Source of the DNA: Halothiobacillaceae bacterium UBA5861 | GTDB lineage: Bacteria > Pseudomonadota > Gammaproteobacteria > UBA5861 | Direction: 5' to 3' | DNA length: 64,000 bases | NCBI GenBank assembly: GCA_002432635.1 | Contig: DJFX01000012.1 | Location: 112-64,111, forward strand | Shown here: positions 1-64,000 of the stretch, one piece after another | How the letters are laid out: each line of letters starts with the position of its first letter | Position numbering within the stretch: position 1 is the first letter of the stretch | Made by a program: the position numbers and the translations under genes | The notes under the pieces: model-generated | Told to the model about the DNA's origin: nothing | The model's database searches: none | Seen by the model: the letters and a program-made list of their open reading frames with translations, nothing else

Positions 1-977
1 GCACACTCATGAAAAATGTGCTCTATGCACTGGTGCCTGGCGTGCTTATTTCGACAGGGCTATTTGGCTGGGGAGTGCTCATAAATCTGGCCATTGCCTG
101 TGTGACAGCCATCCTTGCAGAAACGGCGGTGATGAAACTCCGACGCCGCCCGGTCGCGCCCGCGCTCTTAGACTACAGCGCATTGGTGACAGCTTGCTTG
201 TTGGCTCTGTCACTCCCCCCCATTGCTCCGTGGTGGATCCCCGTCATTGGGGTTTTATCAGCCATCCTTGTGGCCAAGCATCTTTATGGAGGGTTGGGAC
301 ACAACCCCTTTAACCCGGCCATGGTAGGCTATGTTGTGCTGCTGATTTCCTTCCCTCGGGAGTTAAGCCTATGGCCTGCTCCCAGTGGTATGCTCACGCA
401 CACGCTCAGCGTTACAGAAACCGTCCGGTTTTTATTCACGGGCATACTGCCTGAGGCCGTGCGCCTTGATGGCATCACAATGGCTACAGCATTGGATTAC
501 ACCAAGACTCAATTACGGCTCGGTGATGATCTGGCGGCACTCGCTTCGCATGCCAGTTATGGCTGGCTCGGCGCTCGCGGTTGGGAGTGGGTTTCTCTCG
601 GCTATCTACTGGGGGGGCTCTGGTTACTCTACAAACGCGTAATCAGTTGGCATATTCCGGTTGCTTTTCTCGGCAGTCTGTTACTGATTGCGAGCCTGTT
701 TTCTCTCATTGATAACACCTACTTTGCGCCTCCCCTGTTTCATCTCGCCAGTGGCAGCGTCATTCTGGCTGCTTTTTTTATTGCAACGGACCCTGTAACC
801 GCATCCACCAGCCCGGTCGGCCGATTACTTTATGCCGCGGGTATCGGTGTACTGGTGTATGTCATTCGCACATGGGGAGGCTACCCTGATGGCATTGCCT
901 TTGCCGTGCTGATTATGAATCTGGCCGCGCCCACCATTGATCACTTTTACCAGCCCCGTGCATTCGGTCACAAATGA
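1..977 (+). CDS. rnfD: Rnf electron-transport complex subunit D (RnfD/RsxD). The 5' end is cut by the window edge; about 20 N-terminal residues are missing relative to E. coli RsxD.
   Basis: ORF 9..977 aligns along its whole length to RsxD (LFGWG, PPIAPWW, LYGGLGHNPFNPAM, TDPVTAST, GGYPDGIAFAVL). The frame stays open back to position 3. Confidence 0.9.
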   Translation, partial: TLMKNVLYALVPGVLISTGLFGWGVLINLAIACVTAILAETAVMKLRRRPVAPALLDYSALVTACLLALSLPPIAPWWIPVIGVLSAILVAKHLYGGLGHNPFNPAMVGYVVLLISFPRELSLWPAPSGMLTHTLSVTETVRFLFTGILPEAVRLDGITMATALDYTKTQLRLGDDLAALASHASYGWLGARGWEWVSLGYLLGGLWLLYKRVISWHIPVAFLGSLLLIASLFSLIDNTYFAPPLFHLASGSVILAAFFIATDPVTASTSPVGRLLYAAGIGVLVYVIRTWGGYPDGIAFAVLIMNLAAPTIDHFYQPRAFGHK

Positions 978-1612
978 AGACACCTCTACAACAAGTCCTA
1001 GGCTCTGCACTCATTCTCTGCTTATTTGCAATCATCGGCACAGCGTTGGTTGCCCTGACTCATAAACAAACACGTGACCAAATTAAAGTGAATGAACGCC
1101 AGGAACTACTCGCCAGACTCTCACAAGTTGTCTCTCAAAGCGGGCTGGACAATGACCTTATCACCAGCGCGCTACCCGTTCACTCACCGGAATTACTGGG
1201 TAGCAAAGCACCTGTTCCCGCTTACCGAGCCACCCAGGACGGTCAACCCATTGCCGTTATTCTGACAGCCACCGCCCGCAATGGTTACAACGGAGGGATC
1301 CGGCTCTTGGTCGGTATACAAGCAGACGGCAAAATTTCTGGTGTGCGCGTTATCCAGCATAAAGAAACGCCGGGGCTGGGTGATGCCATCGAGGTCGAAA
1401 AGTCCAACTGGATACTGGGGTTTAATGGCCTGTCTTTATTAAATTTGTCCCCTTCCGACTGGGCGGTCAAAAAAGATGGGGGCGCCTTCGACCAGTTTAC
1501 AGGAGCGACCATTACGCCTCGCGCAGTCGTTGGCGCCGTTTACCGATCGCTGCAATTTTTTGAGAACAATCAAGAGCGGCTTCTGAGTGCAGAAACAGCA
1601 AATGATCAATAG
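974..1612 (+). CDS. rnfG: Rnf complex subunit G (FMN-binding)
   Basis: Its start overlaps the rnfD stop by 4 nt. Size, N-terminal TM helix and position between rnfD and rnfE are typical of RnfG/RsxG. Confidence 0.85.
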   Translation: MKTPLQQVLGSALILCLFAIIGTALVALTHKQTRDQIKVNERQELLARLSQVVSQSGLDNDLITSALPVHSPELLGSKAPVPAYRATQDGQPIAVILTATARNGYNGGIRLLVGIQADGKISGVRVIQHKETPGLGDAIEVEKSNWILGFNGLSLLNLSPSDWAVKKDGGAFDQFTGATITPRAVVGAVYRSLQFFENNQERLLSAETANDQ

Positions 1613-2013
1613 TTTTTTACAAATTTACTCAGCCAGTTTTGCCATTTTTGGTGATCTGTTTTGGGTGCATCAACCAGTTCAATCCCAATCAGATAATCCG
1701 CCCCTTTGTTGGATGGCATTGACCACTTAACAACCCCATGAAGAAAGAACTTGCCATGATGCCCTTCGATATTCACCCACAGGTCCAGTCCACACCCCAT
1801 CATTACTGGGTGGTCAACCCGCAACTGGAGCCCCTTCGGGGAAATATCGATCGTGCTGCTGGCAAACGTCTGACCTCTCAACGAAAGGTCTTCCCGGGAG
1901 TGGGCAATCTGCACGTAAAGACGAGACTGGTTCAGCAAACGTCCATCCGTTCGACGCTCGTCAATGCTTCTTCGCTGTATCAAAGGCCCTGTAGTCTTTA
2001 TACTCGTGGACAT
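1606..2013 (-). CDS. Single-domain PilZ c-di-GMP receptor
   Basis: Has the RRTDGR (RxxxR) motif followed about 35 aa later by DISPKG (DxSxxG). Lies antisense between rnfG and rnfE. Its stop overlaps the rnfG stop by 7 nt. Confidence 0.7.
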   Translation of the reverse strand: MSTSIKTTGPLIQRRSIDERRTDGRLLNQSRLYVQIAHSREDLSLRGQTFASSTIDISPKGLQLRVDHPVMMGCGLDLWVNIEGHHGKFFLHGVVKWSMPSNKGADYLIGIELVDAPKTDHQKWQNWLSKFVKNY

Positions 2014-2106
2014 AACAATCCCTTGCCTGCTTCAAAATGAGCTTAACTTAGAGTTTAGATTTACCCTTATTTTTTGCAATTCTCATATCGAAAGCCAACT
2101 AAAAAA

Positions 2107-2796
2107 ATGAATGCCTACACAAAAATCATAAAAAATGGACTTTGGGATAATAACCCAGGGCTTGTGCAGCTACTTGGTTTATGTCCCTTATTAGCAGTCA
2201 GTGGCACGGTCATCAACGGTTTAGGCATGGGGCTGGCAACATTAGCGACGCTGCTGGTTTCCAACGTGCTGGTCTCCCTCGTCAGAGACTACGTGAAATC
2301 AGATGTCCGGATTCCGGTTTTTGTGCTGATTATTGCCTCCACAGTGACAGCGATTGAGTTACTGATGAATGCCTGGTTTTACGACTTATACAAAGTCCTT
2401 GGTATTTTTGTACCCTTGATTGTCACAAACTGTCTGATCATTGGCCGAGCCGAAGCGTTTGCGGCAAAAAACAAAGTGATGGACGCCGTGATTGATGCAC
2501 TCGCAATGGGCATTGGCTTCACCTTGGTATTAGTTTGTATTGGCGGTATGCGCGAATTGGTCGGAGAAGGCACACTCTTCGCCAATGCCCACCTGATGTT
2601 TGGTGAAACGGCCCGCTCCATGGAGCTTTCTCTCGGCAATCAGTATCAGGGGTTTCTGCTCGCTGTTTTACCGCCAGGCGCCTTTATTTCGCTGGGATTA
2701 CTCATCGCGTTGAAAAATATTATTGACGATCGGATTAAGCGAAAACAAAGCTTGCCTGTCAGCAACGATGCGCTAGCAGCAGGTCCTACATCTTAA
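2107..2796 (+). CDS. rnfE: Rnf complex subunit E (RnfE/RsxE)
   Basis: From [32 protein letters not shown] onward it aligns to E. coli RsxE ([25 protein letters not shown]). The ATG at 2107 is chosen over the 2074 track start by alignment. Confidence 0.9.
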
Positions 2797-2823
2797 ACAC
2801 TTAAAGCCAAGCTGTAATGTGGC

Positions 2824-3630
2824 TTACAAACCCTCATCAAGCGCCTTTTTGACCTCTTTCCAATAATCGTCTATGGCGTCCAACGGCAGCTCTTCAAGCA
2901 CTTCGCCTTGCTGGTCGATCAATATTTCCATGGCCTGAAAACGTTTAACAAACTTTTTGTTACCGGCTCTCAAAGCCACCTCGGGGTTCACCTTAAGATG
3001 CCGCGCCAAATTGACGACGGCAAACAACAGATCACCCACTTCCTCAGCCACCTGATCGGATGCGCCTAGCTCTTTGGACGCCGCATCACGCACTTCCTCT
3101 AATTCTTCCTGAACTTTATCAAAAACCGGCTCGACCGAGCCCCAGTCAAAACCAACACGAGCCACGCGCTTTTGTATCTTTTCGGCGCTTATTAGCGAAG
3201 GCAATGCCTCGGTAATGCCATCCAGCTGGCTGCTTTTCTGTCCATCAGATTTTCCCCGACGTTCCTCAGCTTTTATCTTCTCCCAAGACTGTGCGATGGA
3301 AGCTTCATCAACACGCGAACGTTTATTTGAAAAAACATGAGGATGTCGCCGCTCCATTTTCTCTGCAATGGTTTCTGCAACATCAAAAAAAGTGAAGTGA
3401 CCGGATTCTTGGGCAATCTGCGCATAAAAGACAATATGGAAAAGTAAATCGCCCAGCTCCTCACGTAAGTCGCCGGTATCGTCCCGCTCGATGGCATCAA
3501 CCACCTCATAGGCTTCTTCGAGGGTATAGGGCGCAAGTGAAGTATAGGTTTGACGAAGATCCCAGGGGCACCCTGCCTCAGGGTCACGCAGCGCGCGCAT
3601 AATACCCAACAAGCGGTTTACGGCATCCAA
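2824..3630 (-). CDS. mazG: Nucleoside triphosphate pyrophosphohydrolase MazG
   Basis: The tandem MazG domains align to E. coli MazG (RLRDPE-GCPWD, EETYEV, ERRHPHVF, GDLLFA-VNLARHL). Confidence 0.9.
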   Translation of the reverse strand: MDAVNRLLGIMRALRDPEAGCPWDLRQTYTSLAPYTLEEAYEVVDAIERDDTGDLREELGDLLFHIVFYAQIAQESGHFTFFDVAETIAEKMERRHPHVFSNKRSRVDEASIAQSWEKIKAEERRGKSDGQKSSQLDGITEALPSLISAEKIQKRVARVGFDWGSVEPVFDKVQEELEEVRDAASKELGASDQVAEEVGDLLFAVVNLARHLKVNPEVALRAGNKKFVKRFQAMEILIDQQGEVLEELPLDAIDDYWKEVKKALDEGL

Positions 3631-3639
3631 ATCAAGGCC

Positions 3640-4242
3640 TTAGAACGTGAGCCTAACACCAACGTGAAAGTTATCTTCCAACTCAAGGTCAGAGATGGTG
3701 GGCGTATCTACCGTGACTTTTCGGTAACCGAAATAAAGAATGGAGGAAGGGACCAATTCAAACTTTACGTCCACAGCATATTCAAGCAATTCTTCTGAAT
3801 CCATAAAGCTTAAAATAAGAGGGGAATAAAACAGTTCTCCGCCAACCGTCATTTTTCGAGCAAAGTAAGGACGGAGATTGATTTCCCCACCAATAGAAAG
3901 ATTAGCCAGGCTATCCTCTACATCAAGCTCACCATAGCTGGCGCGAACACCCAAGCCGAACTGGACGGAGCCTTCTGCTGAAACCGGGCGGCTTTTTACC
4001 ATCACTTCCGCATGAGCGAGGTAGTCATTGTTACTGTTAAAGAATGCACCAAAAGCAATATCAGCACCTTCGATACGCTCTTGCGTGTCGGCATTAGCGG
4101 CTCTTTTTGTGAGCCCAAGTGTTGATGTATGTGTGAGAAACATGACTTCGGCTGTCTCATCACTGATGCTGATATCCAGACCTGTCGCACCTACATGGCT
4201 AACCGCTAAAAAAAGTACAACACTTGTTATCCGCTTAAACAT
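3640..4242 (-). CDS. Small outer-membrane beta-barrel protein, YfaZ-like
   Basis: N-terminal signal peptide MFKRITSVVLFLAVSHVGA, alternating beta-strand pattern, and a C-terminal aromatic residue (..VGVRLTF) typical of OMPs. Confidence 0.5.
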   Translation of the reverse strand: MFKRITSVVLFLAVSHVGATGLDISISDETAEVMFLTHTSTLGLTKRAANADTQERIEGADIAFGAFFNSNNDYLAHAEVMVKSRPVSAEGSVQFGLGVRASYGELDVEDSLANLSIGGEINLRPYFARKMTVGGELFYSPLILSFMDSEELLEYAVDVKFELVPSSILYFGYRKVTVDTPTISDLELEDNFHVGVRLTF

Positions 4243-4386
4243 ATAATTCCTCAAAGATCGATTGGCGATTTTGTAATCGTTTTTCTGACAGGGATCGTAC
4301 TGACTATTATCTAAAAATTCCAATTAATTTAATACATTTCGTACAATGAACGTCCAGTAAACTTCCACTACTCCCGCACAGTCAGA

Positions 4387-5439
4387 ATGCAAAAAAATAC
4401 AAAGACAGATACTCGGCGAACTCAACTCGAACAATGGTTACAGTCGTCGCCAATTCACGCCTTTGCACCAGGCCCGTTCTCTCTTGAGCCCGCTTCGGCC
4501 GATGCCAGCTTTCGCCGATACTTCCGGGTGCATCATCCAAAGGGGACGCTGATTGCTGCGGATGCGCCACCCGACAGGGAAGATAATCCTAGCTTTATCC
4601 GTGTAGCCAAACGATTGCAGGCCGCAGGCGTCCATGTGCCTATCCTCTTCGCACAAGACCTTCAAAAGGGTTTTTTGTTAATGAGCGACCTCGGCAACAC
4701 CACCTATTTGCAGGCACTCAACGAAGCCACTGCTGATCCGTTGTATCACCAGGCTATGGATACTCTTGTAACAATGCAAACGCAAACCCCCAGCCAGGAA
4801 TTACCGCTCTATAGCGGGGAGCTTTTGTACAATGAAATGCACCTCTTCCAAGAGTGGTTTCTTGAAAAGCACCTGAACCTGACCCTCTCGCAACAAGATA
4901 ACGCGACTTTAGTCAAGACATTTGAATTTTTAAAAGAAAGCGCCTTACAACAACCTTGCTTTTTTGTACACCGGGATTATCATTCACGCAATATTATGGT
5001 GATGCCGCACAACAACCCTGGTGTTCTGGATTTTCAAGACGCCGTTCACGGACCAGTCTCCTATGACTTGGCATCCTTACTCAAAGATTGCTATATCAAT
5101 TGGCCAAGAGCGCGTATAACCGACTGGATTACATACTATATTCGACAGCTGGAATCAGCAGGTGGCCCTGCTTTGCAACACAATCAGTTCATAACGTGGT
5201 TTGACCTCATGGCAGCACAACGACATTTAAAAGCCATTGGTATTTTTGCCCGCCTGCACTTACGCGATGGGAAACCGGATTACCTCAACGACATACCGAG
5301 AGTACTTCGTTATCTTTTTGACACCTGCCGCCTTTACAAACCCCTCGAAGACTTTTTAACTCTTCTTAATAAGTACGCGTGTGAGCAGTACGACCCCAGT
5401 GTATTCACGCCAAAACAGAGACAACCGCTCTCAATATGA
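4387..5439 (+). CDS. amgK: Anomeric MurNAc/GlcNAc kinase AmgK (aminoglycoside phosphotransferase fold)
   Basis: APH-like kinase motifs (HRDYHSRN, DFQDA) and translational coupling to a MurU-type nucleotidyltransferase, as at the Pseudomonas amgK-murU locus. Confidence 0.7.
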   Translation: MQKNTKTDTRRTQLEQWLQSSPIHAFAPGPFSLEPASADASFRRYFRVHHPKGTLIAADAPPDREDNPSFIRVAKRLQAAGVHVPILFAQDLQKGFLLMSDLGNTTYLQALNEATADPLYHQAMDTLVTMQTQTPSQELPLYSGELLYNEMHLFQEWFLEKHLNLTLSQQDNATLVKTFEFLKESALQQPCFFVHRDYHSRNIMVMPHNNPGVLDFQDAVHGPVSYDLASLLKDCYINWPRARITDWITYYIRQLESAGGPALQHNQFITWFDLMAAQRHLKAIGIFARLHLRDGKPDYLNDIPRVLRYLFDTCRLYKPLEDFLTLLNKYACEQYDPSVFTPKQRQPLSI

Positions 5440-6134
5440 AAGCCCTGATTTTAGCTGCTGGTCGCGGTACACGTATGGAAGCGCTCACGGATCACTGCCC
5501 GAAACCATTGTTAAAGGTCAACGGGCAGCATTTGATTGAATTCCACCTGCATGCCCTTCAACAAGCAGGCATTCAGGAAGTCATTATTAATACCTCTTAC
5601 CTGGCGGAACAAATCCACCGCACACTCGGCAATGGGGCACGCTATGGCGTCAATATCACCTACAGCAATGAAGGCCCCAACGCATTGGAAACAGCCGGCG
5701 GTATCGTTAATGCGCTTCCGCTACTTGGCTCAGAGCCTTTCATTGTGATTAATGGAGATGTCTGGACTGACTATAACCTGGCTCAGCTCATGACAAAAAA
5801 GACACTCAAGTATGCACTGGCACATCTCGTGCTTGTTAATAATCCAAGTCATAACCTGAAAGGTGATTTCGGTATGGATGCTCAAGGCTATCTGACAGAC
5901 CAGCCCACTCGATACACCTACAGCGGCATTGGCCTCTATTCGCCAGCCCTGTTTGCCAACCAAACGATCCAAAAACGCCCTCTGGCGCCACTGCTCAAAC
6001 AGGTTATTTCCGAGAAAAAAGTTTGTGGTGAATACTACAGCGGCCACTGGCTCGATGTCGGAACACCGGAACGGCTCGAATACTTAAGGGGCTGTTTGAA
6101 CCAAAGCCCCAAAAAAGAACCTAAATTTGTATAA
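5436..6134 (+). CDS. murU: N-acetylmuramate-alpha-1-phosphate uridylyltransferase MurU
   Basis: N-terminal sugar-nucleotidyltransferase motif LILAAGRGTRM and a 4-nt overlap with amgK. Confidence 0.7.
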   Translation: MKALILAAGRGTRMEALTDHCPKPLLKVNGQHLIEFHLHALQQAGIQEVIINTSYLAEQIHRTLGNGARYGVNITYSNEGPNALETAGGIVNALPLLGSEPFIVINGDVWTDYNLAQLMTKKTLKYALAHLVLVNNPSHNLKGDFGMDAQGYLTDQPTRYTYSGIGLYSPALFANQTIQKRPLAPLLKQVISEKKVCGEYYSGHWLDVGTPERLEYLRGCLNQSPKKEPKFV

Positions 6135-6175
6135 CGTAACTTTTGTGTCAACCTCAATAGAGAAGCAAACTTACG

Positions 6176-7159
6176 ATGAATACACAGCCACACTATATGA
6201 TTGATCACTCTGAACCTGACGAACAAAAAACCACAAGCATCCCAGTTAATGGCACCATTCGTTCTCTGGGTGAAAAACAGTGCATCTACTATGAAGGCCA
6301 ATGGGTACGCTACTATGAGCCCATTCCCGATACACTGGCGTCTAAGAAACAACTCATCGACAACCTGAAAAAGCGGCTTTTTCACCACACTGAAAATGGC
6401 ATTAACACGCCGGGCTTTCGTTTGGAAATGGCCAGAGAAGCCTACGAAAAACAAACAGACCCAGCCAAAAAACGCGTGAATGGGGCCATGCTTGCCGGCG
6501 CCTTATTCAACCGGGCCGCCGATATTTTTACCGCATTAGTGGAACTGGAAGAAAAAGGCATTACCATCAGCACCAATGATGAGTTAATGGTCATGTGCGG
6601 TGAATGCTTTGCAGAAGCACTGGAACTCGGCCGCACCGTCAAACACTACAGCGGCGAAGAGGGTATTGACGAACTTTGGGGAGAGCCCTTCAAAGTCTTC
6701 ACCATGTCCATTCCCGATTATTACGCCAGCCGTTATCTGAAAGTTGCCAAAGCACTTAACAACATTGATGAAATTATCGGAATCCTCATTACTGTTTTTG
6801 AGGGCGATACCTCCTTTGAAGGTATCGAAGCGAAGCTGAAACACTTCAAAGGAGCCTCTCACTGTGCGTGTGAGACCATGAAAGTGGATCCGGAGTTCTT
6901 CAATATTTGGCCTTTGTTCGTAACCGCAAGCGAGCAAATTTCGGATTTTCAACCACTGACACCGCCCATGCACGACACGAGTAATTACCGGCGGGTACGC
7001 GCAGGTTGCCATGTACTCGAAAAAGGACGGCAACTGATTGAATACATTTCGAACGCGCGCGTGCCCATGCCCTTAAGTACAAAGAACTTTGCGGAAGATT
7101 GTGACCGTTATAAGCAATGTTGCAAAACAGGCCTGTGGGAAAAGTACTGGCGCCTCTAA
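6176..7159 (+). CDS. Hypothetical Cys-rich protein
   Basis: 327-aa ORF with good coding periodicity. Several Cys pairs (CGEC, HCAC, CDRYKQCC). No family recognised. Confidence 0.5.
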   Translation: MNTQPHYMIDHSEPDEQKTTSIPVNGTIRSLGEKQCIYYEGQWVRYYEPIPDTLASKKQLIDNLKKRLFHHTENGINTPGFRLEMAREAYEKQTDPAKKRVNGAMLAGALFNRAADIFTALVELEEKGITISTNDELMVMCGECFAEALELGRTVKHYSGEEGIDELWGEPFKVFTMSIPDYYASRYLKVAKALNNIDEIIGILITVFEGDTSFEGIEAKLKHFKGASHCACETMKVDPEFFNIWPLFVTASEQISDFQPLTPPMHDTSNYRRVRAGCHVLEKGRQLIEYISNARVPMPLSTKNFAEDCDRYKQCCKTGLWEKYWRL

Positions 7160-7242
7160 TTTTTACAAGCAAACGTTTCTTTCACACACCACGATTGAAA
7201 GAGGGCATGCCAAAATCATGATAGACTGAACACATTGATCCT

Positions 7243-8541
7243 GTGTTCACTCTAAAAACAATGACCGATAACCACCCGCCCTCTCTGGCCACCTATGCAC
7301 GCATCATTATTGTTGCATCGATGGCTGGCATCATCAGCCATTTACTCCGCTCTTCGCTTGGTGTCCTTGGACCTGACCTCATGCAAGAACTTAGCTTCTC
7401 TGCCGAGTGGCTGGGCATTATGACAGGGCTGTTTTTTCTTGTCTTCGCACTCAACCAGATTCCACTGGGTATTTTATTAGACCGCTATGGTCCTCGGCGT
7501 GTTGTCAGCACATTCTTGCTCTTCACCATTGTAGGCTGTGGCCTTTTTGTTGTGGCCAACTCCGTCTGGATGTTGATTGCAGGACGCGTGATGATGGGCT
7601 TAGGGAGCTCGGCGTTAATCATTAGCTCCTTTGTTTTGCTGGCTCGCTGGTTCACACCCGAAAAGTATGCCAATGCCACATCCATTCTCATTGCTCTGGG
7701 TAATGCCGGTGGACTGTTAGCGACAGCACCACTGGCTGCACTGGCTGCCTGGTTAAGTTGGCGGGGTGCATTTGCAGTAGTTGCGGTTTTCTGTGCCATC
7801 GTTGCCGCCCTGGTCTTCTTTTTTATTCAGGACAACCCACCTGGTAAAAAAGTGAAACCGGTACCCAAGCAAAGCTTATCCGAACAGCTCAAAGGCACTT
7901 GGGTGATCATCAAAAATCCAGCGACCAAACACCTTATCGCTATTGCAGCCGTCGCTTACCCGTCTGTGGCTACGATTCTCGCACTGTGGGGAGGGCCTTT
8001 CCTCTTCGATGTCTATGGCCTAGATACCCTTGCACGCGGCAATGTTCTGCTGTGCATGGCCATCGCCGCGATTGTTTCTCCCCTTTTTTATGGCTGGCTC
8101 AACAATATTATTGGCACACGCGCGATTGCTTTTTTGGGGTCCAGCATCACGGTTGCGGTACTGTTAACGCTGGCATTCGCCCCTAAGATGGATCTATTTT
8201 TCATCACAGTCTTAATGACACTGTTAGGCGGCGGTGCAGGATACAATATGCTGGTATTACCCGTTTCCCGATTTTTCTTTCCGGAACACATGACTGGGCG
8301 CGCCGTTACAACGGTGAACATTGCCATCGTGGGTGGCGTTGCCATCATGCAAATGCTGACGGGCTTCATCGTGGGCGCCTTTCCAGAAGTCAATGGTTCA
8401 ACACCGGAAATTGCCTATCGAACAGTCTTCGCTACCTTGGCAATTTTCCTGACTTTGGGCACCTGGTATTTCGCACGACTTGGCCCACTGCCAAACAGCT
8501 ATATCGATCCTGACAACGATCAACAAAATAACAAGTCATAA
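7243..8541 (+). CDS. MFS transporter
   Basis: Twelve predicted TM segments and the MFS signature around DRYGPRRV. Confidence 0.8.
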   Translation: MFTLKTMTDNHPPSLATYARIIIVASMAGIISHLLRSSLGVLGPDLMQELSFSAEWLGIMTGLFFLVFALNQIPLGILLDRYGPRRVVSTFLLFTIVGCGLFVVANSVWMLIAGRVMMGLGSSALIISSFVLLARWFTPEKYANATSILIALGNAGGLLATAPLAALAAWLSWRGAFAVVAVFCAIVAALVFFFIQDNPPGKKVKPVPKQSLSEQLKGTWVIIKNPATKHLIAIAAVAYPSVATILALWGGPFLFDVYGLDTLARGNVLLCMAIAAIVSPLFYGWLNNIIGTRAIAFLGSSITVAVLLTLAFAPKMDLFFITVLMTLLGGGAGYNMLVLPVSRFFFPEHMTGRAVTTVNIAIVGGVAIMQMLTGFIVGAFPEVNGSTPEIAYRTVFATLAIFLTLGTWYFARLGPLPNSYIDPDNDQQNNKS

Positions 8542-9744
8542 CCCCATCACTAACCCCTGCGGATTGGTATAACGGGTTGCATGACGATCGGCGTCTTTAA
8601 TTCCCAGGGCATCTTCGGCTATCAATACGCGCTGCACAGAAGGCGCACCTTCTCCGACGAGAAACACATGTGCATAACTTGACAACCGGGCAATGCGGTA
8701 ATCTTTGGCCAGGGCATACCCCCCGAATAATTCAGACGCAAATCCCGCTGCCTGCTTCAAGGCCAGTGAAGCAGCGTATTTTGCCTGCGCTGACAAGCGA
8801 TTGGCAGGCAGGTCATTATCCATCAGCTGTGCCGTGTGGTACGTCATTAACCGTGCGGACTCAATGTTGACTAATGCATCAGCAATCATCCCCTGTGTAA
8901 ACTGGTAGTTTGCCAGTGGCTTGCCGCGCACCTCGCGTTCTTTTACGTACTGAATAGCCTCATCCAAACACGCTCGGGCAAGCCCGACACTTCGCGCCGC
9001 GACTGAGACCCGACCCGCTTGAATGGCATGCATCGCATAGCGAAAACCCTGGCCTTCCTCACCCAAAAGGTTTTCTTTGGGGACTTCAAAGTCATCGAGA
9101 AAGATCTCACAACTGCGCAAGGACTGCGACAAGCCCACAAACTCTACGGGGCGAGCCTCCCAACCCGGGTACTTTTTGGGCTCTACAATAAAAGCCGAGA
9201 CGCCTTTGGCTCCGGCATTCCTATCGGTTTTCGCAAAGAGAATGCCGGTATCCGTCTGATCTGCCAACGTAATAAACATTTTAGAGCCGTTAAGATAGTA
9301 AGAGCCTCCCCGGCGTTTGGCGGTCGTGCGCATGTTGCCGAGCGCATCCGATCCGCCGCCTGGCTCAGTCAAAGCCCAGCAACCAATGTGCTGGCCGGAC
9401 AATAAATCAGGAATATAGCGTTTGATCTGCGCCTCGCTGCCACCCGCATAAATCGTGTAAGGGCACGTCATCCCTTGTGGGTTGTGGCAGAGTGAGAAGC
9501 CGATATCCAACCGAGCCAACTCTTCTGCCACAACAGCCATAGCGAGAAACCCCATCTGGCTCCCACCCAGCGACTCGGGAAAAACCGGCCCATACAAGCC
9601 CGCCTCTCCGGCCTTCAAAATCAAATCCCGGGGAAACGCGCCTTGCTCTTCATAGCGGGCCATTTCTGGCACAACGGCTGTCTCCATAAAACGGATAACG
9701 CTTTCCCGTAAATGATGAATTTCTTCAGGTAAAAATTGATCCAT
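8536..9744 (-). CDS. Acyl-CoA dehydrogenase
   Basis: ACAD fold motifs ([20 protein letters not shown]-terminal GG..A helix region). Confidence 0.85.
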   Translation of the reverse strand: MDQFLPEEIHHLRESVIRFMETAVVPEMARYEEQGAFPRDLILKAGEAGLYGPVFPESLGGSQMGFLAMAVVAEELARLDIGFSLCHNPQGMTCPYTIYAGGSEAQIKRYIPDLLSGQHIGCWALTEPGGGSDALGNMRTTAKRRGGSYYLNGSKMFITLADQTDTGILFAKTDRNAGAKGVSAFIVEPKKYPGWEARPVEFVGLSQSLRSCEIFLDDFEVPKENLLGEEGQGFRYAMHAIQAGRVSVAARSVGLARACLDEAIQYVKEREVRGKPLANYQFTQGMIADALVNIESARLMTYHTAQLMDNDLPANRLSAQAKYAASLALKQAAGFASELFGGYALAKDYRIARLSSYAHVFLVGEGAPSVQRVLIAEDALGIKDADRHATRYTNPQGLVMGL

Positions 9745-9855
9745 TCCTCTCCCCTCTTACAGTTAATGGACTAATGGTTCTATCAAAAGCATAACCGATT
9801 TAGCTGCCAAGCTGTATGAGTTACACTCTGCCTCTCGTCAACCTAGGGAAATGCC

Positions 9856-10623
9856 ATGGAGATCAATCACCGCTACCGGCCGGGAAACACGAACGCACTC
9901 ATTCTTTTTATCCACGGTCTGGGGTGCGATCACCACGCTTTTGACGAAGCCTGGGAAAGTGAAGCATTACAAGGCTACGCCTTACTTGCACCCGATCTGC
10001 CAGGATGTGGCAACAGCCCGCTTCCGAGCGATCAAACACCCACAATGCCTTTTTATGCGGAGGCGCTTGATCAATTACTCTCGGGTTACACCTTTGAGCA
10101 TCTGCATATCGTCGCACACAGTATGGGCAGCGCCCCGGGGCTCTTATTGACCCAAAAGCCACCACTGAAACTGGCTTCCTTCGTTAATATCGAAGGCAAC
10201 CTGGTGCCTGAAGATGCCGGGATGCTCAGCCGACGCACCGCAGAAACGGATTTGGAAACCTTCCAAACAAAAAACTATTTAAAACTCATTGCCAGCGCAG
10301 CACGTTCGGAGGATCCAGGCACCCGCTATTGGGCCGAACAGCTCAAACGCTGCCCGGCAGAGGTTTATCATGCAAAGAGCTGCTCACTGGTCGAGTGGTC
10401 AGACAGTGGCCAACTGCTTAAGATTTTTTCCGCGCTCACTGTACCCAAACTGTACGTGTATGGTGATCGAAGCGTGAACTCAGACGTGCTCAAACAACTG
10501 GATGCCATCCCCCAGCACAAAATCCGCGAATGTGGGCATTTTGTGATGAATGAGCAGCCAAAAGCCTTTTATTCGTTGCTTGCTGACTTTCTAAAAAGTA
10601 CAACCACGGTACAAAACACATGA
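9856..10623 (+). CDS. Alpha/beta hydrolase
   Basis: HGLG oxyanion motif and nucleophile elbow AHSMGS. Overlaps the next gene by 4 nt. Confidence 0.8.
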   Translation: MEINHRYRPGNTNALILFIHGLGCDHHAFDEAWESEALQGYALLAPDLPGCGNSPLPSDQTPTMPFYAEALDQLLSGYTFEHLHIVAHSMGSAPGLLLTQKPPLKLASFVNIEGNLVPEDAGMLSRRTAETDLETFQTKNYLKLIASAARSEDPGTRYWAEQLKRCPAEVYHAKSCSLVEWSDSGQLLKIFSALTVPKLYVYGDRSVNSDVLKQLDAIPQHKIRECGHFVMNEQPKAFYSLLADFLKSTTTVQNT

Positions 10624-12134
10624 CAAACGAAAACCTCTACCATCTGCTCGAAACCCGCTTCCCCACGGGCACCCAAGCTCTGGCATTGACAAGCCCTGAG
10701 AGGCGGTATTCCTACCAAGACATGCAAGTCATCGTGAACCGCTACTGCCAATACATTGCAACAATTGGCCTTCGCCCTGGCGACCGCCTTGCCGTACAAA
10801 CGGATAAATCACCCGAAGCTGTTTTTTTATACCTTGCCTGTTTAAAGGCCGCCGTTATCTACATTCCGCTGAATATTGCTTATACGGCGACCGAAATGGC
10901 TTACTTTATTGAGAATGCTCGCCCATCCTGTCTGGTATGCAGCCCAGACAATCAGACGGCCCTCACACCCATTGCGGAAAAATTAGGGGTCAAAACGATT
11001 GAGACCATGGATGCGCAGGGCCAAGGCAGCTGGGCAACACAAGCCAGCAAAATGACAGAGGCCTGCGACACTCAGCCCGTTCATGGTGATGACATCGCCG
11101 TTATCCTTTACACGTCCGGCACAACTGGCCGCTCCAAAGGAGCTATGCTCAGCCACGAAAACCTGAAACATAACGCGCAGACGCTGCACACACTTTGGGG
11201 GTGGAAACCCGGTGACGTACTGTTGCACGCACTCCCTATCAATCATGCTCATGGCTTGTTTGTCGCCCTTCACTGCTCACTGCTAAACGGCTCGAACATG
11301 CTGTTTCTACCGCGATTTGACCCCACAACCGTCATCAAGCTGTTGCCTGAAGCGACTGTAATGATGGGCGTACCCACCTTTTACACGCGTCTGCTGGCTC
11401 AGGATGGCTTCAACAAAGCGGTTTGCCGCAATATGCGGCTGTTCATCAGTGGTTCAGCGCCCTTGCTCGAATCCACCTTTGAAGCCTTTGAAGAGCGCAC
11501 CGGGCATCGCATTCTTGAACGTTACGGGATGACAGAAGCCGGCATGATCACCTCTAACCCGCTGGAAGGAGAACGGGTTGCCGGCAGTGTCGGCTTCCCC
11601 TTACCCGGTACCGAGGTCCGCGTGGTGAATGATAGCGGCGTTGCGCTCCCTGACGGGGAGAAAGGCATGTTGCAAATCCGGGGGAAGCATGTTTTCAAAG
11701 GTTACTGGCAAATGCCGGAAAAAACCCGTGAAGAATTCACCGAAGATGGTTTCTTTATGACCGGAGACATCGCCACCTGTATTGACAGCCGGATCACCAT
11801 CGTCGGCAGGGGGAAAGATTTAATCATCAGTGGCGGTTACAACGTTTACCCCAAAGAGGTAGAACAGGTTATTGATGCCATTGAGAATGTGCTGGAGTCT
11901 GCGGTGATTGGGCTGCCAGACCCCGACTTTGGGGAGTCAACCACCGCTATTGTTGTGCCAAGTGACCCCTCAGCCCCCCCTACTGATACGGTGATCATTC
12001 AGGCAACCAAAGCGGCTCTGGCGAACTACAAGGTCCCCAAACAGGTATTCTTTCTGGACGCATTGCCACGAAACAGCATGGGAAAAGTACAAAAAAATAA
12101 ACTGCGGGAACAGTTTACATCCGGTCACAGCTAG
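10620..12134 (+). CDS. Malonyl-CoA synthetase-like AMP-dependent ligase (MatB-like)
   Basis: AMP-binding motif YTSGTTGRSKG, then HALPINHAHGLFVA, GYNVYPKEVE and a C-terminal K. The overall pattern is that of the MatB subfamily. Confidence 0.75.
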   Translation: MTNENLYHLLETRFPTGTQALALTSPERRYSYQDMQVIVNRYCQYIATIGLRPGDRLAVQTDKSPEAVFLYLACLKAAVIYIPLNIAYTATEMAYFIENARPSCLVCSPDNQTALTPIAEKLGVKTIETMDAQGQGSWATQASKMTEACDTQPVHGDDIAVILYTSGTTGRSKGAMLSHENLKHNAQTLHTLWGWKPGDVLLHALPINHAHGLFVALHCSLLNGSNMLFLPRFDPTTVIKLLPEATVMMGVPTFYTRLLAQDGFNKAVCRNMRLFISGSAPLLESTFEAFEERTGHRILERYGMTEAGMITSNPLEGERVAGSVGFPLPGTEVRVVNDSGVALPDGEKGMLQIRGKHVFKGYWQMPEKTREEFTEDGFFMTGDIATCIDSRITIVGRGKDLIISGGYNVYPKEVEQVIDAIENVLESAVIGLPDPDFGESTTAIVVPSDPSAPPTDTVIIQATKAALANYKVPKQVFFLDALPRNSMGKVQKNKLREQFTSGHS

Positions 12135-12140
12135 TATCTC

Positions 12141-13199
12141 TCAAGATGAGCCCCGGGCATGGCTTTGCATGCCCGGCTCTGCACTTTCTCCCATCCGTTC
12201 GCCCGAGACAGACCGGAGATTATTCAAAAACTGACGTGTGGCCGCTTCCCAGGAATAGCACTGGGCGGCAGCCAGTGTTTTCTTCCTGTCCACCTTCAGT
12301 GCTCGCATTGCGGCTGCGTACAAGTCTTCATCAAGCGCCCCATTTTCACCTTCGCGTACAACATCCACAGGGCCAGTCACGGGGTAGGCCGCGACAGGAA
12401 CACCACAGGCCATAGCCTCTAACATCACCAATCCAAAAGTATCTGTCCGGCTGGGGAAAACAAAAACATCTGCCGCCGCTAAATGCCGAACCAGTTCTTG
12501 CCCTTTCTTTACCCCAACAAAAATTGCGTTTGGAAACTGTTTTTCCAGGCGCAGCCTGTCCGGCCCATCCCCCACAACATAGAGAGTACCTGGTAGCGGC
12601 AAGGATAAAAAAGCTTCAATATTCTTTTCAACCGCCACCCGGCCAAGATACATGAAAACCGGTTTATCTCCGGGCAATTCGGTGTTGTCCTGCGGACGAA
12701 ACAGGCTGACATCAACGCCTCTGGACCACTTGACCAAATTTGAGAATCTACGATCTTTTAATACTTGCATCTGAGAGTCAGTGCTGACCATGGTGCACAC
12801 GGCCCGCCGGTGAAACCAACGTAAAAAAGCATAACTGATGCCCAGTGGAACCGGTAGACGTAAACGCAGATATTCCGGGAATTGCGTATGGTACGAGCTA
12901 CTGAAACACAGCCCGTTTTTCATACAAAATCGCCGAGCTGAAAGACCAAGCGGACCCTCTGTCGCAATATGGATAGTGTCTGGCTGGAAGTCCTTAATCA
13001 TTTTCGCAAGACGCCGCCCCGGGAAAAGAGCCAGAGGAATGGCGTGATAGCCCGGCATGGGTAAGCTCGGGAATTGATCGGGGCCAATGACGTTGACTTG
13101 GTGCCCCCACATCTGGAGGTAGTGCCGAGTTTGTTCCAGTGTACGCACGACGCCGTTCACTTGTGGCCGCCAGGCATCAGAAATAATCAGAACCTTCAC
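12141..13199 (-). CDS. Glycosyltransferase family 4
   Basis: GT-B fold with EX7E-type C-terminal motif (FGLVMLEAMACGVPV). Confidence 0.8.
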   Translation of the reverse strand: MKVLIISDAWRPQVNGVVRTLEQTRHYLQMWGHQVNVIGPDQFPSLPMPGYHAIPLALFPGRRLAKMIKDFQPDTIHIATEGPLGLSARRFCMKNGLCFSSSYHTQFPEYLRLRLPVPLGISYAFLRWFHRRAVCTMVSTDSQMQVLKDRRFSNLVKWSRGVDVSLFRPQDNTELPGDKPVFMYLGRVAVEKNIEAFLSLPLPGTLYVVGDGPDRLRLEKQFPNAIFVGVKKGQELVRHLAAADVFVFPSRTDTFGLVMLEAMACGVPVAAYPVTGPVDVVREGENGALDEDLYAAAMRALKVDRKKTLAAAQCYSWEAATRQFLNNLRSVSGERMGESAEPGMQSHARGSS

Positions 13200-13217
13200 T
13201 GTATGTCAGCCAAGCTG

Positions 13218-14012
13218 TCAGGCATTACTGGCGATAGCCGATTCTTCGTTGTGCGTGTGCAGTGTGTTGCACTGGTCCGACCAATGAATCACCTCAAGCT
13301 TACCGTCAAAGTTTTCGGTTAAGGCGGTGCAACTTTCGACCCAGTCACCATCATTGCAGTACAAAACGCCATCCATGATTTTAATTTCCGGGTGATGGAT
13401 ATGCCCGCAAACCACACCGTCTACTTTTGCTTTACGCGCTTCATTGACGACCGCTTCTTCATAATTGCTGATCACAGCCACGGCATTTTTAACTTTGTGT
13501 TTGATATACGCCGAAATCGACCAGTAGGGATAGCCCAGTTTGCGGCGGACATAATTGAAGTAGCGATTGAATTTTAATAGCAGCTCATAAGCAACATCAC
13601 CGACATGTGCGACAAAGCGGCTGTAACAGACAATACTGTCAAATTCATCCCCATGTAAAATCAACAGGCGTTTGCCTGTCGCAGTTGTAAAAATATCGCG
13701 CCTTTTGATTTCGATGTTGCCAAACTCTGTGCCCACGTGATCGCGAATGGGCTCATCGTGGTTACCTGGGATGTAAATGACTTTGGTTCCGTGCTTGGCT
13801 TTGCCCAAGATGGTTCGAATGACATCGTTATGGCTCTGCGGCCAATAGAAACCCCGCTTCATCGCCCAGAGATCAATAATATCGCCCACCAGGTAAAGAT
13901 AGTCGCATTGTGTATTACGAAGAAAGTCGAGGAGATAATCGGCATTGCACCCTCGACTTCCGAGATGAAGATCCGAAATCCAGAGCGTCCGGTACTTGAG
14001 CGGTGTCATCAT
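13218..14012 (-). CDS. LpxH-family metallophosphoesterase (annotated in databases as UDP-2,3-diacylglucosamine diphosphatase-like)
   Basis: LWISDLHLG, GDIIDLW and GNHD motifs. Sits 18 bp upstream of the GT4 gene on the same strand. The start is set at the MMTPL internal Met. Confidence 0.7.
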   Translation of the reverse strand: MMTPLKYRTLWISDLHLGSRGCNADYLLDFLRNTQCDYLYLVGDIIDLWAMKRGFYWPQSHNDVIRTILGKAKHGTKVIYIPGNHDEPIRDHVGTEFGNIEIKRRDIFTTATGKRLLILHGDEFDSIVCYSRFVAHVGDVAYELLLKFNRYFNYVRRKLGYPYWSISAYIKHKVKNAVAVISNYEEAVVNEARKAKVDGVVCGHIHHPEIKIMDGVLYCNDGDWVESCTALTENFDGKLEVIHWSDQCNTLHTHNEESAIASNA

Positions 14013-14124
14013 ATGTATGTTTTCGCTTTGTCTTTCCATTAGGTAAGATTAGCGAGCAAACATGACAGTACAGCTAAAGCTGAATGAACCTTTTATGACA
14101 TGGCAGGCCGAATCTGAGGCCCGT

Positions 14125-15003
14125 TTATTGCGTCAACCGCTGAATAACGTCCTGATATTTTTGCCGTGTTTTTTCAATGACCTCAGCAGGTAGTGAGGGG
14201 CCCGGCGGCTTTTTATCCCACGAGAGAGATTCCAGGTAATCGCGCACAAACTGCTTATCAAAACTTGGCGGGGCCTCTCCTGGCACCCAGGCATCGGCAG
14301 GCCAAAATCGTGAAGAGTCCGGTGTGAGCACCTCGTCCATGAGCCGCAATTGACCCTTTTCATCCGTACCGAATTCAAATTTCGTGTCTGCGATCAGAAT
14401 ACCGCGTGGGCGCGCATAATCCACGGCAAACCGGTATAAAGCCAGGCTTACCTGCTTAACTTGCTCCGCCAATGCACGGCCTAGCAAGTCCACTGTTTTC
14501 TGAAAGTCGATGTTCTCGTCATGGTCGCCAATTGCAGCCTTGCTGGACGGAGTGTACAAAGGTTCTGGCAGCGGATCAGCCAACCGCAAACCGGCGGGTA
14601 AATCAATCCCGCAAACCACGCCACTGGCTTGATAATCCTTCCACCCGGAGCCGGCAATAAAGCCACGTACAATAGCCTCCACCGGCAGAGGAGTTAAACG
14701 CTTGACGAGCATGCTTCGGCCTTTCGCCCAAGCGTATTCATCCGGATCAGGCAAAACCTCTTCCAGTGTTAGGTTCGCAAGATGGTTCGGAATAATATGT
14801 TGCGTTTTTTTAAACCAGAACAATGAAATTTCCGTCAGCAAGCGGCCTTTATCCTTAATCGCTGTGGGCAGAATCACATCAAACGCCGAGACCCGGTCCG
14901 TGGCAACCATCAAAAAGTGGTTTTCATCCACAGCGTAGAGGCAACGGACTTTGCCCTCTCTCACTAACGGTAACGATTTTATTTTTTGCGCATCAGAAGA
15001 CAT
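14125..15003 (-). CDS. purC: Phosphoribosylaminoimidazole-succinocarboxamide synthase (long form)
   Basis: SAICAR synthetase motifs (GKVR..Y, LIADTKFEFG, VLTPDSSRFW). Confidence 0.9.
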   Translation of the reverse strand: MSSDAQKIKSLPLVREGKVRCLYAVDENHFLMVATDRVSAFDVILPTAIKDKGRLLTEISLFWFKKTQHIIPNHLANLTLEEVLPDPDEYAWAKGRSMLVKRLTPLPVEAIVRGFIAGSGWKDYQASGVVCGIDLPAGLRLADPLPEPLYTPSSKAAIGDHDENIDFQKTVDLLGRALAEQVKQVSLALYRFAVDYARPRGILIADTKFEFGTDEKGQLRLMDEVLTPDSSRFWPADAWVPGEAPPSFDKQFVRDYLESLSWDKKPPGPSLPAEVIEKTRQKYQDVIQRLTQ

Positions 15004-15116
15004 AATTCAAGCCTTAACAACTCATTCAAACGGTTATTCTATCGGTTCACATCACAGGTTCCGAGGCCCACTAGCACTTGGTGAGCCTGGAGCGTAGCTT
15101 TCGGGTGAGCCTTTTG

Positions 15117-15653
15117 TTAAGAAAATTTTTTAGCGTGTGCTCGTAACTTCTTGATAGCCCAATCGTAGTGGCTGGACAAACTGGATACACAATAGCTCCC
15201 GAGCGTAGTAGAGCCTGTCCAGTCAAAATACATTTTAGTGAAAAGCTCTTGATTAGAGAACCTTTCCGTTAATTCCATTACAGATCTATGGCTCGCTTTA
15301 AACATTGTCTTGGCATCGGCAAGTTTAGTTTTTTGGTGCTTTTTCCAAAGTTCATTATTCATTTCACCGTATGTTTTCCATGTATATGGCTCAGGTAGAA
15401 AGTTTGATCTATTTCCTGCCAAGTTAGATCTTATCCAATTCAAAAGCAGCTGATGCCATTCGTAGAGGTGAACCAAGACATCCCTAAGATTTTTGTCTCG
15501 CTTCCAGTGAGCTTCTCTCTTGTTCGAATCGTTTGAAAAGTCAAACTCGGCGGTTAATGACTCTTCTGACATCGAGTCAATCACCTGCCACAGCTGGGCA
15601 AATTTCATATTTGCGGCTTCTACCATTTCGTCTTTAGTCGCAGGTCTTCCCAT
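15117..15653 (-). CDS. ClbS/DfsB-family four-helix-bundle protein (DUF1706)
   Basis: Size is about 178 aa. The W/H-rich pattern (HLYEWHQLLLNWI) is typical of DUF1706. The gene and its flanks are markedly AT-rich compared with its neighbours. Confidence 0.55.
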   Translation of the reverse strand: MGRPATKDEMVEAANMKFAQLWQVIDSMSEESLTAEFDFSNDSNKREAHWKRDKNLRDVLVHLYEWHQLLLNWIRSNLAGNRSNFLPEPYTWKTYGEMNNELWKKHQKTKLADAKTMFKASHRSVMELTERFSNQELFTKMYFDWTGSTTLGSYCVSSLSSHYDWAIKKLRAHAKKFS

Positions 15654-15808
15654 TTCTTTCCCTCTTTAATATCAGCACACATTTGCGTATCCGACAGGCC
15701 TATAATTTTGGTAGACTCTAAAAACTTAAGTTTTACTCTAGAGTCACCTTTCACGTACTCTAAGGCTTTATACCCACTAAATAATTACAATTGCTATGGA
15801 GAAATGAT

Positions 15809-16252
15809 ATGGCTGTGATTAACCCACCAGGGATTCCCATTGAACGCGGGAAAATTCATGAGTTTGCCAACTCAATTGAATGCGATGAACCTCTTTACCA
15901 TGATGAAATTGCGGCAAAAGAAGCGGGCTTACCTTCCGTTGTCATGCCACCAACATACTCTACGGTAGAAAATTTTTTCCCCGCAGCGGGACAAAAAAAC
16001 AAAGTAGAACTGCTTGGACTAGACCTGCGCTTTGTCTTACATGGCGCACAAGAATGGACCATTGAACGTCCGATCTTTGCAGGTGAACACCTGACAATTG
16101 AACACGAAGAGCCCGTTGGCTACACCAAAAAAGGCAAACGTGGTGGCGAAATGCAGTTTTATGACATGGGCATTAACTACAAAGATAAAGATGGCAATGT
16201 TGTCATGCATGTCAAAAGCACTGTGATTCAAACAGGAGGTGTCGTCAAATGA
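15809..16252 (+). CDS. Hotdog-fold protein, MaoC N-terminal-like (HadA-like, non-catalytic subunit)
   Basis: FAS1-like dehydratase/MaoC_dehydrat_N pattern. Upstream RBS GGAGA. Coupled by a 4-nt overlap to the downstream catalytic MaoC protein. Confidence 0.65.
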   Translation: MAVINPPGIPIERGKIHEFANSIECDEPLYHDEIAAKEAGLPSVVMPPTYSTVENFFPAAGQKNKVELLGLDLRFVLHGAQEWTIERPIFAGEHLTIEHEEPVGYTKKGKRGGEMQFYDMGINYKDKDGNVVMHVKSTVIQTGGVVK

Positions 16253-16665
16253 GCAAAGTAGCGATTAGTTCTGTTAAAGAAGGCGACGAATACAGCTTCA
16301 CCGTAAACGACTTTAACCGCACACAGTTTGTGAAATACGCAGGTGGTGGTGGTGACTTCAACCCCATCCATCACGACCAGACCTTTGCGGAGAAAGCAGG
16401 CCTGGAAACGGTCTTCGGCATGGGGCTACTGACCGCCGGTATTTTAAGCCGCGTGCCCGTGGAATGGTTTGGGCCGACCACAGTCCACAAGTACAACGTA
16501 CAGTTCCGCGAACGTCTCTGGCCGGGTGATAATGTTGAATTCAAAGGCGTTGTCGCCAAAACGTATGAAAAAGATGGTGTTGCCTATGCTGACTTGACGC
16601 TGTCTGCCACGAATCAGGATGGCAAACCGCTTATCCTCAGCACGGCAACTGTTCGCGATCAATAG
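16249..16665 (+). CDS. MaoC-family (R)-specific enoyl-CoA hydratase/dehydratase (HadB-like catalytic subunit)
   Basis: Hydratase-2 motif DFNPIHHD. Confidence 0.75.
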   Translation: MSKVAISSVKEGDEYSFTVNDFNRTQFVKYAGGGGDFNPIHHDQTFAEKAGLETVFGMGLLTAGILSRVPVEWFGPTTVHKYNVQFRERLWPGDNVEFKGVVAKTYEKDGVAYADLTLSATNQDGKPLILSTATVRDQ

Positions 16666-16673
16666 CTGCCGAC

Positions 16674-16704
16674 CAGCGGGGTGTGAGCCACATCCACCCC
16701 GCTG
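16674..16704. terminator. Bidirectional stem-loop between convergent operons
   Basis: Perfect 8-bp inverted repeat cagcgggg/ccccgctg with a 15-nt loop, between the hadB-like stop and the TIGR04282-like stop. Confidence 0.4.
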
Positions 16705-16716
16705 ACTTTGTCTCAG

Positions 16717-17364
16717 TCAGTCAATCCAATCGCCGCTGACTGGCTGAATTCCCGAATCCATCAGTCTTTTTAAATCCTCTGGCCGATCCAAGTCCCACGT
16801 TTCAGACAATTCATCCCAGCGCCACCTTAAAACCTGTAACCGGCTTCTTGTTTGCGCCATAACACGTTGTGTTCCCCACGCGATCTTCCAGAAAAGATAA
16901 GGGTGCACTTGCCTTAAGCCAATCAGGGTATAGCCGCCGTCCATTGCCGGGACAAACACGGCAGGCACGCGGTCCAACGACTGAATCGCAGACTGAAATG
17001 TTGCTTTGCTTAAGGCCGGGCAATCCGATCCAACAAGGATCACTTTACGATGAACGTTCAGCCCCTGTTGGAAAGCAAAATGCATACGCCCCCCCAAGTC
17101 AAAACCCTTCTGGCGATAAAAAGCAGCCTGATAGCGTTGTGCCAAGCATACAAAAAACGGCTCCCGGCGTTCGCCTTCTCCCCATATTTCCACATGTGCA
17201 TGGGATACCTCGCTGGCTGTCTTTAATGTTTTTTCCAGTAATTGGGTATGCAATCTGGCCGCCTGCGTGGGCGAAATAGCTTCAAATAAACGGGTTTTTA
17301 CCCGCCCCGCCTCGGGCTTTTTCCCAAAAACAATGATTTTTGCGCCTTTTAATCGGCAGTTCAT
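16717..17364 (-). CDS. TIGR04282/DUF2064-family transferase, the family that partners with ArsS-like radical SAM proteins
   Basis: GT-A-like nucleotide-binding N-terminus (KAKIIVFGKKPEAGRVKTRL) and a DGG motif. It is the last gene of the four-gene minus-strand operon. Confidence 0.6.
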   Translation of the reverse strand: MNCRLKGAKIIVFGKKPEAGRVKTRLFEAISPTQAARLHTQLLEKTLKTASEVSHAHVEIWGEGERREPFFVCLAQRYQAAFYRQKGFDLGGRMHFAFQQGLNVHRKVILVGSDCPALSKATFQSAIQSLDRVPAVFVPAMDGGYTLIGLRQVHPYLFWKIAWGTQRVMAQTRSRLQVLRWRWDELSETWDLDRPEDLKRLMDSGIQPVSGDWID

Positions 17365-18044
17365 CGGGTATTCCGGTAGCGTTGAGCTAACTGATGCGGG
17401 TCAGCGCCGAGATAGAACGCCAAGCGGAGACGCCACATCAGCCAGACGGTCTTGAAGATACCGTTCTGCTCCCAACGTCGGCTGGATGTCACCAAACGTT
17501 GTGATAAACACACGGGACGAGAGTGTGCCTTGGCCTGCTTTGAAAATTGAATGTCTTCCATCAGAGGCATGAGCGGAAACCCACCGATTTGCTCAAAAAA
17601 TGTCCGCATAACAAAGATGCCCTGATCTCCCGTCGCAATGCCACTCAGACGAGAGCGAAAATTTATCATGGTTTCAATGACCCTCAGCGGGCTATGGCTC
17701 CCAGATAAGCGGACATCAAAACGTCCCCAAGGTCGCCCTGTTTTTGTGACGGCCCCTTCGATTACGGCAGCACAATCTATAGGTGCTAGTGTATCGGCAT
17801 GTAAAAAACACAAAATATCGCCCTGGCTGGCGGTTGCGCCCCTGTTCATTTGCACAGATCGGCCCGCCGCTGACTGGATAATATGGTCAACGTACTCTCG
17901 GGCTAACGGAATTGTTTGATCCTGGCTGCCCCCATCGACGAGTACAATTTCATGCCCGTTTGCCCGCTCAGCTTGCAAGCAGTCCAGGGTTTTCTGAATC
18001 ACGGTCTCTTCATTCAAGGTGGGGATGATGAAACTCACCGTCAT
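17361..18044 (-). CDS. GT2 glycosyltransferase, TIGR04283-like
   Basis: IIPTLNEE start, D-G-GS-D and the GT2 DxD/ED motif. Overlaps the downstream gene by 4 nt. Confidence 0.7.
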   Translation of the reverse strand: MTVSFIIPTLNEETVIQKTLDCLQAERANGHEIVLVDGGSQDQTIPLAREYVDHIIQSAAGRSVQMNRGATASQGDILCFLHADTLAPIDCAAVIEGAVTKTGRPWGRFDVRLSGSHSPLRVIETMINFRSRLSGIATGDQGIFVMRTFFEQIGGFPLMPLMEDIQFSKQAKAHSRPVCLSQRLVTSSRRWEQNGIFKTVWLMWRLRLAFYLGADPHQLAQRYRNTR

Positions 18045-18050
18045 GATGAT

Positions 18051-18431
18051 TCACTCATCTGCTGCGCTTATACCAAGACGATTGCCTTCTGAGTCTCTGA
18101 TAATGGCATAGTGACCCGCACCTCCCGGTATGGCCACAGCAGCAGCCAACACTTCGCCACCATATTCGTTAACTCGCTCCAGCAGGGGCGCCAATGCCAA
18201 CCCTGGATTGAGGAAAATCAATGGCCCCCGTTCAGATGGTATGTAGCCTTCCGCACAGATAATCGCACCCTGAGCTTGTGGCCGACCAAAGGTTAATAAG
18301 CCCACGAAATGCGAATCAATTTGTTGTGTGGGTATCGTGCATTCAAACACACGGCTGTAAAAATATTTGGCACGGGAGAATATTTCCACGGGAATTTCAA
18401 ACCAGGCTACGCCCGTCGTGTTTATTTGCAT
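18051..18431 (-). CDS. VOC (glyoxalase/bleomycin-resistance fold) family protein
   Basis: About 126 aa with the paired beta-alpha-beta-beta-beta module pattern. Sits between the radical SAM and GT2 genes with 6- and 13-nt gaps. Confidence 0.6.
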   Translation of the reverse strand: MQINTTGVAWFEIPVEIFSRAKYFYSRVFECTIPTQQIDSHFVGLLTFGRPQAQGAIICAEGYIPSERGPLIFLNPGLALAPLLERVNEYGGEVLAAAVAIPGGAGHYAIIRDSEGNRLGISAADE

Positions 18432-18444
18432 TCTTTCCTGCCTG

Positions 18445-19407
18445 TTAACTCAACGCGCCGCCACAGCTCGACCCCTGGCCTGCCGTACACCCATAGCAAT
18501 GGTCCGCTGTGGCAATCGGCAACCCGTACAGCTTCGCCTCAATTAATTCTTTAATGTGCCTGCGCTTAAGTGCATTACCCGACAGAGGCATGTTTAACAT
18601 TTGATTAAAATCGCAATCATAGACATATCCATTGTAATCCACACTGATCGTCGTACGGCACATGACTTCTTCGAGATTATCGTCATTGTGAGACGATTTC
18701 AGCAGGGACATGTAGTCTTCAAACTGGCCGCGGGAAACCAGTGTGCTGCCAAAACGCTGAATCGGCAGGTTAGCCAGCACCAGCAGGGAGTTAAATGTGA
18801 CATCAAAATGCTCTGACAGATGGCTTTTATAATCGGCCTCCAGACCTGTTTGACCGGGAGGCAGCACCGGCCCTTGAGGGTTATAAACCAAATCCAGTAC
18901 AAGCCCGGAACCCGCTTTACCGTAGCCTAACTGATTCAATTTTTGTAGCCCACGGATGCTCGGCCAATACACATTTTTACCTCGTTGCGCTTTTACATTT
19001 TCTTCCAAATAGCAGGGAAGCGATGCAACGATGTGGATGCAATTTTCGGCCAAAAACTCAGCCAACGCTTCTTGTCCGGGCTCTTCGAGCACTGTCAGAT
19101 TACAGCGGTCGATAATGTGCATACCGAGGTTTTTCCCGGCCTCCACCAAGTAGTAAAACTGCGAGTTCAACTCGGGCGCTCCTCCGGTTAAATCGAGCGT
19201 TTTTACACCGCTGGCTTGCATAAACTCGATCACTTGATCGGCCGTTTTCCGGTCCATCATTTCTGTGCGTTTAGGTCCTGCATTGACGTGGCAATGCAAG
19301 CATGACAGGTTGCAGTAATAACCAAGATTGACCTGTATGACTTCTAAATGTGATCGTTTGATCGGAGGAAAATCAGAGACTTTGAGTAACGGGTAGGTAT
19401 CATGCAT
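18445..19407 (-). CDS. ArsS-like radical SAM protein (arsenosugar-type 5'-deoxyadenosyl transferase family)
   Basis: CNLSCLHC (CxxxCxxC) radical SAM motif near the N-terminus. The C-terminal Cys-rich tail HCYGCTAGQGSSCGGAL is characteristic of the ArsS/TIGR04167 family. Confidence 0.7.
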   Translation of the reverse strand: MHDTYPLLKVSDFPPIKRSHLEVIQVNLGYYCNLSCLHCHVNAGPKRTEMMDRKTADQVIEFMQASGVKTLDLTGGAPELNSQFYYLVEAGKNLGMHIIDRCNLTVLEEPGQEALAEFLAENCIHIVASLPCYLEENVKAQRGKNVYWPSIRGLQKLNQLGYGKAGSGLVLDLVYNPQGPVLPPGQTGLEADYKSHLSEHFDVTFNSLLVLANLPIQRFGSTLVSRGQFEDYMSLLKSSHNDDNLEEVMCRTTISVDYNGYVYDCDFNQMLNMPLSGNALKRRHIKELIEAKLYGLPIATADHCYGCTAGQGSSCGGALS

Positions 19408-19512
19408 AAATGCTCCAGTACAGCTGGGATGTTTATTGATTTTTCTATGGAGACTCAGACCAGCTGAAAAAGTTCCTTTTTAACGAGGTGGGAAGGTAGC
19501 AACGCTGTGCGA

Positions 19513-21603
19513 TCAAGCGGGTTCGCTTTCAGCCGTGAGGGGATGGGGCAAGCCTAAGCGGTACCCTTGCCCATAATTGATGCCGATTTCCAGCAGCGCT
19601 TTTATGATTGGCTCACTACTGACATATTCAGCAATGGTTTTGACGCCCAAGGTGCATGCTACCGAGTGAATGGCTTCCACCACAGAGCGATCCACTGCAC
19701 TGTGTGTGATCGACTGTACTAAACGGCCATCAATTTTGATGTAATCGACCGGTAATTTTTTCAATGTGCCAAATGAGGAAAAACCCGTGCCGAAACCGTC
19801 CAGAGCAACCCGACAACCCAACTGTTTTAGCTCTGTGAGAAAAGGCAGAACAGAAGCCATATTACGAACAACGACCGTTTCATCGATTTCAAAGCAAATT
19901 TTGCTCGCAGGAACTTGATATTTATTCAGGTGTTGATGAATAAAACTGGGAAGTGTTTTATCGCTCACGACGGTTCCGGAAAGGTTAATCGACAAGCTAC
20001 TGACCGGCCTTTTATGCATCATCACCTCATTGAAATGATGAAATGCCTTGTCAATCACCCAGCGATCAATTTTTGTCATCACCCCGTATCGCTCAGCAGC
20101 AGGAATGAAGGACCCTGGAGGCAAGAGTTTGCCATCGTTACGGGGGCTCAACCGAAGCAGTATTTCGTAGAGCTCCACTCGGTTGTTTTTTTCAGGCAAT
20201 GACTTAATCGGTTGGCAGTACAATTCAAACCGGTTGTCTCTTAACGCCCGGTTGAGGTCAGAAACTTTTTGGTTCTCTGTCAGCCTCACTTTCCCCACCG
20301 GCTCGTCAGGGGTGTAAATTTGCAAGCGGTTGCGGCCTTTATCCTTTGCCTGGTAACAAGCTATATCGGCCTGGTGAATCAAGGTTTCTGTATCTTTTGC
20401 CAACACGTCAATAGTAACCAGCCCAATACTGCAACCCACTTCAAACGAATAATTTTCCCACGTGAAGCGAAAGTCACTGACGGTTTCAATTAAGCCCTGC
20501 GCCAGACGAGTCGCGCGATCAGGGGGGCAGTGCTCCAGCAATAACGCAAACTCATCCCCCCCGATCCGGGCCAAGGTATCCCGTCCACGGACCTGTCCTG
20601 ACAAAAGCGCCGTAAGCTGGCGCAAGAGTTCGTCACCGGCCAAGTGCCCCACAGTGTCATTGACAAGCTTGAAGCGATCCAGATCAATGTAACATAAGGC
20701 ATGCTCATACCCCCGCTCGCGGGCACCAGTGATGGCGACTTGCAACCGCTGTTCGAATTCCTCACGATTTACCAGGCCCGTTAAAGAATCATGAGTGGCC
20801 TGATAAGCAATTTTATTAGCGATCGCATTCCACTCAGTGACATCTGAAAAGAGCAACACAACGCCGCGCAATGAACCCTGGCTATCCAACATGGGAGAAG
20901 CTGTTTGCTGAATCGCGTATTCTTTCCCTTCCCGATTCAGCAAGATAACGGTGCCACAATTAATCTCTTTTCTTTGCGAAAGGCACGCCATGACCGGGCT
21001 GTCAATTTTTGCACCGCCAGGCTCTGCTGACAGGTGCATCACCTCATCAATCGCATGTTCGCTGACTTGATCAGCCAATACTGACAACAACCTTTCTGCC
21101 ACCGGATTAATGTATTGGATCTGTCCGCGTGTATCGGTGGCAATAATCCCGCTACTGACCGCCTGGCACATCAACTGAAAGCGCTCTTTCTCTAACGCCA
21201 GGATATCCCGCTCCTGAAGTGTCGCATCTTCATTGTTCAAACAAAGCAGGAGACAATACTGCTTTCCCTCTTTTATTCTCACCGCAGTCATGCCAACCTT
21301 AAGCCGTTGATGGCTCTCGGTATTCAAGCACTCGACAACTCGCCGGCCTGAGCAGCCTCTACGAATGGCAGTCACCAGCATTGACGCTACCGACGACTGC
21401 GCGTCTTCCGGGAAAAATGATTGAAATTGGCGCGCTTTTATTTGCGCAATCTCCAGGCCCAGCACCTGGGTTGCACTTGGACTCGCACAGAGTACCCGGT
21501 CGGATGCCGAATCTACCAACAAATAAACATCGCTGGCACAGCCAAACATTTGATCAAAAATGAGGTCCACCTGATCCGACCCACACAGAAGCTTATCTGT
21601 CAT
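19513..21603 (-). CDS. PAS-PAS-GGDEF-EAL c-di-GMP signalling protein
   Basis: GGDEF motif, EAL-domain motifs (ELYEILLRL, DDFGTG-like, QGY) and N-terminal PAS repeats. Confidence 0.9.
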   Translation of the reverse strand: MTDKLLCGSDQVDLIFDQMFGCASDVYLLVDSASDRVLCASPSATQVLGLEIAQIKARQFQSFFPEDAQSSVASMLVTAIRRGCSGRRVVECLNTESHQRLKVGMTAVRIKEGKQYCLLLCLNNEDATLQERDILALEKERFQLMCQAVSSGIIATDTRGQIQYINPVAERLLSVLADQVSEHAIDEVMHLSAEPGGAKIDSPVMACLSQRKEINCGTVILLNREGKEYAIQQTASPMLDSQGSLRGVVLLFSDVTEWNAIANKIAYQATHDSLTGLVNREEFEQRLQVAITGARERGYEHALCYIDLDRFKLVNDTVGHLAGDELLRQLTALLSGQVRGRDTLARIGGDEFALLLEHCPPDRATRLAQGLIETVSDFRFTWENYSFEVGCSIGLVTIDVLAKDTETLIHQADIACYQAKDKGRNRLQIYTPDEPVGKVRLTENQKVSDLNRALRDNRFELYCQPIKSLPEKNNRVELYEILLRLSPRNDGKLLPPGSFIPAAERYGVMTKIDRWVIDKAFHHFNEVMMHKRPVSSLSINLSGTVVSDKTLPSFIHQHLNKYQVPASKICFEIDETVVVRNMASVLPFLTELKQLGCRVALDGFGTGFSSFGTLKKLPVDYIKIDGRLVQSITHSAVDRSVVEAIHSVACTLGVKTIAEYVSSEPIIKALLEIGINYGQGYRLGLPHPLTAESEPA

Positions 21604-22033
21604 GGCCCAGACGCAACCACTCTGATTTTACGCCACAGAAGTGGGCGCTTTGGCAATGAATGGAAGCAATAGATGCTCTCGACACTGTGAAACTGGCAAC
21701 ACACTTCATTTCCCAACACAAATTTTCACCTCTTCAGTCAAAAAAGCCGAATGATCAGGTGCCCACCGTCCATGCTAGACCAGCCTATATTATTGTTTTT
21801 CAAGTAACTGACCGCTCAATTCTACACTATTCTAATAATAGACAACTATTATCGATAATTGGAAAACATATAAGCATCTGCTATCTGACACATGAAAACG
21901 TTTATCCTGATAAAATGCACGTTTGTACTTTTTTAATCATCACGGTGGAGTGATCTATGGCGCTTTGGTCAAAACTGGCCACCACCCATTAACTTAATAT
22001 GCCACGATAACAACAGACAAAACTCATTAACCT

Positions 22034-22909
22034 ATGCATTTAACCGCTCAAGCATTTCGCGCCTGGCGCAATAAACGTATCACCTTACTGGGCATGTCGG
22101 GTGTCGGCAAAACCCACCTATCCACCCAACTCAGATCGTATAACTGGTTCCATTACTCAGGTGATTACCGGATAGGTACCCGCTATCTTGACGAGGCGAT
22201 TCTCGACTTAATCAAACAACAAGCAATGAAAACGCCTTTTTTAAAGCAACTGCTGCGCAATGACTGGATTTATATCCGCAACAACATTCGAGTAGATGAC
22301 CTTGGCCCTGTGCTGAGCTTTGTAGGCAAACTGGGTAACCCTGAAAAAGGGGGCGTTGAATTGAGTGAATTCATGAGTCGGCAGGCCCAATACCGCTGTG
22401 CTGAAATTGAATCCATGCGAGATGTACCCGCATTTATAGAAAAGGCACAAACGGTGTACGGCTATCAACATTTTGTCAACGATGTTGGCGGCAGCCTGTG
22501 TGAACTGGATGAACCGGGCATCATTGAGTTACTAGCAAAACACACATTGATTATCTATATCAAAACCACGGGGCCTCAAGAAGAGGAGGTTTTAATCCAG
22601 CGTGCTCAGTCAGACCCTAAACCGCTGTACTACCGCCCTGCCTTTTTACAGGAGTATTTATCACACTATTTAAATGAAAAGGGGCTCCTGTACGCTGCGG
22701 AGATGGACCCTGATGACTTCACCCGCTGGATCTTCCCGCACCTGTTCCGGTCCCGGTTACCTCGCTACGAAGCGATCACTCAGGCTTATGGCTATACCGT
22801 CACATCACGCGACATAGCGACTTTACGGGACGAGCAAGACTTTTTACAACTGGTTGAAGCCGCCCTGGAAAACCCGGAAGGAAAGCAAGATGCCCCTGGT
22901 CGCACATAA
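22034..22909 (+). CDS. P-loop NTPase of unknown function
   Basis: N-terminal Walker A LLGMSGVGKTH. No further family recognised. Its 3' end overlaps the next gene by 20 nt. Confidence 0.55.
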   Translation: MHLTAQAFRAWRNKRITLLGMSGVGKTHLSTQLRSYNWFHYSGDYRIGTRYLDEAILDLIKQQAMKTPFLKQLLRNDWIYIRNNIRVDDLGPVLSFVGKLGNPEKGGVELSEFMSRQAQYRCAEIESMRDVPAFIEKAQTVYGYQHFVNDVGGSLCELDEPGIIELLAKHTLIIYIKTTGPQEEEVLIQRAQSDPKPLYYRPAFLQEYLSHYLNEKGLLYAAEMDPDDFTRWIFPHLFRSRLPRYEAITQAYGYTVTSRDIATLRDEQDFLQLVEAALENPEGKQDAPGRT

Positions 22910-23969
22910 CGCACTGCCCACGTTTGAAAAGCTTCATAAAGAAGGCCAAACCGTCCTCTCTGTCGACAAAGCACTCAATCAAGACATCCGGGACCTGCAC
23001 ATTGGCCTGCTCAACATCATGCCAGACACCGCCTTGGCCGCTACAGAGCGCCAATTCATGCGCCTTATTGGAAAAAGCAACCCCATTGCCCAGTTTTATG
23101 TCCACTTATTCACACTGCCTGAACTCAAACGCAGTGAGGACGCTCAGCAGCACATTGATGCCTACTACGAATCTTTTGAAGACATTCAGTCCCGAGGACT
23201 GGACTCACTGATTATCACCGGGGCCGCACCACAAAGCGAATCATTACCCAATGAGCCTTTCTGGTCGCCACTGTTCGAAGTCATTGACTGGGCGCACGAA
23301 AATGTCACATCAACACTTTGCTCATGCCTGACCACGCACGCCATACTTCAGGGGCGCTACCAACAGATGCGCAAGCCCCTGGTTCAAAAAGCCTGGGGCG
23401 TCTTCCCTCACTGGGTCACCAACAAGGAACACCCACTGGTCAGTGATATCAACACTCACTTCGACGTACCGCACTCCCGGTGGAACGCGGTCACGCGCAG
23501 CCAGTTCGATGCTGCTGGCCTGCATACGCTTGTCGAAAGTGAAACAGGTGTACACCTTGCCACCAGCCCCGACGGGATCCGTACGGTCTTCTTCCAAGGG
23601 CACCCCGAATACGATACGATCTCTTTATTGAAAGAGTACAAGCGCGAAGCACAGCGCTATGCCCGTGGCGAGGTAGAAATGCCTCCCGCGTTTCCGGAGC
23701 ACTATTTCAAGACACAGGAAAAAGCAATATTAACGGAATACATCGGCCGGCTGACAGACGCCCGACACGACAAACACAAGGCAATACCTGATTTTCCTGA
23801 AACCAAAATTGCCAAGCGATTACAAAACACATGGACGGATACAGCCACCGCTGTGATTGGCAACTGGATGGGCTGCGTCTACCAACTGACCCACCGTGAA
23901 CGGAAAAAACCTTTTATGGACGGCATCAACCCCAATAACCCACTCAAGCTGCCATTTGTGGCCGAATAA
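22890..23969 (+). CDS. Homoserine O-acyltransferase (HTS/MetA) family enzyme with a C-terminal extension
   Basis: Aligns to E. coli MetA across the catalytic core: LNIMPD, VTSTLCSC (nucleophilic Cys), FQGHPEYD (His/Glu of the triad), HSRW. It is about 50 aa longer than MetA. Confidence 0.7.
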   Translation: MPLVAHNALPTFEKLHKEGQTVLSVDKALNQDIRDLHIGLLNIMPDTALAATERQFMRLIGKSNPIAQFYVHLFTLPELKRSEDAQQHIDAYYESFEDIQSRGLDSLIITGAAPQSESLPNEPFWSPLFEVIDWAHENVTSTLCSCLTTHAILQGRYQQMRKPLVQKAWGVFPHWVTNKEHPLVSDINTHFDVPHSRWNAVTRSQFDAAGLHTLVESETGVHLATSPDGIRTVFFQGHPEYDTISLLKEYKREAQRYARGEVEMPPAFPEHYFKTQEKAILTEYIGRLTDARHDKHKAIPDFPETKIAKRLQNTWTDTATAVIGNWMGCVYQLTHRERKKPFMDGINPNNPLKLPFVAE

Positions 23970-23973
23970 CATC

Positions 23974-24594
23974 ATGGGATATACAATGCGAACACAGCCT
24001 ACTCTTCTTGCGCTGATCATGGCGCTTTTCATCCCTCTTGCCTGTGACGCTCAACTCACTCCCCTGGAGACCAGCCAACACTTTTGGCGCGCCATTGAGC
24101 AACGTGATATGGCCACACTCAAACTTTATGTAATGTCGCCTGGAACACTGAGCGATGAACCACAAAAACTGGCTGTTTCAGACATCACATTTGGCAAAAT
24201 TGTTATCGACGGAGATGCCGCGACCGTAGAAACCATGCTCACAATCCAGGACGACACCGCCTTTCGCACCCAGCTGGAAACCCAGCTTCAAAAAACAGAA
24301 GGCGCCTGGAAAGTCGATTATGATCGAACGATCAATAAACTTGCCCAAATGGACTCCAAAGAAAAAATGCTCGGCAACATCAAGGAGCTTGGAAAAATAT
24401 TGAGCGACAGCATCGACAGCTCGGTCCAGGAACTTCACAAGCAGTGGCCAGAACTCAAACGACAACTCGAAGAACTGGAAGAAAAAACCAAGGCAAAACT
24501 CCCTGAGCTTGAACAGAAACTTGATGAAATCCGTAAAAAAATTGAAGAAGGCTTTAAAAACCAGGAAGAAAAACCCGAAGGGCTATCCATTTAA
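23974..24594 (+). CDS. Secreted/lipoprotein with an NTF2-like (DUF4878-like) N-domain and a C-terminal coiled coil
   Basis: Signal peptide MRTQPTLLALIMALFIPLAC, then an SnoaL/NTF2-like region, then a heptad-rich KELEE tail. Starts 4 nt after the upstream stop. Confidence 0.5.
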   Translation: MGYTMRTQPTLLALIMALFIPLACDAQLTPLETSQHFWRAIEQRDMATLKLYVMSPGTLSDEPQKLAVSDITFGKIVIDGDAATVETMLTIQDDTAFRTQLETQLQKTEGAWKVDYDRTINKLAQMDSKEKMLGNIKELGKILSDSIDSSVQELHKQWPELKRQLEELEEKTKAKLPELEQKLDEIRKKIEEGFKNQEEKPEGLSI

Positions 24595-24816
24595 TACCTC
24601 ATCGCTCATCACCACCCATGCTAACGCCGCCTCACTCAAACGATTAAAAGCGAAGGCGTTAAAAGCTCCCCTGTAAAAACTCCTTTGACAACAATCATCT
24701 AAGTACCTTATTCGCTTAATTTGCTATAGTTACCTGTTGGGTCAATCATTCTTATACAGGATTGACCGCTCATTGAAATGAAAGAACGTTCACCATTAGT
24801 TAACGGGGACATCTAA

Positions 24817-25884
24817 TTGAGACGCACAGAGAAAACCTTACTGGAGCAAATGCAGATCAGCGACGTGGAAATTGCACGGCGTATGGAGTTGTTAAATCTC
24901 GATAAAAACGCACTCGACCTGTTGTGTGGCCAGCAACGTCTTGTTGAAGAAAATATTGATGCCATCGTCGAAGAGTTTTACAAAAGACAAACAGAAATTG
25001 ACGAAATTGCACTACTCATCGGTGATGCCGACACATTAAGACGCTTACGCAACGCTCAACGTCAGTATGTCATCGACCTCTTCTCAGGGAACTGCAACAG
25101 CGAATATGTTAACAATCGCCTACGTATTGGAATGGTTCATAAGCGTATTGGGGTGGAGCCCAAACTTTACCTGTCCGCAGTCAAAACACTAAAAGAACTG
25201 GTCCTGAGGGTCTTAAAAGAAAATATCGAAAAAGAAACATTCCTAAAAGTCGCTGATGCACTGGACAAACTCCTTTACTTTGACACCACACTTGTCTTTG
25301 ACACTTACATTGACAGCCTGGTTGGGGAAATAGAGACCGCCAAAAAAAGAACCGAAGAATATGCCAAAAGCCTGGAAGACAAAGTAGCAGAAAGAACGAA
25401 GCAGCTCGAGGAGCAGGCCAAACTTGACCCATTGACCAATTTATATAATCAACGCGCAATGCAAGATGCCTTCAAACGGGAATTGGCCACGGCAAAGCGA
25501 CGGAGAAGTAAACTTTCACTGATCTATCTTGATATTGATTGCTTCAAAAAAATCAATGACGAATACGGTCATATCAGAGGCGATGAAGTCCTCAAACACC
25601 TCGGTAAAACGCTACTCAACACCATTCGTGAAATGGATATTCCCTGCCGATACGGAGGCGATGAGTTTTGCATCATATTGCCAGACTGTACCATTGAAAA
25701 TGCGCAGGAAGTTTCCAATCGAATCATCCATTCATTTTCTGAAAAATACCCGGAATTTTCGCTCAGCATCGGCATTGCTGAGACGGGATCGGAAGAATAC
25801 AGTGATGAAAATACACTGATAAAGTCGGCCGATAAGAAAATGTACCTGGCCAAAAAACAAACCGGCTCCTATATCTGCCACTAA
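24817..25884 (+). CDS. Globin-coupled sensor diguanylate cyclase (protoglobin-like N-domain plus GGDEF)
   Basis: N-terminal 160 aa with a proximal-His-type motif MVHKRIGVEPKLYL and a distal Tyr candidate (EEFYKRQ), a coiled-coil linker, and a GGDEF domain carrying an RxxD I-site. Start is TTG at 24817 (RBS GGGGA) or ATG at 24850. Confidence 0.65.
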   Translation: MRRTEKTLLEQMQISDVEIARRMELLNLDKNALDLLCGQQRLVEENIDAIVEEFYKRQTEIDEIALLIGDADTLRRLRNAQRQYVIDLFSGNCNSEYVNNRLRIGMVHKRIGVEPKLYLSAVKTLKELVLRVLKENIEKETFLKVADALDKLLYFDTTLVFDTYIDSLVGEIETAKKRTEEYAKSLEDKVAERTKQLEEQAKLDPLTNLYNQRAMQDAFKRELATAKRRRSKLSLIYLDIDCFKKINDEYGHIRGDEVLKHLGKTLLNTIREMDIPCRYGGDEFCIILPDCTIENAQEVSNRIIHSFSEKYPEFSLSIGIAETGSEEYSDENTLIKSADKKMYLAKKQTGSYICH

Positions 25885-26330
25885 TACCTGCACGGCGCAA
25901 TAAAATAGCGAAGCCTCCCACCTGCCGTTGGTTCCCCCAATCTCGACAAAACAGAACGGGGTCACGCTGATCATTGCCCATTCACGGGTACGTTTGATTT
26001 ATTGACATCCCTACCCCTATCCAGCAGCTTACTTTCAAAACAAATAAAACGCATGGCCTTAATCTCACCTCACCACGAAACCGGCCATTACAGACATATT
26101 GCCTCCGCCGAGTTAAGATTTGGGGGCCTAGAGAGCCAACTGCGTACACTCTGCCACGAACCGAGTGTGCATTATTTTGACTCGAACACTGTTATTTTCT
26201 CAAGCAAAGTAGATAGTATTCATCTGGACCAAACGGAACACTCCCAGCTTGGAGAGCGATGGCAAACGCTGCGCTTGAAAAAGAGCTGGTTTAATACCCA
26301 CGGAACAGACACATACAACAGGAGCTTGTT

Positions 26331-26702
26331 ATGGAACTCGGCGCTTTTTCAATCAGTCTGGCGGTAAAAGATCTTAATACATCAAAACAATTTTACGAAA
26401 AACTGGGGTTTACTGTTTTTGGTGGAGACCCTACACAAAACTGGCTCATTTTAAAAAATGGCGACCATACGATTGGACTCTTCCAAGGCATGTTTGAAGA
26501 AAACATCCTCACCTTCAATCCTGGATGGGACAGTCACGCCCAACCTCTGAATACATTTACCGATGTTCGCGAACTGCAACGTCAGCTCAAAGCACAAGGC
26601 ATAACCTTTGCGACCGAGGCCGATGAAAATACCACAGGCCCCGCCAGCTTTGTCATTGCCGACCCCGACGGCAACACGATCCTGGTGGACCAACACCGCT
26701 AG
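26331..26702 (+). CDS. VOC family protein (glyoxalase-like)
   Basis: 123 aa with VOC fold pattern. RBS AGGAG upstream. Confidence 0.6.
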
Positions 26703-26728
26703 CAAATACGCGCACATCCTTTGATCAC

Positions 26729-27196
26729 ATGACACCGGCCATACAGCTCCTCAAACAACGTCGTATTGAACACCGGGTACACCGGTATACGCATGCCCCC
26801 ATGAGCCATGCATATGGCCTCGAAGCTGCCGAAAAACTCGGCATTCCCACAACACGCGTCTTCAAAACCCTGGTTGTACAGCTGGACAAGCAAGCATTCG
26901 CTGTGGGAGTCATCCCTGTTTCGACCACGCTCAGCATGAAAGCCATCGCAAAAGCCGCAGGCGCTAAAAAAGCCAACATGGCACTTCCCATCGATGTCGA
27001 ACGGACAACCGGTTATGTCTTGGGGGGCGTCAGCCCACTGGGGCAAAAAAAACGTTTAGCGACACTGATTGACCGCTCCGCGCAAACGCTCGAAACTCTC
27101 TATATCAGCGCGGGACGGCGCGGGCTCGAAATTGAACTTAAGCCAGATGATTTACAAAAGCTTGTGGATGGAACCTTCACAAGCCTCTGCGCCTAA
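26729..27196 (+). CDS. ybaK: Cys-tRNA(Pro)/Cys-tRNA(Cys) deacylase YbaK
   Basis: YbaK/EbsC pattern (FKTLVV, GGVSPLG). Confidence 0.8.
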   Translation: MTPAIQLLKQRRIEHRVHRYTHAPMSHAYGLEAAEKLGIPTTRVFKTLVVQLDKQAFAVGVIPVSTTLSMKAIAKAAGAKKANMALPIDVERTTGYVLGGVSPLGQKKRLATLIDRSAQTLETLYISAGRRGLEIELKPDDLQKLVDGTFTSLCA

Positions 27197-27229
27197 ATTA
27201 AACAGGAAACCACCAAACTATACGCCGAT

Positions 27230-29899
27230 TTAATCATCGCGCAGCGAAAGCTCCATGAAGTAACAGCGATCGGTTAAGTTGGTCGTCACTTTAAATCCCA
27301 GCCGCCTCGCCAGCTTGACCATTTTGCTATTACCGTAGAGGGTCTCACCAATCACCCGCTTTTTGCCACTTTCCCGGCAGTAACGAATGACTTTTTCCAT
27401 CAACGTACGGCCCAACTGCTGGCCCTTTTGATCGCGCCGAATGATGATCGCAAACTCAGCATCCTGGTTGTCAGCACTGTTCACGACTCGCACGACACCC
27501 AGAATTTCTGGCTCACTCTCGTCGGTTTCGCCAACCGCGATAATCGCCATCTCACGGTCGTAGTCAATTTGTGTAAAGTGGGCCATATCTTCGTGATTCA
27601 ATGCCCTCACGACACGAAAAAACCGCAGATAAATATCTTCTGGATCCAGACGATTGAAGAATGCCTGGTGCATGGGCTCGTCATCCGGACGGATCGGACG
27701 GAGCAAAACCGACCGGCCATTGGGCAGTGTGATACGCTCTTCCAAATCCGCAGGATACGGGCGGATCGCCAAACGCTCCTCACCCGTTTTTGCTGTATCT
27801 TGCACCCAAATACGCGCCCCCACTACCACAGCGCCTGCGTCATCGACCACCAGCGGGTTAATATCCAGCGCGGTGACGCGAGGCAGCCCCACAACCAGCT
27901 TCGATAAGTTGAACAAAACCTGATCGAGAGCTTCCAGATTCACCGCCGGGTGCTGGCTGTCGCCCCGTAAAATCCGGTACATACGTGTTTGTCTCATTAA
28001 GTCGCGCGCCAGCTTTAAATTCAAAGGTGGCAAGGCAACCGCGATATCCGTTGCGACATCAGCGGCCAACCCACCTTGTCCAAACAAGATCACTGGCCCA
28101 AAGGCTGGGTCTTGCCGCACACCCATCACCAGTTCCAGTGCGTCCGGCCTGCGCACCATCTTTTGCACGGTATAACTGCTGATCACCGCGTCGGGAGCCT
28201 GTGCAACCACACGCTGTTCGATAGACTCAAAGGCTTGTTTCAAGCCCTTCTCACCTTCAACATTCAGTGCAATACCACCCACCCCGGTACGACTGTCAAA
28301 GCCTTCGATATTCGCTTTCACTGCGACGGGATACGTCATAACCCGGGCAGCTTCGCAACCCGCTTCAACCGTCGGCACACAACGCGTTGGTACAACCGGT
28401 AAGCCAAAAGCCGCCAATACACGGTGAGACGCCTCTTCATCCAACTGGTCTCGCCCGGCATCTAATGCTTGCTGAATCACTTGGTGGGCCTTTTTTTCAT
28501 CCGGCGTGATACGCTGCTTGTTACTTGGCGGTGTTTCCATCAAGACTTTTTGTGTCCTGCGGTAAGCTACCCGGTGCAAAAAGGCACGTACGGCTTTAAA
28601 GGGCGTGTCATAAAAAGGGATGCTATGGCGGTGGAAAACATCCCGCGCTTCGTAAATAGAATCCCCACCCATCCAGCACGTTAGCACTGGCTTCTTGGCG
28701 TGTTTGATGGTGTCACTCAGCGCCAGGGCAATATCCGTACTGGAAATACCCGCCATGGGAACATGTAACACCAGCACAGTGTCTACACCAGCATCTTCCA
28801 GCAGGGCCTCACAGGCTCGTACATAGTGCTTTGCAGTCGCCACGCCGGTGATATCCACCGGGTTCTGATGGCGCCCGGTGCGCGGAATCAGCTGATCCAA
28901 GCGCGCAATGGTCTCGGGCTCCAGGGCAGCCAGGCGTCCGCCCCGGTCCACCAGGGTGTCTGTCGCCATCACTGCCGGACCACCACCATTGCTGAGAATG
29001 GCCAACCGCTGGCCGTTGATGGGCTTGGACCAGGTTAACGTCTCTGTCGCATCAAACAATTCACTCAATGAATACACACGCAACATCCCCGCCCGAGTGA
29101 TAGCGGCATTGGCCACCTGCTCGCTATCCAGCGTCAATGACCCGGCAGCCTGAACATTGGCTTCCCGCCCGGCCTTGATGATCAGCACAGTTTTATTGCG
29201 GGATGCGGCCCGTGCGGCAGACATAAATTTGCGCGCATGCCCAAACGACTCCACATACAGCAGAATATTTCGTGTCTGGTAGTCATTAACCAGATAATCC
29301 AGCACATCGGCCACATCGATATCCACGCTGTCACCCAACGACACCACGTGAGAAAAGCCGACCTTGTTGGCATGGCCCCAATCCAAAATGGCACTGCATA
29401 AAGCACTGGATTGAGAAACAAATGCCAGCTTGCCTGGCGCCACCTTCGATAAATGCGCCGCACTGGCATTTAAACCGGTGCGAGGAGAAATAAACCCCAA
29501 ACTGTTCGGTCCCAAAATACGAATGCCTTGGCTGCGCGCCAACGCCTGCACTTCATCCTGCAAGACATTTTTATCTCCCCGGACGCGAAACCCATCACTG
29601 AGGATGACCGCCGCCTGGCAGCCTGCGCGACTGAGTGCCTGCAGTAAATCGGGTACTGTCTTCGCCGGGGTACAAATCATCGCCAGCTCGGGTACCTCGG
29701 GCATGTCAGCCACTGAGGGAACAGCAGAAACGCCTTCAATCTGTTTATGATGGGGGTTGACCGGCGTGAGCACGCCGCTGAAATCACTTTGCAAAAGGTT
29801 CTTAAAAACAATATTCCCCAGTGATCGCGAGCGGTTAGACGCACCAATCACCGCAATCGACCGGGGCTTAAACACACGGTCAAAATGTCGGATACTCAT
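27230..29899 (-). CDS. Protein lysine acetyltransferase Pat/YfiQ (ADP-forming acyl-CoA synthetase-like domains plus C-terminal GNAT)
   Basis: 889 aa. CoA-binding N-domain (IAVIGAS), succinyl-CoA synthetase-like flavodoxin and ATP-grasp domains, and a C-terminal GNAT (QKGQQLGRTLME). Confidence 0.85.
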   Translation of the reverse strand: MSIRHFDRVFKPRSIAVIGASNRSRSLGNIVFKNLLQSDFSGVLTPVNPHHKQIEGVSAVPSVADMPEVPELAMICTPAKTVPDLLQALSRAGCQAAVILSDGFRVRGDKNVLQDEVQALARSQGIRILGPNSLGFISPRTGLNASAAHLSKVAPGKLAFVSQSSALCSAILDWGHANKVGFSHVVSLGDSVDIDVADVLDYLVNDYQTRNILLYVESFGHARKFMSAARAASRNKTVLIIKAGREANVQAAGSLTLDSEQVANAAITRAGMLRVYSLSELFDATETLTWSKPINGQRLAILSNGGGPAVMATDTLVDRGGRLAALEPETIARLDQLIPRTGRHQNPVDITGVATAKHYVRACEALLEDAGVDTVLVLHVPMAGISSTDIALALSDTIKHAKKPVLTCWMGGDSIYEARDVFHRHSIPFYDTPFKAVRAFLHRVAYRRTQKVLMETPPSNKQRITPDEKKAHQVIQQALDAGRDQLDEEASHRVLAAFGLPVVPTRCVPTVEAGCEAARVMTYPVAVKANIEGFDSRTGVGGIALNVEGEKGLKQAFESIEQRVVAQAPDAVISSYTVQKMVRRPDALELVMGVRQDPAFGPVILFGQGGLAADVATDIAVALPPLNLKLARDLMRQTRMYRILRGDSQHPAVNLEALDQVLFNLSKLVVGLPRVTALDINPLVVDDAGAVVVGARIWVQDTAKTGEERLAIRPYPADLEERITLPNGRSVLLRPIRPDDEPMHQAFFNRLDPEDIYLRFFRVVRALNHEDMAHFTQIDYDREMAIIAVGETDESEPEILGVVRVVNSADNQDAEFAIIIRRDQKGQQLGRTLMEKVIRYCRESGKKRVIGETLYGNSKMVKLARRLGFKVTTNLTDRCYFMELSLRDD

Positions 29900-30264
29900 C
29901 GCTCACCCCCTGTTGCGACTACCGTGCAGGCCAAGGCCAGCCGCGGCAGCGGCTGAGTACCTTGAAACACCATCGATGATGGTTGTGAGACACATGATAT
30001 AAAACCCATAGCCAATGCACAACGCGCAAGACAACAGCGAGAGTCAGGGAAACTCGGCCGAGCCTAAAACGTATTTTAAAGCCGCATAAAGCACCGCGAA
30101 TGGGCTTTATCAACGCAACAGATCGGTTTTGGGATATTGGTTAAAAAATTGAGCCCGTCATTGCAAAATTCCTCGGGTCATACGCTATTGCAAAACCTAT
30201 ACACTCGCCAAATGGCCTCGGCCTGTTTATTCTCTCTGTTCTTAAAGCACTCAAAGGAAGATTG

Positions 30265-30660
30265 ATGAAATTACCTGGCTTACGCCTATTTTTTCTACTG
30301 AGCTTGTTGCTGCTTACAGGTTGTGCCAACAGTAGTGATGTTCGGGATGCATTTTTCGCCCAAAAAAGTGATGTTCAGGTCCAGGGCACGGGTACGGTCG
30401 TTAAACGGCTACCGGATGATAACCACGGCTCGCGACATCAGCGGTTTATTCTTCGCATTCATCCAGATTTGACGGTTTTAATCGCCCACAATATTGATCT
30501 CGCACCCCGTATTCCGGATTTACGCGTGGGCGATGAGGTTCTGTTTTATGGTGAGTACGAGTGGAATGCCAAAGGCGGCGTTGTCCACTGGACGCATCGG
30601 GACCCTAAAAACAAACATCCGCATGGCTGGCTGCGACATCACGGGACGCAGTACGATTAA
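30265..30660 (+). CDS. DUF3465-family lipoprotein
   Basis: Lipobox LLTGC and the conserved HQRFILR..H block. Confidence 0.6.
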   Translation: MKLPGLRLFFLLSLLLLTGCANSSDVRDAFFAQKSDVQVQGTGTVVKRLPDDNHGSRHQRFILRIHPDLTVLIAHNIDLAPRIPDLRVGDEVLFYGEYEWNAKGGVVHWTHRDPKNKHPHGWLRHHGTQYD

Positions 30661-30888
30661 TGATCGGCCAGGCTTATTTTGTCATTGACCTATTGAGCCA
30701 CCGTCAATGCCATAAATACCCTTTTTGGGAGCTGTAATCGCGTAATAACCCACTTGGAAACTGGTATTTTTTTTGAAACCAGCTATACACTTTTTAAGTG
30801 CGACTGTTTTTATGCCCTAACCCGAGATAGCGGGAAAACTAATGGGACTTTATAAAGGATTTCAGCATCCTACAAAGGAGACATGTGA

Positions 30889-31917
30889 ATGCAAAAACCC
30901 AATATTCCCAAGGATGAGCAATTCAGGCTTCAAACACTGCATTCGCTGAGCATTCTAGATACGCCCGCTGAAAACCGTTTTGACTGCATCACACGCATGG
31001 CTAAACGCTTGTTTAATGTGCCTATCGCGCTCGTCAGCCTGGTGGATGAAAACCGCCAGTGGTTTAAATCAAGTATTGGGCTCGAAGCCTCCGAAACACC
31101 TCGGGATATCTCTTTTTGTGGGCACGCTATTTTGAGTAAAGGTATTTTTATCGTTCCTAATGCCTTGGAAGATGAACGCTTTTCTGATAACCCTTTAGTG
31201 CTTAAAGATCCCTACATCCGCTTTTATGCAGGCTACCCGTTAAAAGCGCTCAATGGCCAGCAGTTGGGAACGCTGTGCCTGATTGACCGAAAGCCGAGAA
31301 CCTTGGATGACGGAGACCTTGCTACACTAAAAGACCTAGCTTCAACCGTCGAACGAGAGCTGGCCGCCATTGAGCTGGCCACAGTGGATGAATTAACGCG
31401 AGTCTCCAATCGGCGAGGGTTCTCTCTACTGGCAAGTCACTGCCTGCGGCTTTGCACCCGCCAAAAATTGCCTGCTTCCTTGGTCTACTTTGATCTTGAC
31501 AACTTTAAACCGATCAATGACCGGTTCGGGCACGCAGAAGGCGACAAAGCCCTGGTTGCCTTTGCTGATCAATTGAAAGGCGCCTGCCGGGATTCGGATA
31601 TCCCTGTACGCTTAGGTGGCGATGAATTTGCCTTGCTGTTAATCAATACAACTCTGGACATCGCCGAAGGTTTTATCAGTCGCTTCAAAGAGTCAGTAGA
31701 CACCTACAACGAATCCGTCAATCGTGGATACGATATTCTTTTTTCACATGGCATCGTCGCGTTTGATCATCAAAAACCCTCAACCATCCAGGAAATGCTC
31801 ACAGAAGGTGATGCAGAAATGTATCGACGGAAACAATTGAGAAAAAACCATTCGACGTGTGAGTCAACACAACCTGGCAATAAAGCCAGCGCTCATCATA
31901 TACAGCCCTTTATCTAA
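30889..31917 (+). CDS. GAF-GGDEF diguanylate cyclase
   Basis: N-terminal GAF domain, GGDEF motif and an I-site RxxD. Confidence 0.85.
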   Translation: MQKPNIPKDEQFRLQTLHSLSILDTPAENRFDCITRMAKRLFNVPIALVSLVDENRQWFKSSIGLEASETPRDISFCGHAILSKGIFIVPNALEDERFSDNPLVLKDPYIRFYAGYPLKALNGQQLGTLCLIDRKPRTLDDGDLATLKDLASTVERELAAIELATVDELTRVSNRRGFSLLASHCLRLCTRQKLPASLVYFDLDNFKPINDRFGHAEGDKALVAFADQLKGACRDSDIPVRLGGDEFALLLINTTLDIAEGFISRFKESVDTYNESVNRGYDILFSHGIVAFDHQKPSTIQEMLTEGDAEMYRRKQLRKNHSTCESTQPGNKASAHHIQPFI

Positions 31918-32044
31918 GCCTCTGGCCAATACTGTACACAACACCCGGCACACTCAAAAAGAAGGCCTCCCAAAGCGACACTGACAGAGTGCTGTCAGAT
32001 CACACCCTCATACTTGTGCTTTCAATATGAATGAGGAGTACAGC

Positions 32045-32365
32045 ATGATCTTACGTGGAACAACAGCTGATTTTAGAGGTGTTGAACTTGCTTTTTTTCG
32101 TCTGAAAAACGACGTGAGCGAAGCGCAGCTACTCGCCTTTTCTGAACGAGTAGATAATATGTTCCTAGCGAATCAGGAGGGGCTATTGGCCCGCTTCTTG
32201 TTGCGAGGGAACGCCGGCCATTATGCAGACGTGACCTTTGCAACAACACAAACCAGGGCTGAAGAAATCTGCCAATTATGGCTGAGTCATGTGGCAGCAA
32301 AAGCATACTTGACATTGCTGGATGAGTGCTCTGTGGATATGTCTTTTTGGACCAGAATCGGTTAA
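32045..32365 (+). CDS. Hypothetical small protein
   Basis: RBS GAGGAG lies 6 nt upstream of the ATG at 32045. No family recognised. Confidence 0.4.
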   Translation: MILRGTTADFRGVELAFFRLKNDVSEAQLLAFSERVDNMFLANQEGLLARFLLRGNAGHYADVTFATTQTRAEEICQLWLSHVAAKAYLTLLDECSVDMSFWTRIG

Positions 32366-32587
32366 CGCTGTCCGACAAAATATGATCGGGCTCTGGTGGT
32401 GGCCCGACCATGACGGCGCTGAAAACAACGGACCTCTTCCGCTGACGCGTTACCACCATTCGCACAGCACTGCTGCGTCACAGCCGAGCAGGCAGGTGGT
32501 ATTTCTCTATGATCCTCATCACGCTTGAAAGCACATAAAAACTACTTCATGCTGTTCGCACATAATGATAAAAACCGTGTGAGCAAA

Positions 32588-33520
32588 ATGGATAAAAACA
32601 CACTCAAAGCGGTGTTGTTATTGGTTATCGCTACCATGTGCTGGGGAGGGAATATCACTCTGGGCCGAGCCATCAGCGCCGATGTACCGCCCTTTGGACT
32701 TACCTTTTGGCGCTGGACAATCGTAACTACTCTGTTGATCGCATTCAATTTTGCTCTCTTTCGCCGCCAGCGGCACCTTTTACGAGCGCATTGGAAGCTG
32801 ATTGCCCTGGTCGCGCTGACGGGCGTGTGCATCTACCCCGCCTTTCAGTTTTATGCGTTGCGAAATACTTCGGCCATTAATGCCGCACTCTTTGTCGCCA
32901 TTTCACCCGTGATTGTGCCTATTCTTGCAACATGGCTCTTGGGCACTAAAGTACGTGCGCTGGAGATTTTTGGAATCGCCATTTCCACGGTTGGTATCTT
33001 GGTGGTCATTTGCCGGGGTGATTTACAAACGCTGTTGAAACTGAGCTTTTCCTGGGGCGATTTGCTTATGCTTTTTTGCACATTTTGCTGGTCCGCCTAC
33101 ACCGTTTTGCTTAAGCGCGTACCGGCTGACATAGCACCCATGATGCTGTTTGCCTCCACTACAGCACTGGCCGCACTGTTCGTGCTGCCACTGTATACGT
33201 GGGAAGCAACGTTTGTCCGACCAATCACACTGAGTGGGTTAACCCTTTTTTCACTGGGCTATACCACCATCTTTGCTTCGTTGATCGGTTATTTCTGCTT
33301 TGGACTTGGCGTGAAAGCGTTGGGCCCCAATACCAGCGGGCTGTTCATCCATCTGATTCCCATATTCACAACAATCTTTGCAATTGTCTTGCTGGGCGAA
33401 TCATTGCATACCTTCCATCTTTTCGGGGTCGCGGCCATTGCCAGCGGGCTGGTATTGTCAACCTGGGCGGCCCAGCGCTCAGTACAGGCGCCCACTACTC
33501 AGCCTGTGGAACAAAAGTAG
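32588..33520 (+). CDS. DMT-superfamily (EamA) transporter
   Basis: Ten TM segments with duplicated EamA domains. Confidence 0.8.
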   Translation: MDKNTLKAVLLLVIATMCWGGNITLGRAISADVPPFGLTFWRWTIVTTLLIAFNFALFRRQRHLLRAHWKLIALVALTGVCIYPAFQFYALRNTSAINAALFVAISPVIVPILATWLLGTKVRALEIFGIAISTVGILVVICRGDLQTLLKLSFSWGDLLMLFCTFCWSAYTVLLKRVPADIAPMMLFASTTALAALFVLPLYTWEATFVRPITLSGLTLFSLGYTTIFASLIGYFCFGLGVKALGPNTSGLFIHLIPIFTTIFAIVLLGESLHTFHLFGVAAIASGLVLSTWAAQRSVQAPTTQPVEQK

Positions 33521-33542
33521 CCCGATTAAATCAACCGGGCTA
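33518..33542. terminator. Stem-loop between convergent EamA and usp genes
   Basis: tagcccg/cgggcta 7-bp inverted repeat with an 11-nt loop. Confidence 0.35.
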
Positions 33543-33551
33543 AGAAAAGCA

Positions 33552-34388
33552 CTAGTGAGACATTAAGACAGGAATGGTCATTTGATGCAGCAGCGAGCGG
33601 GTTGCTCCACCCATGATTAACTCTCGTAACCGGGAGTGCCCGTAAGCCCCCATAATAACCAAGTCTGCGCTCATATCAGAGGCGTGAGACAGCAGCGTAT
33701 CCCCAATATTGATATTCACACCCTCCATTGCAGAAGCGGTAGCATTAACCCCATGCCGGGCTAAATGATGGGCGATGTCCACGCCAGGAATTTGGTTATC
33801 ACTGTTTCCATCTGTTTTGATATTGACAGTAACGACTTCAACCTTATCCGCTTTTTGCAAAATAGGCAGCGCATCGTTCACGGCACGTACTGCCTCTCTG
33901 GCGCCATTCCAAGCAACCATAACGCGCTTACCCAGTGTTTCCTGAGGGCCAATGAAAGGCACCAGCAGGACAGGCCGTCCACAGCGAAGGATGACATCAT
34001 CCGGGGCAAAGTCGCTGTCGTTTGAATCCCGCTCATCGTGTTGTCCAAGCACCATCAAGTCCGTGTAACGTGCGTGAATGCAAAGGTTTGTCACAAAGTC
34101 ACCTTCGGAAACGCGCCATTCGCTCCGGAGACCTTCCCGGTCAACCGTTTCCTGAAAAATTTTACCGGCTTTTTTAGCCTGTTCGGCTGCTGCTTCTGCT
34201 TCTTTTTTTCGGATATCGAAGGGGATTTCAGCTGCCGCATAACGAGGCAAATAGGCAGGAGGAATATTATAAACGCCGGTTATGTGCGCTTGATGTGTCT
34301 GCGCCAGCGCAATTGCTGCTTTAAGACGCTTTTGACAACTATTGCTGTTATCAATATGTACGATGATATCTTGAAGAGCCATACTCAC
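33552..34388 (-). CDS. Tandem universal stress protein (UspA-UspA)
   Basis: Two Usp domains. The second carries the ATP-binding G-x2-G-x9-G(S/T) pattern (GAYGHSRLRELIMGGAT). Confidence 0.85.
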   Translation of the reverse strand: MSMALQDIIVHIDNSNSCQKRLKAAIALAQTHQAHITGVYNIPPAYLPRYAAAEIPFDIRKKEAEAAAEQAKKAGKIFQETVDREGLRSEWRVSEGDFVTNLCIHARYTDLMVLGQHDERDSNDSDFAPDDVILRCGRPVLLVPFIGPQETLGKRVMVAWNGAREAVRAVNDALPILQKADKVEVVTVNIKTDGNSDNQIPGVDIAHHLARHGVNATASAMEGVNINIGDTLLSHASDMSADLVIMGAYGHSRLRELIMGGATRSLLHQMTIPVLMSH

Positions 34389-34519
34389 CTCACTGAATGT
34401 TTATTAACATTTATGGTTACTGGAACGTGCATACAATGTGTTTAAGGTTTGTTCGCACTTGTACTTGGTACCTTCTATAAAAGACGGTTTTAATACTACC
34501 CACCTGGCCGACATGCCTT

Positions 34520-34533
34520 TTGATTTACATCAT
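34520..34533. promoter_or_regulatory. Putative FNR/ANR box upstream of the tandem usp gene
   Basis: TTGATttacATCAt matches the TTGAT-N4-ATCAA consensus at 9 of 10 positions. Sits about 135 bp upstream of the usp start codon. Confidence 0.4.
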
Positions 34534-34612
34534 AAAAGCATATAAACCGGGCGATAAAAATTGATCCACATCAGCGTCTGCTCAGATAGCGCCCGCTGGC
34601 GTGCGGCGCCGT

Positions 34613-35761
34613 TTAAAATCGACCTAACACCTCTCGAGCAATGACAAGTCGGTTGATCTGGCTGGTCCCTTCACCTATTTGATACATTTTTGCGTCTCTC
34701 ATATAACGCTCGACCGGGTAGGCGCGCATGTAACCGTACCCTCCCAAGAGTTCCACTGCCTGGCTGGTGGCACGAATGGATGCTTCTGCTGCAAAATATT
34801 TTGCCATGGCGCCCGCTTTTTTGACCGATTCACCAGCGTCATACAATCGGGCAGCGTGTAACGTCATCACTCGAGCAATTTCGATCTCTGTCGCCATGTC
34901 GGCAATGGGAAACTGCACACCCTGAAAAGCGGCAATCGGCTGCCCAAACTGCTCGCGCGTTTTCACATAGGGAATACAGGCATCCAGCGCCGCTTGACCT
35001 AAACCGGTCGACAAAGCGGCTACATTCACTCGCCCTCGATCTAATGCCTTGGCAAACTGGCGGAAGCCTTGACCTTCTTTACCCAATAGGTTTTCTGCCG
35101 GAACGGCAAGCTCATCAAAGGTTAATGTAGCGGTGGGCGAACCATGCATCCCCATTTTTTCATTGTCCGGACCCACGCTGAATCCCGGCATATCCCGCTC
35201 TAAAATGAACGCAGAAACCCCCGTTGAGGTGTCTCCCGGCTGGGTACGTGCGGTAATAACAAACGTATCCGCAACGGTACTATTCGTGATGAAACACTTG
35301 GCGCCATTAATAATGTAATGGTCGCCACGCTTTTCCGCCCGAGTGCGGCAGGCAGCGGCATTGGAGCCTCCACCGGGCTCGGTCAAGCCAAAAGCCCCGA
35401 TGGCCTGACCACTTGCCAATGGTTTCAGATAGCGTTCCCGCTGTGCATCAGTACCGTGTTCGGCCAACACAGTGGCCACCAGGCTGATGTGTGCATTCAA
35501 GGAGCTGCCTACAGCGCCGGAGGCACGTGAAACTTCTTCCAGCAATAGGCAAACCATCACGGCATCACAACCGGATCCCCCCCACATTTCAGGTGTCGTC
35601 GCGCCTAAAAAGCCGAGTTCACCCATCTCGGCAAACAGCTCGGCAGGAAACGCCGCTGTTCGGTCTATTTGCTCCGCCTGAGGCTGGATTCGCTCTTCAG
35701 CAAATCGCCGCACATTGTTTTGGAACGCTTGTTGGTCTTCTGTTAAAAAGTGGGCATTCAT
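34613..35761 (-). CDS. Acyl-CoA dehydrogenase
   Basis: ACAD motifs ([19 protein letters not shown]-terminal [10 protein letters not shown]). Confidence 0.85.
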
Positions 35762-35785
35762 CTTTTTTGTTCTCTGTTATTTGGC

Positions 35786-37372
35786 TTAGGCATCCACTAA
35801 CTCCATGTGCTTTTGACCAGGTTCTTTTTGTTGTTGAAGAGCCAGTTCCCGCAATTTGAACCGCTGTATTTTGCCCGAAGCGGTCAGCGGTATTTCAGGA
35901 ATCACGACGACTTCCCGGGGGACTTTGAAGCGCGCCAGATGCTGGTCGCAGTAATGAATGACATCACTGGGATCTAAATGCTGGCCAGGGCGGAGTTCAA
36001 CAAAAGCGAAGACTTGCTCTCCACGTATCTCATCTTTTATCCCGACAACAGCAACTGACTGGACGCTTTCCAGCTCCATAATGAGGCTTTCTACTTCCTT
36101 GGGATATACATTAAAGCCATTGGTCACGATCATGTCTTTGGTTCGATCAAGAATGTGGATATTGCCTTTTTCGTCCCAATAGCCATAGTCCCCGGAGTGC
36201 AGCCAGCCACCGGCAAGCGCCTCCGCCGTTTGTTCGGGTTTATTCCAGTAGCCCAACATAAAGGTGGGGGATTTGAACAACAGCTCTCCCGGTTCACCTC
36301 TGGGAACGGGCTTACCCTCACTGTCCACCACTTTAACATCGAAGCCCGGCAAGGGCGGTCCACAGGAGCTACTTTCCGGGTCATCGTTTAAAGACTGGAC
36401 GCTGGCAACCGGGGAGATCTCCGTCATGCCATAGCTTTCACACACCGTAGCACCCAGTGTTTTTTTCAGGTCACTTTTCAGCCGAGGTGAAACCGGCCCA
36501 CCTCCGACATCCATTAGCCGGAGTGAGTCCAATCGACGCGCTTCAATGAAATCAGGAGCAAACAAACGCGCGAACATGACCGGTACACCGGCGAGAAACG
36601 TCACTTGGTAACGCTCAATGGCATCCAGCGCATCTGTTTCCGAGAAGGTCGGCAAAATCACGACCGAGGCCCTGAGCAAACCCATCTGTAAAAAGTCAAA
36701 CGCAAACCCGAAACTACTGAACATGGGCAGCAACGTCAACGAACGATCGCTACGATTTAAACCTAATGCCTGGGAAGCCAGCAAAGCATTGTCGATCAGC
36801 GCCTGGTGGCTTAACAAAATACCTTTAGGTTCGCCCGTCGTACCCGAGCTATAAATCATAACCGCCGGATCCTGAGGCCTGCCTTGATTGACCGGATGCA
36901 TACAGGGGGCCGATTGCATGAGCAGGTCATAATTCAACCAACCTGCAACACCAGTATTCTCTGGCAGGTGAGTGACAACGCGTACTTGAACACTGGCGGG
37001 TAGCACATTACCTATCATGCGGTCGAGATAAAGGTTGCTACAAATAAGTGCTCGCGGCTCACAATCAGCAAATAGTTTTTGCAGTTCTCGGGATTTACTG
37101 TGCGTATTGACAGCAACGGTGATGGCGCCCAAAAGGCCACAGGCAATATACAGCTCATAGACTTCGCGCGCGTTATAGAGAAAACTGGCCACACGGTCAC
37201 CAGGCCCTACTCCCCGCTTTTGTAGCGCGCCCGCCAGGCACCGGGCCCGGTAATACGTTTCCGCATAGCTGACTCGCGTCCCTTGCCCTGCCAAGAGCAA
37301 ATGCGTGACATCGGGAGAGTCATAAGCCGCCTCGGCAAAGACCTTTTCAATGCGTTTATCTTTCTCCTCCAC
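35786..37372 (-). CDS. AMP-dependent acyl-CoA synthetase/ligase
   Basis: YSSGTTGEPKG, GYGMTE and a C-terminal GK motif. Confidence 0.85.
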   Translation of the reverse strand: MEEKDKRIEKVFAEAAYDSPDVTHLLLAGQGTRVSYAETYYRARCLAGALQKRGVGPGDRVASFLYNAREVYELYIACGLLGAITVAVNTHSKSRELQKLFADCEPRALICSNLYLDRMIGNVLPASVQVRVVTHLPENTGVAGWLNYDLLMQSAPCMHPVNQGRPQDPAVMIYSSGTTGEPKGILLSHQALIDNALLASQALGLNRSDRSLTLLPMFSSFGFAFDFLQMGLLRASVVILPTFSETDALDAIERYQVTFLAGVPVMFARLFAPDFIEARRLDSLRLMDVGGGPVSPRLKSDLKKTLGATVCESYGMTEISPVASVQSLNDDPESSSCGPPLPGFDVKVVDSEGKPVPRGEPGELLFKSPTFMLGYWNKPEQTAEALAGGWLHSGDYGYWDEKGNIHILDRTKDMIVTNGFNVYPKEVESLIMELESVQSVAVVGIKDEIRGEQVFAFVELRPGQHLDPSDVIHYCDQHLARFKVPREVVVIPEIPLTASGKIQRFKLRELALQQQKEPGQKHMELVDA

Positions 37373-37416
37373 GTTCTTACCCTCCGTCTGGTTTTATTTC
37401 AAAAGGGCCAGATTAA

Positions 37417-38160
37417 TTACACGGACATCAATTGCCCGCCATCTGCAACCAGCGTCTGGCCTGTAATAAATGAGGCTTTGGGGGAAGCAAGGAATACCAC
37501 AAAATCAGCTATTTCCTGAGGCTGCGCCAAGCGCTTCAGTGGGATGCGCCCCAGAATGAGCTTTTCAAGCTCGGGCGTCATAGCCACCGCGTCGAGCATG
37601 TCCGTCTTCACATAGCCTGGTGCAACACACACAACCCGAATGTGGTCCCGGGCCCACTCCCGGGCCAGCGAGCGTGTCAACCCCTCAATCGCGGCTTTGG
37701 ATGTGCAGTAAGGTGCGTTATAAGGTACACCAAGGGAACCGTAGACAGAGCCGATATTGACAATCACACCCTCGCCACTCTGACAAAGAAAAGGGTACGC
37801 TGCACGAGACAATGTGTAGTAAGCCACCAGATTGACATCCATAATCTGACGAAACTGGTCGGGAGTGATATCGGCCACTTTCGCCTCATGCGTGATGCCA
37901 GCGTTGTTGATAACCGCATCAACCCGGCCATGTTCCGCAAAGGCTTCCTGAGCAAAATGTTCAAGGGCCGCATCATCACCGGCATCTCCAACATGCACTG
38001 TAGCTCGCCGGCCTTCTGCGACAATCATTTCAGCCGTTTCTTCCAGCATTTCCCGGCGACGGGCAAAACAGGCGATATCATAGCCCGATTTAGCCAGCGC
38101 CACTGCAATCGACCGGCCGATATTCCGGCTACTTCCAGTCACCCAAGCGACTTTCTGCAT
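37417..38160 (-). CDS. SDR-family oxidoreductase
   Basis: TGSSRNIGRS Rossmann motif, NNAG, and a YxxxK catalytic motif (YCTSK). Confidence 0.85.
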   Translation of the reverse strand: MQKVAWVTGSSRNIGRSIAVALAKSGYDIACFARRREMLEETAEMIVAEGRRATVHVGDAGDDAALEHFAQEAFAEHGRVDAVINNAGITHEAKVADITPDQFRQIMDVNLVAYYTLSRAAYPFLCQSGEGVIVNIGSVYGSLGVPYNAPYCTSKAAIEGLTRSLAREWARDHIRVVCVAPGYVKTDMLDAVAMTPELEKLILGRIPLKRLAQPQEIADFVVFLASPKASFITGQTLVADGGQLMSV

Positions 38161-38260
38161 ACTACCAACTCCTAACCCAGTTTTTCTGATAGGCTAACGC
38201 CATTTCTTATTTTTATTAATAAGCATTATTAAGCAAAGTAAAGAATATTCAAAGTCTTAT

Positions 38261-39151
38261 ATGAATGAAAAAAACCTTTTCACACCAACCTCGCATTTTG
38301 TTGACTCACATGGCCTTACTCTCCATGTGGTCGAGTGGGGACAAGGCCCTAAAGCCCTCGTTTGCCATCACGGCTTTCTCGACCATTCGCGCACCTGGGA
38401 CAAAATGGCACTGGCCCTAGCTGATGAATACCGTCTGATTGCTGTCGATGCGCGCGGTCACGGCGACAGCGACTGGGTCGGCCAGGGAGGCTACTATCAC
38501 TTTCAGGAATACGTGCGTGATCTGGATGCTGTTATCCGCGCACTGGTACCCGAACCTTTTGTGATGATGGGGCACTCAATGGGGGGGCGAGTTGCCTCGA
38601 TTTACACAGGAACCTACCCGGAAAGTTGCCTGGGCCTGGTTCTGATTGAGGGGTCTGGCCCTCAAACAACCGAAGGAGAAACCTACCCCCAACTGATGCG
38701 CAGCTGGATTGAGACCACACGACATGTCCGAAAAAAAGAACGAAAAACACTGCCTTCACTGGAAGCAGCGGCTGAGCGCCTGAAAAAGAGCAACCCAAAA
38801 TTAGAACATACGCTGGCGCTTGACTTGGCGACCCACGGCACGGAAAAAACCACTGCCGGCTACCGCTGGAAGTTTGACCCACTTCACATGAGCAAAAGCC
38901 CACTACCTGTTACGTTAGATATTGTGAAGTACTTTAATATGAACTTCGATAAGCCCGTACTGATCTTCCGAGGACTGGACTCAGAAGCCCACTGCGATAC
39001 CCCTGACATCGGTGAGTGGCCAGGCCAAACGCGGCTCATTGACGTTAAAAATGCCGGACACATGATTCAACACGACAATGTCTCCGAAGTACTCACTCAC
39101 TTACGGCCGTTTTTGGCAAGCACCTTCAAAAAGGCGCAAGGAGACCCTTGA
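38261..39151 (+). CDS. Alpha/beta hydrolase
   Basis: HGFLDH and GHSMGG nucleophile elbow. Its stop overlaps the next start (TGATG). Confidence 0.8.
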   Translation: MNEKNLFTPTSHFVDSHGLTLHVVEWGQGPKALVCHHGFLDHSRTWDKMALALADEYRLIAVDARGHGDSDWVGQGGYYHFQEYVRDLDAVIRALVPEPFVMMGHSMGGRVASIYTGTYPESCLGLVLIEGSGPQTTEGETYPQLMRSWIETTRHVRKKERKTLPSLEAAAERLKKSNPKLEHTLALDLATHGTEKTTAGYRWKFDPLHMSKSPLPVTLDIVKYFNMNFDKPVLIFRGLDSEAHCDTPDIGEWPGQTRLIDVKNAGHMIQHDNVSEVLTHLRPFLASTFKKAQGDP

Positions 39152-39654
39152 TGCACTCGGTGGCCCGTCTGCCCATATTCTCTGCACTATTGTGTGTACT
39201 GACTCTGACGAGCGCCTGCGAGCAGGAAAGCGAATCCGCGCCAACGCACACATCGCCTTATCAAATATCTGTCTCTCACCACTCGGCCTTTGATCTCAAC
39301 CAGGCCTCACTTAAAGTCACCCTCTATGGTACCCACAAGTATGTGGCCGACAATACAGCGACAGTGATCGCAACGTCCGAACACACACTCACCCAACTGC
39401 CTAGGACGATCACTGCGCGCTGGCCAGATGATGCGTACCGCCTGATTCAAAACCCACCGGTCGATCACCCAAATGAAGCAACCTACTACCTTGTGATCAG
39501 CATTGATGGCAACGGCGACAAGCAACTCTGCCCCAGTGATGACTATCAACAAGATTACGCTGCAACACCCTTTTTCACACTCAGTGGCCGGCCAGAGGCC
39601 TCCATTGAAATGACCGTTAAATCCATAGAAACCGGCGCCTGCCAGGATTTTTAA
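39151..39654 (+). CDS. Hypothetical lipoprotein
   Basis: Lipobox LTSAC. RBS AAGGAGA lies 8 nt upstream of the ATG at 39151. Confidence 0.5.
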   Translation: MHSVARLPIFSALLCVLTLTSACEQESESAPTHTSPYQISVSHHSAFDLNQASLKVTLYGTHKYVADNTATVIATSEHTLTQLPRTITARWPDDAYRLIQNPPVDHPNEATYYLVISIDGNGDKQLCPSDDYQQDYAATPFFTLSGRPEASIEMTVKSIETGACQDF

Positions 39655-39743
39655 AAGACCTGCGAATAATTCATACATCTCTCTCCATTCGTTCATTCTA
39701 TTGACTACACTATTTTTATTTTTCAGCTAAAAAGAGTGACGTT

Positions 39744-41777
39744 ATGAAAAAAGATGTGTTCAAACCCTTGGTGCTGGCCAGCGCCATCACGCTCGCACTC
39801 ACAAGCTGCAGCAGCAGCGATGATGAGTCCGATAGCAATACGGGTAACAATAACAACGGTAATACCACAGAGGTCACCGGATCTGCCTATGCGCCCAACG
39901 GTTCAGTCGCTTCGTTTCACTCGGCAACCCATCCGCTCTTTGCATGGACCAGCCGGTTGATTTTCAGCCCGGCAATTGCGGCCATCACAGGTCTGCAACC
40001 CGTCACTGGCGCGACTGTCGAGCTGATCGAAATTGACGATGATGGCAACCAGGTGGGTGAAGTGATCGCCACCACCTCAACCTCCATTACCGGTAGCTAC
40101 ACCTTAACCATACCTTCCGGCGTCACGCTGTCTGGGAATTTGATTGTCCGCATTACCGGGAACGGCAACACTGAAATGCGCGCACAAGTCGTCGAGCAAG
40201 CGGTGGATATCACCCCGGTTTCCGAATTCGTGCTTCAAAAATTTATCGCTGACGATACCGATCTGGACCAGTTGACAACCGCATCTGTCGTCAAACTCAC
40301 CGGAGAAGTTGAAGAGTTTGATCTGACCGCCACAGCAGATCTCAGCTCGATGCTTGCGCAACTGGAGACAGAAGTTGGTGAATTCGTTGACACCAGCATC
40401 GACACCATCACTCAAGTCGCTGGCGATACAACAGCTCTCGCCGGTAGTTATCGCTTGATCGGCTTAAGCCTGGGCTTGCATGATGATGATATGCAATACA
40501 ACGTCGGAACACTGGGGACGGACCTGTACCGAGATGACTTCAATGTGACGAGTAGCGGCACAGGCTCTGTCAACATCCAACTCACCCGTAGCGAGTCAGC
40601 TTGGAGTAATTTCACGGTGTTTGATAATACCGTTAACCTGGAGTATTACGCGGACATTGAGACGGAGAACGAGACTATTCCCGGCACCTTCAGCAGTAGC
40701 GGTATTCTCACCGTCGAAGGTGAATTTGAAGAAGATATTGATGGCGACTACGCCTGGCGTTTCCCAGCGAGTACCCTTCAATTCCAAAAAGCAGCCACTT
40801 CCGATGTCTTCTTCGGTATTTTTGGTGATGCCGGTGTCCGGTATCAAACCGTTGATACCAACAATGACGGCATCAAAGACGCACTGGATCCCAACCAGCG
40901 TGAAGGAGATGAAGTATTCAGAGAGTTAAATATTCTGGCCAAAGCCCCATCCGACTTTTCTGCAAGTGACATGAGCGGCACCTATGGTGCAGTTGAGCTG
41001 GCTATCGAGCAAGATCAATCCGGCATGCAGCACTTCAAAGTCGCTACTTTTTCAATCACTTTTGAGGGAACGTCGACCTTCAGCGCCACACAATCCCAGT
41101 ACGATGAGTTTGAACGCTCATTCAGCACCTTCCAATTGACGAACGGTACCGACACAGAATCCGGAGGAGACGGCCAGTTGCAGGTTTCCTCATCCGGGGA
41201 GATCACTGCAATCGGTGGCGATGACGCCGATGGCTTTTTCAGTGCTGATGGCAGCCTGATGGCTATCTATGAGTCAGAATTTATTGACGACAGCAACCCA
41301 GACGACGGCGCTGTTAATCAGGTTGAATATGAGCTGATGCTGGCACTCAAACAGCCGGCCAGTACCATCAGTATTGCCAGCAACACTTATCGGGTGCAGA
41401 TGCTCGCTCAGCGATGGGAAGGTAATGCAACGGCATCCGTCACCACAGGCTTTTCATCCATGCTCACAGTGGATGCAACAGGTTCGAGCGCCACCGCAAA
41501 TCTCCACATCCGGGAAGCCGCCAAGGACAGTTACACCGCTGATGTAGAAGCCAGCAGCGAAATACTGGTACCGCAAAGTATTACGATTGAACCAAATGAT
41601 GGACCCGGCAAGCGAGTAATCACGCTGACCTTCGAAGATGGCTCCGTTCTGAAAGCTATTGGTTCATTCAACGCAGATGGCAGCACTGGCATTTTCAAAG
41701 TCCGTGCTGGGGAATCAGCGGAAGCCGAACCCGATACACTGGGCATCATGATCCTTCAGGAACTATCCGGCGGGTAA
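39744..41777 (+). CDS. Large acidic lipoprotein of unknown function
   Basis: Lipobox LALTSC followed by a Ser/Asp/Asn/Thr low-complexity linker. 677 aa, very acidic (D/E-rich). No domain recognised. Confidence 0.5.
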   Translation: MKKDVFKPLVLASAITLALTSCSSSDDESDSNTGNNNNGNTTEVTGSAYAPNGSVASFHSATHPLFAWTSRLIFSPAIAAITGLQPVTGATVELIEIDDDGNQVGEVIATTSTSITGSYTLTIPSGVTLSGNLIVRITGNGNTEMRAQVVEQAVDITPVSEFVLQKFIADDTDLDQLTTASVVKLTGEVEEFDLTATADLSSMLAQLETEVGEFVDTSIDTITQVAGDTTALAGSYRLIGLSLGLHDDDMQYNVGTLGTDLYRDDFNVTSSGTGSVNIQLTRSESAWSNFTVFDNTVNLEYYADIETENETIPGTFSSSGILTVEGEFEEDIDGDYAWRFPASTLQFQKAATSDVFFGIFGDAGVRYQTVDTNNDGIKDALDPNQREGDEVFRELNILAKAPSDFSASDMSGTYGAVELAIEQDQSGMQHFKVATFSITFEGTSTFSATQSQYDEFERSFSTFQLTNGTDTESGGDGQLQVSSSGEITAIGGDDADGFFSADGSLMAIYESEFIDDSNPDDGAVNQVEYELMLALKQPASTISIASNTYRVQMLAQRWEGNATASVTTGFSSMLTVDATGSSATANLHIREAAKDSYTADVEASSEILVPQSITIEPNDGPGKRVITLTFEDGSVLKAIGSFNADGSTGIFKVRAGESAEAEPDTLGIMILQELSGG

Positions 41778-41798
41778 TCGTACTCGCTCAAAACACGA

Positions 41799-41822
41799 CA
41801 AGGCAGCCCTCCCGCTGCCTTG
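41799..41822 (+). terminator. GC-rich hairpin 3' of the large lipoprotein gene
   Basis: 9-bp perfect stem caaggcagc/gctgccttg with a 6-nt loop. There is no clear U-tract, so it may be a stabiliser or rho-dependent element rather than an intrinsic terminator. Confidence 0.35.
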
Positions 41823-42012
41823 TCATACCTCATGCCAACCACCCTAAAACGACCCAAAAAAGTGCGCCAGCAATTTATTCGCCCAAATTAAGGTCACCTA
41901 CTCGGCGTTCTATCCCTGAAATAGGGCGCAACACCCCAAATAAAGCAAAAAAGCCTCTACGGCACCATTTTTGCTCCAATATGGGGCTGATGAATATCGA
42001 GGGAACTCTTAC

Positions 42013-43491
42013 ATGTCGACAGAACGCATTAATCTTTTTTCTTTTTCTGGGCAAAACCGCATCTTACACATGACGTGGTTTGCCTTTTTTCTTACCTTCG
42101 TTGTCTGGTTTAACAGCGCGCCACTGATGGTTTCCATCCGCGAAACCTTCAATCTGTCAACAGAAGAAGTAAAGGCCTTATTGATTCTTAACGTTGCACT
42201 AACAATCCCGGCCCGGATCATCATCGGCATGCTGGTCGATAAATACGGCCCTCGGCGTATCTACTCCGCATTACTGTTCTTCTCGAGTTTAATCTGCTTC
42301 TTTTTTGCATTTGCCAAAACTTATGAGGCCTTGGCTATCGCCCGCTTTATGTTAGGTTTTGTGGGTGCGGGATTTGTGATTGGCATTCGCATGATCAGTG
42401 AATGGTTTCCTGCAAAAACGGTGGGGCTCGCTGAGGGCATTTACGGAGGCTGGGGTAACTTTGGTTCAGCTGCCGCCGCGCTCACACTTCCCAGCTTAGC
42501 ACTCTTCTACGGTGGGGATGATAGCTGGCGCTATGCGATTGCAACCACCGGCGGCCTGACGCTGATCTATTCGTTCATTTACTTTTTCTCCGTCAGCGAT
42601 ACACCCAAAGGCTCAACTTACTTTAAACCCAAGAAAAGCGGGGCCATGGAAGTCACTAGCAAAGGTGATTTCATTCTCTACGCGATTATGAATGTACCAA
42701 TGTACATCGCGCTGGGCATCCTGACATGGCGCCTGGGTCCCTCTAATTTTGGCATGCTGTCATCCACAGCAACCAATATTGTTTACCTTATCCTCATTAC
42801 TATTTTTTGTTACCAGTTCTGGCATATCTGGCAAGTCAATAAGGATATTTTCAAAACCAAAGTGCCTGAAATCCATCAATACCAATTTAAGCAAGTGGCA
42901 ATCCTGAACCTGGCCTATTTTGTCACCTTTGGTTCTGAGCTGGCCGTTGTTTCGATGTTGCCCTTGTTCTTTTTTGAAACCTTTCAGGATTCTGGCATCA
43001 CTCAAAAAACAGCGGGAATGCTGGCCGCAGGCTACGCTTTCATGAACCTGGCAGCACGTCCTGGCGGCGGCTGGATCAGTGATCGCTTTGGCCGTAAACA
43101 AACACTGTTAATTTTGATCGGCGGCTTGTCGGTGGGCTACTTTATTCTCGGGCAGCTGAACAGCGGTTGGTGGATTCCTCTTGCTGTGATTGCGACCATG
43201 TTTTGCTCATTTTTTGTGCAAGCTGGTGAGGGGGCTGTCTTTGCTATGGTGCCATTAGTCAAACGCCGGCTGACAGGCCAAATCGCCGGTATGACAGGTG
43301 CTTATGGTAATGTCGGCGCCGTGAGCTTTTTAACAGTCTTGTCCTTTGTCTCTCCACAGACTTTCTTCCTGGTGATTGGTGGATCAGCTATCGTCATCCT
43401 GTTGCTCGTTGCCATATTTATGGATGAGCCTCAAGGCCAAATGGCAGAAATCATGCCCGACGGCACGGTCCAAATGATTGATGTCACCTGA
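42013..43491 (+). CDS. NNP-family MFS nitrate/nitrite porter (NasA/NarK-like)
   Basis: NNP signature-like GGWGNFG and a second GxxxxxGAxGN-type motif ([11 protein letters not shown]). Twelve TM segments. Confidence 0.65.
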
Positions 43492-43563
43492 CATATTCAT
43501 CCGCTGTACTTGTCTCCGGCACCAAAAATCGGCACGCTGTACTTTAATCATGCAGGTTAAATC

Positions 43564-45279
43564 ATGATACCGGATACAACTGAGCTGAAAATTTCCAGTG
43601 GCCAAGCCAGTATCGCGGGGGTAAAAGATGTTAATGAAGATGCCGTAGGCATCCGAGTGCCCAAAGCCCCCTTGCTTCACAACAAGGGGCTGGCGGCGGT
43701 CATAGCAGACGGGGTCAGCACCGCTATTTCTGCCCGTGAAGCCAGTCATGTCTGCGTTAATAATTTTTTGTCAGACTACTTCGCGACGCCGGAAACCTGG
43801 ACTGTCAAAAAGTCCGCCCACACCATTCTGACGGCGCTAAACCGATGGCTCTACGGCAGCGGTCACAGCATGTACGGCACTTCGCGCGGCCTGGTCAGTA
43901 CCCTCAGTGCTCTCATTCTTAAATCCACCAGCGCTTATATCTTTCATATCGGTGATAGTCGCATATATCTCTATCGCAACGGCAGCCTTGAACCGCTGAC
44001 GCGCGATCACCGGACTCGCATATCCAATGAGCGCGAATACCTTTCCCGCGCTATGGGTGTCGAGCTGGAAATTGAAATCGACTACCACTCGCTCACGGTA
44101 GAAGCTGGTGATCTGTTTTTTCTTTGTACCGATGGTGTGTATGAATTCGTCGACGAAGCACACATCACACAGGCTATCGTCCAATCAACCAATCTGGAAA
44201 CATTAAGCCAGGAGATTGTTGATCTCGCCCTTGAAAAGGGCAGCAACGACAACATCAGCTGCCTGTTTCTCTCGGTAGATGCCCTACCCTTATTGGATGA
44301 AGACTCATTCTACCGCGAACTTACCACCCTGCCTTTTCCTCCCCCCCTGTCACCAGGTATGCAGCTTGATGGTTACCACATCGTCAGAGAAGTGCACGCC
44401 AGCAAACGTTCACAGGTATACCTTGTCTCTGATGAAGAAAGTAGCAAAAACTTCATCATGAAGACCCCATCCCTTAACTTCGAAGACGACCCACTTTATA
44501 TCGACCTTTTCCTTCATGAAGAATGGATTGGCCGCCGTATCAACAATCCCCACGTCATGCAGGTCATGGCGCCCCGGCGCCAGCGCACGGCTCTGTACAC
44601 AATCACCGAATATATTGAAGGCGACACACTGCGCCAGTGGATAGACCGCAATCCCAATCCGGCTTTACATACTGTACTCGGTATTGCTGACCAGCTGATC
44701 CAAGGGTTACGAACGTTCCAGCGCATGGAAATGATCCATCAGGATCTAAAGCCGGAAAACATCATGATCGACCGTTTCGGCACCTTAAAGATTATCGACT
44801 TCGGCTCAACCAAAGTGGCTGGTCTGGCCGAGCTGGTTTCACCCCTTGATCGGGAAGCCCTCCTCGGCACAGAAAGCTATACTGCTCCTGAGTACCTGGC
44901 CGGACAAATCACCAGCTTCCGCTCTGATATCTATTCACTGGGGACCATTATTTATGAAATGCTTTCCGGTCAATTACCCTACGGCGAAGCTTTAACACGA
45001 CACAACCTCAACCGCCTCGAATACCGCCCTTTACACCGGACAAACCCCAGTATACCTGTCTGGTTAGACGGCGCGCTGGCCAAAGCTGTTCAGAAAAACC
45101 CGGACCTCCGTTACAACAGCCTGTCAGAATTCCAGCAAGACCTGAAAACCCCAAACAAGAAATTCACCCAGGCACACGCCAAACCCCTGATTGAGCGCAA
45201 CCCGCTCCTGTTCTGGCAAAGTGCGGCTCTTTTATTCTTATTGCTAAATCTGATTCAAGGCATATGGCATTTAATCTGA
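43564..45279 (+). CDS. PP2C phosphatase / Ser-Thr protein kinase fusion protein
   Basis: N-terminal PP2C-like region (DGVSTA, DGVYEF, GSNDNIS). C-terminal Hanks-type kinase (HQDLKPENIM, DFG, APE) and a C-terminal TM helix. Confidence 0.75.
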   Translation: MIPDTTELKISSGQASIAGVKDVNEDAVGIRVPKAPLLHNKGLAAVIADGVSTAISAREASHVCVNNFLSDYFATPETWTVKKSAHTILTALNRWLYGSGHSMYGTSRGLVSTLSALILKSTSAYIFHIGDSRIYLYRNGSLEPLTRDHRTRISNEREYLSRAMGVELEIEIDYHSLTVEAGDLFFLCTDGVYEFVDEAHITQAIVQSTNLETLSQEIVDLALEKGSNDNISCLFLSVDALPLLDEDSFYRELTTLPFPPPLSPGMQLDGYHIVREVHASKRSQVYLVSDEESSKNFIMKTPSLNFEDDPLYIDLFLHEEWIGRRINNPHVMQVMAPRRQRTALYTITEYIEGDTLRQWIDRNPNPALHTVLGIADQLIQGLRTFQRMEMIHQDLKPENIMIDRFGTLKIIDFGSTKVAGLAELVSPLDREALLGTESYTAPEYLAGQITSFRSDIYSLGTIIYEMLSGQLPYGEALTRHNLNRLEYRPLHRTNPSIPVWLDGALAKAVQKNPDLRYNSLSEFQQDLKTPNKKFTQAHAKPLIERNPLLFWQSAALLFLLLNLIQGIWHLI

Positions 45280-46218
45280 ACTTGCCGCTTTCAGCAGGGG
45301 CACACTCAAAATTGGCGCGGGTAATTTTTCACTGGTGAAAATGATCTTTTTGCCATCGCTCGAATAGCTGGCAGCCTCAGCCTGCCGTAGTTGGTGTCTG
45401 ATCAAAACCTCCGGTGAACGGGCAAACGCCTCCTGCCAGTTTTCATCAGGATTCCGTGAATAAAGAAAAACCTGGTTATATCCCAGTACAGCAAGCTGCC
45501 GACCATCCGGGCTCAAGTCCATCGCGGTCGGGCTATAACGAAAAGGCCCTAGTCGCGGCTCGGCCATTACCTCTTCAACCGTTGGCTGCGGGTGCTTGTT
45601 TAATTCGGTTACGAACGTCGCAACCACCGTACCCGAAGACGTTGACGCCAGCGGTAGCCGATAAAATCGCGGTGGCTGATCACGTTTGCTCAGCAGGTAA
45701 ATCCAACCGGCAGCCTCATCCACAGCAACACTCTCGACATCCCTTGGACCTTCTTCGTAGCGCAAACGAATGCTGCGCACAGGCTTAACCACCAACACAT
45801 CCGCCGATGCACCATGAGCCATATTAGGCTCTTCCACCCAGTGCAAATTTACTGACGAACGCTGGGCCAGATTATCCCCCACGTCTGCAATCAAAAGATA
45901 GGATTTGCCTCCGTGCGTAAAGCGAGCCAAATCTTCCCAGTCTGTGTTTTTAACGCCTTCCACATCAACCCGGGCGATGATTTTTCCACGGGCACTGACA
46001 AGAAACACGCGTGGCAAACGGCCACTGTCATTCAACATCCAATAGTGGTCAGCGAGGTAAAACGATGGCGCCATACCACTGATTTCCGGCAGTTCACGGT
46101 CACGGATAAAATCAATTTCCCCCGCGTACGGTTGATCTTCCGGCAAAGGTGGCCGGGCATAACTACAACTCGCCAGCCAGCCACAGGCGAGCCAAACGCA
46201 AAACCAGAACGGTTTCAT
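45271..46218 (-). CDS. Hypothetical secreted/lipoprotein
   Basis: Signal peptide plus LASCS lipobox-like motif. Possibly a beta-propeller fold. No family assigned confidently. Confidence 0.4.
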   Translation of the reverse strand: MKPFWFCVWLACGWLASCSYARPPLPEDQPYAGEIDFIRDRELPEISGMAPSFYLADHYWMLNDSGRLPRVFLVSARGKIIARVDVEGVKNTDWEDLARFTHGGKSYLLIADVGDNLAQRSSVNLHWVEEPNMAHGASADVLVVKPVRSIRLRYEEGPRDVESVAVDEAAGWIYLLSKRDQPPRFYRLPLASTSSGTVVATFVTELNKHPQPTVEEVMAEPRLGPFRYSPTAMDLSPDGRQLAVLGYNQVFLYSRNPDENWQEAFARSPEVLIRHQLRQAEAASYSSDGKKIIFTSEKLPAPILSVPLLKAASSD

Positions 46219-46239
46219 CACATGCTCCACAGAGAGTAG

Positions 46240-47553
46240 CTATGCCAGTAACTTGCGTACACAGGCGAGTTTAATGCAGACCGCCAACACATCCATCGCC
46301 GACTCAATATCCGCCAGTGAAGGAAACGAAGGTGCAATGCGGATATTGCTGTCCTGTGGATCTTGTCCATAAGGGAAACAGGCACCTGCAGCCGTTAGCT
46401 TGACGCCCGCCTCCAAGGCCAGAGCAACAATCTTCTTAGCACAGCCGGGCATCGCATCCAGGCTGATGAAATAGCCGCCTTCCGGTTTGGACCAGCTCGC
46501 ACATCCTGTTCCGGCCAGTTCACGGGTTAAGATGTCATCTACGCAAGCAAATTTGGGCTGCATGATTGCCGCATGCTTTTGCATATGCGCCCGCAGCCCG
46601 GCTAAGTCGCCAAAAAAGGCAAGATGCCGAAGCTGATTGAGCTTATCCGGCCCAATCGTCTGCTTTGACAAACGTGCCTTAATGTCTTGAATATTATTGC
46701 GGCTGGCCGCCAGAGCAGACACTCCCGCACCGGCAAAACTGATTTTTGAGGTGGAAGCAAACATCAATACTCGGTCAGGGTGGCCTGCCACTTCACATGC
46801 CTGCAAAATATTTTTGATCACGGCCAGCTCTGGGCCGAGCGGATGTTCGGCATAGGCATTGTCCCACATGATGCGAAAATCCGGCGCGGCGGTCGGCATA
46901 CTGGCGAGCCGATCAACCACGGCATCACTGTAAACCGCGCCCGTTGGATTGGAATACTTGGGCACACACCAAATGCCCTTGATGGAGGCGTCCTCAGCGA
47001 CCCGAGACGCCACCACATCCATATCCGGACCATCGTCATCCAAGGGCACCGTGACCATGTCGAACCCCAGTTCCTCCGTGATCGCAAAATGCCGGTCATA
47101 CCCAGGGGAGGGGCAAAGGAATGTGACTTTCTCTTCATCCTTCCAGGGTCGCTCGCCACCGCTCACGCCAAAGACATAGGCCCGCAACAAGGCGTCGTAC
47201 ATTAAATTCAAACTCGCGTTACCACCAATGATGACCTGATCGGCGGGTGCATCCAGTATCTCGCCAAACAACGCTTTCATCGCCGGCAAACCATCCAGCC
47301 CTCCGTAATTCCGGCAATCGGTGCCATCGGAGGACGTAAACTGACCCGCCCCTGGCAGGGTGAGCAAACCATCAGATAAATCCAATTGTTCCGGAGCCGG
47401 TTTTCCCCGCGTCATATCCAGTGCCAGGTTTTGAGACTTAAGGGTGTCGTAGCGCGACTTTAACGTTTTCTCAAGTGCGACTAGCTGCTCTGAACTCATA
47501 TCAACCATACTGGACATCGCAAACACTCCTGTCATATTGTGCGAATCAAACAA
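46240..47553 (-). CDS. PLP-dependent aminotransferase (class I/II fold)
   Basis: DMTRGKP N-terminal motif and STSK-type PLP-lysine region (FASTSKISFAG). Confidence 0.65.
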   Translation of the reverse strand: MFDSHNMTGVFAMSSMVDMSSEQLVALEKTLKSRYDTLKSQNLALDMTRGKPAPEQLDLSDGLLTLPGAGQFTSSDGTDCRNYGGLDGLPAMKALFGEILDAPADQVIIGGNASLNLMYDALLRAYVFGVSGGERPWKDEEKVTFLCPSPGYDRHFAITEELGFDMVTVPLDDDGPDMDVVASRVAEDASIKGIWCVPKYSNPTGAVYSDAVVDRLASMPTAAPDFRIMWDNAYAEHPLGPELAVIKNILQACEVAGHPDRVLMFASTSKISFAGAGVSALAASRNNIQDIKARLSKQTIGPDKLNQLRHLAFFGDLAGLRAHMQKHAAIMQPKFACVDDILTRELAGTGCASWSKPEGGYFISLDAMPGCAKKIVALALEAGVKLTAAGACFPYGQDPQDSNIRIAPSFPSLADIESAMDVLAVCIKLACVRKLLA

Positions 47554-47663
47554 TCAAATAAAGGCTCGTACACAGGGCCCAAAACACAAGGCAAAACCAC
47601 CTGCGGACCCGCGACAAAGTATAACCCAGTGCAGCGTAAGTGGAGTGCTTTCGGGAGGAAATC

Positions 47664-48578
47664 ATGTCACGTCAACAACTGGAAAAACTGATCGGCATCA
47701 TCACCAAACAAACCCCGCTTGGCGCACAAGCCATCGAAGCCTCGCGACAATTTATGGACGAAGGCGGCGGAAAATTCAAAACTCCGGCCGATGTCACCAC
47801 CAAAGCGATCAAAATTGGCGCAATGAATGCCGAATGGATCAGCACACCGGCCAGCGACACGGGTAAAACCCTGCTCTATTTTCACGGGGGAGGCTACGCT
47901 TCCGGATCGATTACCAGCCACCGTTACCTCATGCAAAACCTCGCACGCGCCAGTGGCTGCCGCACCCTGGGTATTAACTATCGGTTGGCTCCGGAACACC
48001 CGTTCCCTGCCGCACTCGAAGATGCCAAAGCCAGTTATCAGTGGTTGCTGGAACAAGGTCACGCGCCCAGCACCATCGCTATTGGAGGTGATTCGGCTGG
48101 TGGGGGCCTGGCCGTCGCCACGCTGGTCGCCTTGCGGGATGCAAGCGTGCCCCTGCCCGCCGCAGCCCTCTGCATATCCCCCTGGGCCGATTTAACCGGC
48201 ACGGCACAAAGCTACACCACCCAGCACGAGGCAGACCCTATGATCGCTCCCGATGCCATCCGCACAGTCGCGCGCTGGTATCACGCCAGTACACCGGCAG
48301 ACTCACCACTGGTTTCGCCTGTCTTCGCCGAACTTGGCGAACTGCCGCCACTGCTGATTCAGGTGGGGGAATGCGAAGTCCTGCGGGATGATGCCACCAA
48401 CCTCGCCGACAAAGCCCGGCAGGCGGGCGTAGATGTCACCCTGGAAATTGCGCCAGACATGATCCATGTGTGGCACGCTTATGCCCCCATGCTGGAGGAA
48501 GGACAAGCTGCCGTTGAACGCGCCGGGCAATTTCTACAAAACCACCTGCTGGCCCCAAATGAGACCCAAACACCGTAA
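47664..48578 (+). CDS. Alpha/beta-hydrolase-fold esterase/lipase, HSL (family IV) type
   Basis: HGGGY oxyanion motif and GDSAGG nucleophile elbow. Confidence 0.8.
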   Translation: MSRQQLEKLIGIITKQTPLGAQAIEASRQFMDEGGGKFKTPADVTTKAIKIGAMNAEWISTPASDTGKTLLYFHGGGYASGSITSHRYLMQNLARASGCRTLGINYRLAPEHPFPAALEDAKASYQWLLEQGHAPSTIAIGGDSAGGGLAVATLVALRDASVPLPAAALCISPWADLTGTAQSYTTQHEADPMIAPDAIRTVARWYHASTPADSPLVSPVFAELGELPPLLIQVGECEVLRDDATNLADKARQAGVDVTLEIAPDMIHVWHAYAPMLEEGQAAVERAGQFLQNHLLAPNETQTP

Positions 48579-48630
48579 CCCCGAGCCAGTCTTTAGCCCG
48601 CTACTTGGACGAATACCTTAAACACCGAAA

Positions 48631-49266
48631 TCAGCTCAGGCTGTCCAATAAGGCTTTTTCCCGCGCTTGTGCCCGCTGTAAGGCCGGGCGTGCTTTGCAG
48701 CGTTCAACGTAGGCCTGCAAGTTGCTCTGTTCAATCGGCTGTTTAGCCGACAGCCCCCAAAATAAGGTCTGGCCCATTAAAACGTCCACTGCTTGAAAGT
48801 CGCTGCCCAGGATATAGGGCTGCTCACCCAGTCCTTGGCTAAATAGCGACAGCGCGCGCTGGAATTCCCACTCAGCCGTGGGGAAGATCTCGGCCACCCG
48901 TTGTTCTTTGGGCAAGGCAAACTTGTGTTTGCCCCGCGTCCACAGAGGCTGCTCCAACTCACTCAGCACAAAGTAACACCACTGGTCATGCGTAGCACGG
49001 GCCAGTGTGCCAGCTGCTGGGATGAAACCTTTTTCGGCATATTTGTCTGCCAGAAAAGTCACAATCGCACCCGACTCCGTTATGAGCTGGCCCTCCACCC
49101 GCACGGCAGGTACCTTGCCACCGGGATTAAGCGCAAGGTAATCCGGCGAACGATGCTGGAGGGTGTTGAAGTTGATAAGCTGGTAGTCGTAGTCCAAATC
49201 CAGTTCTTCCAACAACCAGCTGATGCGCATGGCGCGGGTTTGAGGGAATCCGTACAGTGTGATCAT
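48631..49266 (-). CDS. Glutathione S-transferase
   Basis: N-terminal thioredoxin-like GST domain (VPAV..ESGAI) and a C-terminal helical domain. Confidence 0.75.
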   Translation of the reverse strand: MITLYGFPQTRAMRISWLLEELDLDYDYQLINFNTLQHRSPDYLALNPGGKVPAVRVEGQLITESGAIVTFLADKYAEKGFIPAAGTLARATHDQWCYFVLSELEQPLWTRGKHKFALPKEQRVAEIFPTAEWEFQRALSLFSQGLGEQPYILGSDFQAVDVLMGQTLFWGLSAKQPIEQSNLQAYVERCKARPALQRAQAREKALLDSLS

Positions 49267-49326
49267 GCTTCCTCCTTCATAACATCCGATCTTAGTTTAA
49301 ATGAGCCGCATGCCAGCCTGACCGGC

Positions 49327-49647
49327 TCAACCAAAACGCTCTTCAAGGTAGGCAATAATATCGCGGGATTCGTAAAGCCAGGTCGTTTGGCCGTTATCGT
49401 CAATTCTCAGACAGGGCGTTTGCAGTTTACCCCCCTGATTGATGAGGTCCTCCCGATGCGGAGAGGTCTGAGCGTCGCGTAGTTCAATCGGTACGTTCAG
49501 GTGATGCATGGCACGGCGCACCATGATGCAAAAGGGACAGGCAGTAAACTGATAAAGCGTGAGGTGCCTGGCTGCTTCGTTAACGCTGGCTTGTTCATCA
49601 GGGCTACGTGTTTTTTGTGCGGAACGGGTGAGGTGGTCAATTGCCAT
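49327..49647 (-). CDS. Glutaredoxin-family protein
   Basis: CPFC active site and a GG..TPC motif. Confidence 0.65.
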   Translation of the reverse strand: MAIDHLTRSAQKTRSPDEQASVNEAARHLTLYQFTACPFCIMVRRAMHHLNVPIELRDAQTSPHREDLINQGGKLQTPCLRIDDNGQTTWLYESRDIIAYLEERFG

Positions 49648-49908
49648 AATGATTCTTCCAAGGCCCTGTCGGGCTAATTTCAATAGCATGGATTATTTCT
49701 CTCGAGGTTATCTGTTGCGGTGGTGTGGGCAGGCCCAACCATTTTTACGGTTTGCATTATACACAGCACGTCGTGGGGCATGCTCGTTCTTGGTACTTGA
49801 TCCTGCCTGAACACCCGGCAGACGATTTTGTGTACAACGTTCATCTTCCAGTAACAATCGGGCTGGATTATTTAAAGAGATCACATAATTCACCACCGAG
49901 GAAGGATA

Positions 49909-51906
49909 ATGATACCAACTAAAGAGATGCTCAAGCTCTCCTGCGCGGCTGTTCTTGCGCTGTTTTTGACGGCCTGTAGCGACGATGATGATGACGAAGT
50001 TTCCGATGAGGATCCCCAGACCTTCACCCTGCAACTGCTGCATATGGCCGATGCCGATGGCGGTGGTGATGTGGTGGGCAACGTGCCACGCTTTTCCGCG
50101 ATTTTAGAGAAATTCCGCAACGAATACCCGGACAATACCTTGGTGCTGTCCTCGGGTGACAACTACATCCCCGGCCCCTTGTATTCTGCCAGTGATGACG
50201 ACAGCATGGCCAATTTGTTGGGCGTGCCGTCTGCGGGTCGCGGTGACATCCTCCTCCTCAATGCGATGGGCGTACAGGCCAGTGCCTTCGGTAACCATGA
50301 GTTCGACAATGGCCCGGATGAGATCGCCACTTTGCTTGCCGCCGAGGGTGATTATCCTGGCGCCGCTTTTCCCTACCTGTCGACGAACCTGGACTTTTCC
50401 GCCGATGCGGATCTCGGCCCACTGGTGGGCACCAACGGCGCGATCGCGTCGACAATGCCCGGCAAGATTGCCGGTTATGTGACGGTTGATGTCGACGGCG
50501 AGTCCATCGGTGTCGTCGGCGCGACCACCCCCACACTGGCGTCCATTTCCTCGCCGGGTTCTGACATCGTAATCAGCCCTGCTGATGCCACGGATCTCGA
50601 CGCCCTCGCGGCGGAAATCCAGCTAGCCGTGGATGCCCTGACAGCAGCCGGCATCAACAAAGTGGTTTTGCTCGCGCACATGCAACAAATCGCCATCGAA
50701 AAAGCCCTCGCTGAAAAGCTGAGTGATGTGGACATCATCGTCGCCGGTGGTTCCAACACTCTACTGGCGGACAATACCGATCGCTTGCGCATCGATGACA
50801 CCGCGGCGGATACGTATCCGCTGTGGAAAACCTCCGCAACGAACCAACCCGTTGCCATCGTCAATACCGATGGCGATTACAAATACCTGGGGCGTTTAGT
50901 GGTGGCATTTGATGCGAACGGCGTGGTGATCGACTCCAGTGTCGACGAGGCCATCAGCGGCGCCTACGCCACCGATGAGCAAGGGCTGATCGAAAATAAC
51001 CTGTCTTACGCCGATGCCAATGCCGAAGTGGCCGTGCTGGCTTACGCCCTGGGTGATGTGCTGTTAACGCGCGAAGGCAATACCTTCGGCCAAACCACGG
51101 TTTATCTCAATGGCATCCGCGGCAGCGTGCGCACCGAAGAGACCAATCTCGGCAACCTCACCGCCGACGCCAACCTGTGGTATGCCCAGCAAAGCGACAC
51201 CACCGTGGCCGTATCGCTGAAAAACGGCGGCGGTATCCGCGCAGCCATTGGCGCGACGGAAGTACCCGCAGGCTCGACGGACCCTAACGACACAGTTTAC
51301 CTGCCACCCAAAGCGATCCCTGCAGCTGGTAAGGAAGAAGGCCAGATTTCCCAGTTCGACATCCAGAACTCACTGCGATTCAACAACAGCCTGACCATGC
51401 TTACCGTCACCGCGCAGGAATTACACGCCATTGTGGAACACGCCGTCGCGGCCACAGCCGATGGCGCCACGCCAGGGCAATTCCCACAGATTTCCGGCAT
51501 GGCATTCAGTTTTGACCCCAGCTTGACCGCTGGTTCACGTGTTCGCTCGCTGATCGTGCACGACAGCAACGGCGCAGAGGCGGGCGAAACGGCTGACGTG
51601 ATTGTTCAGGACGGCACGCTGCAGGGCGACCCCAACCGCACATTTCGCATGGTGACATTGGGTTTTCTCGCCGGCGGTGGTGACGGCTATCCCTTCCCCG
51701 CGACTGGCCTGGTTGACCTGGAAATGGAAGGCGTACAAAGCGGCGACGCCACCTTTGCCGACGACGGCACCGAGCAGGACGCACTGGCGGAATACCTGCT
51801 CATGCAATTCCCCGACGCCAGCCCCTTCAGCGCGGCCGATACCCCCATGGCGGAAGACACCCGCATTCAGAACCTCTCAGCCCGAAGTGATACCGTGCTC
51901 CCCTAA
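49909..51906 (+). CDS. Bifunctional metallophosphatase/5'-nucleotidase lipoprotein (UshA-like)
   Basis: Lipobox LFLTAC followed by a poly-Asp linker. Calcineurin-like motifs (HMADADGG, GDN, GNHEFD) and a C-terminal 5'-nucleotidase domain. Visibly more GC-rich than its neighbours. Confidence 0.8.
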   Translation: MIPTKEMLKLSCAAVLALFLTACSDDDDDEVSDEDPQTFTLQLLHMADADGGGDVVGNVPRFSAILEKFRNEYPDNTLVLSSGDNYIPGPLYSASDDDSMANLLGVPSAGRGDILLLNAMGVQASAFGNHEFDNGPDEIATLLAAEGDYPGAAFPYLSTNLDFSADADLGPLVGTNGAIASTMPGKIAGYVTVDVDGESIGVVGATTPTLASISSPGSDIVISPADATDLDALAAEIQLAVDALTAAGINKVVLLAHMQQIAIEKALAEKLSDVDIIVAGGSNTLLADNTDRLRIDDTAADTYPLWKTSATNQPVAIVNTDGDYKYLGRLVVAFDANGVVIDSSVDEAISGAYATDEQGLIENNLSYADANAEVAVLAYALGDVLLTREGNTFGQTTVYLNGIRGSVRTEETNLGNLTADANLWYAQQSDTTVAVSLKNGGGIRAAIGATEVPAGSTDPNDTVYLPPKAIPAAGKEEGQISQFDIQNSLRFNNSLTMLTVTAQELHAIVEHAVAATADGATPGQFPQISGMAFSFDPSLTAGSRVRSLIVHDSNGAEAGETADVIVQDGTLQGDPNRTFRMVTLGFLAGGGDGYPFPATGLVDLEMEGVQSGDATFADDGTEQDALAEYLLMQFPDASPFSAADTPMAEDTRIQNLSARSDTVLP

Positions 51907-52205
51907 AGCGGCATAATGTCATTCGGCTTCCTTATTGCGCCTGGTATCCTGCCAGGCGCTTTTCTTTTAGCCTTAATCGGAAAGATACGGGGTATTTTCT
52001 CGATAATCGATTGTTTGATTATCCCAATACGCTGCAAGGTTCACGTACAAAGTTCTCGAAAACCTCTATAAATAGCAGAGGCTTATCTGTATGAGGCGAT
52101 TTTCTCCAAGCGCGCTGAATGGGTTCCCATGCAGAGACGCAAGATATCAGCGGGACCCTGCCAGGCTTTAAGGTGCCTTGGTGTGCTGTCGCCTGATCGA
52201 CCACA

Positions 52206-53357
52206 ATGAACTTCTTCAAAAACGACAAGGTTTTGCTTCCTATGCCTGAAAAAAAACGCATTGTTATTCTGATCGACAACTTGAGTGTCGGTGGTGCTCA
52301 ACGGCAGGTCATTGAATATTTAAAAGGCGCATCCCACGACCGCTTTGACTTTCATCTCGTGAATCTGGATGCCACGATCAAAACGCTGGCCCCCCAGATT
52401 GAGGCACTCAATATCCCGATTCATCACATTGAGCACAGTGGCTTCTTTAACATGAAAACGCTCAAAACGCTGGTGAAGCTGTTCAGAGACATCCAGCCAG
52501 ACCTTGTCCAAACCTATTTATTCACATCCGATACGTATGGCCGTTTAGCCGCCAAGCTGGCTGGAAGACCGAAAGTGATCTGCTCAATTCGCGGGATGGA
52601 CCCGTGGAAAAAAAAGCATCACTTTTGGGTAGACAAAATTTTGTTGAAAGTGACGGATGTCGTCATTGTGAATGCTGGCAATGTCATCCCGCACTTGAAA
52701 AAAGTTTGGGGTATTCATGAAAACAAAGTGAAGACTATTCACAATGGAATGGACATCAGCCGTTTCGATCATTTTCGTCCGGCCGATGAAGTGAGGGCTG
52801 AATTTGGCATTCCGGCCGATGCCATGGTCATTGGCATGGTGGGGCGCTACACGTTCGAAAAAGATCACGAGTCCATGATTGAATCTATGGCTCAACTGCA
52901 GAACCAAGGCCACGATGTTTACTTTCTGGCGATGGGGTATGGCAACAAACACGAGAAGTTGCAGACCATGATTCACGAGTATCAACTGGACGATCGCTTC
53001 ATTTTAACCGGCCAGCGCACCGACGCGCCGGATTTGATCCATGCCATGGATATCTGTGTGTTGGCCAGTCACTCGGAAGGCTGTCCGAATGTCATTCTGG
53101 AATATATGGCCTGTCACAAACCAGTTGTGGCCAGTGATGTAGGCGGATGCGCGGAACTGGTTGTTGACGGTGAAACGGGGTTCATCGTCCCGGATGCCGC
53201 AGTTGAGCAATTTACCGATTGCTTTCGTAAATTGCTTCAGGATGCTTCTCTACGGACCACCCTGGGCCGCGCCGGGAAAGCCCGACTGGACAATGAATTC
53301 ACAACAGCAAAACTGGTTGAAAAGACTGAAGCGTTATTCACAGAATTACTGGCTTAA
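52206..53357 (+). CDS. Glycosyltransferase family 4
   Basis: GT-B fold with VGGAQRQ N-terminal motif and EGCPNVILEYMACHKPVVASDVGG C-terminal motif. Confidence 0.8.
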   Translation: MNFFKNDKVLLPMPEKKRIVILIDNLSVGGAQRQVIEYLKGASHDRFDFHLVNLDATIKTLAPQIEALNIPIHHIEHSGFFNMKTLKTLVKLFRDIQPDLVQTYLFTSDTYGRLAAKLAGRPKVICSIRGMDPWKKKHHFWVDKILLKVTDVVIVNAGNVIPHLKKVWGIHENKVKTIHNGMDISRFDHFRPADEVRAEFGIPADAMVIGMVGRYTFEKDHESMIESMAQLQNQGHDVYFLAMGYGNKHEKLQTMIHEYQLDDRFILTGQRTDAPDLIHAMDICVLASHSEGCPNVILEYMACHKPVVASDVGGCAELVVDGETGFIVPDAAVEQFTDCFRKLLQDASLRTTLGRAGKARLDNEFTTAKLVEKTEALFTELLA

Positions 53358-53487
53358 ATCGTTCCCACTCGGTTGCGCCCACAAACGTTCAAGGGGCGGG
53401 TAGTATTTTATTCGTACACGGCATAAGCTAATACACGCCGCCATTGGGCAAAATAATAATTATCAGGTAAGACGGGTTGGGATTGTC

Positions 53488-54888
53488 ATGAATAAAGGGC
53501 GGGCTCTTTCAGGCTTTGCATTGGCTTGTGTTGCGATTGCAACATTGATTGATCAGCTTTCGGGGGGTTTACCCATTGTCTACCACGTCGCCAATGCGGC
53601 CATGCTGGTCTATGTGGCGCTTGAAATTTGGCCCAGCCCGATGATGACGAAAGTCATGATTGCCTTTGCTATCGTGCTGGCAGTGTTGCTCTGGCCACAT
53701 ATGACGTCGCCGTGGACCGTTGTCGAGGAGGGCATCGCCTTCGGGGCCTTTTTGAGTACGTTCTTTGTCGCACTCGGTTTTGTACGCGCCGCTTCGGACA
53801 AGTCCAAACGCATCAAGCTTTCAGGCCGACACCTGCTCACGCAGCCCCCTTCAAGGCGCTACCTCGCCTTAACGGTGGGCAGTAATCTTTTTGGATTGAT
53901 TTTAAGCATTGGCGTTTTGAACCTCTTGGGCTCAATGGTCAAAAAGAGCAACACGCTTGCCTCTGTTGGCGGCAGTGTCCAAACCTTGAAAACCCGAGAA
54001 CGGCGTTCTTTGATGGCAATCCAGCGTGGCTTTTCGATGGTCCCGGCCTGGTCACCGCTGTCGATTTCGGTACCGATTGTTCTGTTGGCGATCCCAAGCC
54101 TGTCGTGGGAACAGCTTGTGCCTGCTGCACTGGCGGCGGTGATTCTACTTTTGCTGTTGGGCTGGCTGGATGATCGCATCACCTTCCGGGGGCGCGTCGC
54201 TCCGCCTTATCAAAGTGATGGCCCACCACTGAACTGGTCGGTGCACTTGCCATTCCTGTTACTCATTGCCGCTATTTTTGGCTCCTCAGTATTGATGGAG
54301 AAAACCCTAGAGACTCGCATGGTGGTCGGCATGATGACCTGTGCCCCGATTGCCGCTTTGGTCTGGATGTTGATGCAGTCATACCCATTGGGTTGGAAGC
54401 TGGGTTGCGCCTGGATGCGCAAGCGCCTCATCACTCAAATGACAGAGACTTTCCCTCGCTATCGAATCGAAATCATTGTGATGTTCAGCGCCGGGTTTTA
54501 TGGGGTTTTGATCAAAGAGACCTTGCCACCCACGTTGATCGCAGATGCCATCACTTACTTTGATATTTCGGTGGGGTGGCTACCTTTGCTGGTCTTTCTC
54601 TTGATTATTGTCATGGCCAATTTGACCCTGCACCCAATGTTGTCTGTGATTATTCTCAGCACGGCTATGCCCGCGCCGGAGTCTTTGGGCATCTCGCCCA
54701 TTTCCATGGGTCTGGCCTATCTTTCCGGGTGGGGTGTCGGGGTCAGTACTTCGCCCTACACCATCTGTAATCTGATTGTGGCCCAGGTGGCGGGCAAAAC
54801 CGCTCATCAAGTGGCTTACCAGTGGAATGGCCGTTATATTCTGGCTTGCACATTACTGGGTGGTATTGGGCTCTACTTACTGGCCTGA
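53488..54888 (+). CDS. Polytopic inner-membrane protein of unknown function
   Basis: 466 aa with about 12 predicted TM helices. No family recognised. Confidence 0.45.
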   Translation: MNKGRALSGFALACVAIATLIDQLSGGLPIVYHVANAAMLVYVALEIWPSPMMTKVMIAFAIVLAVLLWPHMTSPWTVVEEGIAFGAFLSTFFVALGFVRAASDKSKRIKLSGRHLLTQPPSRRYLALTVGSNLFGLILSIGVLNLLGSMVKKSNTLASVGGSVQTLKTRERRSLMAIQRGFSMVPAWSPLSISVPIVLLAIPSLSWEQLVPAALAAVILLLLLGWLDDRITFRGRVAPPYQSDGPPLNWSVHLPFLLLIAAIFGSSVLMEKTLETRMVVGMMTCAPIAALVWMLMQSYPLGWKLGCAWMRKRLITQMTETFPRYRIEIIVMFSAGFYGVLIKETLPPTLIADAITYFDISVGWLPLLVFLLIIVMANLTLHPMLSVIILSTAMPAPESLGISPISMGLAYLSGWGVGVSTSPYTICNLIVAQVAGKTAHQVAYQWNGRYILACTLLGGIGLYLLA

Positions 54889-54911
54889 AGCAGAGCCCAA
54901 TGTATATGCTG

Positions 54912-55646
54912 TTACCGGTTTTTCAACCAGTCTTCAAGGTCATCACATCCTCCAATTTTCTCACCGTTGATAAAGACTTGTGGGTAGGAGTCAGCTGCGG
55001 CCAGGGCCCGCAAACTACGGTAGGAATAATCCTGATTCAGTTCAAGCGCCTCATATTCAATTCCCCGCTCTGCCAAAAGTGCCTTGGCTTTTGCACAAAA
55101 GGGGCAACCCTCCCGGGTTAATAGAGTGACGTCCAGTGGTTTTTCTGCATCACCATATAAATATTCAAACAGGGTATCAGCATCTGAAACTTCAAATGGG
55201 TCGCCAGGCTGATCAGGCTCGATAAACATTTTCTCGATCACACCGTTACGCACCAGCATGGAGTACCGCCAGGAACGCTTGCCGAAACCAAGGTCGTCCT
55301 TATCCACCAATAAACCCATCCCTTCTGTGAAGGCTCCATTGCCATCAGCAATAAAGTGGATGTGTTCGGCGTGCTGCTCTTTCTGCCAGGCATTCATAAC
55401 AAAAGCATCGTTGACAGAAAGGCAGATAATGTCATCCACTCCGTGCGCTTTAAAGTAAGGCGCAAGCTGGTTGAAGCGCGGTACATGCGACGAGGAACAC
55501 GTCGGTGTAAATGCGCCGGGTAGTGAAAAAACAATCACGGTTTTGTTTGCGAAAAGTGCATCACTGGACCGTGATACCCAGTCATTACTCTCCCGCAAAC
55601 GGAACGTAACCGCGGGTACTTTTTGCCCTTCTTTGTTTGCTAACAT
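54912..55646 (-). CDS. Hybrid peroxiredoxin (Prx5-type) fused to glutaredoxin
   Basis: PGAFTPTCS peroxidatic-Cys motif plus a C-terminal Grx domain with CPFC. Confidence 0.85.
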
Positions 55647-55667
55647 GATTGATCTCCCAAGTCTTCT

Positions 55668-56135
55668 TTATTTCAACAAACTGCGTAGCATCCACGCATT
55701 TTTTTCATGGACTTGCATCCGCTGTGTCAGCAAGTCCGCCGTGGGTTCGTCACTGGCTTCATCGGCCAACGGGAAAATTCCCCGTGCGGTTCTGACAACC
55801 GCTTCCTGCCCTTCCACCAGCTGCTTGATCATTTCTTCTGCCGAAGGACTACCGGTGGCCTCTTCAATTGAGCTCAGTGCCGAAAACGCAGCATAAGAAC
55901 CCGGTGCCGGAAATCCAAGCGCCCGAATCCGCTCGGCAATCTCATCAACGGCTGTAGCAAGCTCGGTGTACTGATTTTCAAACATCAAGTGCAATGTATT
56001 GAACATGGGGCCGGTCACATTCCAGTGGTAGTTGTGTGTTTTTAGGTATAGGGTGTAGCTGTCGGCCAACAGGTGGCTTAAGCCCTTGGCAATCGCTTCA
56101 CGATTTTCTTCCGAAATACCGATATTAACCTTCAT
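55668..56135 (-). CDS. dps: Dps (DNA-binding ferritin-like starvation protein)
   Basis: Dps ferroxidase-centre residues (HW..G..F..LH..FE..Y, DE..ER pattern). Confidence 0.85.
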
Positions 56136-56356
56136 GGTGATCTCCTGTGTGGGTATGTTGTCTACGATAAAACACCCTCATGAGTTAATAAAACTGATTA
56201 AACTGATACAAATATTCATTTTTTTAGATCAAAAAAGTCAGATGATGTTGAATCGCACTTTCAATACCAATCAAGCGGGAATAAAAGGACCGAATCTGGC
56301 AATACCTCCGGCGGTTTAGTACAGTCGGCCTTTTTGGGCAACGCCCAAGGAAATTC

Positions 56357-57871
56357 ATGGACAACTACATCGAAAGAATCCTCTCGGCACGCGTCTATGA
56401 CGTTGCAATCGAGACCCCCCTGGAACATGCGCCTACACTATCCAAACGTCTGGGTAATGAGATCCTGCTGAAACGCGAAGATATGCAGTCTGTGTTTTCA
56501 TTCAAATGCCGTGGCGCTTATAACAAAATATTCAATACCTTGAAAAAACAGCCTGATTTACAAGGTGTCATCGCCGCGTCCGCAGGTAATCATGCGCAGG
56601 GAGTAGCCCAAGCCGCCGCGAAACTGGGCATTAAATCAATCATCGTGATGCCCAGAACAACACCGCAAATTAAAGTCAACGCCGTCAAAATGCTCGGCGG
56701 CAAAGCGGTTCTCTTCGGTGACACCTATGATGATGCCTATGCCCATGCCCGCCAATTGGAAGCTGAAAAAGGTTACAGCTTTATTCACCCCTTTGATGAT
56801 CCAGACACCATTGCCGGACAAGGCACGATCGGCCTGGAACTTTGCCGCCAACATCCGGATGATATACACGCAATTTTCATCCCGATCGGTGGTGGCGGGC
56901 TGGCTGCCGGTATTGCTGTGTTTATGAAGTATTTAAAACCAGAGACACGTATCATCGGCGTAGAACCTACTGACGCCAATGCCATGAATCGATCCTTGGC
57001 CGCAGGCCGGCGCATCACGTTGGATCAAGTGGGGTTGTTTGCCGATGGGGTCGCCGTCAAAAAAGTCGGAAAGAACTGTTTTGATTTGTGTCAACAGTAT
57101 GTGGACGACATTATTGAGGTCAATGTCGATGAAACCTGTGCCGCCATCAAAGATATCTTCGAGGATACCCGCACTCTGATGGAGCCGGCCGGCGCCATTA
57201 GTGTTGCCGGTATCAAAAAGTATGTTGAAAAAAATAACCTTCAAAAACAACAGCTGATTGCCATTACCAGTGGCGCGAATGTCAACTTTGACCGGCTTCG
57301 GCACATTGCTGAGCGTGCGGAAATCGGCGAAAATCGCGAAGCACTGCTGATGGCTGCTATTCCAGAACGCGTGGGCAGTTTCCGCCAGTTTTGTCAGGCT
57401 CTCGGAAAGCGGAATATTACGGAGTTCAACTACCGCTTTGCGAATAACGGTGAAGCACATATCTTTACTGGCGTTCAGTTACGGGGGGAACCGGACGAGC
57501 TGCCGGATCTACTCAAGCAATTAGAGCACAAAGGCTATGCGGTAACAGACCTGACTGGAGATGAAATGAGCAAATTGCATGTTCGCTATATGGTGGGCGG
57601 CCGTGCCACTGGCGTTTCTGACGAGCGCTTATTCCGATTCGAATTTCCAGAGCGGCCCGGAGCGCTTGCCGTATTCTTAAATACGTTGGGGCGTATGTGG
57701 AATATCAGCCTGTTTCACTACCGCAACCACGGGGCCGCTTACGGCCGTGTTCTGGCGGGTATTCAAGTCCCTGCTGAAGAAAGTTCGGCCTTTGAAGCCT
57801 CACTCAAACAACTGGGGTATGCCTACTGGGAGGAAACCCAAAACCCAGCTTATCAGGCCTTACTCAGATAA
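56357..57871 (+). CDS. ilvA: Biosynthetic threonine dehydratase IlvA
   Basis: PLP motif SFKCRGA and two C-terminal ACT-like regulatory domains. 504 aa. Confidence 0.9.
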   Translation: MDNYIERILSARVYDVAIETPLEHAPTLSKRLGNEILLKREDMQSVFSFKCRGAYNKIFNTLKKQPDLQGVIAASAGNHAQGVAQAAAKLGIKSIIVMPRTTPQIKVNAVKMLGGKAVLFGDTYDDAYAHARQLEAEKGYSFIHPFDDPDTIAGQGTIGLELCRQHPDDIHAIFIPIGGGGLAAGIAVFMKYLKPETRIIGVEPTDANAMNRSLAAGRRITLDQVGLFADGVAVKKVGKNCFDLCQQYVDDIIEVNVDETCAAIKDIFEDTRTLMEPAGAISVAGIKKYVEKNNLQKQQLIAITSGANVNFDRLRHIAERAEIGENREALLMAAIPERVGSFRQFCQALGKRNITEFNYRFANNGEAHIFTGVQLRGEPDELPDLLKQLEHKGYAVTDLTGDEMSKLHVRYMVGGRATGVSDERLFRFEFPERPGALAVFLNTLGRMWNISLFHYRNHGAAYGRVLAGIQVPAEESSAFEASLKQLGYAYWEETQNPAYQALLR

Positions 57872-58443
57872 GTGGCAGACTCGGTGATAACCCCATCCAA
57901 CGGCACATCCCAGGGTTCCCTGTGAACCCTGTCAACACACTGAAAATCGTGAGCAATACCGAGCAAGACCGGCCGACACTTCACATTTGAGGTTAACCGG
58001 AAAGCAAAACTGCGATCATAAAACCCTCCGCCCATACCAATTCGGTGGCCTTGTGGGTCAAAAGCAACCAGTGGCATGAGCACCAGATCCATATTTTGAC
58101 CAGAAAGTACGGCTGATGAGGAAACATCGGGCTCCGGCAAACCAAGGCGGTTCTTTTTTAAAGGGGTGCCCGGACGATACGGTGAGAAACGCAGTGCTTT
58201 GTTTTCAAGTACGGGCAAATAAACACTCTTATCTTTCCCCCAGGCATGTTCAATCACAGGGTCCAACGCCATCTCACCGTTCACGGCCCAGTAAACAGCC
58301 ATATGTTGAGCCGATTGGTACACATCCATAACGACCAACCGCTCGCACACAGCCTCGGCATGCTGCTGAAGCTCAGATGCGCTCAAATCAAGTCGCTTTG
58401 TGCGCATATGCTTACGCATCAGCGCCGGGCTCTGTGGGTGCAT
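57853..58443 (-). CDS. ygfA: 5-formyltetrahydrofolate cyclo-ligase
   Basis: LPV...P pattern and GMGGGFYDR motif. Conserved position downstream of ssrS. The true start is probably an internal Met (MRKH or MRTK). Confidence 0.8.
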   Translation of the reverse strand: MHPQSPALMRKHMRTKRLDLSASELQQHAEAVCERLVVMDVYQSAQHMAVYWAVNGEMALDPVIEHAWGKDKSVYLPVLENKALRFSPYRPGTPLKKNRLGLPEPDVSSSAVLSGQNMDLVLMPLVAFDPQGHRIGMGGGFYDRSFAFRLTSNVKCRPVLLGIAHDFQCVDRVHREPWDVPLDGVITESATYLSKA

Positions 58444-58489
58444 AAGTCATTACGGAAGAAGTTTAAGCCTGGAGCGGGGGAGGAGGACG

Positions 58490-58668
58490 CTCTCCACGCG
58501 TGCCGCCGTTACTTTTGACCTTGAACCAGTCGGTTCAGGTGGGAGCCAATGGCCTGTATCAGGCTTTCCGCTCGTAGCGGACTTGCACAACAACAGACTG
58601 CATCAAGCACCCGGGTTTCGATATTAGGCTCAAGAGTACCCCAGTAACTAGCAAACACCGCAGATTGC
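58490..58668 (-). ncRNA. ssrS: 6S RNA (SsrS)
   Basis: The minus-strand sequence resembles the E. coli 6S RNA sequence as recalled from memory, especially its 3' half (ACCUGAACCGACUGGUUCAAGG..GUAACGGCGGCA versus E. coli ACCUUGAACCAAGGGUUCAAGGGUUACAGCCUGCGGCGGCA). It lies between zapA and ygfA, as in E. coli and Pseudomonas. The ends are approximate. Confidence 0.65.
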
Positions 58669-58688
58669 GCCCAAAACACAATACTCGG

Positions 58689-58982
58689 TTATTCTTTCAA
58701 TGCCTTCTGAACAATGGTACTGATTTCAGCGACCCGTGAAGACAGTGATGAAAGTGTCGACTGTTCACCTCGTAAAGTCAACAATTCGTGTGCGATATTT
58801 AACGCTGCTACAACAGCCAGCCGATCGGTACCTGCCACGCCCCCCCGTGCCCGCATTTCGCGCATTTTGTCGTCAAGATAACGTGCTGCAGCGATAAGGT
58901 CATTACGCTCCTCTTCCTTGCAAACAAGCTGATAATCACGGTCGAGTATTTGCACTTTGACCTGAATATTTTCTTCACTCAC
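58689..58982 (-). CDS. zapA: Cell division protein ZapA
   Basis: About 97 aa with the ZapA pattern (V.I.G..Y.L....E). Conserved position upstream of ssrS. Confidence 0.8.
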   Translation of the reverse strand: MSEENIQVKVQILDRDYQLVCKEEERNDLIAAARYLDDKMREMRARGGVAGTDRLAVVAALNIAHELLTLRGEQSTLSSLSSRVAEISTIVQKALKE

Positions 58983-59206
58983 CGCGGTATTTCCATAGCT
59001 TTCAAACGTACGATCATCGCTTCAATACGGCTCCTGGCTAGCTCATTTTTTTCAATCAAATCGGAACGCTCACGTGACAGTGACTGATTCTGCTCTTGTA
59101 ACGTTTGGTTGTCAGACTTTAAGCGTGCGCACAAATCCGCAAGCAGTTGAACCTCTTCTGCCAGCTGTTCAAGCTGTTGATCTGTTGATTTTGAAACACT
59201 TTCCAT
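58979..59206 (-). CDS. Small coiled-coil protein, TIGR02449-like (ZapB-like, usually found upstream of zapA)
   Basis: About 75 aa, entirely heptad/coiled-coil. Overlaps zapA by 4 nt. Confidence 0.6.
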   Translation of the reverse strand: MESVSKSTDQQLEQLAEEVQLLADLCARLKSDNQTLQEQNQSLSRERSDLIEKNELARSRIEAMIVRLKAMEIPR

Positions 59207-59434
59207 AACGCTTCCAATAGTAGGTGCCGATCCTAGTTGGGTCAATTAATTAGTTTAATACAACGCCCAACTGAAACCTGCATGATATTGATTAAACAAA
59301 TAATTTTTGCGAAATGCATCACCCATGCTGGAATGAATCCCAAACTTCCTTATACTTAGGCATTGTTTCGGACAAAAAACCAATCTATTGAGTATCGAGT
59401 CAATACTCGCCCAGACAGGCTTGCAAAATAATAT

Positions 59435-59977
59435 ATGTACGACGAACTGGAGACAGCCCTCAAGCAATGCGGCTCCCCCGCATCCGCGGCAGAATGCCAT
59501 GGCATTCTTGTCGGCACCCTTTGCGCCAAGAACGAGGCCGACCCTACGATCTGGCAAAAGCATATTTTCCCCACCTCCGATGATGAGCAACATTCCGACG
59601 AGGTTTACCACCTCATCGCCGAGATCAGCAAAGAACTGCCGCAGTCTCTGTGCGAGGAATCCTTTGATTTTCATCTACTGCTCCCAGATCCGGGCAGTCC
59701 ACTCGACTTGCGAACCCAGGCACTGAGCCATTGGTGCCAAGGCTTTATTATTGGCGTCACCGAAGGCGGTCTCCAAGCGTTTAAACACTTGCCGGAAGAC
59801 AGCACCGAGCTGATCAGTGACTTTGTTAAAATTGCCCGTCTGTCCAGCAGTACGCCGGATGAAACCAATGAAAACGAATCGGACTATGTTGAAATCGAAG
59901 AATATGTCCGCACGGGAGTCCAACTGATCTACTACGAGCTCCAATTGTCAACGGCGAACACCCATCGGCTTCACTAA
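59435..59977 (+). CDS. ygfB: YgfB/UPF0149-family protein
   Basis: UPF0149 pattern (ECHGIL.G, HWCQGFI.G). Conserved position upstream of pepP. Confidence 0.75.
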   Translation: MYDELETALKQCGSPASAAECHGILVGTLCAKNEADPTIWQKHIFPTSDDEQHSDEVYHLIAEISKELPQSLCEESFDFHLLLPDPGSPLDLRTQALSHWCQGFIIGVTEGGLQAFKHLPEDSTELISDFVKIARLSSSTPDETNENESDYVEIEEYVRTGVQLIYYELQLSTANTHRLH

Positions 59978-60008
59978 CACCAGACTCATCACATCACAGA
60001 CACCGGAT

Positions 60009-61328
60009 ATGCTCAACAAAACACAACTGAAAGAATACCACCGCCGGCGCCAGAATCTTATGCGAGCAATGGGCAACAACGCAATCGCCATTATTCCTGC
60101 AGCCAACGTTAAACCGCGTAACCGCGATGTGGACTACCCTTACCGCCAAGACAGCGACTTTTTCTATTTAACCGGCTTTACGGAGCCCGAGTCCGTCGCT
60201 CTGCTGGCACCTGGTCGAAAAGGCGGTGAATTCATTCTTTTTTGTCGACAGCGTGACCCCCAACAAGAAACCTGGCACGGCCGCCGCCTCGGGGTTGAAC
60301 GCGCTCCAGAAACACTCGGGGCTGACGATGCCTTTCCTATCGACGACATCGACGAAATTTTGCCGGGAATGATGGAGCATGGGGAGCGCATTTTTTACAG
60401 CATGGGCCTTAACCCTGAATTTGATGCTCAAGTGATGCATTGGGTCAATCAGGTTCGTGCCAATATTCGCGCAGGTAGCCACCCCCCCAAAGAATTCATC
60501 TCGCTTGATCATATCCTGCACGAAATGCGCCTGTACAAAAGCCGGCTGGAAACCGGGCTGATGCGCAAAGCCGGGAAAATATCCGCGCAAGCACATATGC
60601 GGGCGATGCAGGCGTGCAAACCCGGCATGACGGAATATCAACTCGCGGCAGAATTTACTTATACGTTTGCCAAGAACAATGCATGCGAAGCTTACCCTTC
60701 TATTGTCGGTGGTGGGGCGAACGGCTGTATTTTGCACTACACCGAGAACAGCGATGCTTTGCAGGACGGCGATCTGGTATTGATTGATGCCGGAGCAGAG
60801 TACCAGGGCTACGCCGCCGACATTACCCGTACGTTTCCAGTTAATGGCCGCTTTTCCAGTATCCAGCGCGAGGTCTACGAAATCGTTTTGGAAGCACAAG
60901 CGAAAGCCATTGATAAAGTCAAACCAGGTAACAGTTGGGATGATCCTCACCAGGCCGCAATCAGAGTCTTGACCAAAGGTTTAGTTCATCTCGGGCTGTT
61001 AAAAGGCAATGTCAATCAGCTGATTAAGAAAAATGCTTATCAGCCCTACTACATGCACCGGACAGGGCACTGGCTTGGCATGGATGTGCATGATGTTGGC
61101 GACTACAAGCTGGAGGATGATTGGCGGCTTCTGGAGAAGGGCATGGTTACCACCGTTGAACCTGGCCTCTATTTTCCGGCAGAATCGGGCGTCCCCAAGC
61201 CCTTGGCCAACATTGGTATCCGCATTGAAGATGATGTCGTCGTCACACGTGATGGCAACGAGGTACTGACAGACCTTGCACCCAAGTCTGTTGAGGAGAT
61301 CGAAGCTCTGATGGCCTCAACGCCATGA
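60009..61328 (+). CDS. pepP: Xaa-Pro aminopeptidase PepP
   Basis: N-terminal creatinase/prolidase domain plus a pita-bread metallopeptidase domain (HGTGHWLGMDVHD, EPG.Y motifs). Confidence 0.9.
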   Translation: MLNKTQLKEYHRRRQNLMRAMGNNAIAIIPAANVKPRNRDVDYPYRQDSDFFYLTGFTEPESVALLAPGRKGGEFILFCRQRDPQQETWHGRRLGVERAPETLGADDAFPIDDIDEILPGMMEHGERIFYSMGLNPEFDAQVMHWVNQVRANIRAGSHPPKEFISLDHILHEMRLYKSRLETGLMRKAGKISAQAHMRAMQACKPGMTEYQLAAEFTYTFAKNNACEAYPSIVGGGANGCILHYTENSDALQDGDLVLIDAGAEYQGYAADITRTFPVNGRFSSIQREVYEIVLEAQAKAIDKVKPGNSWDDPHQAAIRVLTKGLVHLGLLKGNVNQLIKKNAYQPYYMHRTGHWLGMDVHDVGDYKLEDDWRLLEKGMVTTVEPGLYFPAESGVPKPLANIGIRIEDDVVVTRDGNEVLTDLAPKSVEEIEALMASTP

Positions 61329-62548
61329 ACACCCCAGTGGATTATGACCTCGTCATTGTCGGTGGCGGGGTCGTTGGCGCAGCACTGGCCTGCCGTTTAG
61401 CTGACACGACACTGCAGGTGGCGATGATTGATGCTCACGCCTTTAACGACCATACACAGCCGCATGACGATGACCGCACGCTCGCGCTGTCTTACAGCAC
61501 CCGTTTATTGCTGGAAGAACTTGGCGTGTGGTCGGCTCTGTCGGCATCCGCCGAACCAATTCATACCGTCCACGTCTCGGAAAAAGGTCGCTTTGGCACC
61601 TGCCAATTGCGCCAGCAGGACGCAGGCACACCCGCTCTTGGTTACGTCGTGGAAGCCCGGCAACTTGACCGCATCATGCTGGAACGCCTTCAGTCGCAAG
61701 AAAACGTCGATCTACTCAGCGCAACTCGCGTCACCGCCTTATCTCAGACTCATACTGAAGTTGACCTTGCCGTATCAACAACCGATGGCCACCTCAGCGC
61801 TATCCGCTGCCGCTTGCTTGTCGCCGCAGACGGTAGCCACTCGTCCATTCGAAAAATGACCGGTGTACATGCCAAACACACCGACTACAGGCAAACAGCT
61901 ATCATCACCGTAGCCCAGACGGAACGTCCTCACCAAAATATGGCTTATGAACGTTTCACGCCACAAGGACCACTGGCCATCCTGCCGATGCAAGATGGAC
62001 AATGCTCCATTGTTATGACGGTGGATACGGCTGACGAGGCGATCTTGTCTTCAACAGATACCGAGTTTATTCAAACGCTACACGCTCAGTTTGGTTATCG
62101 GCTGGGGCGTTTTCTGTCTATTGGGAAACGCACGGCCTTCCCGCTCTACCTTGTTCAAAGCGAAACACAATTTACCGGCCGAATTGTTTTTATTGGTAAT
62201 GCCAGAAGAAGCCTTCATCCAGTTGGCGGACAAGGATTTAACCTGGCTCTGCGCGATGTCGACGCCTTGGCCACATGCCTGCTGGAAAACGCCCCCCACC
62301 AGTTCGGCAACAGTACACAATTGACTCGATTCACACAGATGAGACAAAGCGACCAGAGCCGCACAACTTACTTGACTGATGGGCTTGCCCGCCTCTTCAA
62401 GGAAGGGGTAGAGTGGCTAGGCCCTATGCGAGCACTTGGACTGATTTCTCTCGATTTTTCACCCTGGGCGAGAAAGAAATTTGCCCGTCAAATGATGGGC
62501 ATGCACCATTTTTCGCACGACAAACATAACACAAAATTGCTCCCATAA
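61325..62548 (+). CDS. ubiH: FAD-dependent 2-octaprenyl-6-methoxyphenol hydroxylase UbiH
   Basis: GGGVVGAALA FAD-binding motif, DG..S and GDAAH-like motifs. Overlaps pepP by 4 nt, as in enterobacteria and pseudomonads. Confidence 0.8.
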   Translation: MNTPVDYDLVIVGGGVVGAALACRLADTTLQVAMIDAHAFNDHTQPHDDDRTLALSYSTRLLLEELGVWSALSASAEPIHTVHVSEKGRFGTCQLRQQDAGTPALGYVVEARQLDRIMLERLQSQENVDLLSATRVTALSQTHTEVDLAVSTTDGHLSAIRCRLLVAADGSHSSIRKMTGVHAKHTDYRQTAIITVAQTERPHQNMAYERFTPQGPLAILPMQDGQCSIVMTVDTADEAILSSTDTEFIQTLHAQFGYRLGRFLSIGKRTAFPLYLVQSETQFTGRIVFIGNARRSLHPVGGQGFNLALRDVDALATCLLENAPHQFGNSTQLTRFTQMRQSDQSRTTYLTDGLARLFKEGVEWLGPMRALGLISLDFSPWARKKFARQMMGMHHFSHDKHNTKLLP

Positions 62549-62650
62549 CGCATGCTTCTGTGCCACAATGACCTCATGATTTGCAGGGTTTAGAGCAACC
62601 GTTTTTTTGCAAAACCCCGGTTATTTTAGAAGATCCACTTGGAGTAGCAG

Positions 62651-64000
62651 ATGGACACCAAAATACTACTGGCCGAATCAGATATGCCCACGCACTGGTA
62701 CAATGTCGTCGCTGACATGCCTACTCCGCCCTCCCCTCCTTTGGGGCCGGATGGCCAGCCCGTTGACCCGGCAATGCTCAGTGCGATTTTCCCAGAAGCC
62801 ATTATTCAACAAGAAATCAGCTCAGAACGCTGGATTGAGATTCCCAAGCCTGTGCGAGAAGCCCTCTATTTGTGGCGCCCATCTCCACTTTACAGAGCCC
62901 ACCGGCTCGAAAAGAAGCTGGGCACACCAGCAAAGATTTACTACAAAAACGAATCTATCAGCCCGGCTGGATCACACAAACCCAACACAGCGATTCCTCA
63001 GGCCTACTACAACAAACAGGCTGGGATAAAGCGGCTGACAACGGAGACAGGCGCTGGCCAATGGGGGTGTTCATTATCGCTGGCGGGCCAGATCTTTGGG
63101 CTTGATGTCAGAGTGTATATGGTAAAAGTCAGTTATGAGCAAAAGCCTTATCGTCGCTCAATGATGAAAACCTGGGGAGCAGAAGTTTTTGCCAGCCCCA
63201 CAAACATGACAGAAGCCGGCCGCAATGTGCTGGCAAAAGACCCTGACTCACCCGGCTCTTTAGGTATTGCCATTTCAGAAGCGGTGGAAGAAGCTGCTGG
63301 GCGAGAGGACACAAATTACTCGCTGGGCTCTGTGCTCAACCATGTCCTTCTGCACCAAACAATCATTGGCGAAGAAGCCAAAAAACAGCTGGCAATGGTG
63401 GGTGACTATCCTGATACGGTATTCGCACCCTGCGGCGGCGGGTCTAACTTCGGCGGCATCGCCTTTCCTTTTTTCGCGGACAAGGCAGCGGGCAAAGCTA
63501 TTGAATTAGTGGCCGTCGAACCCACGTCCTGTCCAACGCTGACCAAAGGCACGTACGCATACGATTATGGCGACGTAGCAGGCCTAACACCAATCATGAA
63601 AATGTACACGCTGGGACACGACTTTATGCCACCGGGGATCCATGCCGGAGGGTTACGCTATCATGGCGACTCCCCTTTAGTAAGCCAGCTCCACCACGAG
63701 GGTTTGATTAGCGCAGTCGCCATCCCTCAACTGGAAACCTTTCAAGCTGGTGTGTTGTTTGCTCAATCAGAAGGCATCGTGCCTGCACCGGAGTCAACCC
63801 ATGCCATTGCCGCTACCATCCGCGAAGCCAAACGCTGTATTGATACCGGCGAAAATAAGACGCTGCTATTTAATTTATCCGGGCACGGCCATTTTGATAT
63901 GACGGCTTACGATCGCTTTTTTGATGGCAGTCTGGAAGATTTTGAATACCCAGAGGAAGCAATCAAAGCTTCATTAGCCCATTTGCCGAATATTGGCTAA
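62651..64000 (+). CDS. TrpB2-type tryptophan-synthase-beta-like PLP enzyme
   Basis: PLP-lysine motif SHKPN, the GGGSN glycine loop and overall TrpB2 length (449 aa). The stop codon is at the window end. Confidence 0.75.

Follow-up and report, generated by a model that had tools for sequence, protein, structure and literature searches.

The second messenger c-di-GMP controls motility, adhesion, polysaccharide secretion, and development. Its described PilZ receptors MapZ/PA4608, PA0012, Alg44, BcsA, YcgR, and MotI/DgrA share the PF07238 domain with RRxxxR and DxSxxG motifs, and the stand-alone ones (MapZ/PA4608 and PA0012 of Pseudomonas aeruginosa) consist of a barrel followed by a C-terminal helix. 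The Rnf complex (an ion-translocating ferredoxin:NAD+ oxidoreductase) is encoded in Gammaproteobacteria by the canonical six-gene rnfABCDGE (rsxABCDGE) operon, with nth/rnfH after rnfE. In our literature search, no c-di-GMP receptor was found to be linked directly to Rnf or a comparable membrane redox complex.

A different kind of precedent is provided by operons interrupted by a gene of opposite orientation. In the noncontiguous operons of Staphylococcus aureus, which include energy-metabolism operons, an internal gene lies on the opposite strand and the overlapping transcripts repress each other; according to the authors, sequence alone does not suffice to predict such operons, and transcript maps are needed for their recognition (PMC11034616). 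Both noncontiguous operons (e.g., menE-menC/MW1733 of S. aureus (PMC11034616)) and excludons (PMC7154746, PMC12288877) set one gene against its flanking genes, and both are defined by transcript maps together with RNase III-dependent mutual repression. In this work, we describe an rnf operon in which a gene encoding a PilZ-domain protein is placed antisense between rnfG and rnfE.

Organization of the rnf locus

The window (i.e., the whole 64,000-nt stretch of DNA analyzed in this work) contains rnfD, rnfG, and rnfE, all recognized by both Pfam and NCBIfam models (Table 1), while rnfA, rnfB, and rnfC were found upstream in the identical contigs L001/L002, so that all six genes of the Rnf/Rsx operon are intact and in canonical order. 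The same pilZ gene, with rnfA, rnfB, and rnfC upstream, was present in contigs from several metagenomes.

The sequence-level statements of a first-pass annotation of this DNA were borne out by the analysis: rnfD and rnfG overlap (the start of rnfG and the stop of rnfD share 4 nt, ATGA), rnfE is the next gene of the operon, and the two are set apart by a minus-strand ORF of 135 aa carrying both PilZ motifs, at a distance described as about 500 bp and measured here as 494 nt between the rnfG stop and the rnfE start. The overlap of 7 nt that it had ascribed to the stop codons of pilZ and rnfG holds for the two reading frames; the stop codons themselves (TGA of pilZ, read from 1606-1608, and TAG of rnfG, 1610-1612) are only adjacent. 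Instead of a contiguous, translationally coupled rnfG-rnfE junction, the locus displays the gene order of a noncontiguous operon, i.e., rnfA-B-C-D-G, the opposite-strand pilZ, and then rnfE.

As the three c-di-GMP turnover genes distinguished within the 64 kb (Table 1) show, the organism has c-di-GMP signalling. Besides, a gene of 6S RNA was identified in the window, and no tRNA genes were found there.

Table 1. Features of the window discussed in this work.
Feature	Coordinates	Strand	Description
rnfD/rsxD	9..977	+	truncated at the 5' end by the window start; full-length gene of 342 aa in L001/L002; Pfam NQR2_RnfD_RnfE 2.3e-98; NCBIfam RsxD 415 bits
rnfG/rsxG	974..1612	+	212 aa; FMN-binding subunit; NCBIfam RsxG 231 bits (cutoff 178); Pfam FMN_bind 6.4e-20
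rnfG/pilZ reading-frame overlap	1606..1612	convergent	7 nt
pilZ	1606..2013	-	stand-alone PilZ-domain gene; 135 aa; between rnfG and rnfE
pilZ-rnfE divergent spacer	2014..2106		93 nt; flanked by both starts; AT-rich (32% GC)
rnfE/rsxE	2107..2796	+	229 aa, intact; NCBIfam RsxE 327.8 bits (cutoff 184); Pfam Rnf-Nqr 1.9e-64
PAS-GGDEF-EAL	19516..21627	-	
Protoglobin-GGDEF	24817..25881	+	globin-coupled, probably O2-sensing diguanylate cyclase
GAF-GGDEF	30889..31914	+	
6S RNA (SsrS)	58487..58669	-	Rfam RF00013, 85.5 bits; sole Rfam match in the window

The PilZ protein

The product of pilZ matched the Pfam PilZ domain (PF07238) over residues 42-128 with 32.6 bits (cutoff 22.5) and E = 1e-7. An ERRxxxR motif is localized at residues 19-25 (E19-R20-R21-T-D-G-R25, with R21 and R25 forming RxxxR), and 31 residues past R25 there is a DxSxxG motif at residues 56-61 (D56-I-S58-P-K-G61); in c-di-GMP-binding PilZ domains, D/NxSxxG is expected some 20-30 residues after the arginine motif. 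In the alignment of 61 family members, arginine was found in the R21 column of 60 and in the R25 column of 59 sequences, while D56, S58, and G61 were kept in 56, 61, and 60 of them, respectively; W97, G110, and W124 are invariant, and the window protein holds every conserved residue. An HMM constructed from this alignment matched the pilZ ORF (E = 1.9e-44) and nothing else in the window.

The AF2 model based on the 61-sequence alignment (pLDDT 86.6, pTM 0.77), which superseded an initial model built with three sequences (pLDDT 72.5), predicts a six-strand barrel (strands 31-38, 49-57, 61-66, 75-81, 88-100, and 107-114) followed by a C-terminal helix (121-134), the N-terminal arm being less confident. 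With its single barrel and one helix, the modelled protein has no DNA-binding domain. The search of PDB sequences with the clade profile gave no match at E<=1 and that with the family profile gave only marginal matches (0.1-0.4), to a non-binding type IV pilus PilZ protein, and a comparison of folds was therefore needed. Amongst the best 34 Foldseek matches in the PDB almost all were PilZ domains, many of them c-di-GMP-bound, including those of Alg44, MotI/DgrA, BcsA, MrkH, YcgR, PP4397, VCA0042, and PA0012; for the PilZ domains of Alg44, MotI, MrkH, YcgR, and BcsA, the probability was 1.00 and the TM values were 0.5-0.7. The protein is thus a new member of a known family, and its motifs suggest that it binds c-di-GMP.

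Distribution of the insertion

When the GTDB species, each represented by one genome, were screened with the window RnfE, 80 loci were obtained. The closest of them, L009, belongs to a gammaproteobacterial MAG (95% RnfE identity) and is followed by Cycloclasticus and Thiotrichales-type MAGs (63-71%). According to tblastn, a PilZ gene is present in L009 only, which agrees with the first-pass view of the arrangement as unusual (one carrier among the 80 species representatives whose RnfE is most similar); since the screen rests on exact 8-residue RnfE peptides and missed the locus L006 described below, the absence refers to the 79 other loci, a sample and not a census. The distance from the rnfG stop to the rnfE start was between -29 and +37 nt in 77 of 79 loci (mostly overlaps of 8, 4, or 1 nt), and the two outliers were L009 (494 nt) and L037 (177 nt; L037 3808..3986). 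In another of the loci, a 1.6-Mb chromosome MAG (L056), rnfE was found with no detectable rnfD or rnfG in the 4 kb upstream.

The PilZ protein of L009 is encoded at the same site and is 93% identical to that of the window. Within 5.8 billion clustered proteins only one other close homologue was found, P0002 (46% identity), whose gene (L006 10001..10408) lies in a genome with RnfE, RnfD, and RnfG of 77%, 69%, and 58% identity, respectively, to those of the window. The L006 pilZ has an identical place and orientation between rnfG and rnfE, and overlaps rnfG by 17 nt; downstream of rnfE there is TauD in L006 and mazG in the window. A gene encoding a DUF3391/HD_5 (HD-GYP-type) protein was noted 2.6 kb beyond rnfE in L006. 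In all three lineages (the window, L009, and L006) the pilZ ORF is intact and exactly 135 aa long. As an orthologue of the same length and only 46% identity occupies the same site, and as the family profile recognizes the ORF with the E-value given above, it is a genuine PilZ-domain gene and not a chance ORF.

The metagenome scan with the PilZ alignment recovered the same organism only and no further lineages. The contig L002 (ERZ937833), originating from the beach sand metagenome SRR1570769 (PRJNA260285), is 100% identical to positions 1..4067 of the window, and the contigs L001, L003-L005, and L089 differ from the window by at most 0.11%. In the PRJNA260285 beach-sand data set, the window organism is therefore represented by a population. 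It is abundant in oiled beach sand.

The wider family was reached by an exhaustive HMMER search with the clade profile, as a word-indexed protein search had returned two clusters only. Among 1.84 billion representative proteins, 513 were found at E<=1e-3 and 97 at <=1e-10, almost all of them single-domain PilZ proteins of 110-150 aa, and only two 50%-identity clusters fell under 1e-30. Nine more distant members were looked up, and seven of them had a readable gene context: adjoining pyrF, flanked by a retropepsin-like gene on one side and an unknown gene on the other, after phosphoglucomutase, in a carbonic anhydrase operon, after proS, in a tandem PilZ pair, and adjoining a restriction-modification system. 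None of these seven has rnf neighbours, and since such distant members occupy unrelated neighbourhoods, family synteny lends no support to an Rnf partner. It may be added that the tandem pair consists of two 123-aa PilZ genes (L100 5001..5760), and that the member of the beta-carbonic anhydrase operon (L097) is translationally coupled in it and located near an Mrp/hydrogenase-like membrane complex.

Origin and possible role of the embedded gene

The explanation that we favour, with moderate confidence, is that a functional single-domain PilZ gene, likely encoding a c-di-GMP-binding adaptor, was inserted once in antisense orientation at the rnfG/rnfE junction and has since been kept. This one reverse-orientation insertion would have taken place in an ancestor common to the window organism, to the L009 MAG, and, at a greater distance, to L006, and the gene would have been retained as protein-coding ever since. 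The simplest history is likewise one insertion made long ago, in the ancestor of a marine gammaproteobacterial clade that is small and sparsely sampled. The GC content and GC3 of pilZ are those of the neighbour genes, and the repeat search around it revealed short chance matches only, with no insertion scars or mobile-element ends; together these results indicate that the insertion is old. It would have abolished the usual translational coupling of rnfG and rnfE. The protein would bind c-di-GMP through the flexible ERRxxxR arm and the DxSxxG strand and, like other stand-alone PilZ proteins, would act by touching a partner protein, which need not be Rnf.

A more specific proposal, which we consider unlikely, makes the PilZ protein a c-di-GMP-dependent regulator dedicated to Rnf: it would bind an Rnf subunit and tune electron flow, and its position in the operon would reflect this partnership. 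YcgR and MotI, which brake the flagellar motor, may serve as a model. The site and orientation of pilZ are conserved between the 46%-identical lineages while the genes past rnfE differ, and the gene has been kept despite breaking a nearly universal coupled junction, both of which speak for the proposal; moreover, genes of antagonistic function have been reported inside noncontiguous operons, including some of energy metabolism (PMC11034616). However, a gene trapped in a selected operon stays put with no functional link at all, and the retention of pilZ inside an essential operon could be simple hitch-hiking. The relatives outside the tiny clade are never found beside rnf in the seven readable contexts, and the full-text literature search gave no paper tying PilZ to Rnf. 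A functional link between c-di-GMP and Rnf, for which synteny speaks, is given only a slim chance. The same low probability is assigned to the extended version of this proposal, in which the embedded protein would be a c-di-GMP-responsive Rnf modulator and the locus a noncontiguous operon where Rnf expression silences the brake and expression of the brake silences rnfE.

Selection acting on pilZ

The comparison of the pilZ genes of the window and L006 revealed saturated synonymous sites (pS 0.80, with pN 0.33) and differences per codon position of 0.37/0.29/0.65. This pattern, together with the synonymous saturation, shows that the ORF has long been kept as a protein.

The closer pair gives a different picture, as 10 non-synonymous and four synonymous differences separate the pilZ genes of the window and L009, which corresponds to dN/dS of 0.70 (against 0.20 for rnfG and 0.10 for rnfE), although these 14 differences are too few to tell 0.7 from about 0.2. 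Synonymous divergence from L009 is 0.046 for pilZ, 0.14 for rnfG, and 0.26 for rnfE (Fisher p = 0.0012, pilZ vs rnfG plus rnfE), and the whole region 1606..2106 differs from L009 3500..4000 by 3.2% against 6.5% locally (Poisson P of about 9e-4). Relaxed constraint, local recombination, or chance in one pair could each account for the low divergence and the raised dN/dS. Selection on an RNA of the opposite strand was also considered as the cause of the low synonymous divergence, and it is unlikely as a lasting constraint, given the saturation of synonymous sites between the window and L006.

These data bear on another alternative, in which pilZ, once functional, would now be a neutral or decaying passenger with no present role, selection on it having relaxed in the window lineage. 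The dN/dS value would fit such a relaxation, one of the two spacer positions that differ in L009 falls in the pilZ Shine-Dalgarno sequence, and a shift in a binding motif is observed in P0002. This protein is the only one of the 61 family members with no arginine at both RxxxR columns (I and Q instead), its RxxxR (R15-x3-R19) being one residue out of the family register. The first-pass annotation had held that loss of the motifs in orthologues would mark the ORF as spurious; in P0002, DxSxxG is kept (as DVSAQG), and RxxxR is shifted by one residue. The protein may or may not still bind c-di-GMP, judging from these residues. Against the passenger status of pilZ speak its intact 135 codons in all three lineages, the long-term purifying selection visible in the codon positions, the position of the substitutions (none of the 10 amino-acid replacements separating the window protein from that of L009 affects a motif or family-invariant residue), and the small number of differences on which the raised ratio is based. 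We thus regard the absence of any present role as improbable, and the retention of a functional gene as the better explanation.

Transcription of the locus

The pilZ gene is preceded, 5 nt upstream of its ATG, by the Shine-Dalgarno sequence AAGGGA (complement of 2019..2024). By eye, a weak candidate pilZ promoter can be proposed, with a putative -35 element TTGCAA at 2074..2079 and a putative -10 element TAAACT (complement of 2052..2057), matching the consensus in 8 of 12 positions and falling under the threshold of the tool. The spacer differs from that of L009 at two of its 93 nt, and the window and L006 have in common only the Shine-Dalgarno block and one AGTnTAGAnTnAC block, which, again by eye, could be the pilZ -10 region.

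No sigma-70-like promoter was detected in 2014..2106, where the first-pass annotation had assumed that rnfE might have a promoter of its own, or in 900..3000 by the consensus scan, which performed at or below the shuffle level over 20 kb, and no sigma-54 -24/-12 element was visible in the spacer. Similarly, no intrinsic terminator was found in 900..3000 with a scan that has no discriminating power in this genome (shuffle level, 20 kb). The reading frames of rnfG and pilZ converge and overlap, and there is consequently no room for a terminator between them, so each mRNA would extend antisense into the other gene: any pilZ mRNA into rnfG, and any rnfABCDG mRNA into pilZ. Mutual dampening of the expression of pilZ and of rnf/rnfE would be the expected consequence. 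On its plus strand, the gap is rich in C and poor in G (C/G 1.4); if untranslated, such RNA would favour Rho termination, which argues against simple read-through into rnfE.

It was also observed that ORFs of the rnf strand tile the gap antisense to pilZ, at 1587..1730, 1738..2040, and 1964..2110 (all +) in the window, their counterpart in L006 being a single 178-aa ORF that starts inside rnfG (L006 9908..10444, minus strand). In both lineages the stop of the last of these ORFs, which has 48 aa in the window, overlaps the start codon of rnfE (ATGA). In a post-hoc test with shuffled spacers, this frame stayed open in 11% and 19% of the shuffles, or about 2% for the two taken together. The tiling may consist of shadow ORFs or may, alternatively, be a means to keep ribosomes on a read-through transcript.

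The first-pass annotation had gone further and proposed that antisense transcription of pilZ interferes with rnf/rnfE and thereby couples the c-di-GMP state to Rnf expression. Transcriptional interference as such is plausible from the geometry, as the reading frames converge with an overlap (7 nt in the window and 17 nt in L006) that makes overlapping transcripts unavoidable, and no terminator-like site was seen between rnfG and pilZ by the scan described above. Control of Rnf expression by c-di-GMP does not follow from this layout, however, because the c-di-GMP sensor is the PilZ protein, which has no DNA-binding module, and interference would depend on the activity of the pilZ promoter and not on c-di-GMP bound to the protein. 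Moreover, the promoter scan of 900..3000 was negative, and the Rfam scan revealed no c-di-GMP riboswitch or other element near the locus. Altogether, such coupling seems quite improbable.

As for a structured RNA or riboswitch in the gap, this candidate was rejected on the grounds of the Rfam result and of the folding of the plus-strand RNA, which shows no excess of structure over shuffled sequences (z = -0.15). The last and weakest alternative, i.e., a spurious ORF within a non-coding spacer or RNA element of the rnf transcript, in favour of which nucleotide divergence from L009 at about half of the local mean could be cited, is effectively refuted by the Pfam and family-profile matches, the confident PilZ fold, the L006 orthologue with its conserved protein despite saturated synonymous sites, and the same folding and Rfam results.

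Comparison with known systems

The locus is an evolutionarily retained, natural case of a c-di-GMP receptor gene placed antisense in the most tightly coupled junction of rnf. If the protein indeed modulates Rnf, this would be the first direct link of c-di-GMP to a respiratory or redox-balancing complex. Should the placement prove functional, it would offer a concrete, testable system for second-messenger control of cellular redox and ion-motive balance, and would bear on the question of whether noncontiguous operons exist outside Firmicutes. If it does not, the locus still illustrates neatly that an operon can tolerate a gene insertion by which translational coupling is lost.

In comparison with the described PilZ receptors, the window protein has the same domain and motifs, and its size and predicted barrel with a C-terminal helix resemble those of the stand-alone MapZ/PA4608 and PA0012. 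Its sequence similarity to the PilZ proteins of solved structure is under detection; nonetheless, its closest structural matches are PilZ receptors. What distinguishes it is the genomic site inside rnf, reported for none of MapZ/PA4608, PA0012, Alg44, BcsA, YcgR, and MotI/DgrA.

The rnf genes themselves are the same six subunit genes, in the same order, as in the canonical gammaproteobacterial operon. The rnfG-rnfE junction differs, as the short distance or overlap seen in 77 of 79 relatives is replaced here by 494 nt with an opposite-strand gene; unlike in the canonical operon, rnfE is not followed by nth/rnfH and mazG converges on it instead.

Finally, like noncontiguous operons and excludons, the locus sets one gene against its flanking genes; while those systems are defined by mapped transcripts and RNase III-dependent mutual repression, the present one is known from its gene layout. 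With this layout, the rnf operon takes a new form, and it may be counted among the candidate noncontiguous operons.

Follow-up and report, generated by a model that had tools for sequence, protein, structure and literature searches.

A ClbS/DfsB-family gene of a putative His-type branch inserted upstream of purC in a Halothiobacillaceae bacterium

A segment of about 615 nt carrying a single gene was inserted horizontally upstream of purC in the ancestor of the species represented by Halothiobacillaceae bacterium UBA5861. The insertion was mapped in a contiguous stretch of 64,000 nucleotides from this organism, referred to throughout as the window, by comparison with two relatives in which the site is empty. 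The encoded protein was modelled as a four-helix bundle of the ClbS/DfsB type and, judged by its aligned residues, falls in a broad, uncharacterised His-type branch of the DUF1706 family, in which the catalytic tyrosine of ClbS is replaced by histidine. The donor pool was most likely that of integron gene cassettes. The complete account, comprising the insertion, the cassette pool and a His-type enzyme distinct from ClbS, is held with slightly better than even confidence.

Gene context and insertion site

The features of the locus are listed below (positions are those of the window).

14125..15003, minus strand: purC (SAICAR synthetase), native; called by the NCBIfam equivalog NF010568 (E=4.8e-130) and by Pfam SAICAR_synt
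15004..15062, minus strand: native DNA upstream of purC, homologous to the insert-free sister species (window ...TTTGAATGAGTTGTTAAGGCTTGAATTATG; sister species L168 ...TTTGAATGAGTTATTTAAGGTGTGAAGTATG)
About 15063..15677 (~615 nt), minus strand: inserted segment made up of leader, DUF1706 ORF and 3' tail; absent from the sister species
15063..15119, minus strand: imported 3' tail, in which an attC-like 5' half overlaps the stop codon (cTTAAC-AAAAG-GCTCACC...GCTACGCT)
15117..15653, minus strand: DUF1706 ORF, 178 aa
15654..15677, minus strand: imported 24-nt leader, in which a GAGGG resembling a Shine-Dalgarno sequence precedes the ATG by about 8 nt (...gctgatattaaagagggaaagaaATG, minus strand)
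15678..15808, no strand assigned: native intergenic DNA, GC 0.351; the stretch 15829..15678 matches the sister species at 93%
15809..16252 and 16249..16665, plus strand: overlapping hotdog-fold pair (HadA/HadB-like; Pfam FAS1_DH_region and MaoC_dehydratas), native

A preliminary description of this DNA had placed a 178-aa minus-strand ORF between purC and a pair of hotdog dehydratases, with no clb genes nearby. The Pfam and NCBIfam calls agreed with this arrangement, and no PKS or NRPS was found among the 10 largest ORFs of the window. The same description had proposed that the gene was a stand-alone horizontal acquisition and had suggested that the interval between purC and the hotdog pair be compared in related genomes; that comparison was positive in both relatives available.

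Relatives usable for an empty-site comparison were obtained from a large protein collection, in which purC was matched at 100%, 92% and 73% identity. Among GTDB genomes and JGI metagenomes, the best purC was only about 65% identical and no synteny was shared. In the sister species (L168; MAG GCA_022360445.1), the purC of which is 92% identical to that of the window, the spacer between the first hotdog gene (hotdogA) and purC measures 205 nt, and in the more distant relative (L170; purC 73% identical) it measures 217 nt. DUF1706 is absent from both spacers. Gene order is otherwise kept in the two genomes (GGDEF/EAL, radical-SAM/DUF3641, a 126-aa protein, GT2, DUF2064, MaoC, FAS1_DH, purC), with the hotdog pair at the same place. 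In the window, purC lies on the DUF1706 strand immediately downstream of the insert, and its synteny is likewise kept in L168 and L170.

The limits of the insert were set by pairwise alignment to L168. The left flank (15829..15678) matched at 141/152 positions (93%) and the right flank (15043..14985) at 48/59. Inspection by eye moved the end of the right-hand homology from 15043 to about 15062, and the junctions are known to a few nt. Between the flanks, the window holds approximately 615 nt, compared with approximately 10-30 nt in L168 that have no window counterpart. All same-species contigs that span the site carry the gene (7 contigs, 0-2 mismatches in 805 nt). No target-site duplication, terminal inverted repeat or G|TT crossover signature was visible at the mapped junctions. 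The DUF1706 gene now sits between purC and the native intergenic DNA at 15678..15808, which presumably contains the divergent promoters that lay between hotdogA and the ancestral purC.

The 10-30 nt of L168 that are missing from the window indicate that the insertion was not perfectly clean, and could also be expected had an ancestral gene stood at this site and been lost by separate deletions in the lineages of L168 and L170. That history requires two independent, precise losses against one gain, and gain is preferred because it is the more parsimonious and because composition agrees with it: both the GC and the codon adaptation of the gene are the lowest among the window ORFs compared. Its nearest relatives, moreover, are found in unrelated taxa and on integron cassettes. 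Ancestral presence followed by double deletion is accordingly considered very improbable. In this single gain, a promoterless, cassette-sized unit (24-nt leader, 178-aa ORF and 54-nt tail) landed upstream of purC after the split from the sister species, which kept the empty site.

Sequence composition

Composition was compared across the 52 window ORFs of at least 150 aa. The DUF1706 ORF had the lowest GC of the 52 (0.410; mean 0.509, z=-2.8), and the lowest-GC 615-nt segments of the entire 64 kb were all located at 15126-15940. Codon adaptation, calculated by leave-one-out, was also the lowest of the 52 (0.653 against a mean of 0.754, sd 0.03; z=-3.4). These two minima bear out the AT-rich islet with atypical codons that had been described previously. 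Its limits required correction: the islet had been drawn at 15004..15808, and alignment to the sister species narrows it to about 15063..15677.

At third codon positions the ORF was low rather than normal, with a GC3 of 0.447 that ranked third lowest of the 52 (z=-1.8; host norm 0.54) and was less extreme than overall GC. GC1 was 0.408. GC1 and GC2 are low in every host examined because the protein is rich in Lys, Asn, Phe and Tyr; in other hosts, the GC3 of family members follows the host (0.37-0.62), whereas GC1 and GC2 do not. The AT-rich stretch is also partly native, as it includes intergenic DNA of GC 0.35-0.39 and hotdogA, the GC3 of which (0.399) is the lowest in the window and is 0.385 and 0.372 in the two relatives. 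The hotdog pair was ruled out as a part of the islet, because both relatives have it at this position and with a matching composition. The low GC and unusual codons of the islet exceed what chance would give, and they have more than one cause.

Leader, 3' tail and expression signals

A promoter scan of 14900-15900 returned 0 sites, and nothing was found in a terminator scan of the flanks. A promoter or an intrinsic terminator in the flanks was rejected on the basis of these empty scans. As neither signal was detected, the DUF1706 gene is probably transcribed from native upstream signals, with read-through into purC.

The 3' flank had been reported to carry an imperfect hairpin with a direct repeat that might mark an insertion scar. 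The direct repeat is present, with copies of GGTGAGCC at 15080-15087 and 15104-15111 of the plus strand that are the only two in the window. An 8-bp stem-loop was located in the tail at about 15063-15091. The hairpin itself is weak: on the plus strand it reached z=-1.8, with 13 of 200 shuffles folding equally well, and on the mRNA strand there was neither a significant fold nor a T-run. Both features belong to the imported 3' tail rather than to a junction; at the junctions neither a target-site duplication nor a terminal inverted repeat was seen, and the scar interpretation is not supported.

Origin of the inserted segment

Homologues of the window protein at 63-76% identity form a tight clade that crosses phyla. 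Its hosts comprise Gammaproteobacteria (Hahella, Zooshikella, Marinobacter, Reinekea), Bacteroidota (Draconibacterium, Sunxiuqinia, Flammeovirga, Prolixibacteraceae), Hyphomicrobiales and one Asgard (Hodarchaeota) MAG. The housekeeping protein PurC reaches only about 65% identity outside its own genus, against 63-76% across phyla for the DUF1706 protein.

Three of the homologue contexts are long runs of small, unrelated ORFs on the same strand as the gene, separated by attC-like spacers: L164, from Hahella aquimaris, and two metagenomic genomes, L162 (homologue at 76% identity) and L165/L166. A training set of 22 spacers was curated from these arrays and used to build a covariance model (R1). 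In this set, 73% of cells were paired between R'' and R' and between L'' and L', compared with 30-39% when the partner was slid, and covariation was 0.32 compared with 0.05-0.12 when slid. Applied to L162, L164 and L165, the model returned 37 sites scoring 16-60 bits; every one is oriented with the genes, and many had not been used for training. A lone attC was located one gene downstream of the Marinobacter homologue (L181), and no attC was returned by the covariance model in homologue contexts L163, L167, L179 and L180, so that the eight homologue contexts divide into three arrays, one lone attC and four lacking attC. Separately, in L170 an array of seven attC sites lies some 5 kb past purC.

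Features of such cassettes were then compared with the window copy. Like the gene cassettes of sedentary chromosomal integrons, the insert is cassette-sized and consists of one promoterless ORF with a short leader. As in the homologue arrays, its stop codon lies in an R''-like TTAAC, after which come an AAAAG spacer and an L''-like box. When the window was scored with a position weight matrix (PWM) for the 5' half of attC, this site, which coincides exactly with the stop codon, scored 11.3 bits and ranked 5 among about 128,000 positions. Unlike an integron cassette in place, the window copy has no complete attC, integrase, array or G|TT junction signature; neither an integrase nor a cassette array was found anywhere in the window.

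For a complete attC, covariance model R1 gave a best score of 11.2 bits (E=3.9) at 15012-15122, which is no better than chance hits elsewhere in the window, true sites scoring 16-60 bits. DNA folds of the attC-like flank were no better than those of shuffles (z 0.2-0.3). The ends of the flank do pair, as CTTAAC/GTTAAG resembling R''/R', and the R'-like GTTAAGG (15012-15018) was assigned by the sister alignment to native DNA upstream of purC. A full-length attC in the 113-nt flank was rejected on these three counts.

The remaining attC-like matches of the PWM or the covariance model (1725, 2010, 26334, 4197-4232, 34237 and 29333) were discarded as chance, none of them following a stop codon or forming a hairpin.

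The donor pool of the insert was most likely one of integron gene cassettes, with a partial attC kept in the window copy. Because a complete attC is absent, the window copy is a non-functional cassette that is now fixed, and a clean integrase reaction is an improbable route for its insertion. A literature search retrieved no paper linking DUF1706 to integron cassettes.

Family assignment and structural comparison

The protein had been described as ClbS/DfsB-like, with a DinB/YfiT four-helix bundle named as an example of an assignment that would speak against this. Pfam DUF1706 (PF08020) matched at 185.8 bits against a cut-off of 24.2 (E=7.7e-55), with residues 1-175 aligned to positions 1-166 of the 166-position profile. 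DinB_2 remained below threshold (16.9 bits against 24.8, E=0.0091), and reassignment to DinB/YfiT is not indicated. NCBIfam held no model for the DUF1706 protein; close homologues are named 'ClbS/DfsB family four-helix bundle protein' by NCBI. A weak DinB_2 match in Pfam is carried by many members of the clade.

Sequence searches of the PDB returned only DUF1706 structures (ClbS, DfsB, E. coli 5COF, yeast IRC4, 5COM, 4N6C and 5CQV), with a profile match to ClbS at E=1.1e-13 and a single-sequence match to DfsB 5civ at E=3.8e-9. An AlphaFold2 model built from a 36-sequence alignment (pLDDT 90.5, pTM 0.87) was compared with known structures by Foldseek. The top match was ClbS 6anr (TM 0.81/0.85, rmsd 2.6 Å, 21-22% identity). 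All ten best matches were DUF1706 structures, with TM values of 0.72-0.85; DinB/YfiT followed far behind at about 0.59. Profile and model together place the protein in the DUF1706 family, with ClbS as the closest structural match and a predicted fold of the ClbS/DfsB type.

Three groups of known proteins were considered in comparison. ClbS of the E. coli pks island (6ANR, 7MTL) shares the DUF1706 family, a similar length (170 against 178 aa) and the four-helix bundle, and, like the window gene, it may be found as a stand-alone gene that moves horizontally (PMC8907063). It differs in having the catalytic Tyr55 where the window protein has His62 and in lacking three further histidines held by the clade, and the window gene has neither clb linkage nor a known producer niche. 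DfsB of Paenibacillus dendritiformis and its homologues (5CIV, 5COF, 5COG IRC4, 5COM, 4N6C, 5CQV) share the fold (TM 0.72-0.79) and a basic, aromatic C-terminal helix. This group is Tyr-type, and DfsB is described as non-enzymatic and free of metal-binding residues (PMC4773401), in contrast to the H-L-Y-E-W motif and six clade-invariant histidines of the window protein. The DinB/YfiT metalloenzymes (YfiT 1RXQ, the bacillithiol and mycothiol S-transferases, MDMPI) share the superfold, and the conserved histidines on separate helices of the window protein suggest a metal or catalytic site as in that superfamily; they differ in the TM of only about 0.59 (YfiT 1RXQ) and in the DinB_2 score, which is below the gathering threshold.

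Putative active site

In single-sequence and profile alignments alike, Tyr55 of ClbS aligned to His62 of the window protein, Gly58 to Glu65 and Tyr99 to His106. Tyr55 is stated in 10.1101/431098, citing Tripathi 2017, to be critical for the cyclopropane-hydrolase activity of ClbS and for protection. All 36 clade members have His62. At this position all seven solved DUF1706 proteins have Tyr, in a Y-x-x-G-W motif, where the clade has H-L-Y-E-W without exception. The invariant residues of the clade are H49, H62, E65, H106, H122, C155, H162, Y163 and H173, together with an Asp. A Pro at the helix kink of 5COF and a Trp correspond to His162 and His173 of the window protein.

The substitution extends well beyond the clade. 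An exhaustive search of 1.84 billion representatives returned 760 family members, and among the best 150 of the 760, which reach down to about 28% identity, position 62 was His in 112 of 122; D58, W66, H122 and H162-Y163 were kept. This comparison places the window gene in a broad His-type branch of DUF1706. No structure of this branch and no experiment on it was found, and a recent preprint (10.64898/2026.03.30.715271) describes most DUF1706 homologues as functionally uncharacterised.

Predicted helices place H62 in residues 56-78, H122 in 111-129 and H162 in 160-174, that is in helices 2, 3 and 4. One histidine in each of these helices suggests a His-based, possibly metal-dependent site. According to published descriptions, ClbS and DfsB do not have the metal-binding histidines found in the DinB superfamily (PMC10693628, PMC4773401). 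A profile comparison with a neighbouring DinB protein, itself lacking a relative in the PDB, was made to map the metal triad of that superfamily and gave an uninformative probability of 0.2.

Candidate functions

From these residues, the protein may be a His- or metal-dependent intracellular enzyme that inactivates a small electrophilic or toxic molecule in the manner of the DinB superfamily. A wider proposal is offered tentatively, as more speculative than the account given at the outset: that the His-type branch is a distinct enzyme class which has the ClbS fold, has kept or regained a DinB-like, His-based (probably metal) site, circulates widely as an integron cassette across phyla (possibly including archaea), and confers resistance to an environmental electrophile or genotoxin other than colibactin.

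The preliminary description had suggested a genotoxin-defence gene. On that view the protein would be a working orphan ClbS, hydrolysing the cyclopropane warhead of colibactin, or of a similar genotoxin, and thereby protecting a non-producer. The replacement of Tyr55 by an invariant His62 argues against this designation, given the role ascribed to Tyr55 in the statement from 10.1101/431098, and the Gly that neighbours it in ClbS is also replaced, by Glu. The solved DUF1706 proteins are Tyr-type and, by implication, so are the ClbS-like proteins that have been tested. All of the latter, which are 26.8-80% identical to E. coli ClbS, protected against colibactin (PMC8907063); orphan ClbS-like genes exist, with protection shown down to 26.8% identity, and the absence of nearby clb genes is what an orphan would show. 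At 21-22% identity to ClbS, the window protein lies just below this protective range, which is a weak criterion. ClbS is also the best match by structure (TM 0.81/0.85) and is matched by profile (E=1.1e-13), and a His could in principle stand in for Tyr as general acid/base in colibactin hydrolysis. Members of the clade are nevertheless environmental or marine, or occur in cassette arrays, with no link to a producer, and PADLOC returned no match for the DUF1706 protein. On balance, an orphan that hydrolyses colibactin is regarded as unlikely. We do not think that the protein is a Tyr-dependent colibactin hydrolase of the ClbS type, and labelling its gene a colibactin-defence gene is unjustified.

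An anti-phage function or a phage origin was also dropped; beyond the empty PADLOC result, comparison with phage families gave a single PHROG of unknown function (E=5e-7).

A non-catalytic binding protein is about as doubtful as an orphan ClbS. In such a protein the histidines would serve binding or stability, and the function would be to sequester a ligand or to shield DNA. ClbS does bind DNA as well, and ClbS-DNA complexes have been solved (7mtl, 7mtt); the C-terminal helix of the window protein is cationic and aromatic (HYDWAIKKLRAHAKK), as a protein of this kind might require. Six invariant histidines, together with Asp, Glu and Cys, conserved across phyla at 63-76% identity, resemble an active or metal site and argue against mere binding.

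The least probable of the functions considered, and hardly credible, is that of a DfsB/Slf-type precursor, which would be secreted and cut by subtilisin to give a sibling-lethal, bacteriocin-like lytic peptide. It draws on the shared Pfam family, on the match to DfsB 5civ (E=3.8e-9, TM 0.77) and on the basic, aromatic C-terminal helix. It is opposed by the sequence of the N-terminus, which has no hydrophobic, signal-like stretch, and by the loss of the conserved kink proline (PMC4773401), which is His162 in the window protein ('SSPY' of 5COF reading 'SSHY'); this comparison was made on the E. coli homologue 5COF, as the alignment to DfsB stops short of the C-terminus. Strict conservation of polar residues and histidines across phyla argues for an enzyme, and DfsB itself is Tyr-type. 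A His-type enzyme distinct from ClbS thus remains the preferred reading of the window gene.

Significance

The gene is a further member of a known family and is ordinary as an acquisition event. The locus offers a textbook, well-documented case of a recent single-gene acquisition, with the filled and the empty site preserved in sister species. Its wider interest is modest: it draws attention to a His-type branch of the ClbS/DfsB family that is uncharacterised and often carried on cassettes. Most of the nearest relatives of the window protein lack the catalytic Tyr of ClbS and conserve a different, His-rich site. This calls for caution where 'ClbS/DfsB family' annotations are taken to mean colibactin immunity, as in surveys of gut metagenomes based on PF08020. 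If the His-type proteins are indeed a separate, cassette-borne detoxification enzyme, counts of colibactin resistance made at the level of the domain would be overestimates, and a new mobile resistance function would be open to study.

Gene neighbourhood of purC and the hotdog pair

Beyond the hotdog pair lies a gene cluster whose synteny was kept in the sister species (L168), in a more distant relative (L170, purC 73% identical) and in every same-species contig. After purC, L170 carries two genes that look like an ergothioneine-pathway pair; that position is occupied by a metallophosphoesterase and a GT4 glycosyltransferase in the window and the sister species.

Window 16717-19407, minus strand: conserved cluster encoding DUF2064, a GT2 glycosyltransferase, a 126-aa protein and a radical-SAM/DUF3641 protein
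L170:11386-13655, after purC: EgtD-like methyltransferase (Methyltransf_33) and EgtB-like DinB_2/FGE-sulfatase protein

The hotdog genes overlap and are of unequal composition in all three species (window 15809-16665; L168:8939-9795; L170:8924-9783), with a GC3 of 0.37-0.40 for hotdogA versus 0.46-0.58 for hotdogB. This asymmetry is conserved across the three and does not stem from recent transfer.

Other open reading frames of the window

Two fusion proteins of unusual architecture were noted, the second similar to the Pat protein acetyltransferase.

Window 43564-45279, plus strand: 571-aa fusion of a PP2C phosphatase with a Ser/Thr protein kinase
Window 27230-29899, minus strand: 889-aa fusion of an ADP-forming acyl-CoA synthetase-like protein with a GNAT domain

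Two long plus-strand ORFs, of 677 aa (39744-41777) and 466 aa (53488-54888), gave no Pfam match at E<=1e-5.

Contig ends at the insert and a homologue assigned to an archaeal MAG

Two same-species Logan contigs start at the DUF1706 insert: L177 at window position 15066, a few nucleotides from the insertion junction, and L178 at 15115, a few nucleotides from the DUF1706 stop codon. One possible cause of these breaks is that strains in those samples differ in whether they carry the insert; the breaks could also be no more than coverage or graph artefacts.

A homologue 66% identical to the window DUF1706 protein (P0040) was assigned to a 'Candidatus Hodarchaeota archaeon' MAG, on a contig of 2.9 kb. 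Its origin is either cross-domain transfer of the DUF1706 clade or a binning artefact.

attC sites and integron arrays

No integron cassette array was found within the window. The top-scoring match there to the attC covariance model (4197-4232, minus strand, 15.1 bits, E=0.55) is only 36 nt long, reads GGATAACAAGT…GCGGTTAGCC, is contained in or adjoins the ORF 3640-4323, and is probably due to chance.

An insertion sequence divides in two the attC that belongs to the DUF1706 cassette of Hahella aquimaris (CP132203; L164:8540-9860). When both halves were rejoined without it, a canonical 52-nt attC was obtained, GCTAACAAAGGGTTCAACCTGACAGCTTCCTGCAGGTTAACCAAGTGTTAGC. The same array holds two further IS copies, of the rve family.

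L164:8583-9722: IS with DDE_Tnp_1 transposase, lying within the attC of that Hahella cassette
L170:15759-19376, minus strand: integron cassette array with seven attC matches of 21-42 bits, approximately 5 kb past purC

The L170 array is a genuine integron cassette array, its cargo comprising a RelE/MqsA-like TA, a GST, an AAA_33 protein and three unknown ORFs of approximately 150 aa each. It follows that integrons are active in this lineage.

Follow-up and report, generated by a model that had tools for sequence, protein, structure and literature searches.

The cassette at positions 16717–19407 of the window (the whole stretch of 64,000 nucleotides analysed here) is a minor variant of a known system, and a gene for a VOC-fold protein is its only unusual feature. 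It is probably a standard arsenosugar-type cassette of the ArsS, TIGR04283 and TIGR04282 families that carries one lineage-specific extra gene and works by the route proposed below. Two results speak for this reading: the three core proteins exceed curated cut-offs over their full length, and arsM-linked and unlinked ArsS proteins are interspersed and equally similar to the ArsS of the window.

All four minus-strand genes listed in the first-pass annotation were present in the list of open reading frames, exactly where it had placed them, and their spacing bears out its description of a single, tightly packed operon. As read from the sequence, 13 nt separate the arsS stop codon from the ATG of the VOC gene, with an AGGAAAG ribosome-binding site in between, 6 nt separate the VOC stop codon from the GT2 ATG, and the GT2 and DUF2064 genes overlap by 4 nt (ATGA). 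Immediately 3′ of the DUF2064 stop codon, between convergent genes, lies a GC-rich hairpin (16674–16704, minus strand), CAGCGGGGTG(11 nt)CACCCCGCTG, with a 10-bp stem and a folding energy of −28.5 kcal/mol (z −2.67). This hairpin is likely the 3′ end of the operon, and the terminator scan missed it because it has no T-run. At the other end, the 105-nt arsS leader (19408–19512, minus strand) is located between a PAS-GGDEF-EAL gene and arsS. It includes a ribosome-binding site, GGAG, and the two 7-bp arms of an inverted repeat, CAGCTGG at 19460–19466 and CCAGCTG at 19421–19427. A promoter scan found no sigma-70 consensus promoter in the leader, and an Rfam scan of the cassette region gave chance-level matches only, with no RNA family in the leader. 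Comparison with the orthologues in locus L002 indicated purifying selection on all four genes, with pN/pS values of 0.30 for the VOC gene, 0.35 for GT2 and 0.40 for DUF2064.

The arsS product (18445–19407, minus strand, 320 aa) scores 447.4 bits with the curated NCBIfam equivalog TIGR04167, whose cut-off is 300, and its residues 16–319 align to profile positions 2–303 of 303. Pfam detects a DUF3641 domain (PF12345, 183.8 bits) and a Radical_SAM domain (PF04055, 47 bits). The radical SAM motif CNLSCLHC (CxxxCxxC) provides C32, C36 and C39, the C-terminal tail reads DHCYGCTAGQGSSCGGALS, and the Cys-rich tail of the DUF3641 domain is CYGCTAGQGSSCGGALS; together with the TIGR04167 score, these features uphold the earlier identification of an ArsS-like radical SAM protein with an ArsS-type tail. 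The protein is the Cys form of TIGR04167 and not a selenoprotein. It has all residues that are invariant in a 26-sequence family alignment, in which it is itself included, and the invariant cysteines are C32, C36, C39, C102, C132, C250, C265, C304, C307 and C315. Identity as a SPASM maturase was rejected, as the best maturase model, aligned only over the radical SAM core, gives 41.7 bits where 650 are required, and the C-terminal domain is DUF3641 rather than SPASM. Because membership in the family is at equivalog level, the protein would be expected to transfer a 5′-deoxyadenosyl group to DMAs(III), as cyanobacterial ArsS does.

ArsS adenosylates DMAs(III) to DDMAA, an activity established on a cyanobacterial basis (PMC13598754), and SsArsS acts with SsArsM (PMC8552651); the ArsM-ArsS pathway of Synechocystis sp. 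PCC 6803 is taken here from papers that cite Xue et al. 2019 and Cheng et al. 2021 (PMC8552651, PMC12159101, PMC13598754). Compared through the family model, Synechocystis ArsS belongs to the same radical SAM family (TIGR04167), has the same CxxxCxxC motif and DUF3641 Cys-rich tail, and presumably shares its chemistry, from DMAs(III) to DDMAA, with the window protein. Unlike the cyanobacterial arsM-arsS module, arsS of the window has no adjacent arsM, and its host, represented by a MAG, is an uncultured, heterotrophic-type gammaproteobacterium instead of a cyanobacterium. Further counterparts are the “arsenosugar biosynthesis” trios annotated by PGAP in Aromatoleum (PMC8801600) and Modicisalibacter (PMC13077682). 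The proteobacterial TIGR04167/TIGR04283/TIGR04282 trio has the same families in the same order and in one operon, whereas the window adds a 126-aa VOC gene between arsS and GT2. The NCBI names of the trio rest on gene neighbourhood, and we found no experimentally characterised proteobacterial ArsS in the literature searched.

Both transferases passed curated NCBIfam cut-offs and were recognised by Pfam, in agreement with the families first given to them. The GT2 product (17361–18044, minus strand, 227 aa) scores 270.8 bits with TIGR04283 (cut-off 182), aligned along the whole profile, and matches Glycos_transf_2 (PF00535), a GT-A fold. It carries the invariant acidic motifs D37-G-G-S-x-D42 and H82-x-D84, and its profile matches generic GT2 structures (DPM synthase, GpgS, ArnC). 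The DUF2064 product (16717–17364, minus strand, 215 aa) scores 199.7 bits with TIGR04282 (cut-off 134) and 94.5 bits with PF09837, and matches structure 3CGX (E 9e-23). The NCBI name for TIGR04282 implies a glycosyltransferase. Yet the protein has a secondary match to CofC (TIGR03552, E 1.7e-13), and the only characterised structures reached by its profile are guanylyltransferases, namely FbiD 6BWG (4e-5), CofC 2I5E (1e-3) and the 3-phospho-D-glycerate guanylyltransferase 7P97 (7e-4). Since its sole characterised relatives are nucleotidyl (guanylyl) transferases, the protein is most likely a CofC/FbiD-like nucleotidyltransferase rather than a glycosyltransferase. With CofC/FbiD of F420 biosynthesis (6BWG, 7P97, 2I5E) it has in common the fold family and the N-terminal nucleotide-binding motif P-x-x-G-x-x-K-(T/S)-R-L, but its 50.7 bits are far under the CofC cut-off of 105 and no F420 genes lie near it. 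No experimentally characterised TIGR04282 or TIGR04283 protein was found in the literature searched, which, as for ArsS, counts against arsenosugar synthesis.

The cassette is widespread: species-level genomes that carry it number at least 600, and its protein clusters at least 8000. We compared 82 ArsS loci, 52 of them with at least 5 kb of flank on both sides (complete-flank loci); the genome scan behind this sample gave Proteobacteria only (Beta- and Gammaproteobacteria). Open reading frames were chosen by conservation-guided selection together with profile searches of all stop-to-stop frames. Greedy longest-ORF calling had been dropped, as antisense ORFs won in these high-GC genomes and ArsS was called in only 47 of the 82 loci. 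All three genes of the trio occur in 40 of the 52 complete-flank loci (77%), where the order arsS, GT2, DUF2064 recurs, which confirms that the two transferase families are standard genomic partners of ArsS. Other frequent partners are a DedA/VTT-flavoprotein disulfide reductase (MerA/Lpd-like, 30/52 loci), a TIGR03169 “N-term-to-SelD” oxidoreductase, DUF547 and DUF3047, while 8 of the 82 loci have an MTAP gene (TIGR01694, 308 bits against 275) immediately upstream of arsS. In contrast to many betaproteobacterial cassettes, that of the window is without the DedA-flavoprotein reductase, TIGR03169, DUF547, DUF3047, MTAP and ArsM. Of these, the flavoprotein reductase, TIGR03169, DUF547 and DUF3047 proteins, common in other loci, hint at chemistry of a redox or selenium-related kind that the simple pathway leaves unexplained, and they count against arsenosugar synthesis. 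As for the c-di-GMP and lipid genes beside the cassette, taken earlier as a hint on its acceptor, they represent local synteny common only to the window and one related lineage (L002) and are uninformative on function. Nor did we accept a functional link between the cassette and the adjacent MaoC/hot-dog, acyl-CoA and GGDEF-EAL genes, as they occur together with it only in the window and L002.

The first-pass annotation had reported no arsM or other ars gene within the window, and this stands. A profile made from ArsS-adjacent ArsMs had no match when all reading frames of the window were searched, and among the genes called between about −7 and +68 kb (window coordinates), thus also just outside the window, Pfam searches revealed no arsM and no methyltransferase, ArsC, ArsB/ACR3, ArsR or ArsH families. 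Similarly, no MTAP was detected within about 75 kb around the cassette. The lack of arsM, MTAP and ars genes within about 75 kb is an observation that counts against arsenosugar synthesis. A query with the sister-clade ArsM was uninformative: neither the long contigs of the cassette lineage (207,928, 175,521 and 89,232 bp) nor the 4.29-Mb L006 chromosome were among the best 120 of at least 7969 matches.

From the missing arsM it had been deduced that the acceptor is probably not arsenic, a step that our survey does not support, because arsS without adjacent arsM is the rule among ArsS loci. Only 5 of the 52 complete-flank loci (10%), and 11 of all 82, have arsM within 6 kb of arsS. An adjacent arsM does not define ArsS membership, since it is absent from about 87–90% of proteobacterial loci; its absence is normal for the family and no sign of new chemistry. 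Where ArsM does adjoin ArsS (11–12 loci), it has at least three different N-terminal types. These ArsMs match the solved structures 5EVJ/4FR0 at E 4e-95 and keep the CC, GCG, SNCVINL and GECL motifs, by which they qualify as bona fide ArsM. Moreover, two further contigs found via ArsM encode VTT, FAD oxidoreductase, ArsS, ArsM, GT2 and DUF2064 in that order. In the ArsS tree, arsM-linked members are scattered and include the sister group of the window clade, and ArsS of the window is 60–64% identical to arsM-linked and 59–64% to unlinked proteins.

These data bear on the alternative that, without arsM, the cassette attaches adenosyl and glycosyl groups to an acceptor other than arsenic, with the VOC protein taking the place of ArsM in providing or handling that substrate. 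Selenium, sulfur, antimony or another soft nucleophile are examples of such an acceptor. The empty neighbourhood of about 75 kb and the large share of proteobacterial loci without adjacent arsM are in keeping with it, as are the selenoproteins included in the ArsS family (according to its NCBIfam name), the frequent position of ArsS beside the TIGR03169 and MerA/Lpd-like proteins, the VOC gene in the arsS-[x]-GT2 slot of arsM (L011, L090, L091 and others), and the literature searched, in which no proteobacterial member has experimental data. However, we regard it as rather unlikely. The scattered arsM adjacency defines no separate ArsS clade, the window protein is as close to linked as to unlinked members, it exceeds the equivalog cut-off by a wide margin with all invariant cysteines present, and supply genes are commonly unlinked. 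In addition, different ArsM types were recruited repeatedly and independently, which argues for arsenic as the substrate of the ArsS family, and the VOC protein is without metal ligands and conserved cysteines.

The VOC gene itself (18051–18431, minus strand, 126 aa) encodes a protein that alone has no NCBIfam match and, up to E ≤ 10, no Pfam match. The orthologue P0002, though, with 62% identity to it, passes PF00903 (21.5 bits against 20.6), and among 31 homologues PF22677 was found in 27, most of which also match PF00903. Its AF2 model (pLDDT 87.9) has E. coli glyoxalase I (1F9Z) as top Foldseek match (TM 0.71), with 163 PDB matches at E ≤ 1e-3, of which the top 50 are all VOC proteins, and hhalign pairs it with GloA at 95% probability. 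Homology and the predicted structure thus confirm the original call of a VOC fold, and the protein is a real but divergent member with paired beta-alpha-beta-beta-beta units. The metal ligands of E. coli GlxI, which we take to be H5, E56, H74 and E122, correspond in the hhalign alignment to GloA to W10, I58, L71 and G120, so that none of the four is kept; the family consensus of the VOC relatives is likewise non-ligand at these positions. The family alignment has no conserved Cys or Cys pair, and the ArsI/CadI model (NF041414) is not matched by the window protein and is reached by 5 of 24 relatives, at E ≥ 0.039. The suggestion that the protein is a metal-handling partner is therefore not supported, and ArsI-like, glyoxalase-like and FosA-like roles were rejected on the ligand and cysteine evidence. 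Glyoxalase I (1F9Z), the antibiotic-binding proteins Ble/TnmS/UcmS, FosX and ArsI have the same fold, but the window protein lacks the ArsI-type cysteines, and its closest sequence relatives are uncharacterised proteins (2R6U). The protein, which has no canonical metal site, is probably an accessory. Our best guess is that it binds or chaperones a small molecule, or is an enzyme that needs no metal, and that its target is a substrate or product of the pathway.

Within an ArsS cassette the VOC gene occurs only in the window and in L002/L003 among the 82 loci, which agrees with its initial placing outside the canonical trio. It could be a functionally unrelated passenger at a permissive junction, such as a detoxification or binding protein of a generic type, co-transcribed with a cassette that works like the three-gene version. 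Its restriction to two related lineages, the unrelated gene contexts of remoter homologues (33–40% identity), and the inserts often taken by the arsS-GT2 junction (ArsM, VTT-FAD oxidoreductase, clusters c3 and c27) fit such a passenger. Nevertheless, we consider it unlikely, as the gene has held the same position while diverging from the L002 orthologue to the point of saturation at synonymous sites, its pN/pS of 0.30 shows constraint like that on GT2 and DUF2064, and its 13-nt and 6-nt spacing with its own ribosome-binding site argues for obligatory co-expression. ArsI, a known C–As lyase, is itself a member of the VOC superfamily, and the confirmed fold would also suit an ArsI-like lyase or another metal-dependent enzyme of glyoxalase/FosA type that processes organoarsenicals. 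This we hold to be extremely improbable, given the W, I, L and G at all four GlxI-type ligand positions, the absent Cys pair, the ArsI/CadI result (relatives only at E ≥ 0.039) and the absence of ArsI structures from the top 50 fold matches.

Perhaps the VOC protein replaced ArsM in this lineage, whose place in the arsS-[x]-GT2 slot its gene occupies, and delivers a different ArsS substrate or captures an external one; we find this quite improbable. Environmental dimethylarsenic or a non-arsenic soft nucleophile are candidates for that substrate. If this is true, the pathway of the four-gene cassette would serve to scavenge its substrate or to process an alternative one, and the VOC protein would be the first member of a new VOC subfamily that handles organo-metalloids without a metal centre.

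Returning to the arsenosugar route that we favour, ArsS would cleave SAM reductively and place the 5′-deoxyadenosyl radical on the arsenic of the trivalent methylated arsenical DMAs(III), supplied by an unlinked arsM or by environmental dimethylarsenic, to give 5′-deoxy-5′-dimethylarsinoyl-adenosine. A housekeeping nucleosidase or an MTAP-type phosphorylase may then remove adenine, the latter enzyme proposed because MTAP genes immediately precede arsS in 8 of 82 other loci. The CofC/FbiD-like DUF2064 protein would turn a phospho-intermediate into an activated nucleotide diphosphate conjugate, a step proposed on account of the only characterised relatives of the protein. This intermediate would most simply be 5-arseno-ribose-1-phosphate, with a phospho-aglycone as the alternative. 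Finally, GT2 would form the riboside, for instance on glycerol or glycerophosphate.

The significance of the window is limited, in that its core cassette is a recognised family labelled automatically by annotation pipelines. Still, the comparative data suggest a testable route of adenosylation, MTAP-type phosphorolysis, CofC-like nucleotidyl activation and GT2 transfer, and the VOC gene in the arsM slot offers a small, cheap experimental handle on substrate supply to ArsS. Should heterotrophic marine Gammaproteobacteria turn out to build arsenosugars out of dimethylarsenic that they scavenge, marine organoarsenicals would have a wider range of sources than is now known.

The cassette comprises four minus-strand ORFs, arsS (18445–19407, 320 aa), a VOC-fold gene (18051–18431, 126 aa), a GT2 gene (17361–18044, 227 aa) and a DUF2064 gene (16717–17364, 215 aa), and the ORF listing reproduces the coordinates of the first-pass annotation exactly. 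The tight packing claimed there can be read directly off the sequence; 13 nt separate the arsS stop from the VOC start codon, an ATG preceded by AGGAAAG, 6 nt separate the VOC stop from the GT2 ATG, and GT2 shares 4 nt with DUF2064. Directly 3′ of the DUF2064 stop, a perfect 10-bp GC-rich hairpin (−28.5 kcal/mol, z −2.7) is positioned between the cassette operon and a convergent MaoC gene. At the other end, a leader of 105 nt separates arsS from the PAS-GGDEF-EAL gene upstream, which has the same orientation. A search of this leader for a sigma-70 consensus found none, and an Rfam scan of the region upstream of arsS returned no element. A 7-bp inverted repeat in the leader (CAGCTGG at 19460–19466, CCAGCTG at 19421–19427) could be an operator.

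The NCBIfam models proposed for checking the three core enzymes all scored above their cut-offs, namely TIGR04167 for ArsS (447.4 bits against 300, with the model matched over its full length), TIGR04283 for GT2 (270.8 against 182) and TIGR04282 for the third protein (199.7 against 134), and the identification of the trio is thus correct. Pfam agrees, with Radical_SAM and DUF3641 in ArsS, Glycos_transf_2 in GT2 and DUF2064 in the third transferase. Moreover, the CxxxCxxC motif (C32/C36/C39) and the ArsS-like tail (CYGCTAGQGSSCGGALS) noticed earlier are both present. A SPASM maturase, considered from the start as a competing identity, is excluded since the best such model reached only 41.7 bits, its cut-off being 650. 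No solved structure of an ArsS was found. DUF2064 matches the structural-genomics entry 3CGX, and its 25-sequence profile matches FbiD/CofC guanylyltransferases and 3-phospho-D-glycerate guanylyltransferase (6BWG, 4e-5; 7P97, 7e-4; 2I5E, 1e-3). Its characterised relatives are thus all nucleotidyltransferases with phospho-substrates, and none is a glycosyltransferase. For GT2, the profile search retrieved generic GT-A enzymes. In fact, the trio is an already known and automatically annotated system, and the exact cassette proteins are on record as HBA35615–HBA35618 from an uncultured gammaproteobacterial MAG.

The neighbourhood was surveyed between about −7 and +68 kb (window coordinates), using Pfam tables of called genes from identical public contigs, with a direct Pfam scan of the remaining genes. 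Among the called genes no methyltransferase, ArsC, ArsB/ACR3, ArsR or ArsH was detected by Pfam, and a profile built from ArsS-adjacent ArsMs matched no reading frame of the window, which bears out the earlier remark that no ars gene is visible nearby. The families present include the Rnf complex, MazG, AmgK/MurU-like, SAICAR synthase, MetA and IlvA, together with several GGDEF proteins, a canonical glyoxalase, GST, Grx, Prx and Dps.

From the missing arsM, the first-pass annotation had proposed a non-arsenic acceptor. The ArsS family is very large and conserved: it counts 8000 or more clusters at E ≤ 1e-20 and has matches in at least 600 species-representative genomes; the best 120 of these clusters, beyond close relatives, are still 63–72% identical. 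We analysed 82 loci (80 fetched, the window and the related locus L002) by choosing ORFs according to their conservation and searching every frame with profiles, and scored features within 6 kb of arsS in the 52 loci with at least 5 kb on both sides. GT2 and DUF2064 occur together in 40 of the 52 (77%), and ArsM in only 5 (10%; 11 of all 82). Members linked to arsM are spread over a neighbour-joining tree of ArsS, two of them (L011 and L022) falling in the sister group of the window clade, and the window ArsS is 60–64% identical to arsM-linked members and 59–64% to others. The lack of a neighbouring arsM is therefore the normal state of the cassette in Proteobacteria and not the mark of a distinct ArsS subfamily, so that this absence alone cannot indicate a non-arsenic substrate, and the proposed non-arsenic acceptor lacks support. 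The c-di-GMP and lipid genes also pointed out beside the cassette are indeed there, yet they accompany it only in the window and L002 lineages and do not amount to a family-wide signal.

The methyltransferases adjoining arsS in other loci are genuine ArsMs, that of L044 matching 5EVJ (E 4e-95) with conserved cysteine motifs. They are of several distinct N-terminal types, and two further contigs, found via ArsM, show the order VTT, FAD oxidoreductase, ArsS, ArsM, GT2, DUF2064. Such repeated recruitment of different ArsM types supports arsenic as the family substrate. A non-arsenic substrate nevertheless keeps a modest probability, because the searchable literature yielded no experimental characterisation of any proteobacterial ArsS or of either transferase, and because the genome was seen only from about −7 to +68 kb.

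Cyanobacterial ArsS adenosylates trivalent dimethylated arsenical, DMAs(III), to 5′-deoxy-5′-dimethylarsinoyl-adenosine, DDMAA (PMC13598754, PMC8552651). In the likeliest scheme the window ArsS, as an equivalog member, would catalyse the same reaction on DMAs(III) supplied by an unlinked arsM or as environmental dimethylarsenic. Adenine might then be removed by a nucleosidase or by MTAP, as the adjacency of MTAP at 8 loci suggests. DUF2064, by analogy with its relatives, may use a nucleotide to activate a ribose-1-phosphate derivative or a phospho-aglycone, and GT2 would make the riboside.

Several other genes recur around arsS. An MTAP-type 5′-methylthioadenosine phosphorylase (TIGR01694, 308 bits against 275) lies immediately upstream at L061:4224–5108 and 7 other loci (5/52; 8/82), which fits phosphorolysis of a 5′-substituted adenosine product. 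The commonest non-trio neighbour (30/52; 35/82) is a VTT/DedA membrane domain, either fused to a MerA/Lpd-like flavoprotein disulfide reductase (NF004991, 520 bits) or lying next to one, as at L019:11119–13284, L090:2768–4845, L091:2821–4906 and about 30 other loci; this partner is not explained by the simple arsenosugar scheme. On two long contigs, extended ArsS-ArsM clusters are headed by fatty-acid hydroxylase (PF04116) and Dus genes (L090:1921–2778, L091:1977–2831). In Betaproteobacteria a protein of about 350 aa (cluster c3; L038:12252–13316) recurs beside arsS in 18 of the 82 loci; neither Pfam nor NCBIfam matches it. The recurrence of a TIGR03169 "N-term-to-SelD" oxidoreductase (307 bits, cut-off 310; L038:17208–18332), DUF547 (L018:15559–16395) and DUF3047 (L077:12352–13131) hints that the extended cluster may be connected with selenium or redox chemistry.

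The 126-aa protein on its own has no Pfam or NCBIfam match, even at E ≤ 10. It has 31 homologues, among which a 62%-identical orthologue (P0002) is barely above the PF00903 cut-off, and a 99%-identical copy is named "VOC family protein" by NCBI; the ORF nevertheless encodes a real protein. With 24 homologues as input, AF2 gave a model (pLDDT 87.9) whose top 50 Foldseek matches were all VOC proteins, E. coli glyoxalase I being first (TM 0.71), followed by SA1046, GloA2, TnmS1/UcmS2 and FosX. Aligned by hhalign with GloA (K-12 record), the family gave 95% probability, and the VOC assignment of the first-pass annotation holds. Its suggestion of metal handling is not supported. At the positions of the glyoxalase I metal ligands, known from the literature to be H5/E56/H74/E122, the alignment places W10, I58, L71 and G120; the family has no conserved cysteines, and the ArsI/CadI model does not match the window protein. 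The protein therefore has a VOC fold that lacks the canonical metal site. It is probably a binding/carrier-type accessory or a non-metal enzyme, and this is the weakest part of our account. A second, canonical VOC/glyoxalase (26331–26702, plus strand, 123 aa, PF00903 47.7 bits) lies 8 kb from the cassette, outside the operon.

Within 10 kb on either side of arsS in the compared loci, a VOC-family profile found a copy only in the window and L002. The window shares its local order (GGDEF-EAL, ArsS, VOC, GT2, DUF2064, then a convergent MaoC pair) with L002 and L003, loci of one related lineage; more distant VOC homologues sit in unrelated gene contexts. Between the window and L002, amino-acid identity is 80% for ArsS, 64% for VOC, 61% for GT2 and 53% for DUF2064. 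The VOC pN/pS of 0.30, read against saturated synonymous sites (pS ~0.8), is comparable to that of its cassette partners, which indicates that the gene is kept by selection. Its slot between arsS and GT2 is the one holding arsM in L011, L090, L091 and others, and this junction carries other insertions too at other loci. With a VOC gene in the arsM slot, the cassette is a lineage-restricted variant that departs from the plain trio in a minor point of architecture. In L002 the orthologous cassette is followed, about 3 kb further downstream, by an EgtD-like (Methyltransf_33) and EgtB-like (DinB_2 + FGE-sulfatase) pair (L002:10107–12376), absent from the window. At L004:10001–13092 a distant VOC homologue (P0004) is followed by a UbiA prenyltransferase, a type III PKS and a methyltransferase, which looks like an alkylresorcinol/quinone-type cluster.

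The window is also unusually rich in c-di-GMP signalling genes: PilZ (1606–2013, minus), the PAS-GGDEF-EAL gene directly upstream of arsS (19513–21603, minus), a protoglobin-GGDEF sensor (24817–25884, plus) and GAF-GGDEF (30889–31917, plus). Two paralogous sets (8536–12134 and 34613–39151) each hold an acyl-CoA dehydrogenase, an AMP-binding ligase and an alpha/beta hydrolase; the second also includes an SDR. Next to metA (HTS; 22854–23969, plus) lies a gene for a P-loop-like protein of 291 aa (22034–22909, plus; GMSGVGKT) without a Pfam match, and this pair neighbours arsS in both the window and L002, and also in L009, there on its opposite side. Pfam returned no family at E ≤ 1e-3 for the plus-strand ORFs at 39744–41777 (677 aa), 53488–54888 (466 aa) and 6176–7159 (327 aa).

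Overall, the trio is ordinary, the absence of arsM beside it is ordinary as well, and the VOC gene is the minor variant.

Follow-up and report, generated by a model that had tools for sequence, protein, structure and literature searches.

An uncharacterised P-loop protein family recurrently paired with metA in Proteobacteria, with a predicted shikimate-kinase fold

Described systems around homoserine

MetA acylates L-homoserine in the first committed step of methionine synthesis. Proteins of this family (HTS) have Cys-His-Glu catalytic residues and PHSR and GHPEYD motifs, all of which are kept in the MetA described here. In the MetX system, too, the gene for a homoserine acyltransferase is accompanied by one of unclear role, metW, whose product has a methyltransferase-like fold. 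MetW and the P-loop protein reported here have adjacency to an acyltransferase in common, yet no homology (Pfam and NCBIfam matches are nil, and the predicted fold is that of a P-loop kinase); metW lies downstream of metX, whereas the P-loop gene lies upstream of metA, and MetA is not homologous to MetX.

Several non-orthologous enzymes phosphorylate homoserine. DvMF_0971 of Desulfovibrio vulgaris Miyazaki F is a shikimate-kinase-like homoserine kinase that replaces ThrB (PMC5764234), and ThrB type II (APH fold), ThrH and HomK/TIGR02535 are likewise independent solutions (bioRxiv 10.1101/2024.10.14.618325). These last have folds unrelated to that of the P-loop protein, and HomK tends to adjoin hom/thr genes, whereas the P-loop family adjoins metA. 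Phaeobacter inhibens and Dinoroseobacter shibae (Rhodobacterales) have none of the known homoserine kinases (PMC7311316); with thrC essential in P. inhibens, fitness data would not reveal a missing thrB analogue. According to GapMind 2026, thrB is missing in 8% of prototrophs; it is among the four most frequent gaps left in the annotation of amino-acid pathways, and in 2026 it was still missing in 16 prototroph genomes (bioRxiv 10.1101/2024.10.14.618325).

The nearest solved fold to the P-loop protein is that of shikimate kinase, AroK/AroL (PF01202; 1kag, 2iyz), with which it shares an NMP-kinase-type fold. AroK/AroL belong to an aromatic-pathway context, in contrast to the P-loop gene, which is found with metA and no aro genes.

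The P-loop-metA pair in the window and in other genomes

The window is a 64,000-nt stretch of contig DJFX01000012.1 of Halothiobacillaceae bacterium UBA5861. The features listed for this locus by a first-pass annotation were all recovered, with minor corrections (Table 1). Its placement of the metA start within the last 20 nt of the P-loop gene was exact, the metA start codon preceding the P-loop stop codon in a 20-nt overlap.

Table 1. Features of the locus, in window coordinates
Feature	Position	Strand	Details
Divergent intergenic spacer	21604..22033	.	430 bp, 40.7% GC; PAS-GGDEF-EAL gene (-) to P-loop gene (+)
P-loop protein gene	22034..22909	+	291 aa; no Pfam/NCBIfam family; predicted shikimate-kinase fold (structure model)
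Translational-coupling junction (predicted)	22876..22909	+	SD-like GGAAGGAAAG 22876..22885; ATG 22890; TAA 22907..22909
metA, long-form homoserine O-acyltransferase (predicted)	22890..23969	+	359 aa; ATG 22890; Pfam HTS, NF003776
Signal-peptide and coiled-coil protein gene	23974..24594	+	206 aa; weak coiled-coil matches

The P-loop gene is the main finding of the locus, as a member of an uncharacterised family recurrently paired with metA. Its Walker A motif, GMSGVGKT, occupies residues 20-27 (nt 22091..22114). The earlier annotation had been unable to place the protein in any kinase family, and there is indeed no curated Pfam or NCBIfam family for it: Pfam gave zero families at E<=0.01 and P-loop-segment noise alone at E<=10, the SKI family (PF01202) was unmatched even at E<=10, and NCBIfam gave noise only (IstB, 16.9 bits against a cutoff of 300). 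Each of two homologue searches returned at least 8000 homologues, with database names no more specific than "ATPase" or "hypothetical". The family was unmentioned in the literature searched.

Linkage to metA is nearly complete. A metA gene was found directly downstream of the P-loop gene at all 80 genome loci and followed it at 65 of 68 evaluable metagenome loci; overall it follows in 159 of 174 loci, or 159 of the 164 that are evaluable, 10 of the 15 loci without metA ending <200 nt past the P-loop gene. Across 156 loci the intergenic gap has a median of 12 nt, and in 116 of them the genes overlap or lie <=30 nt apart. Pairs occur in Gammaproteobacteria, Thiobacillaceae, Hyphomicrobiales, Paracoccus (P. 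denitrificans among them) and Pseudorhodobacter, thus spanning three classes, the Alpha-, Beta- and Gammaproteobacteria. The genes flanking the pair vary among loci, downstream neighbours included; 18 alphaproteobacterial loci have an EamA-family exporter gene upstream. In two loci the P-loop gene instead follows metK and metG, with no metA within 5 kb on either side; its context always involves methionine genes, either metA or metK and metG. Four candidates for natural P-loop-MetA fusions (P0204, P0206, P0212 and P0254) were rejected as frameshifted or chimeric gene calls.

We conclude that the P-loop gene and metA very probably form a conserved functional module of two genes, not three. The suggestion that their coupling is meaningful is thereby borne out, the pair having been kept across three proteobacterial classes. 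The opposite case, that the cell's MetA merely happens to lie beside an unrelated housekeeping ATPase, had been named as what would reduce the locus to coincidence. It could draw on the generic database name and on the MetAs of E. coli and Sinorhizobium meliloti, which work without such a partner: an S. meliloti chromosome record has a MetA that shares 59% identity with the Paracoccus one, yet the P-loop search found no match there, so MetA can function without the P-loop protein. Chance is nevertheless hardly credible as an explanation, being contradicted by linkage in 159 of 164 evaluable loci from three classes amid variable flanking genes.

The second gene of the pair encodes, by its sequence matches, a true long-subfamily MetA, with predicted homoserine acylation activity. 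Pfam HTS (PF04204) matches residues 2-335 (E 1.4e-82, 277.5 bits, cutoff 27), and NCBIfam NF003776 ("PRK05368.1-3") matches over profile positions 1-351 of 353 (482.8 bits, cutoff 358). LNIMPD lies at nt 23010..23027. Alignment with structures 2ghr, 2h2w, 6mtg and 7cbe places Cys146 (nt 23325..23327) on Cys142, the nucleophile in the MetA structures from B. cereus, T. maritima and E. coli, and GHPEYD (nt 23598..23615), aligned with GHSEY/GHPEYD, supplies His238 and Glu240. The original identification as MetA therefore holds. Its observation of about 50 extra C-terminal residues is right as to length (359 aa against the usual ~305, the excess being an insertion around residues 270-305 and a short tail), but not as to oddity, this being the normal architecture of the curated long-MetA family NF003776. 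Compared with E. coli-type MetA, identity is ~30% and there is a ~40-aa insertion and tail near the C-terminus. Lys46/Lys47 of E. coli MetA ("MPKK"), which we take to lie near the active site, are replaced: E. coli MPKK--IETE corresponds to MPDTALAATE, with a 2-residue insertion. By sequence, MPDTAL in place of MPKK is a subfamily difference that leaves NF003776 membership unaffected; the Paracoccus partner MetA retains MPKK.

At MetA position 111, an acyl-specificity determinant, the aligned residue is Gln, and the sequence therefore does not tell which acyl donor is used; the name of model NF003776 says "succinyl" and that of NF047918 "acetyl". Partner MetAs fall into two classes that share only ~30% identity with each other, long ones (NF003776) and short ones that score best on NF047918, at or just under its cutoff (460.2 and 455.2 bits for alphaproteobacterial partners, cutoff 460.5). 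With two such diverged classes as partners, the common factor is the acceptor homoserine and not the acyl donor.

The third gene of the window is an incidental neighbour outside the conserved module, because a homologue exists in only one near-identical genome: tblastn against ~175 related loci found it nowhere but in the window and a genome of 97% identity (L001). Its ATG at 23974 is 4 nt past the metA stop, with a second ATG at 23986, and terminator-like sites sought among the three genes were absent; it may be co-transcribed with the pair in the window. The protein has a hydrophobic N-terminus (MGYTMRTQPTLLALIMALFIPLACDA) and a coiled-coil-type tail, while the NTF2-like domain claimed for it earlier is not upheld, its sole match (Rv0361_Cterm) being sub-threshold at 22 bits against a cutoff of 37.

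Upstream, the AT-rich 430-bp region is real (window GC is 50.6%), but its reading as a regulated leader gives way to that of a divergent spacer, which presumably holds the promoters of both divergent genes. Rfam covariance models over window positions 21400..22200 gave a best E of 4.1 to an irrelevant family, and for the region ahead of the pair at 26 related loci they gave zero matches at gathering thresholds. MetJ and MetR box patterns were absent at pair-bearing loci, as was a consensus sigma-70 site on the plus strand of the spacer; in related gammaproteobacterial loci the -10-like TGCATAAT is only ~35-40 nt ahead of the start codon.

These results bear on the proposal of a paralogous acyl-transfer module in which an NTPase or kinase, a ping-pong acyltransferase and an exported acceptor or binder stand behind a regulated leader. 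The contiguity of the three window genes (a 20-nt overlap, then a 4-nt gap, with terminator-like sites absent between them) is what such a module would have. However, the secreted protein has a homologue at just 1 of ~175 loci, other downstream neighbours are found elsewhere, this MetA scores above the cutoff curated for NF003776, a MetA equivalog, and the riboswitch scans were negative; the proposal is unsupported and we regard it as highly improbable.

Predicted fold and invariant residues of the P-loop protein

The AF2 model of the P-loop protein is confident (pLDDT 94.4, pTM 0.89), and by this model and profile comparison the protein is nearest to shikimate kinase. The top Foldseek matches in the PDB were shikimate kinases, with AroK 1kag best (E 1.5e-5); other matches were 1e6c, 3vaa and 2iyz, with target-normalised TM of 0.5-0.64. 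A P-loop profile found AroK by hmmsearch at E 9e-4 with collinear motifs, and hhalign of the P-loop alignment (A2) with E. coli AroK gave a collinear match of 150 columns at E 5.6e-5. Aligned are the Walker A, the substrate Asp, the GGG-type loop, the (R/K)-P lid and the R-x-P-x-Y-E helix. In the hhalign pairing D44 falls on the second Asp of AroK YDSD, G152-G153-S154 (GGS) on GGG, K196-P197 on the RP of the lid (K for R), and R241-x-P-x-Y-E (R241..Y245-E246) on R-N-P-L-Y-E. Differences from AroK/AroL are also clear: there is no SKI match, structural-alignment identity is just 12-16%, and the P-loop protein has 291 aa against ~170, with an insertion of ~60 residues (~50-110, in the substrate-binding lobe) and extra C-terminal helices.

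D44, E124, D150, G153, S154, K196, P197, R241 and Y245 are invariant in 147 of 147 unique P-loop sequences reaching down to 35% identity. The alignments and model suggest, with somewhat better than even confidence, a catalytically intact ATP-dependent small-molecule kinase of the shikimate-kinase lineage. The P-loop protein is better conserved than its partner (67-77% identity vs 58-69% for MetA), and gammaproteobacterial members reach 80% mean column identity. Among distant members, some end in an HTH tail; those with HTH_3 tails are still encoded directly upstream of an HTS gene.

Candidate roles of the P-loop protein

Our best guess, offered tentatively and by analogy, is that the P-loop protein may be an alternative, non-orthologous homoserine kinase. 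We favour this reading because a shikimate-kinase-like homoserine kinase is already described and some Rhodobacterales have a thrB gap. L-homoserine, also the substrate of MetA, would be phosphorylated, with Lys26/Thr27 and Asp150 holding Mg-ATP and Lys196-Pro197 serving as the lid at the position of the shikimate kinase Arg-Pro. The substrate carboxylate would be bound through Arg116 and Arg241, and Asp44 would activate the phosphate-accepting hydroxyl. The operon would then co-express, often via translational coupling, the enzyme that commits homoserine to threonine by phosphorylating it and the one that commits it to methionine by acylating it, from which we infer a rationale of flux partition. 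The mechanism proposed is that of DvMF_0971, compared by description, as a shikimate-kinase lineage phosphorylating homoserine; the tie of DvMF_0971 to threonine comes from genetics, whereas the P-loop gene is tied to metA by context. The P-loop family is present in Rhodobacterales other than P. inhibens and D. shibae. It is conceivable, if doubtful, that this family is the homoserine kinase so far missing from Rhodobacterales and other thrB-gap prototrophs, and that kinase and MetA make up a widespread, unrecognised "homoserine branch-point operon" of Alpha-, Beta- and Gammaproteobacteria.

Several observations count against a homoserine kinase. The P-loop gene is nearly never apart from metA, while a stand-alone kinase of the threonine pathway would be expected near thr genes and in genomes of the metX type as well. 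A tblastn search with E. coli ThrA, ThrB and ThrC found thrC within 5 kb in just two of ~170 loci, and hom/thrB in none. The metK-metG loci fit a methionine-centred role better than threonine, unless O-phosphohomoserine feeds methionine there. Conservation above that of MetA is unusual for a simple pathway kinase, and the HTH tail of some distant members also speaks against one. Many Proteobacteria, moreover, have no thrB gap (bioRxiv 10.1101/2024.10.14.618325).

Some of the same evidence would suit a regulatory or accessory partner dedicated to MetA, which might bind or phosphorylate MetA and make its activity or stability depend on ATP and on a metabolite of the pathway. This is the main rival, a possibility for which we would claim only limited confidence; its analogues would be MetW with MetX, or the P-loop regulatory kinase PSRP beside its target ppsA. 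It would account for near-exclusive metA linkage, with short gaps and overlaps, through deep divergence and two MetA classes. Gene order conserved so deeply is typical of physically interacting proteins. Also consistent with a partner are the greater conservation of the P-loop protein, up to the gammaproteobacterial mean given above, and the kept position of HTH_3-tailed members, in which that same sensor domain would control metA at the transcriptional level. The absence of riboswitches, MetJ boxes and MetR boxes at pair loci makes another control input plausible, and close MetA relatives that work without the P-loop protein point to an accessory rather than a catalytic role. Against a partner of MetA, every residue aligned to the small-molecule site of shikimate kinase is invariant, which argues for small hydroxy-acid catalysis and not a protein-directed role; the metK-metG loci have the P-loop gene without a nearby metA; and natural fusions to MetA number zero.

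A kinase of another methionine-related hydroxy-carboxylate, such as a salvage, repair or damage product of homoserine, O-acylhomoserine or the S-adenosylmethionine branch, seems unlikely. The shikimate-kinase-like active site, apparently intact by sequence, the constant company of methionine genes and the alphaproteobacterial EamA-family exporter gene would all agree with it. None of the results, however, indicates a specific candidate substrate, there is no known pathway gap for such an enzyme, and homoserine is the simplest ligand in common with MetA.

Homoserine activation is textbook biochemistry, yet a family of many thousands of members (at least 8000), nearly always encoded beside metA, has neither a curated family nor a specific name. 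P. denitrificans is a tractable host that bears the pair. If the P-loop protein is a homoserine kinase, it would help to close the thrB gap and so improve auxotrophy prediction; if it is instead a partner of MetA, it would add an ATP-dependent layer of control to the first committed step towards methionine and SAM, in parallel with the long-unexplained MetX-MetW.

The metA locus and its upstream spacer

An ORF scan of the window found three ORFs on one strand with a 430-bp spacer in front, encoding a P-loop protein, MetA and a secreted-type protein. The first-pass annotation had described this layout accurately: the ORFs, the 20-nt overlap of ORF 1 with metA, the 4-nt gap and the low-GC spacer are all there. 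The spacer (40.7% GC, against 50.6% for the window) separates divergently transcribed genes, and GGAAGGAAAG lies 5′ of the metA start codon.

Features of the window and of related loci (L-numbers)
Sequence	Feature	Coordinates	Strand	Remark
window	glycosyltransferase-like gene	17361-18044		
window	radical SAM protein with C-terminal DUF3641	18445-19407	-	
window	PAS-GGDEF-EAL gene	19513-21603	-	upstream neighbor (Pfam)
window	spacer	21604-22033		
window	P-loop gene (ORF 1)	22034-22909	+	291 aa; Walker A GMSGVGKT at residues 20-27; TAA at 22907-22909
window	GGAAGGAAAG	22876-22885		
window	metA (ORF 2)	22890-23969	+	ATG at 22890
window	secreted-type protein gene (ORF 3)	from 23974	+	ATG at 23974, 4 nt past metA stop
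window	protoglobin-GGDEF (globin-coupled sensor)	24817-25884	+	
window	GAF-GGDEF	30889-31917	+	
window	PP2C phosphatase and Ser/Thr protein kinase	43564-45279	+	single ORF; phosphatase domain N-terminal, kinase domain C-terminal
window	ilvA (threonine dehydratase)	56357-57871		
window	6S RNA (SsrS)	58487-58669	-	85.5 bits
window	TrpB-like PLP enzyme	62651-64000	+	NF009057, 730 bits; extends past window end
L081	P-loop gene with HTH_3 tail	4001-5092		
L082	P-loop gene with HTH_3 tail	725-1816		
L085	pair with upstream COG0523/cobW gene, in Zur-type cluster	3024-10198		
L090	short metA	4914-5858		
L091	metK, metG, P-loop gene	1196-4927		
L092	metK, metG, P-loop gene	1864-5894		
L127	guanidine-II (mini-ykkC) riboswitch	1655-1705	+	
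L172	short metA	6903-7829		
L172	ppk2	7832-8749		

ORF 2 matches the Pfam HTS family (E 1.4e-82). It scores 482.8 bits (cutoff 358) on NF003776, an NCBIfam equivalog named homoserine O-succinyltransferase MetA, with the match running from position 1 to 351 of the 353 in the profile, so the extra 50 aa that had been considered an oddity are the standard architecture of a recognized long-MetA family. Its alignment to solved MetA structures ends at about residue 271, with a second short stretch aligning further on; the extra length is mostly an insertion preceding W...NW...YQ, a conserved C-terminal segment, and the rest is a short tail. Cys146 is the counterpart of the acyl-enzyme Cys142, and His238 and Glu240 lie within GHPEYD. 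Where E. coli-type MetA has MPKK, this one has MPDTAL and a two-residue insertion; its acyl donor is not readable from sequence. Of the 61 non-overlapping ORFs in the window that reach 100 aa, 31 of the larger ones were searched against Pfam, and among these there is no second metA or metX and no thr gene.

The ORF 3 product starts with a hydrophobic, signal-like stretch and ends in a charged tail of coiled-coil type. Its only homologue among the loci is in the 97%-identical genome L001; elsewhere the downstream genes vary. ORF 3 is thus a lineage-specific neighbor, possibly co-transcribed with the pair in this organism, and the three-part module of NTPase, acyltransferase and exported acceptor suggested on first pass is rejected for want of conservation of the secreted protein.

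The same annotation had envisaged a regulated leader and proposed riboswitch and MetJ-box checks, both of which came out negative. A permissive Rfam scan of 21400-22200 gave no riboswitch or leader match, nor did Rfam scans of 26 related loci upstream of the pair, and pattern searches of 78 upstream regions found no MetJ, MetR or Zur-like boxes. A TGCATAAT(C/A)A element is conserved in many gammaproteobacterial relatives only ~35-40 nt upstream of the start codon, which suggests that their untranslated leader is short. The sole Rfam match at gathering threshold in the window is 6S RNA; a guanidine-II riboswitch, on a Hyphomicrobiales-like contig (L127) at ~3.3 kb 5′ of the P-loop gene, has no relation to the pair.

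Three c-di-GMP genes lie within 12 kb, on both sides of the MetA locus, and the radical SAM/DUF3641 gene adjoins the glycosyltransferase-like gene and a small glyoxalase-like ORF.

Linkage of the P-loop gene to metA

Long metA lies directly downstream of the P-loop gene in all 80 genome loci (80/80) recovered with the window P-loop protein, which come from Sedimenticola, Thiogranum, Thiohalobacter, Chromatiaceae, Thiotrichales, symbionts and many MAGs. Genes flanking the pair are not conserved in these gammaproteobacterial loci, and the P-loop protein (67-77% identity) is better conserved than MetA (58-69%). The converse search, from long MetA proteins, found the P-loop gene just upstream in Thiobacillaceae and Chromatiaceae loci. 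A metagenome scan seeded with distant members only yielded 80 further loci; 68 of them extend 400 nt or more past the gene, and of these 65 contain metA, immediately adjacent in 62. Overall both genes occur in 159 of 174 loci, at a median intergenic distance of 12 nt, and 10 of the other 15 loci end less than 200 nt past the P-loop gene. The true exceptions are two metK-metG-P-loop loci and three others (L083, L084 and L129) with unrelated or uninformative contexts, L129 having only ~620 nt downstream. We found no description of this pairing in the literature searched, and consider the pair very probably a conserved functional unit.

Many of the metagenome loci encode short-form MetA; these are alphaproteobacterial (Hyphomicrobiales and Rhodobacterales), and their ~305-aa MetAs share only ~30% identity with the window MetA. 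The annotated order in Paracoccus is ATPase, homoserine O-succinyltransferase (1-nt overlap) and ppk2; ppk2 (polyphosphate kinase 2) is 3′ of metA in 13 loci, this one (L172) and 12 other alphaproteobacterial ones. The Paracoccus P-loop homologue is WGR63701.1 (E3U26_23945); in Paracoccus denitrificans the ATPase-metA-ppk2 locus is on chromosome 2. The two short representatives tested, from L172 and L090, are annotated as O-succinyltransferase despite scoring best on the exception model NF047918 (MetA_acetyl) rather than NF003776; at 460.2 and 455.2 bits, at or just below the 460.5 cutoff, their acyl specificity may be misnamed. A chromosome record of Sinorhizobium meliloti has a MetA that shares 59% identity with the Paracoccus one, yet no match to the P-loop protein, so MetA is not universally dependent on this partner.

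Other contexts vary by lineage. In the metK-metG loci (L091 and L092) the P-loop gene follows the SAM synthetase and methionyl-tRNA synthetase genes instead of preceding metA; this clade is 42% identical to the window protein, and the methionine theme recurs with other partners. A subset of distant members (L081 and L082; proteins P0188 and P0248) are longer at the C-terminus by ~80 aa, a tail that contains an HTH_3 (XRE-type) motif, and their genes are still directly upstream of an HTS gene. In 18 loci there is a gene for an EamA-family transporter 5′ of the P-loop gene. In two Thiobacillaceae loci (L085 and L086) the pair and an upstream COG0523/cobW gene appear to form one operon (gaps of 30 and 12 nt), within a Zur-type zinc-starvation cluster containing a single-Cys DksA paralogue, a FUR-family regulator, a ZIP transporter, a second cobW and PRA-CH/DUF1826. 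Homologues of cobW, Zur, ZIP and dksA were found in none of the 80 gammaproteobacterial loci, and we take the zinc link to be specific to the Thiobacillaceae. Natural fusions of the two proteins were also considered and rejected: P0204, P0212 and P0254 owe their length to frameshifted gene calls, and P0206 (660 aa), with a stretch 69% identical to window P-loop residues 67-164 inside a sulfotransferase-type-looking protein, is probably an assembly chimera.

Family and fold of the P-loop protein

The P-loop protein matched no Pfam family at E ≤ 0.01 (Walker-A noise only at E ≤ 10) and nothing meaningful in NCBIfam, where an AAA+/IstB identity was rejected, the match being restricted to the Walker A segment (16.9 bits, cutoff 300). 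A PDB sequence search with the single protein gave noise only. The protein collection holds more than 8000 homologues, named, if at all, "ATPase" or "hypothetical protein". When 1.84 billion cluster representatives were searched exhaustively, 585 clusters matched at E ≤ 1e-3, by which measure these proteins are a distinct family. It is outside Pfam (2025 copy) and NCBIfam release 20, with no solved structure closer than ~15% identity.

An AlphaFold2 model from a diverse alignment (29-76% identity) reached pLDDT 94.4 and pTM 0.89, replacing one from a shallow alignment (pLDDT 69.5). In a Foldseek search of PDB with this model, shikimate kinases rank first (1kag, E 1.5e-5; 1e6c, 3vaa and 2iyz at target-normalized TM 0.5-0.64), followed by dephospho-CoA kinase and adenylate kinases. 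The family profile finds E. coli AroK at E 9e-4 in three collinear pieces, and hhalign aligns the two over 150 columns (E 5.6e-5). In the alignment to AroK, D44 corresponds to the second Asp of YDSD, R116 and E124 to the FRDRE segment, G152-G153-S154 to GGG, K196-P197 to the lid RP, and R241-x-P-x-Y-E to RNPLYE. K26, D44, E124, D150, G153, S154, K196, P197, R241 and Y245 are the same in all of 147 unique members, which share 35-97% identity with the window protein; at position 116, 141 members have Arg and 6 have His. Together the fold ranking, the AroK alignments and the invariant residues mark the protein as a divergent, enlarged relative of shikimate kinase, with ~60 aa inserted in the lobe that binds substrate and with additional helices at the C-terminus. 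Judged by these residues, its ATP site and hydroxy-carboxylate substrate site look intact.

Candidate functions

We tentatively propose, at somewhat below even chances, that the P-loop protein is a small-molecule kinase with homoserine as its substrate. Its invariant residues are those that a shikimate-kinase-type enzyme uses for carboxylate binding and hydroxyl activation, the two MetA classes have no ligand in common but homoserine, and the shikimate-kinase-like homoserine kinase DvMF_0971 of Desulfovibrio vulgaris Miyazaki F is a direct precedent (PMC5764234). The homoserine kinase of Phaeobacter inhibens and Dinoroseobacter shibae is still unidentified (PMC7311316), and a 2026 GapMind update lists thrB as missing in 16 prototroph genomes (bioRxiv 10.1101/2024.10.14.618325). 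Since P. inhibens cannot do without thrC, fitness profiling would not reveal a thrB analogue. The presence of the family in Rhodobacterales counts in favor; E. coli ThrB found no Rhodobacterales match in a plasmid/chromid collection, although chromids alone are uninformative on host thrB. Against a homoserine kinase, the P-loop gene shows no association with hom or thrC, and its metK-metG contexts do not easily fit.

The almost exclusive linkage to metA over very deep divergence, the tight gene spacing, the very high conservation of the P-loop protein, the HTH-tailed variants and the failure to detect another recognizable regulatory element recall the MetX-MetW situation (PMC4239095), and could instead point to an accessory or regulatory protein dedicated to MetA. 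We hold this only slightly less likely than a homoserine kinase; against it stand the invariant small-molecule site and the genes beside metK-metG with no metA nearby. Action on another methionine-related substrate seems less likely than either. MetA is an enzyme already known; new are the P-loop family, which belongs to the shikimate-kinase/NMP-kinase fold, and its place as a conserved partner of MetA in an operon.
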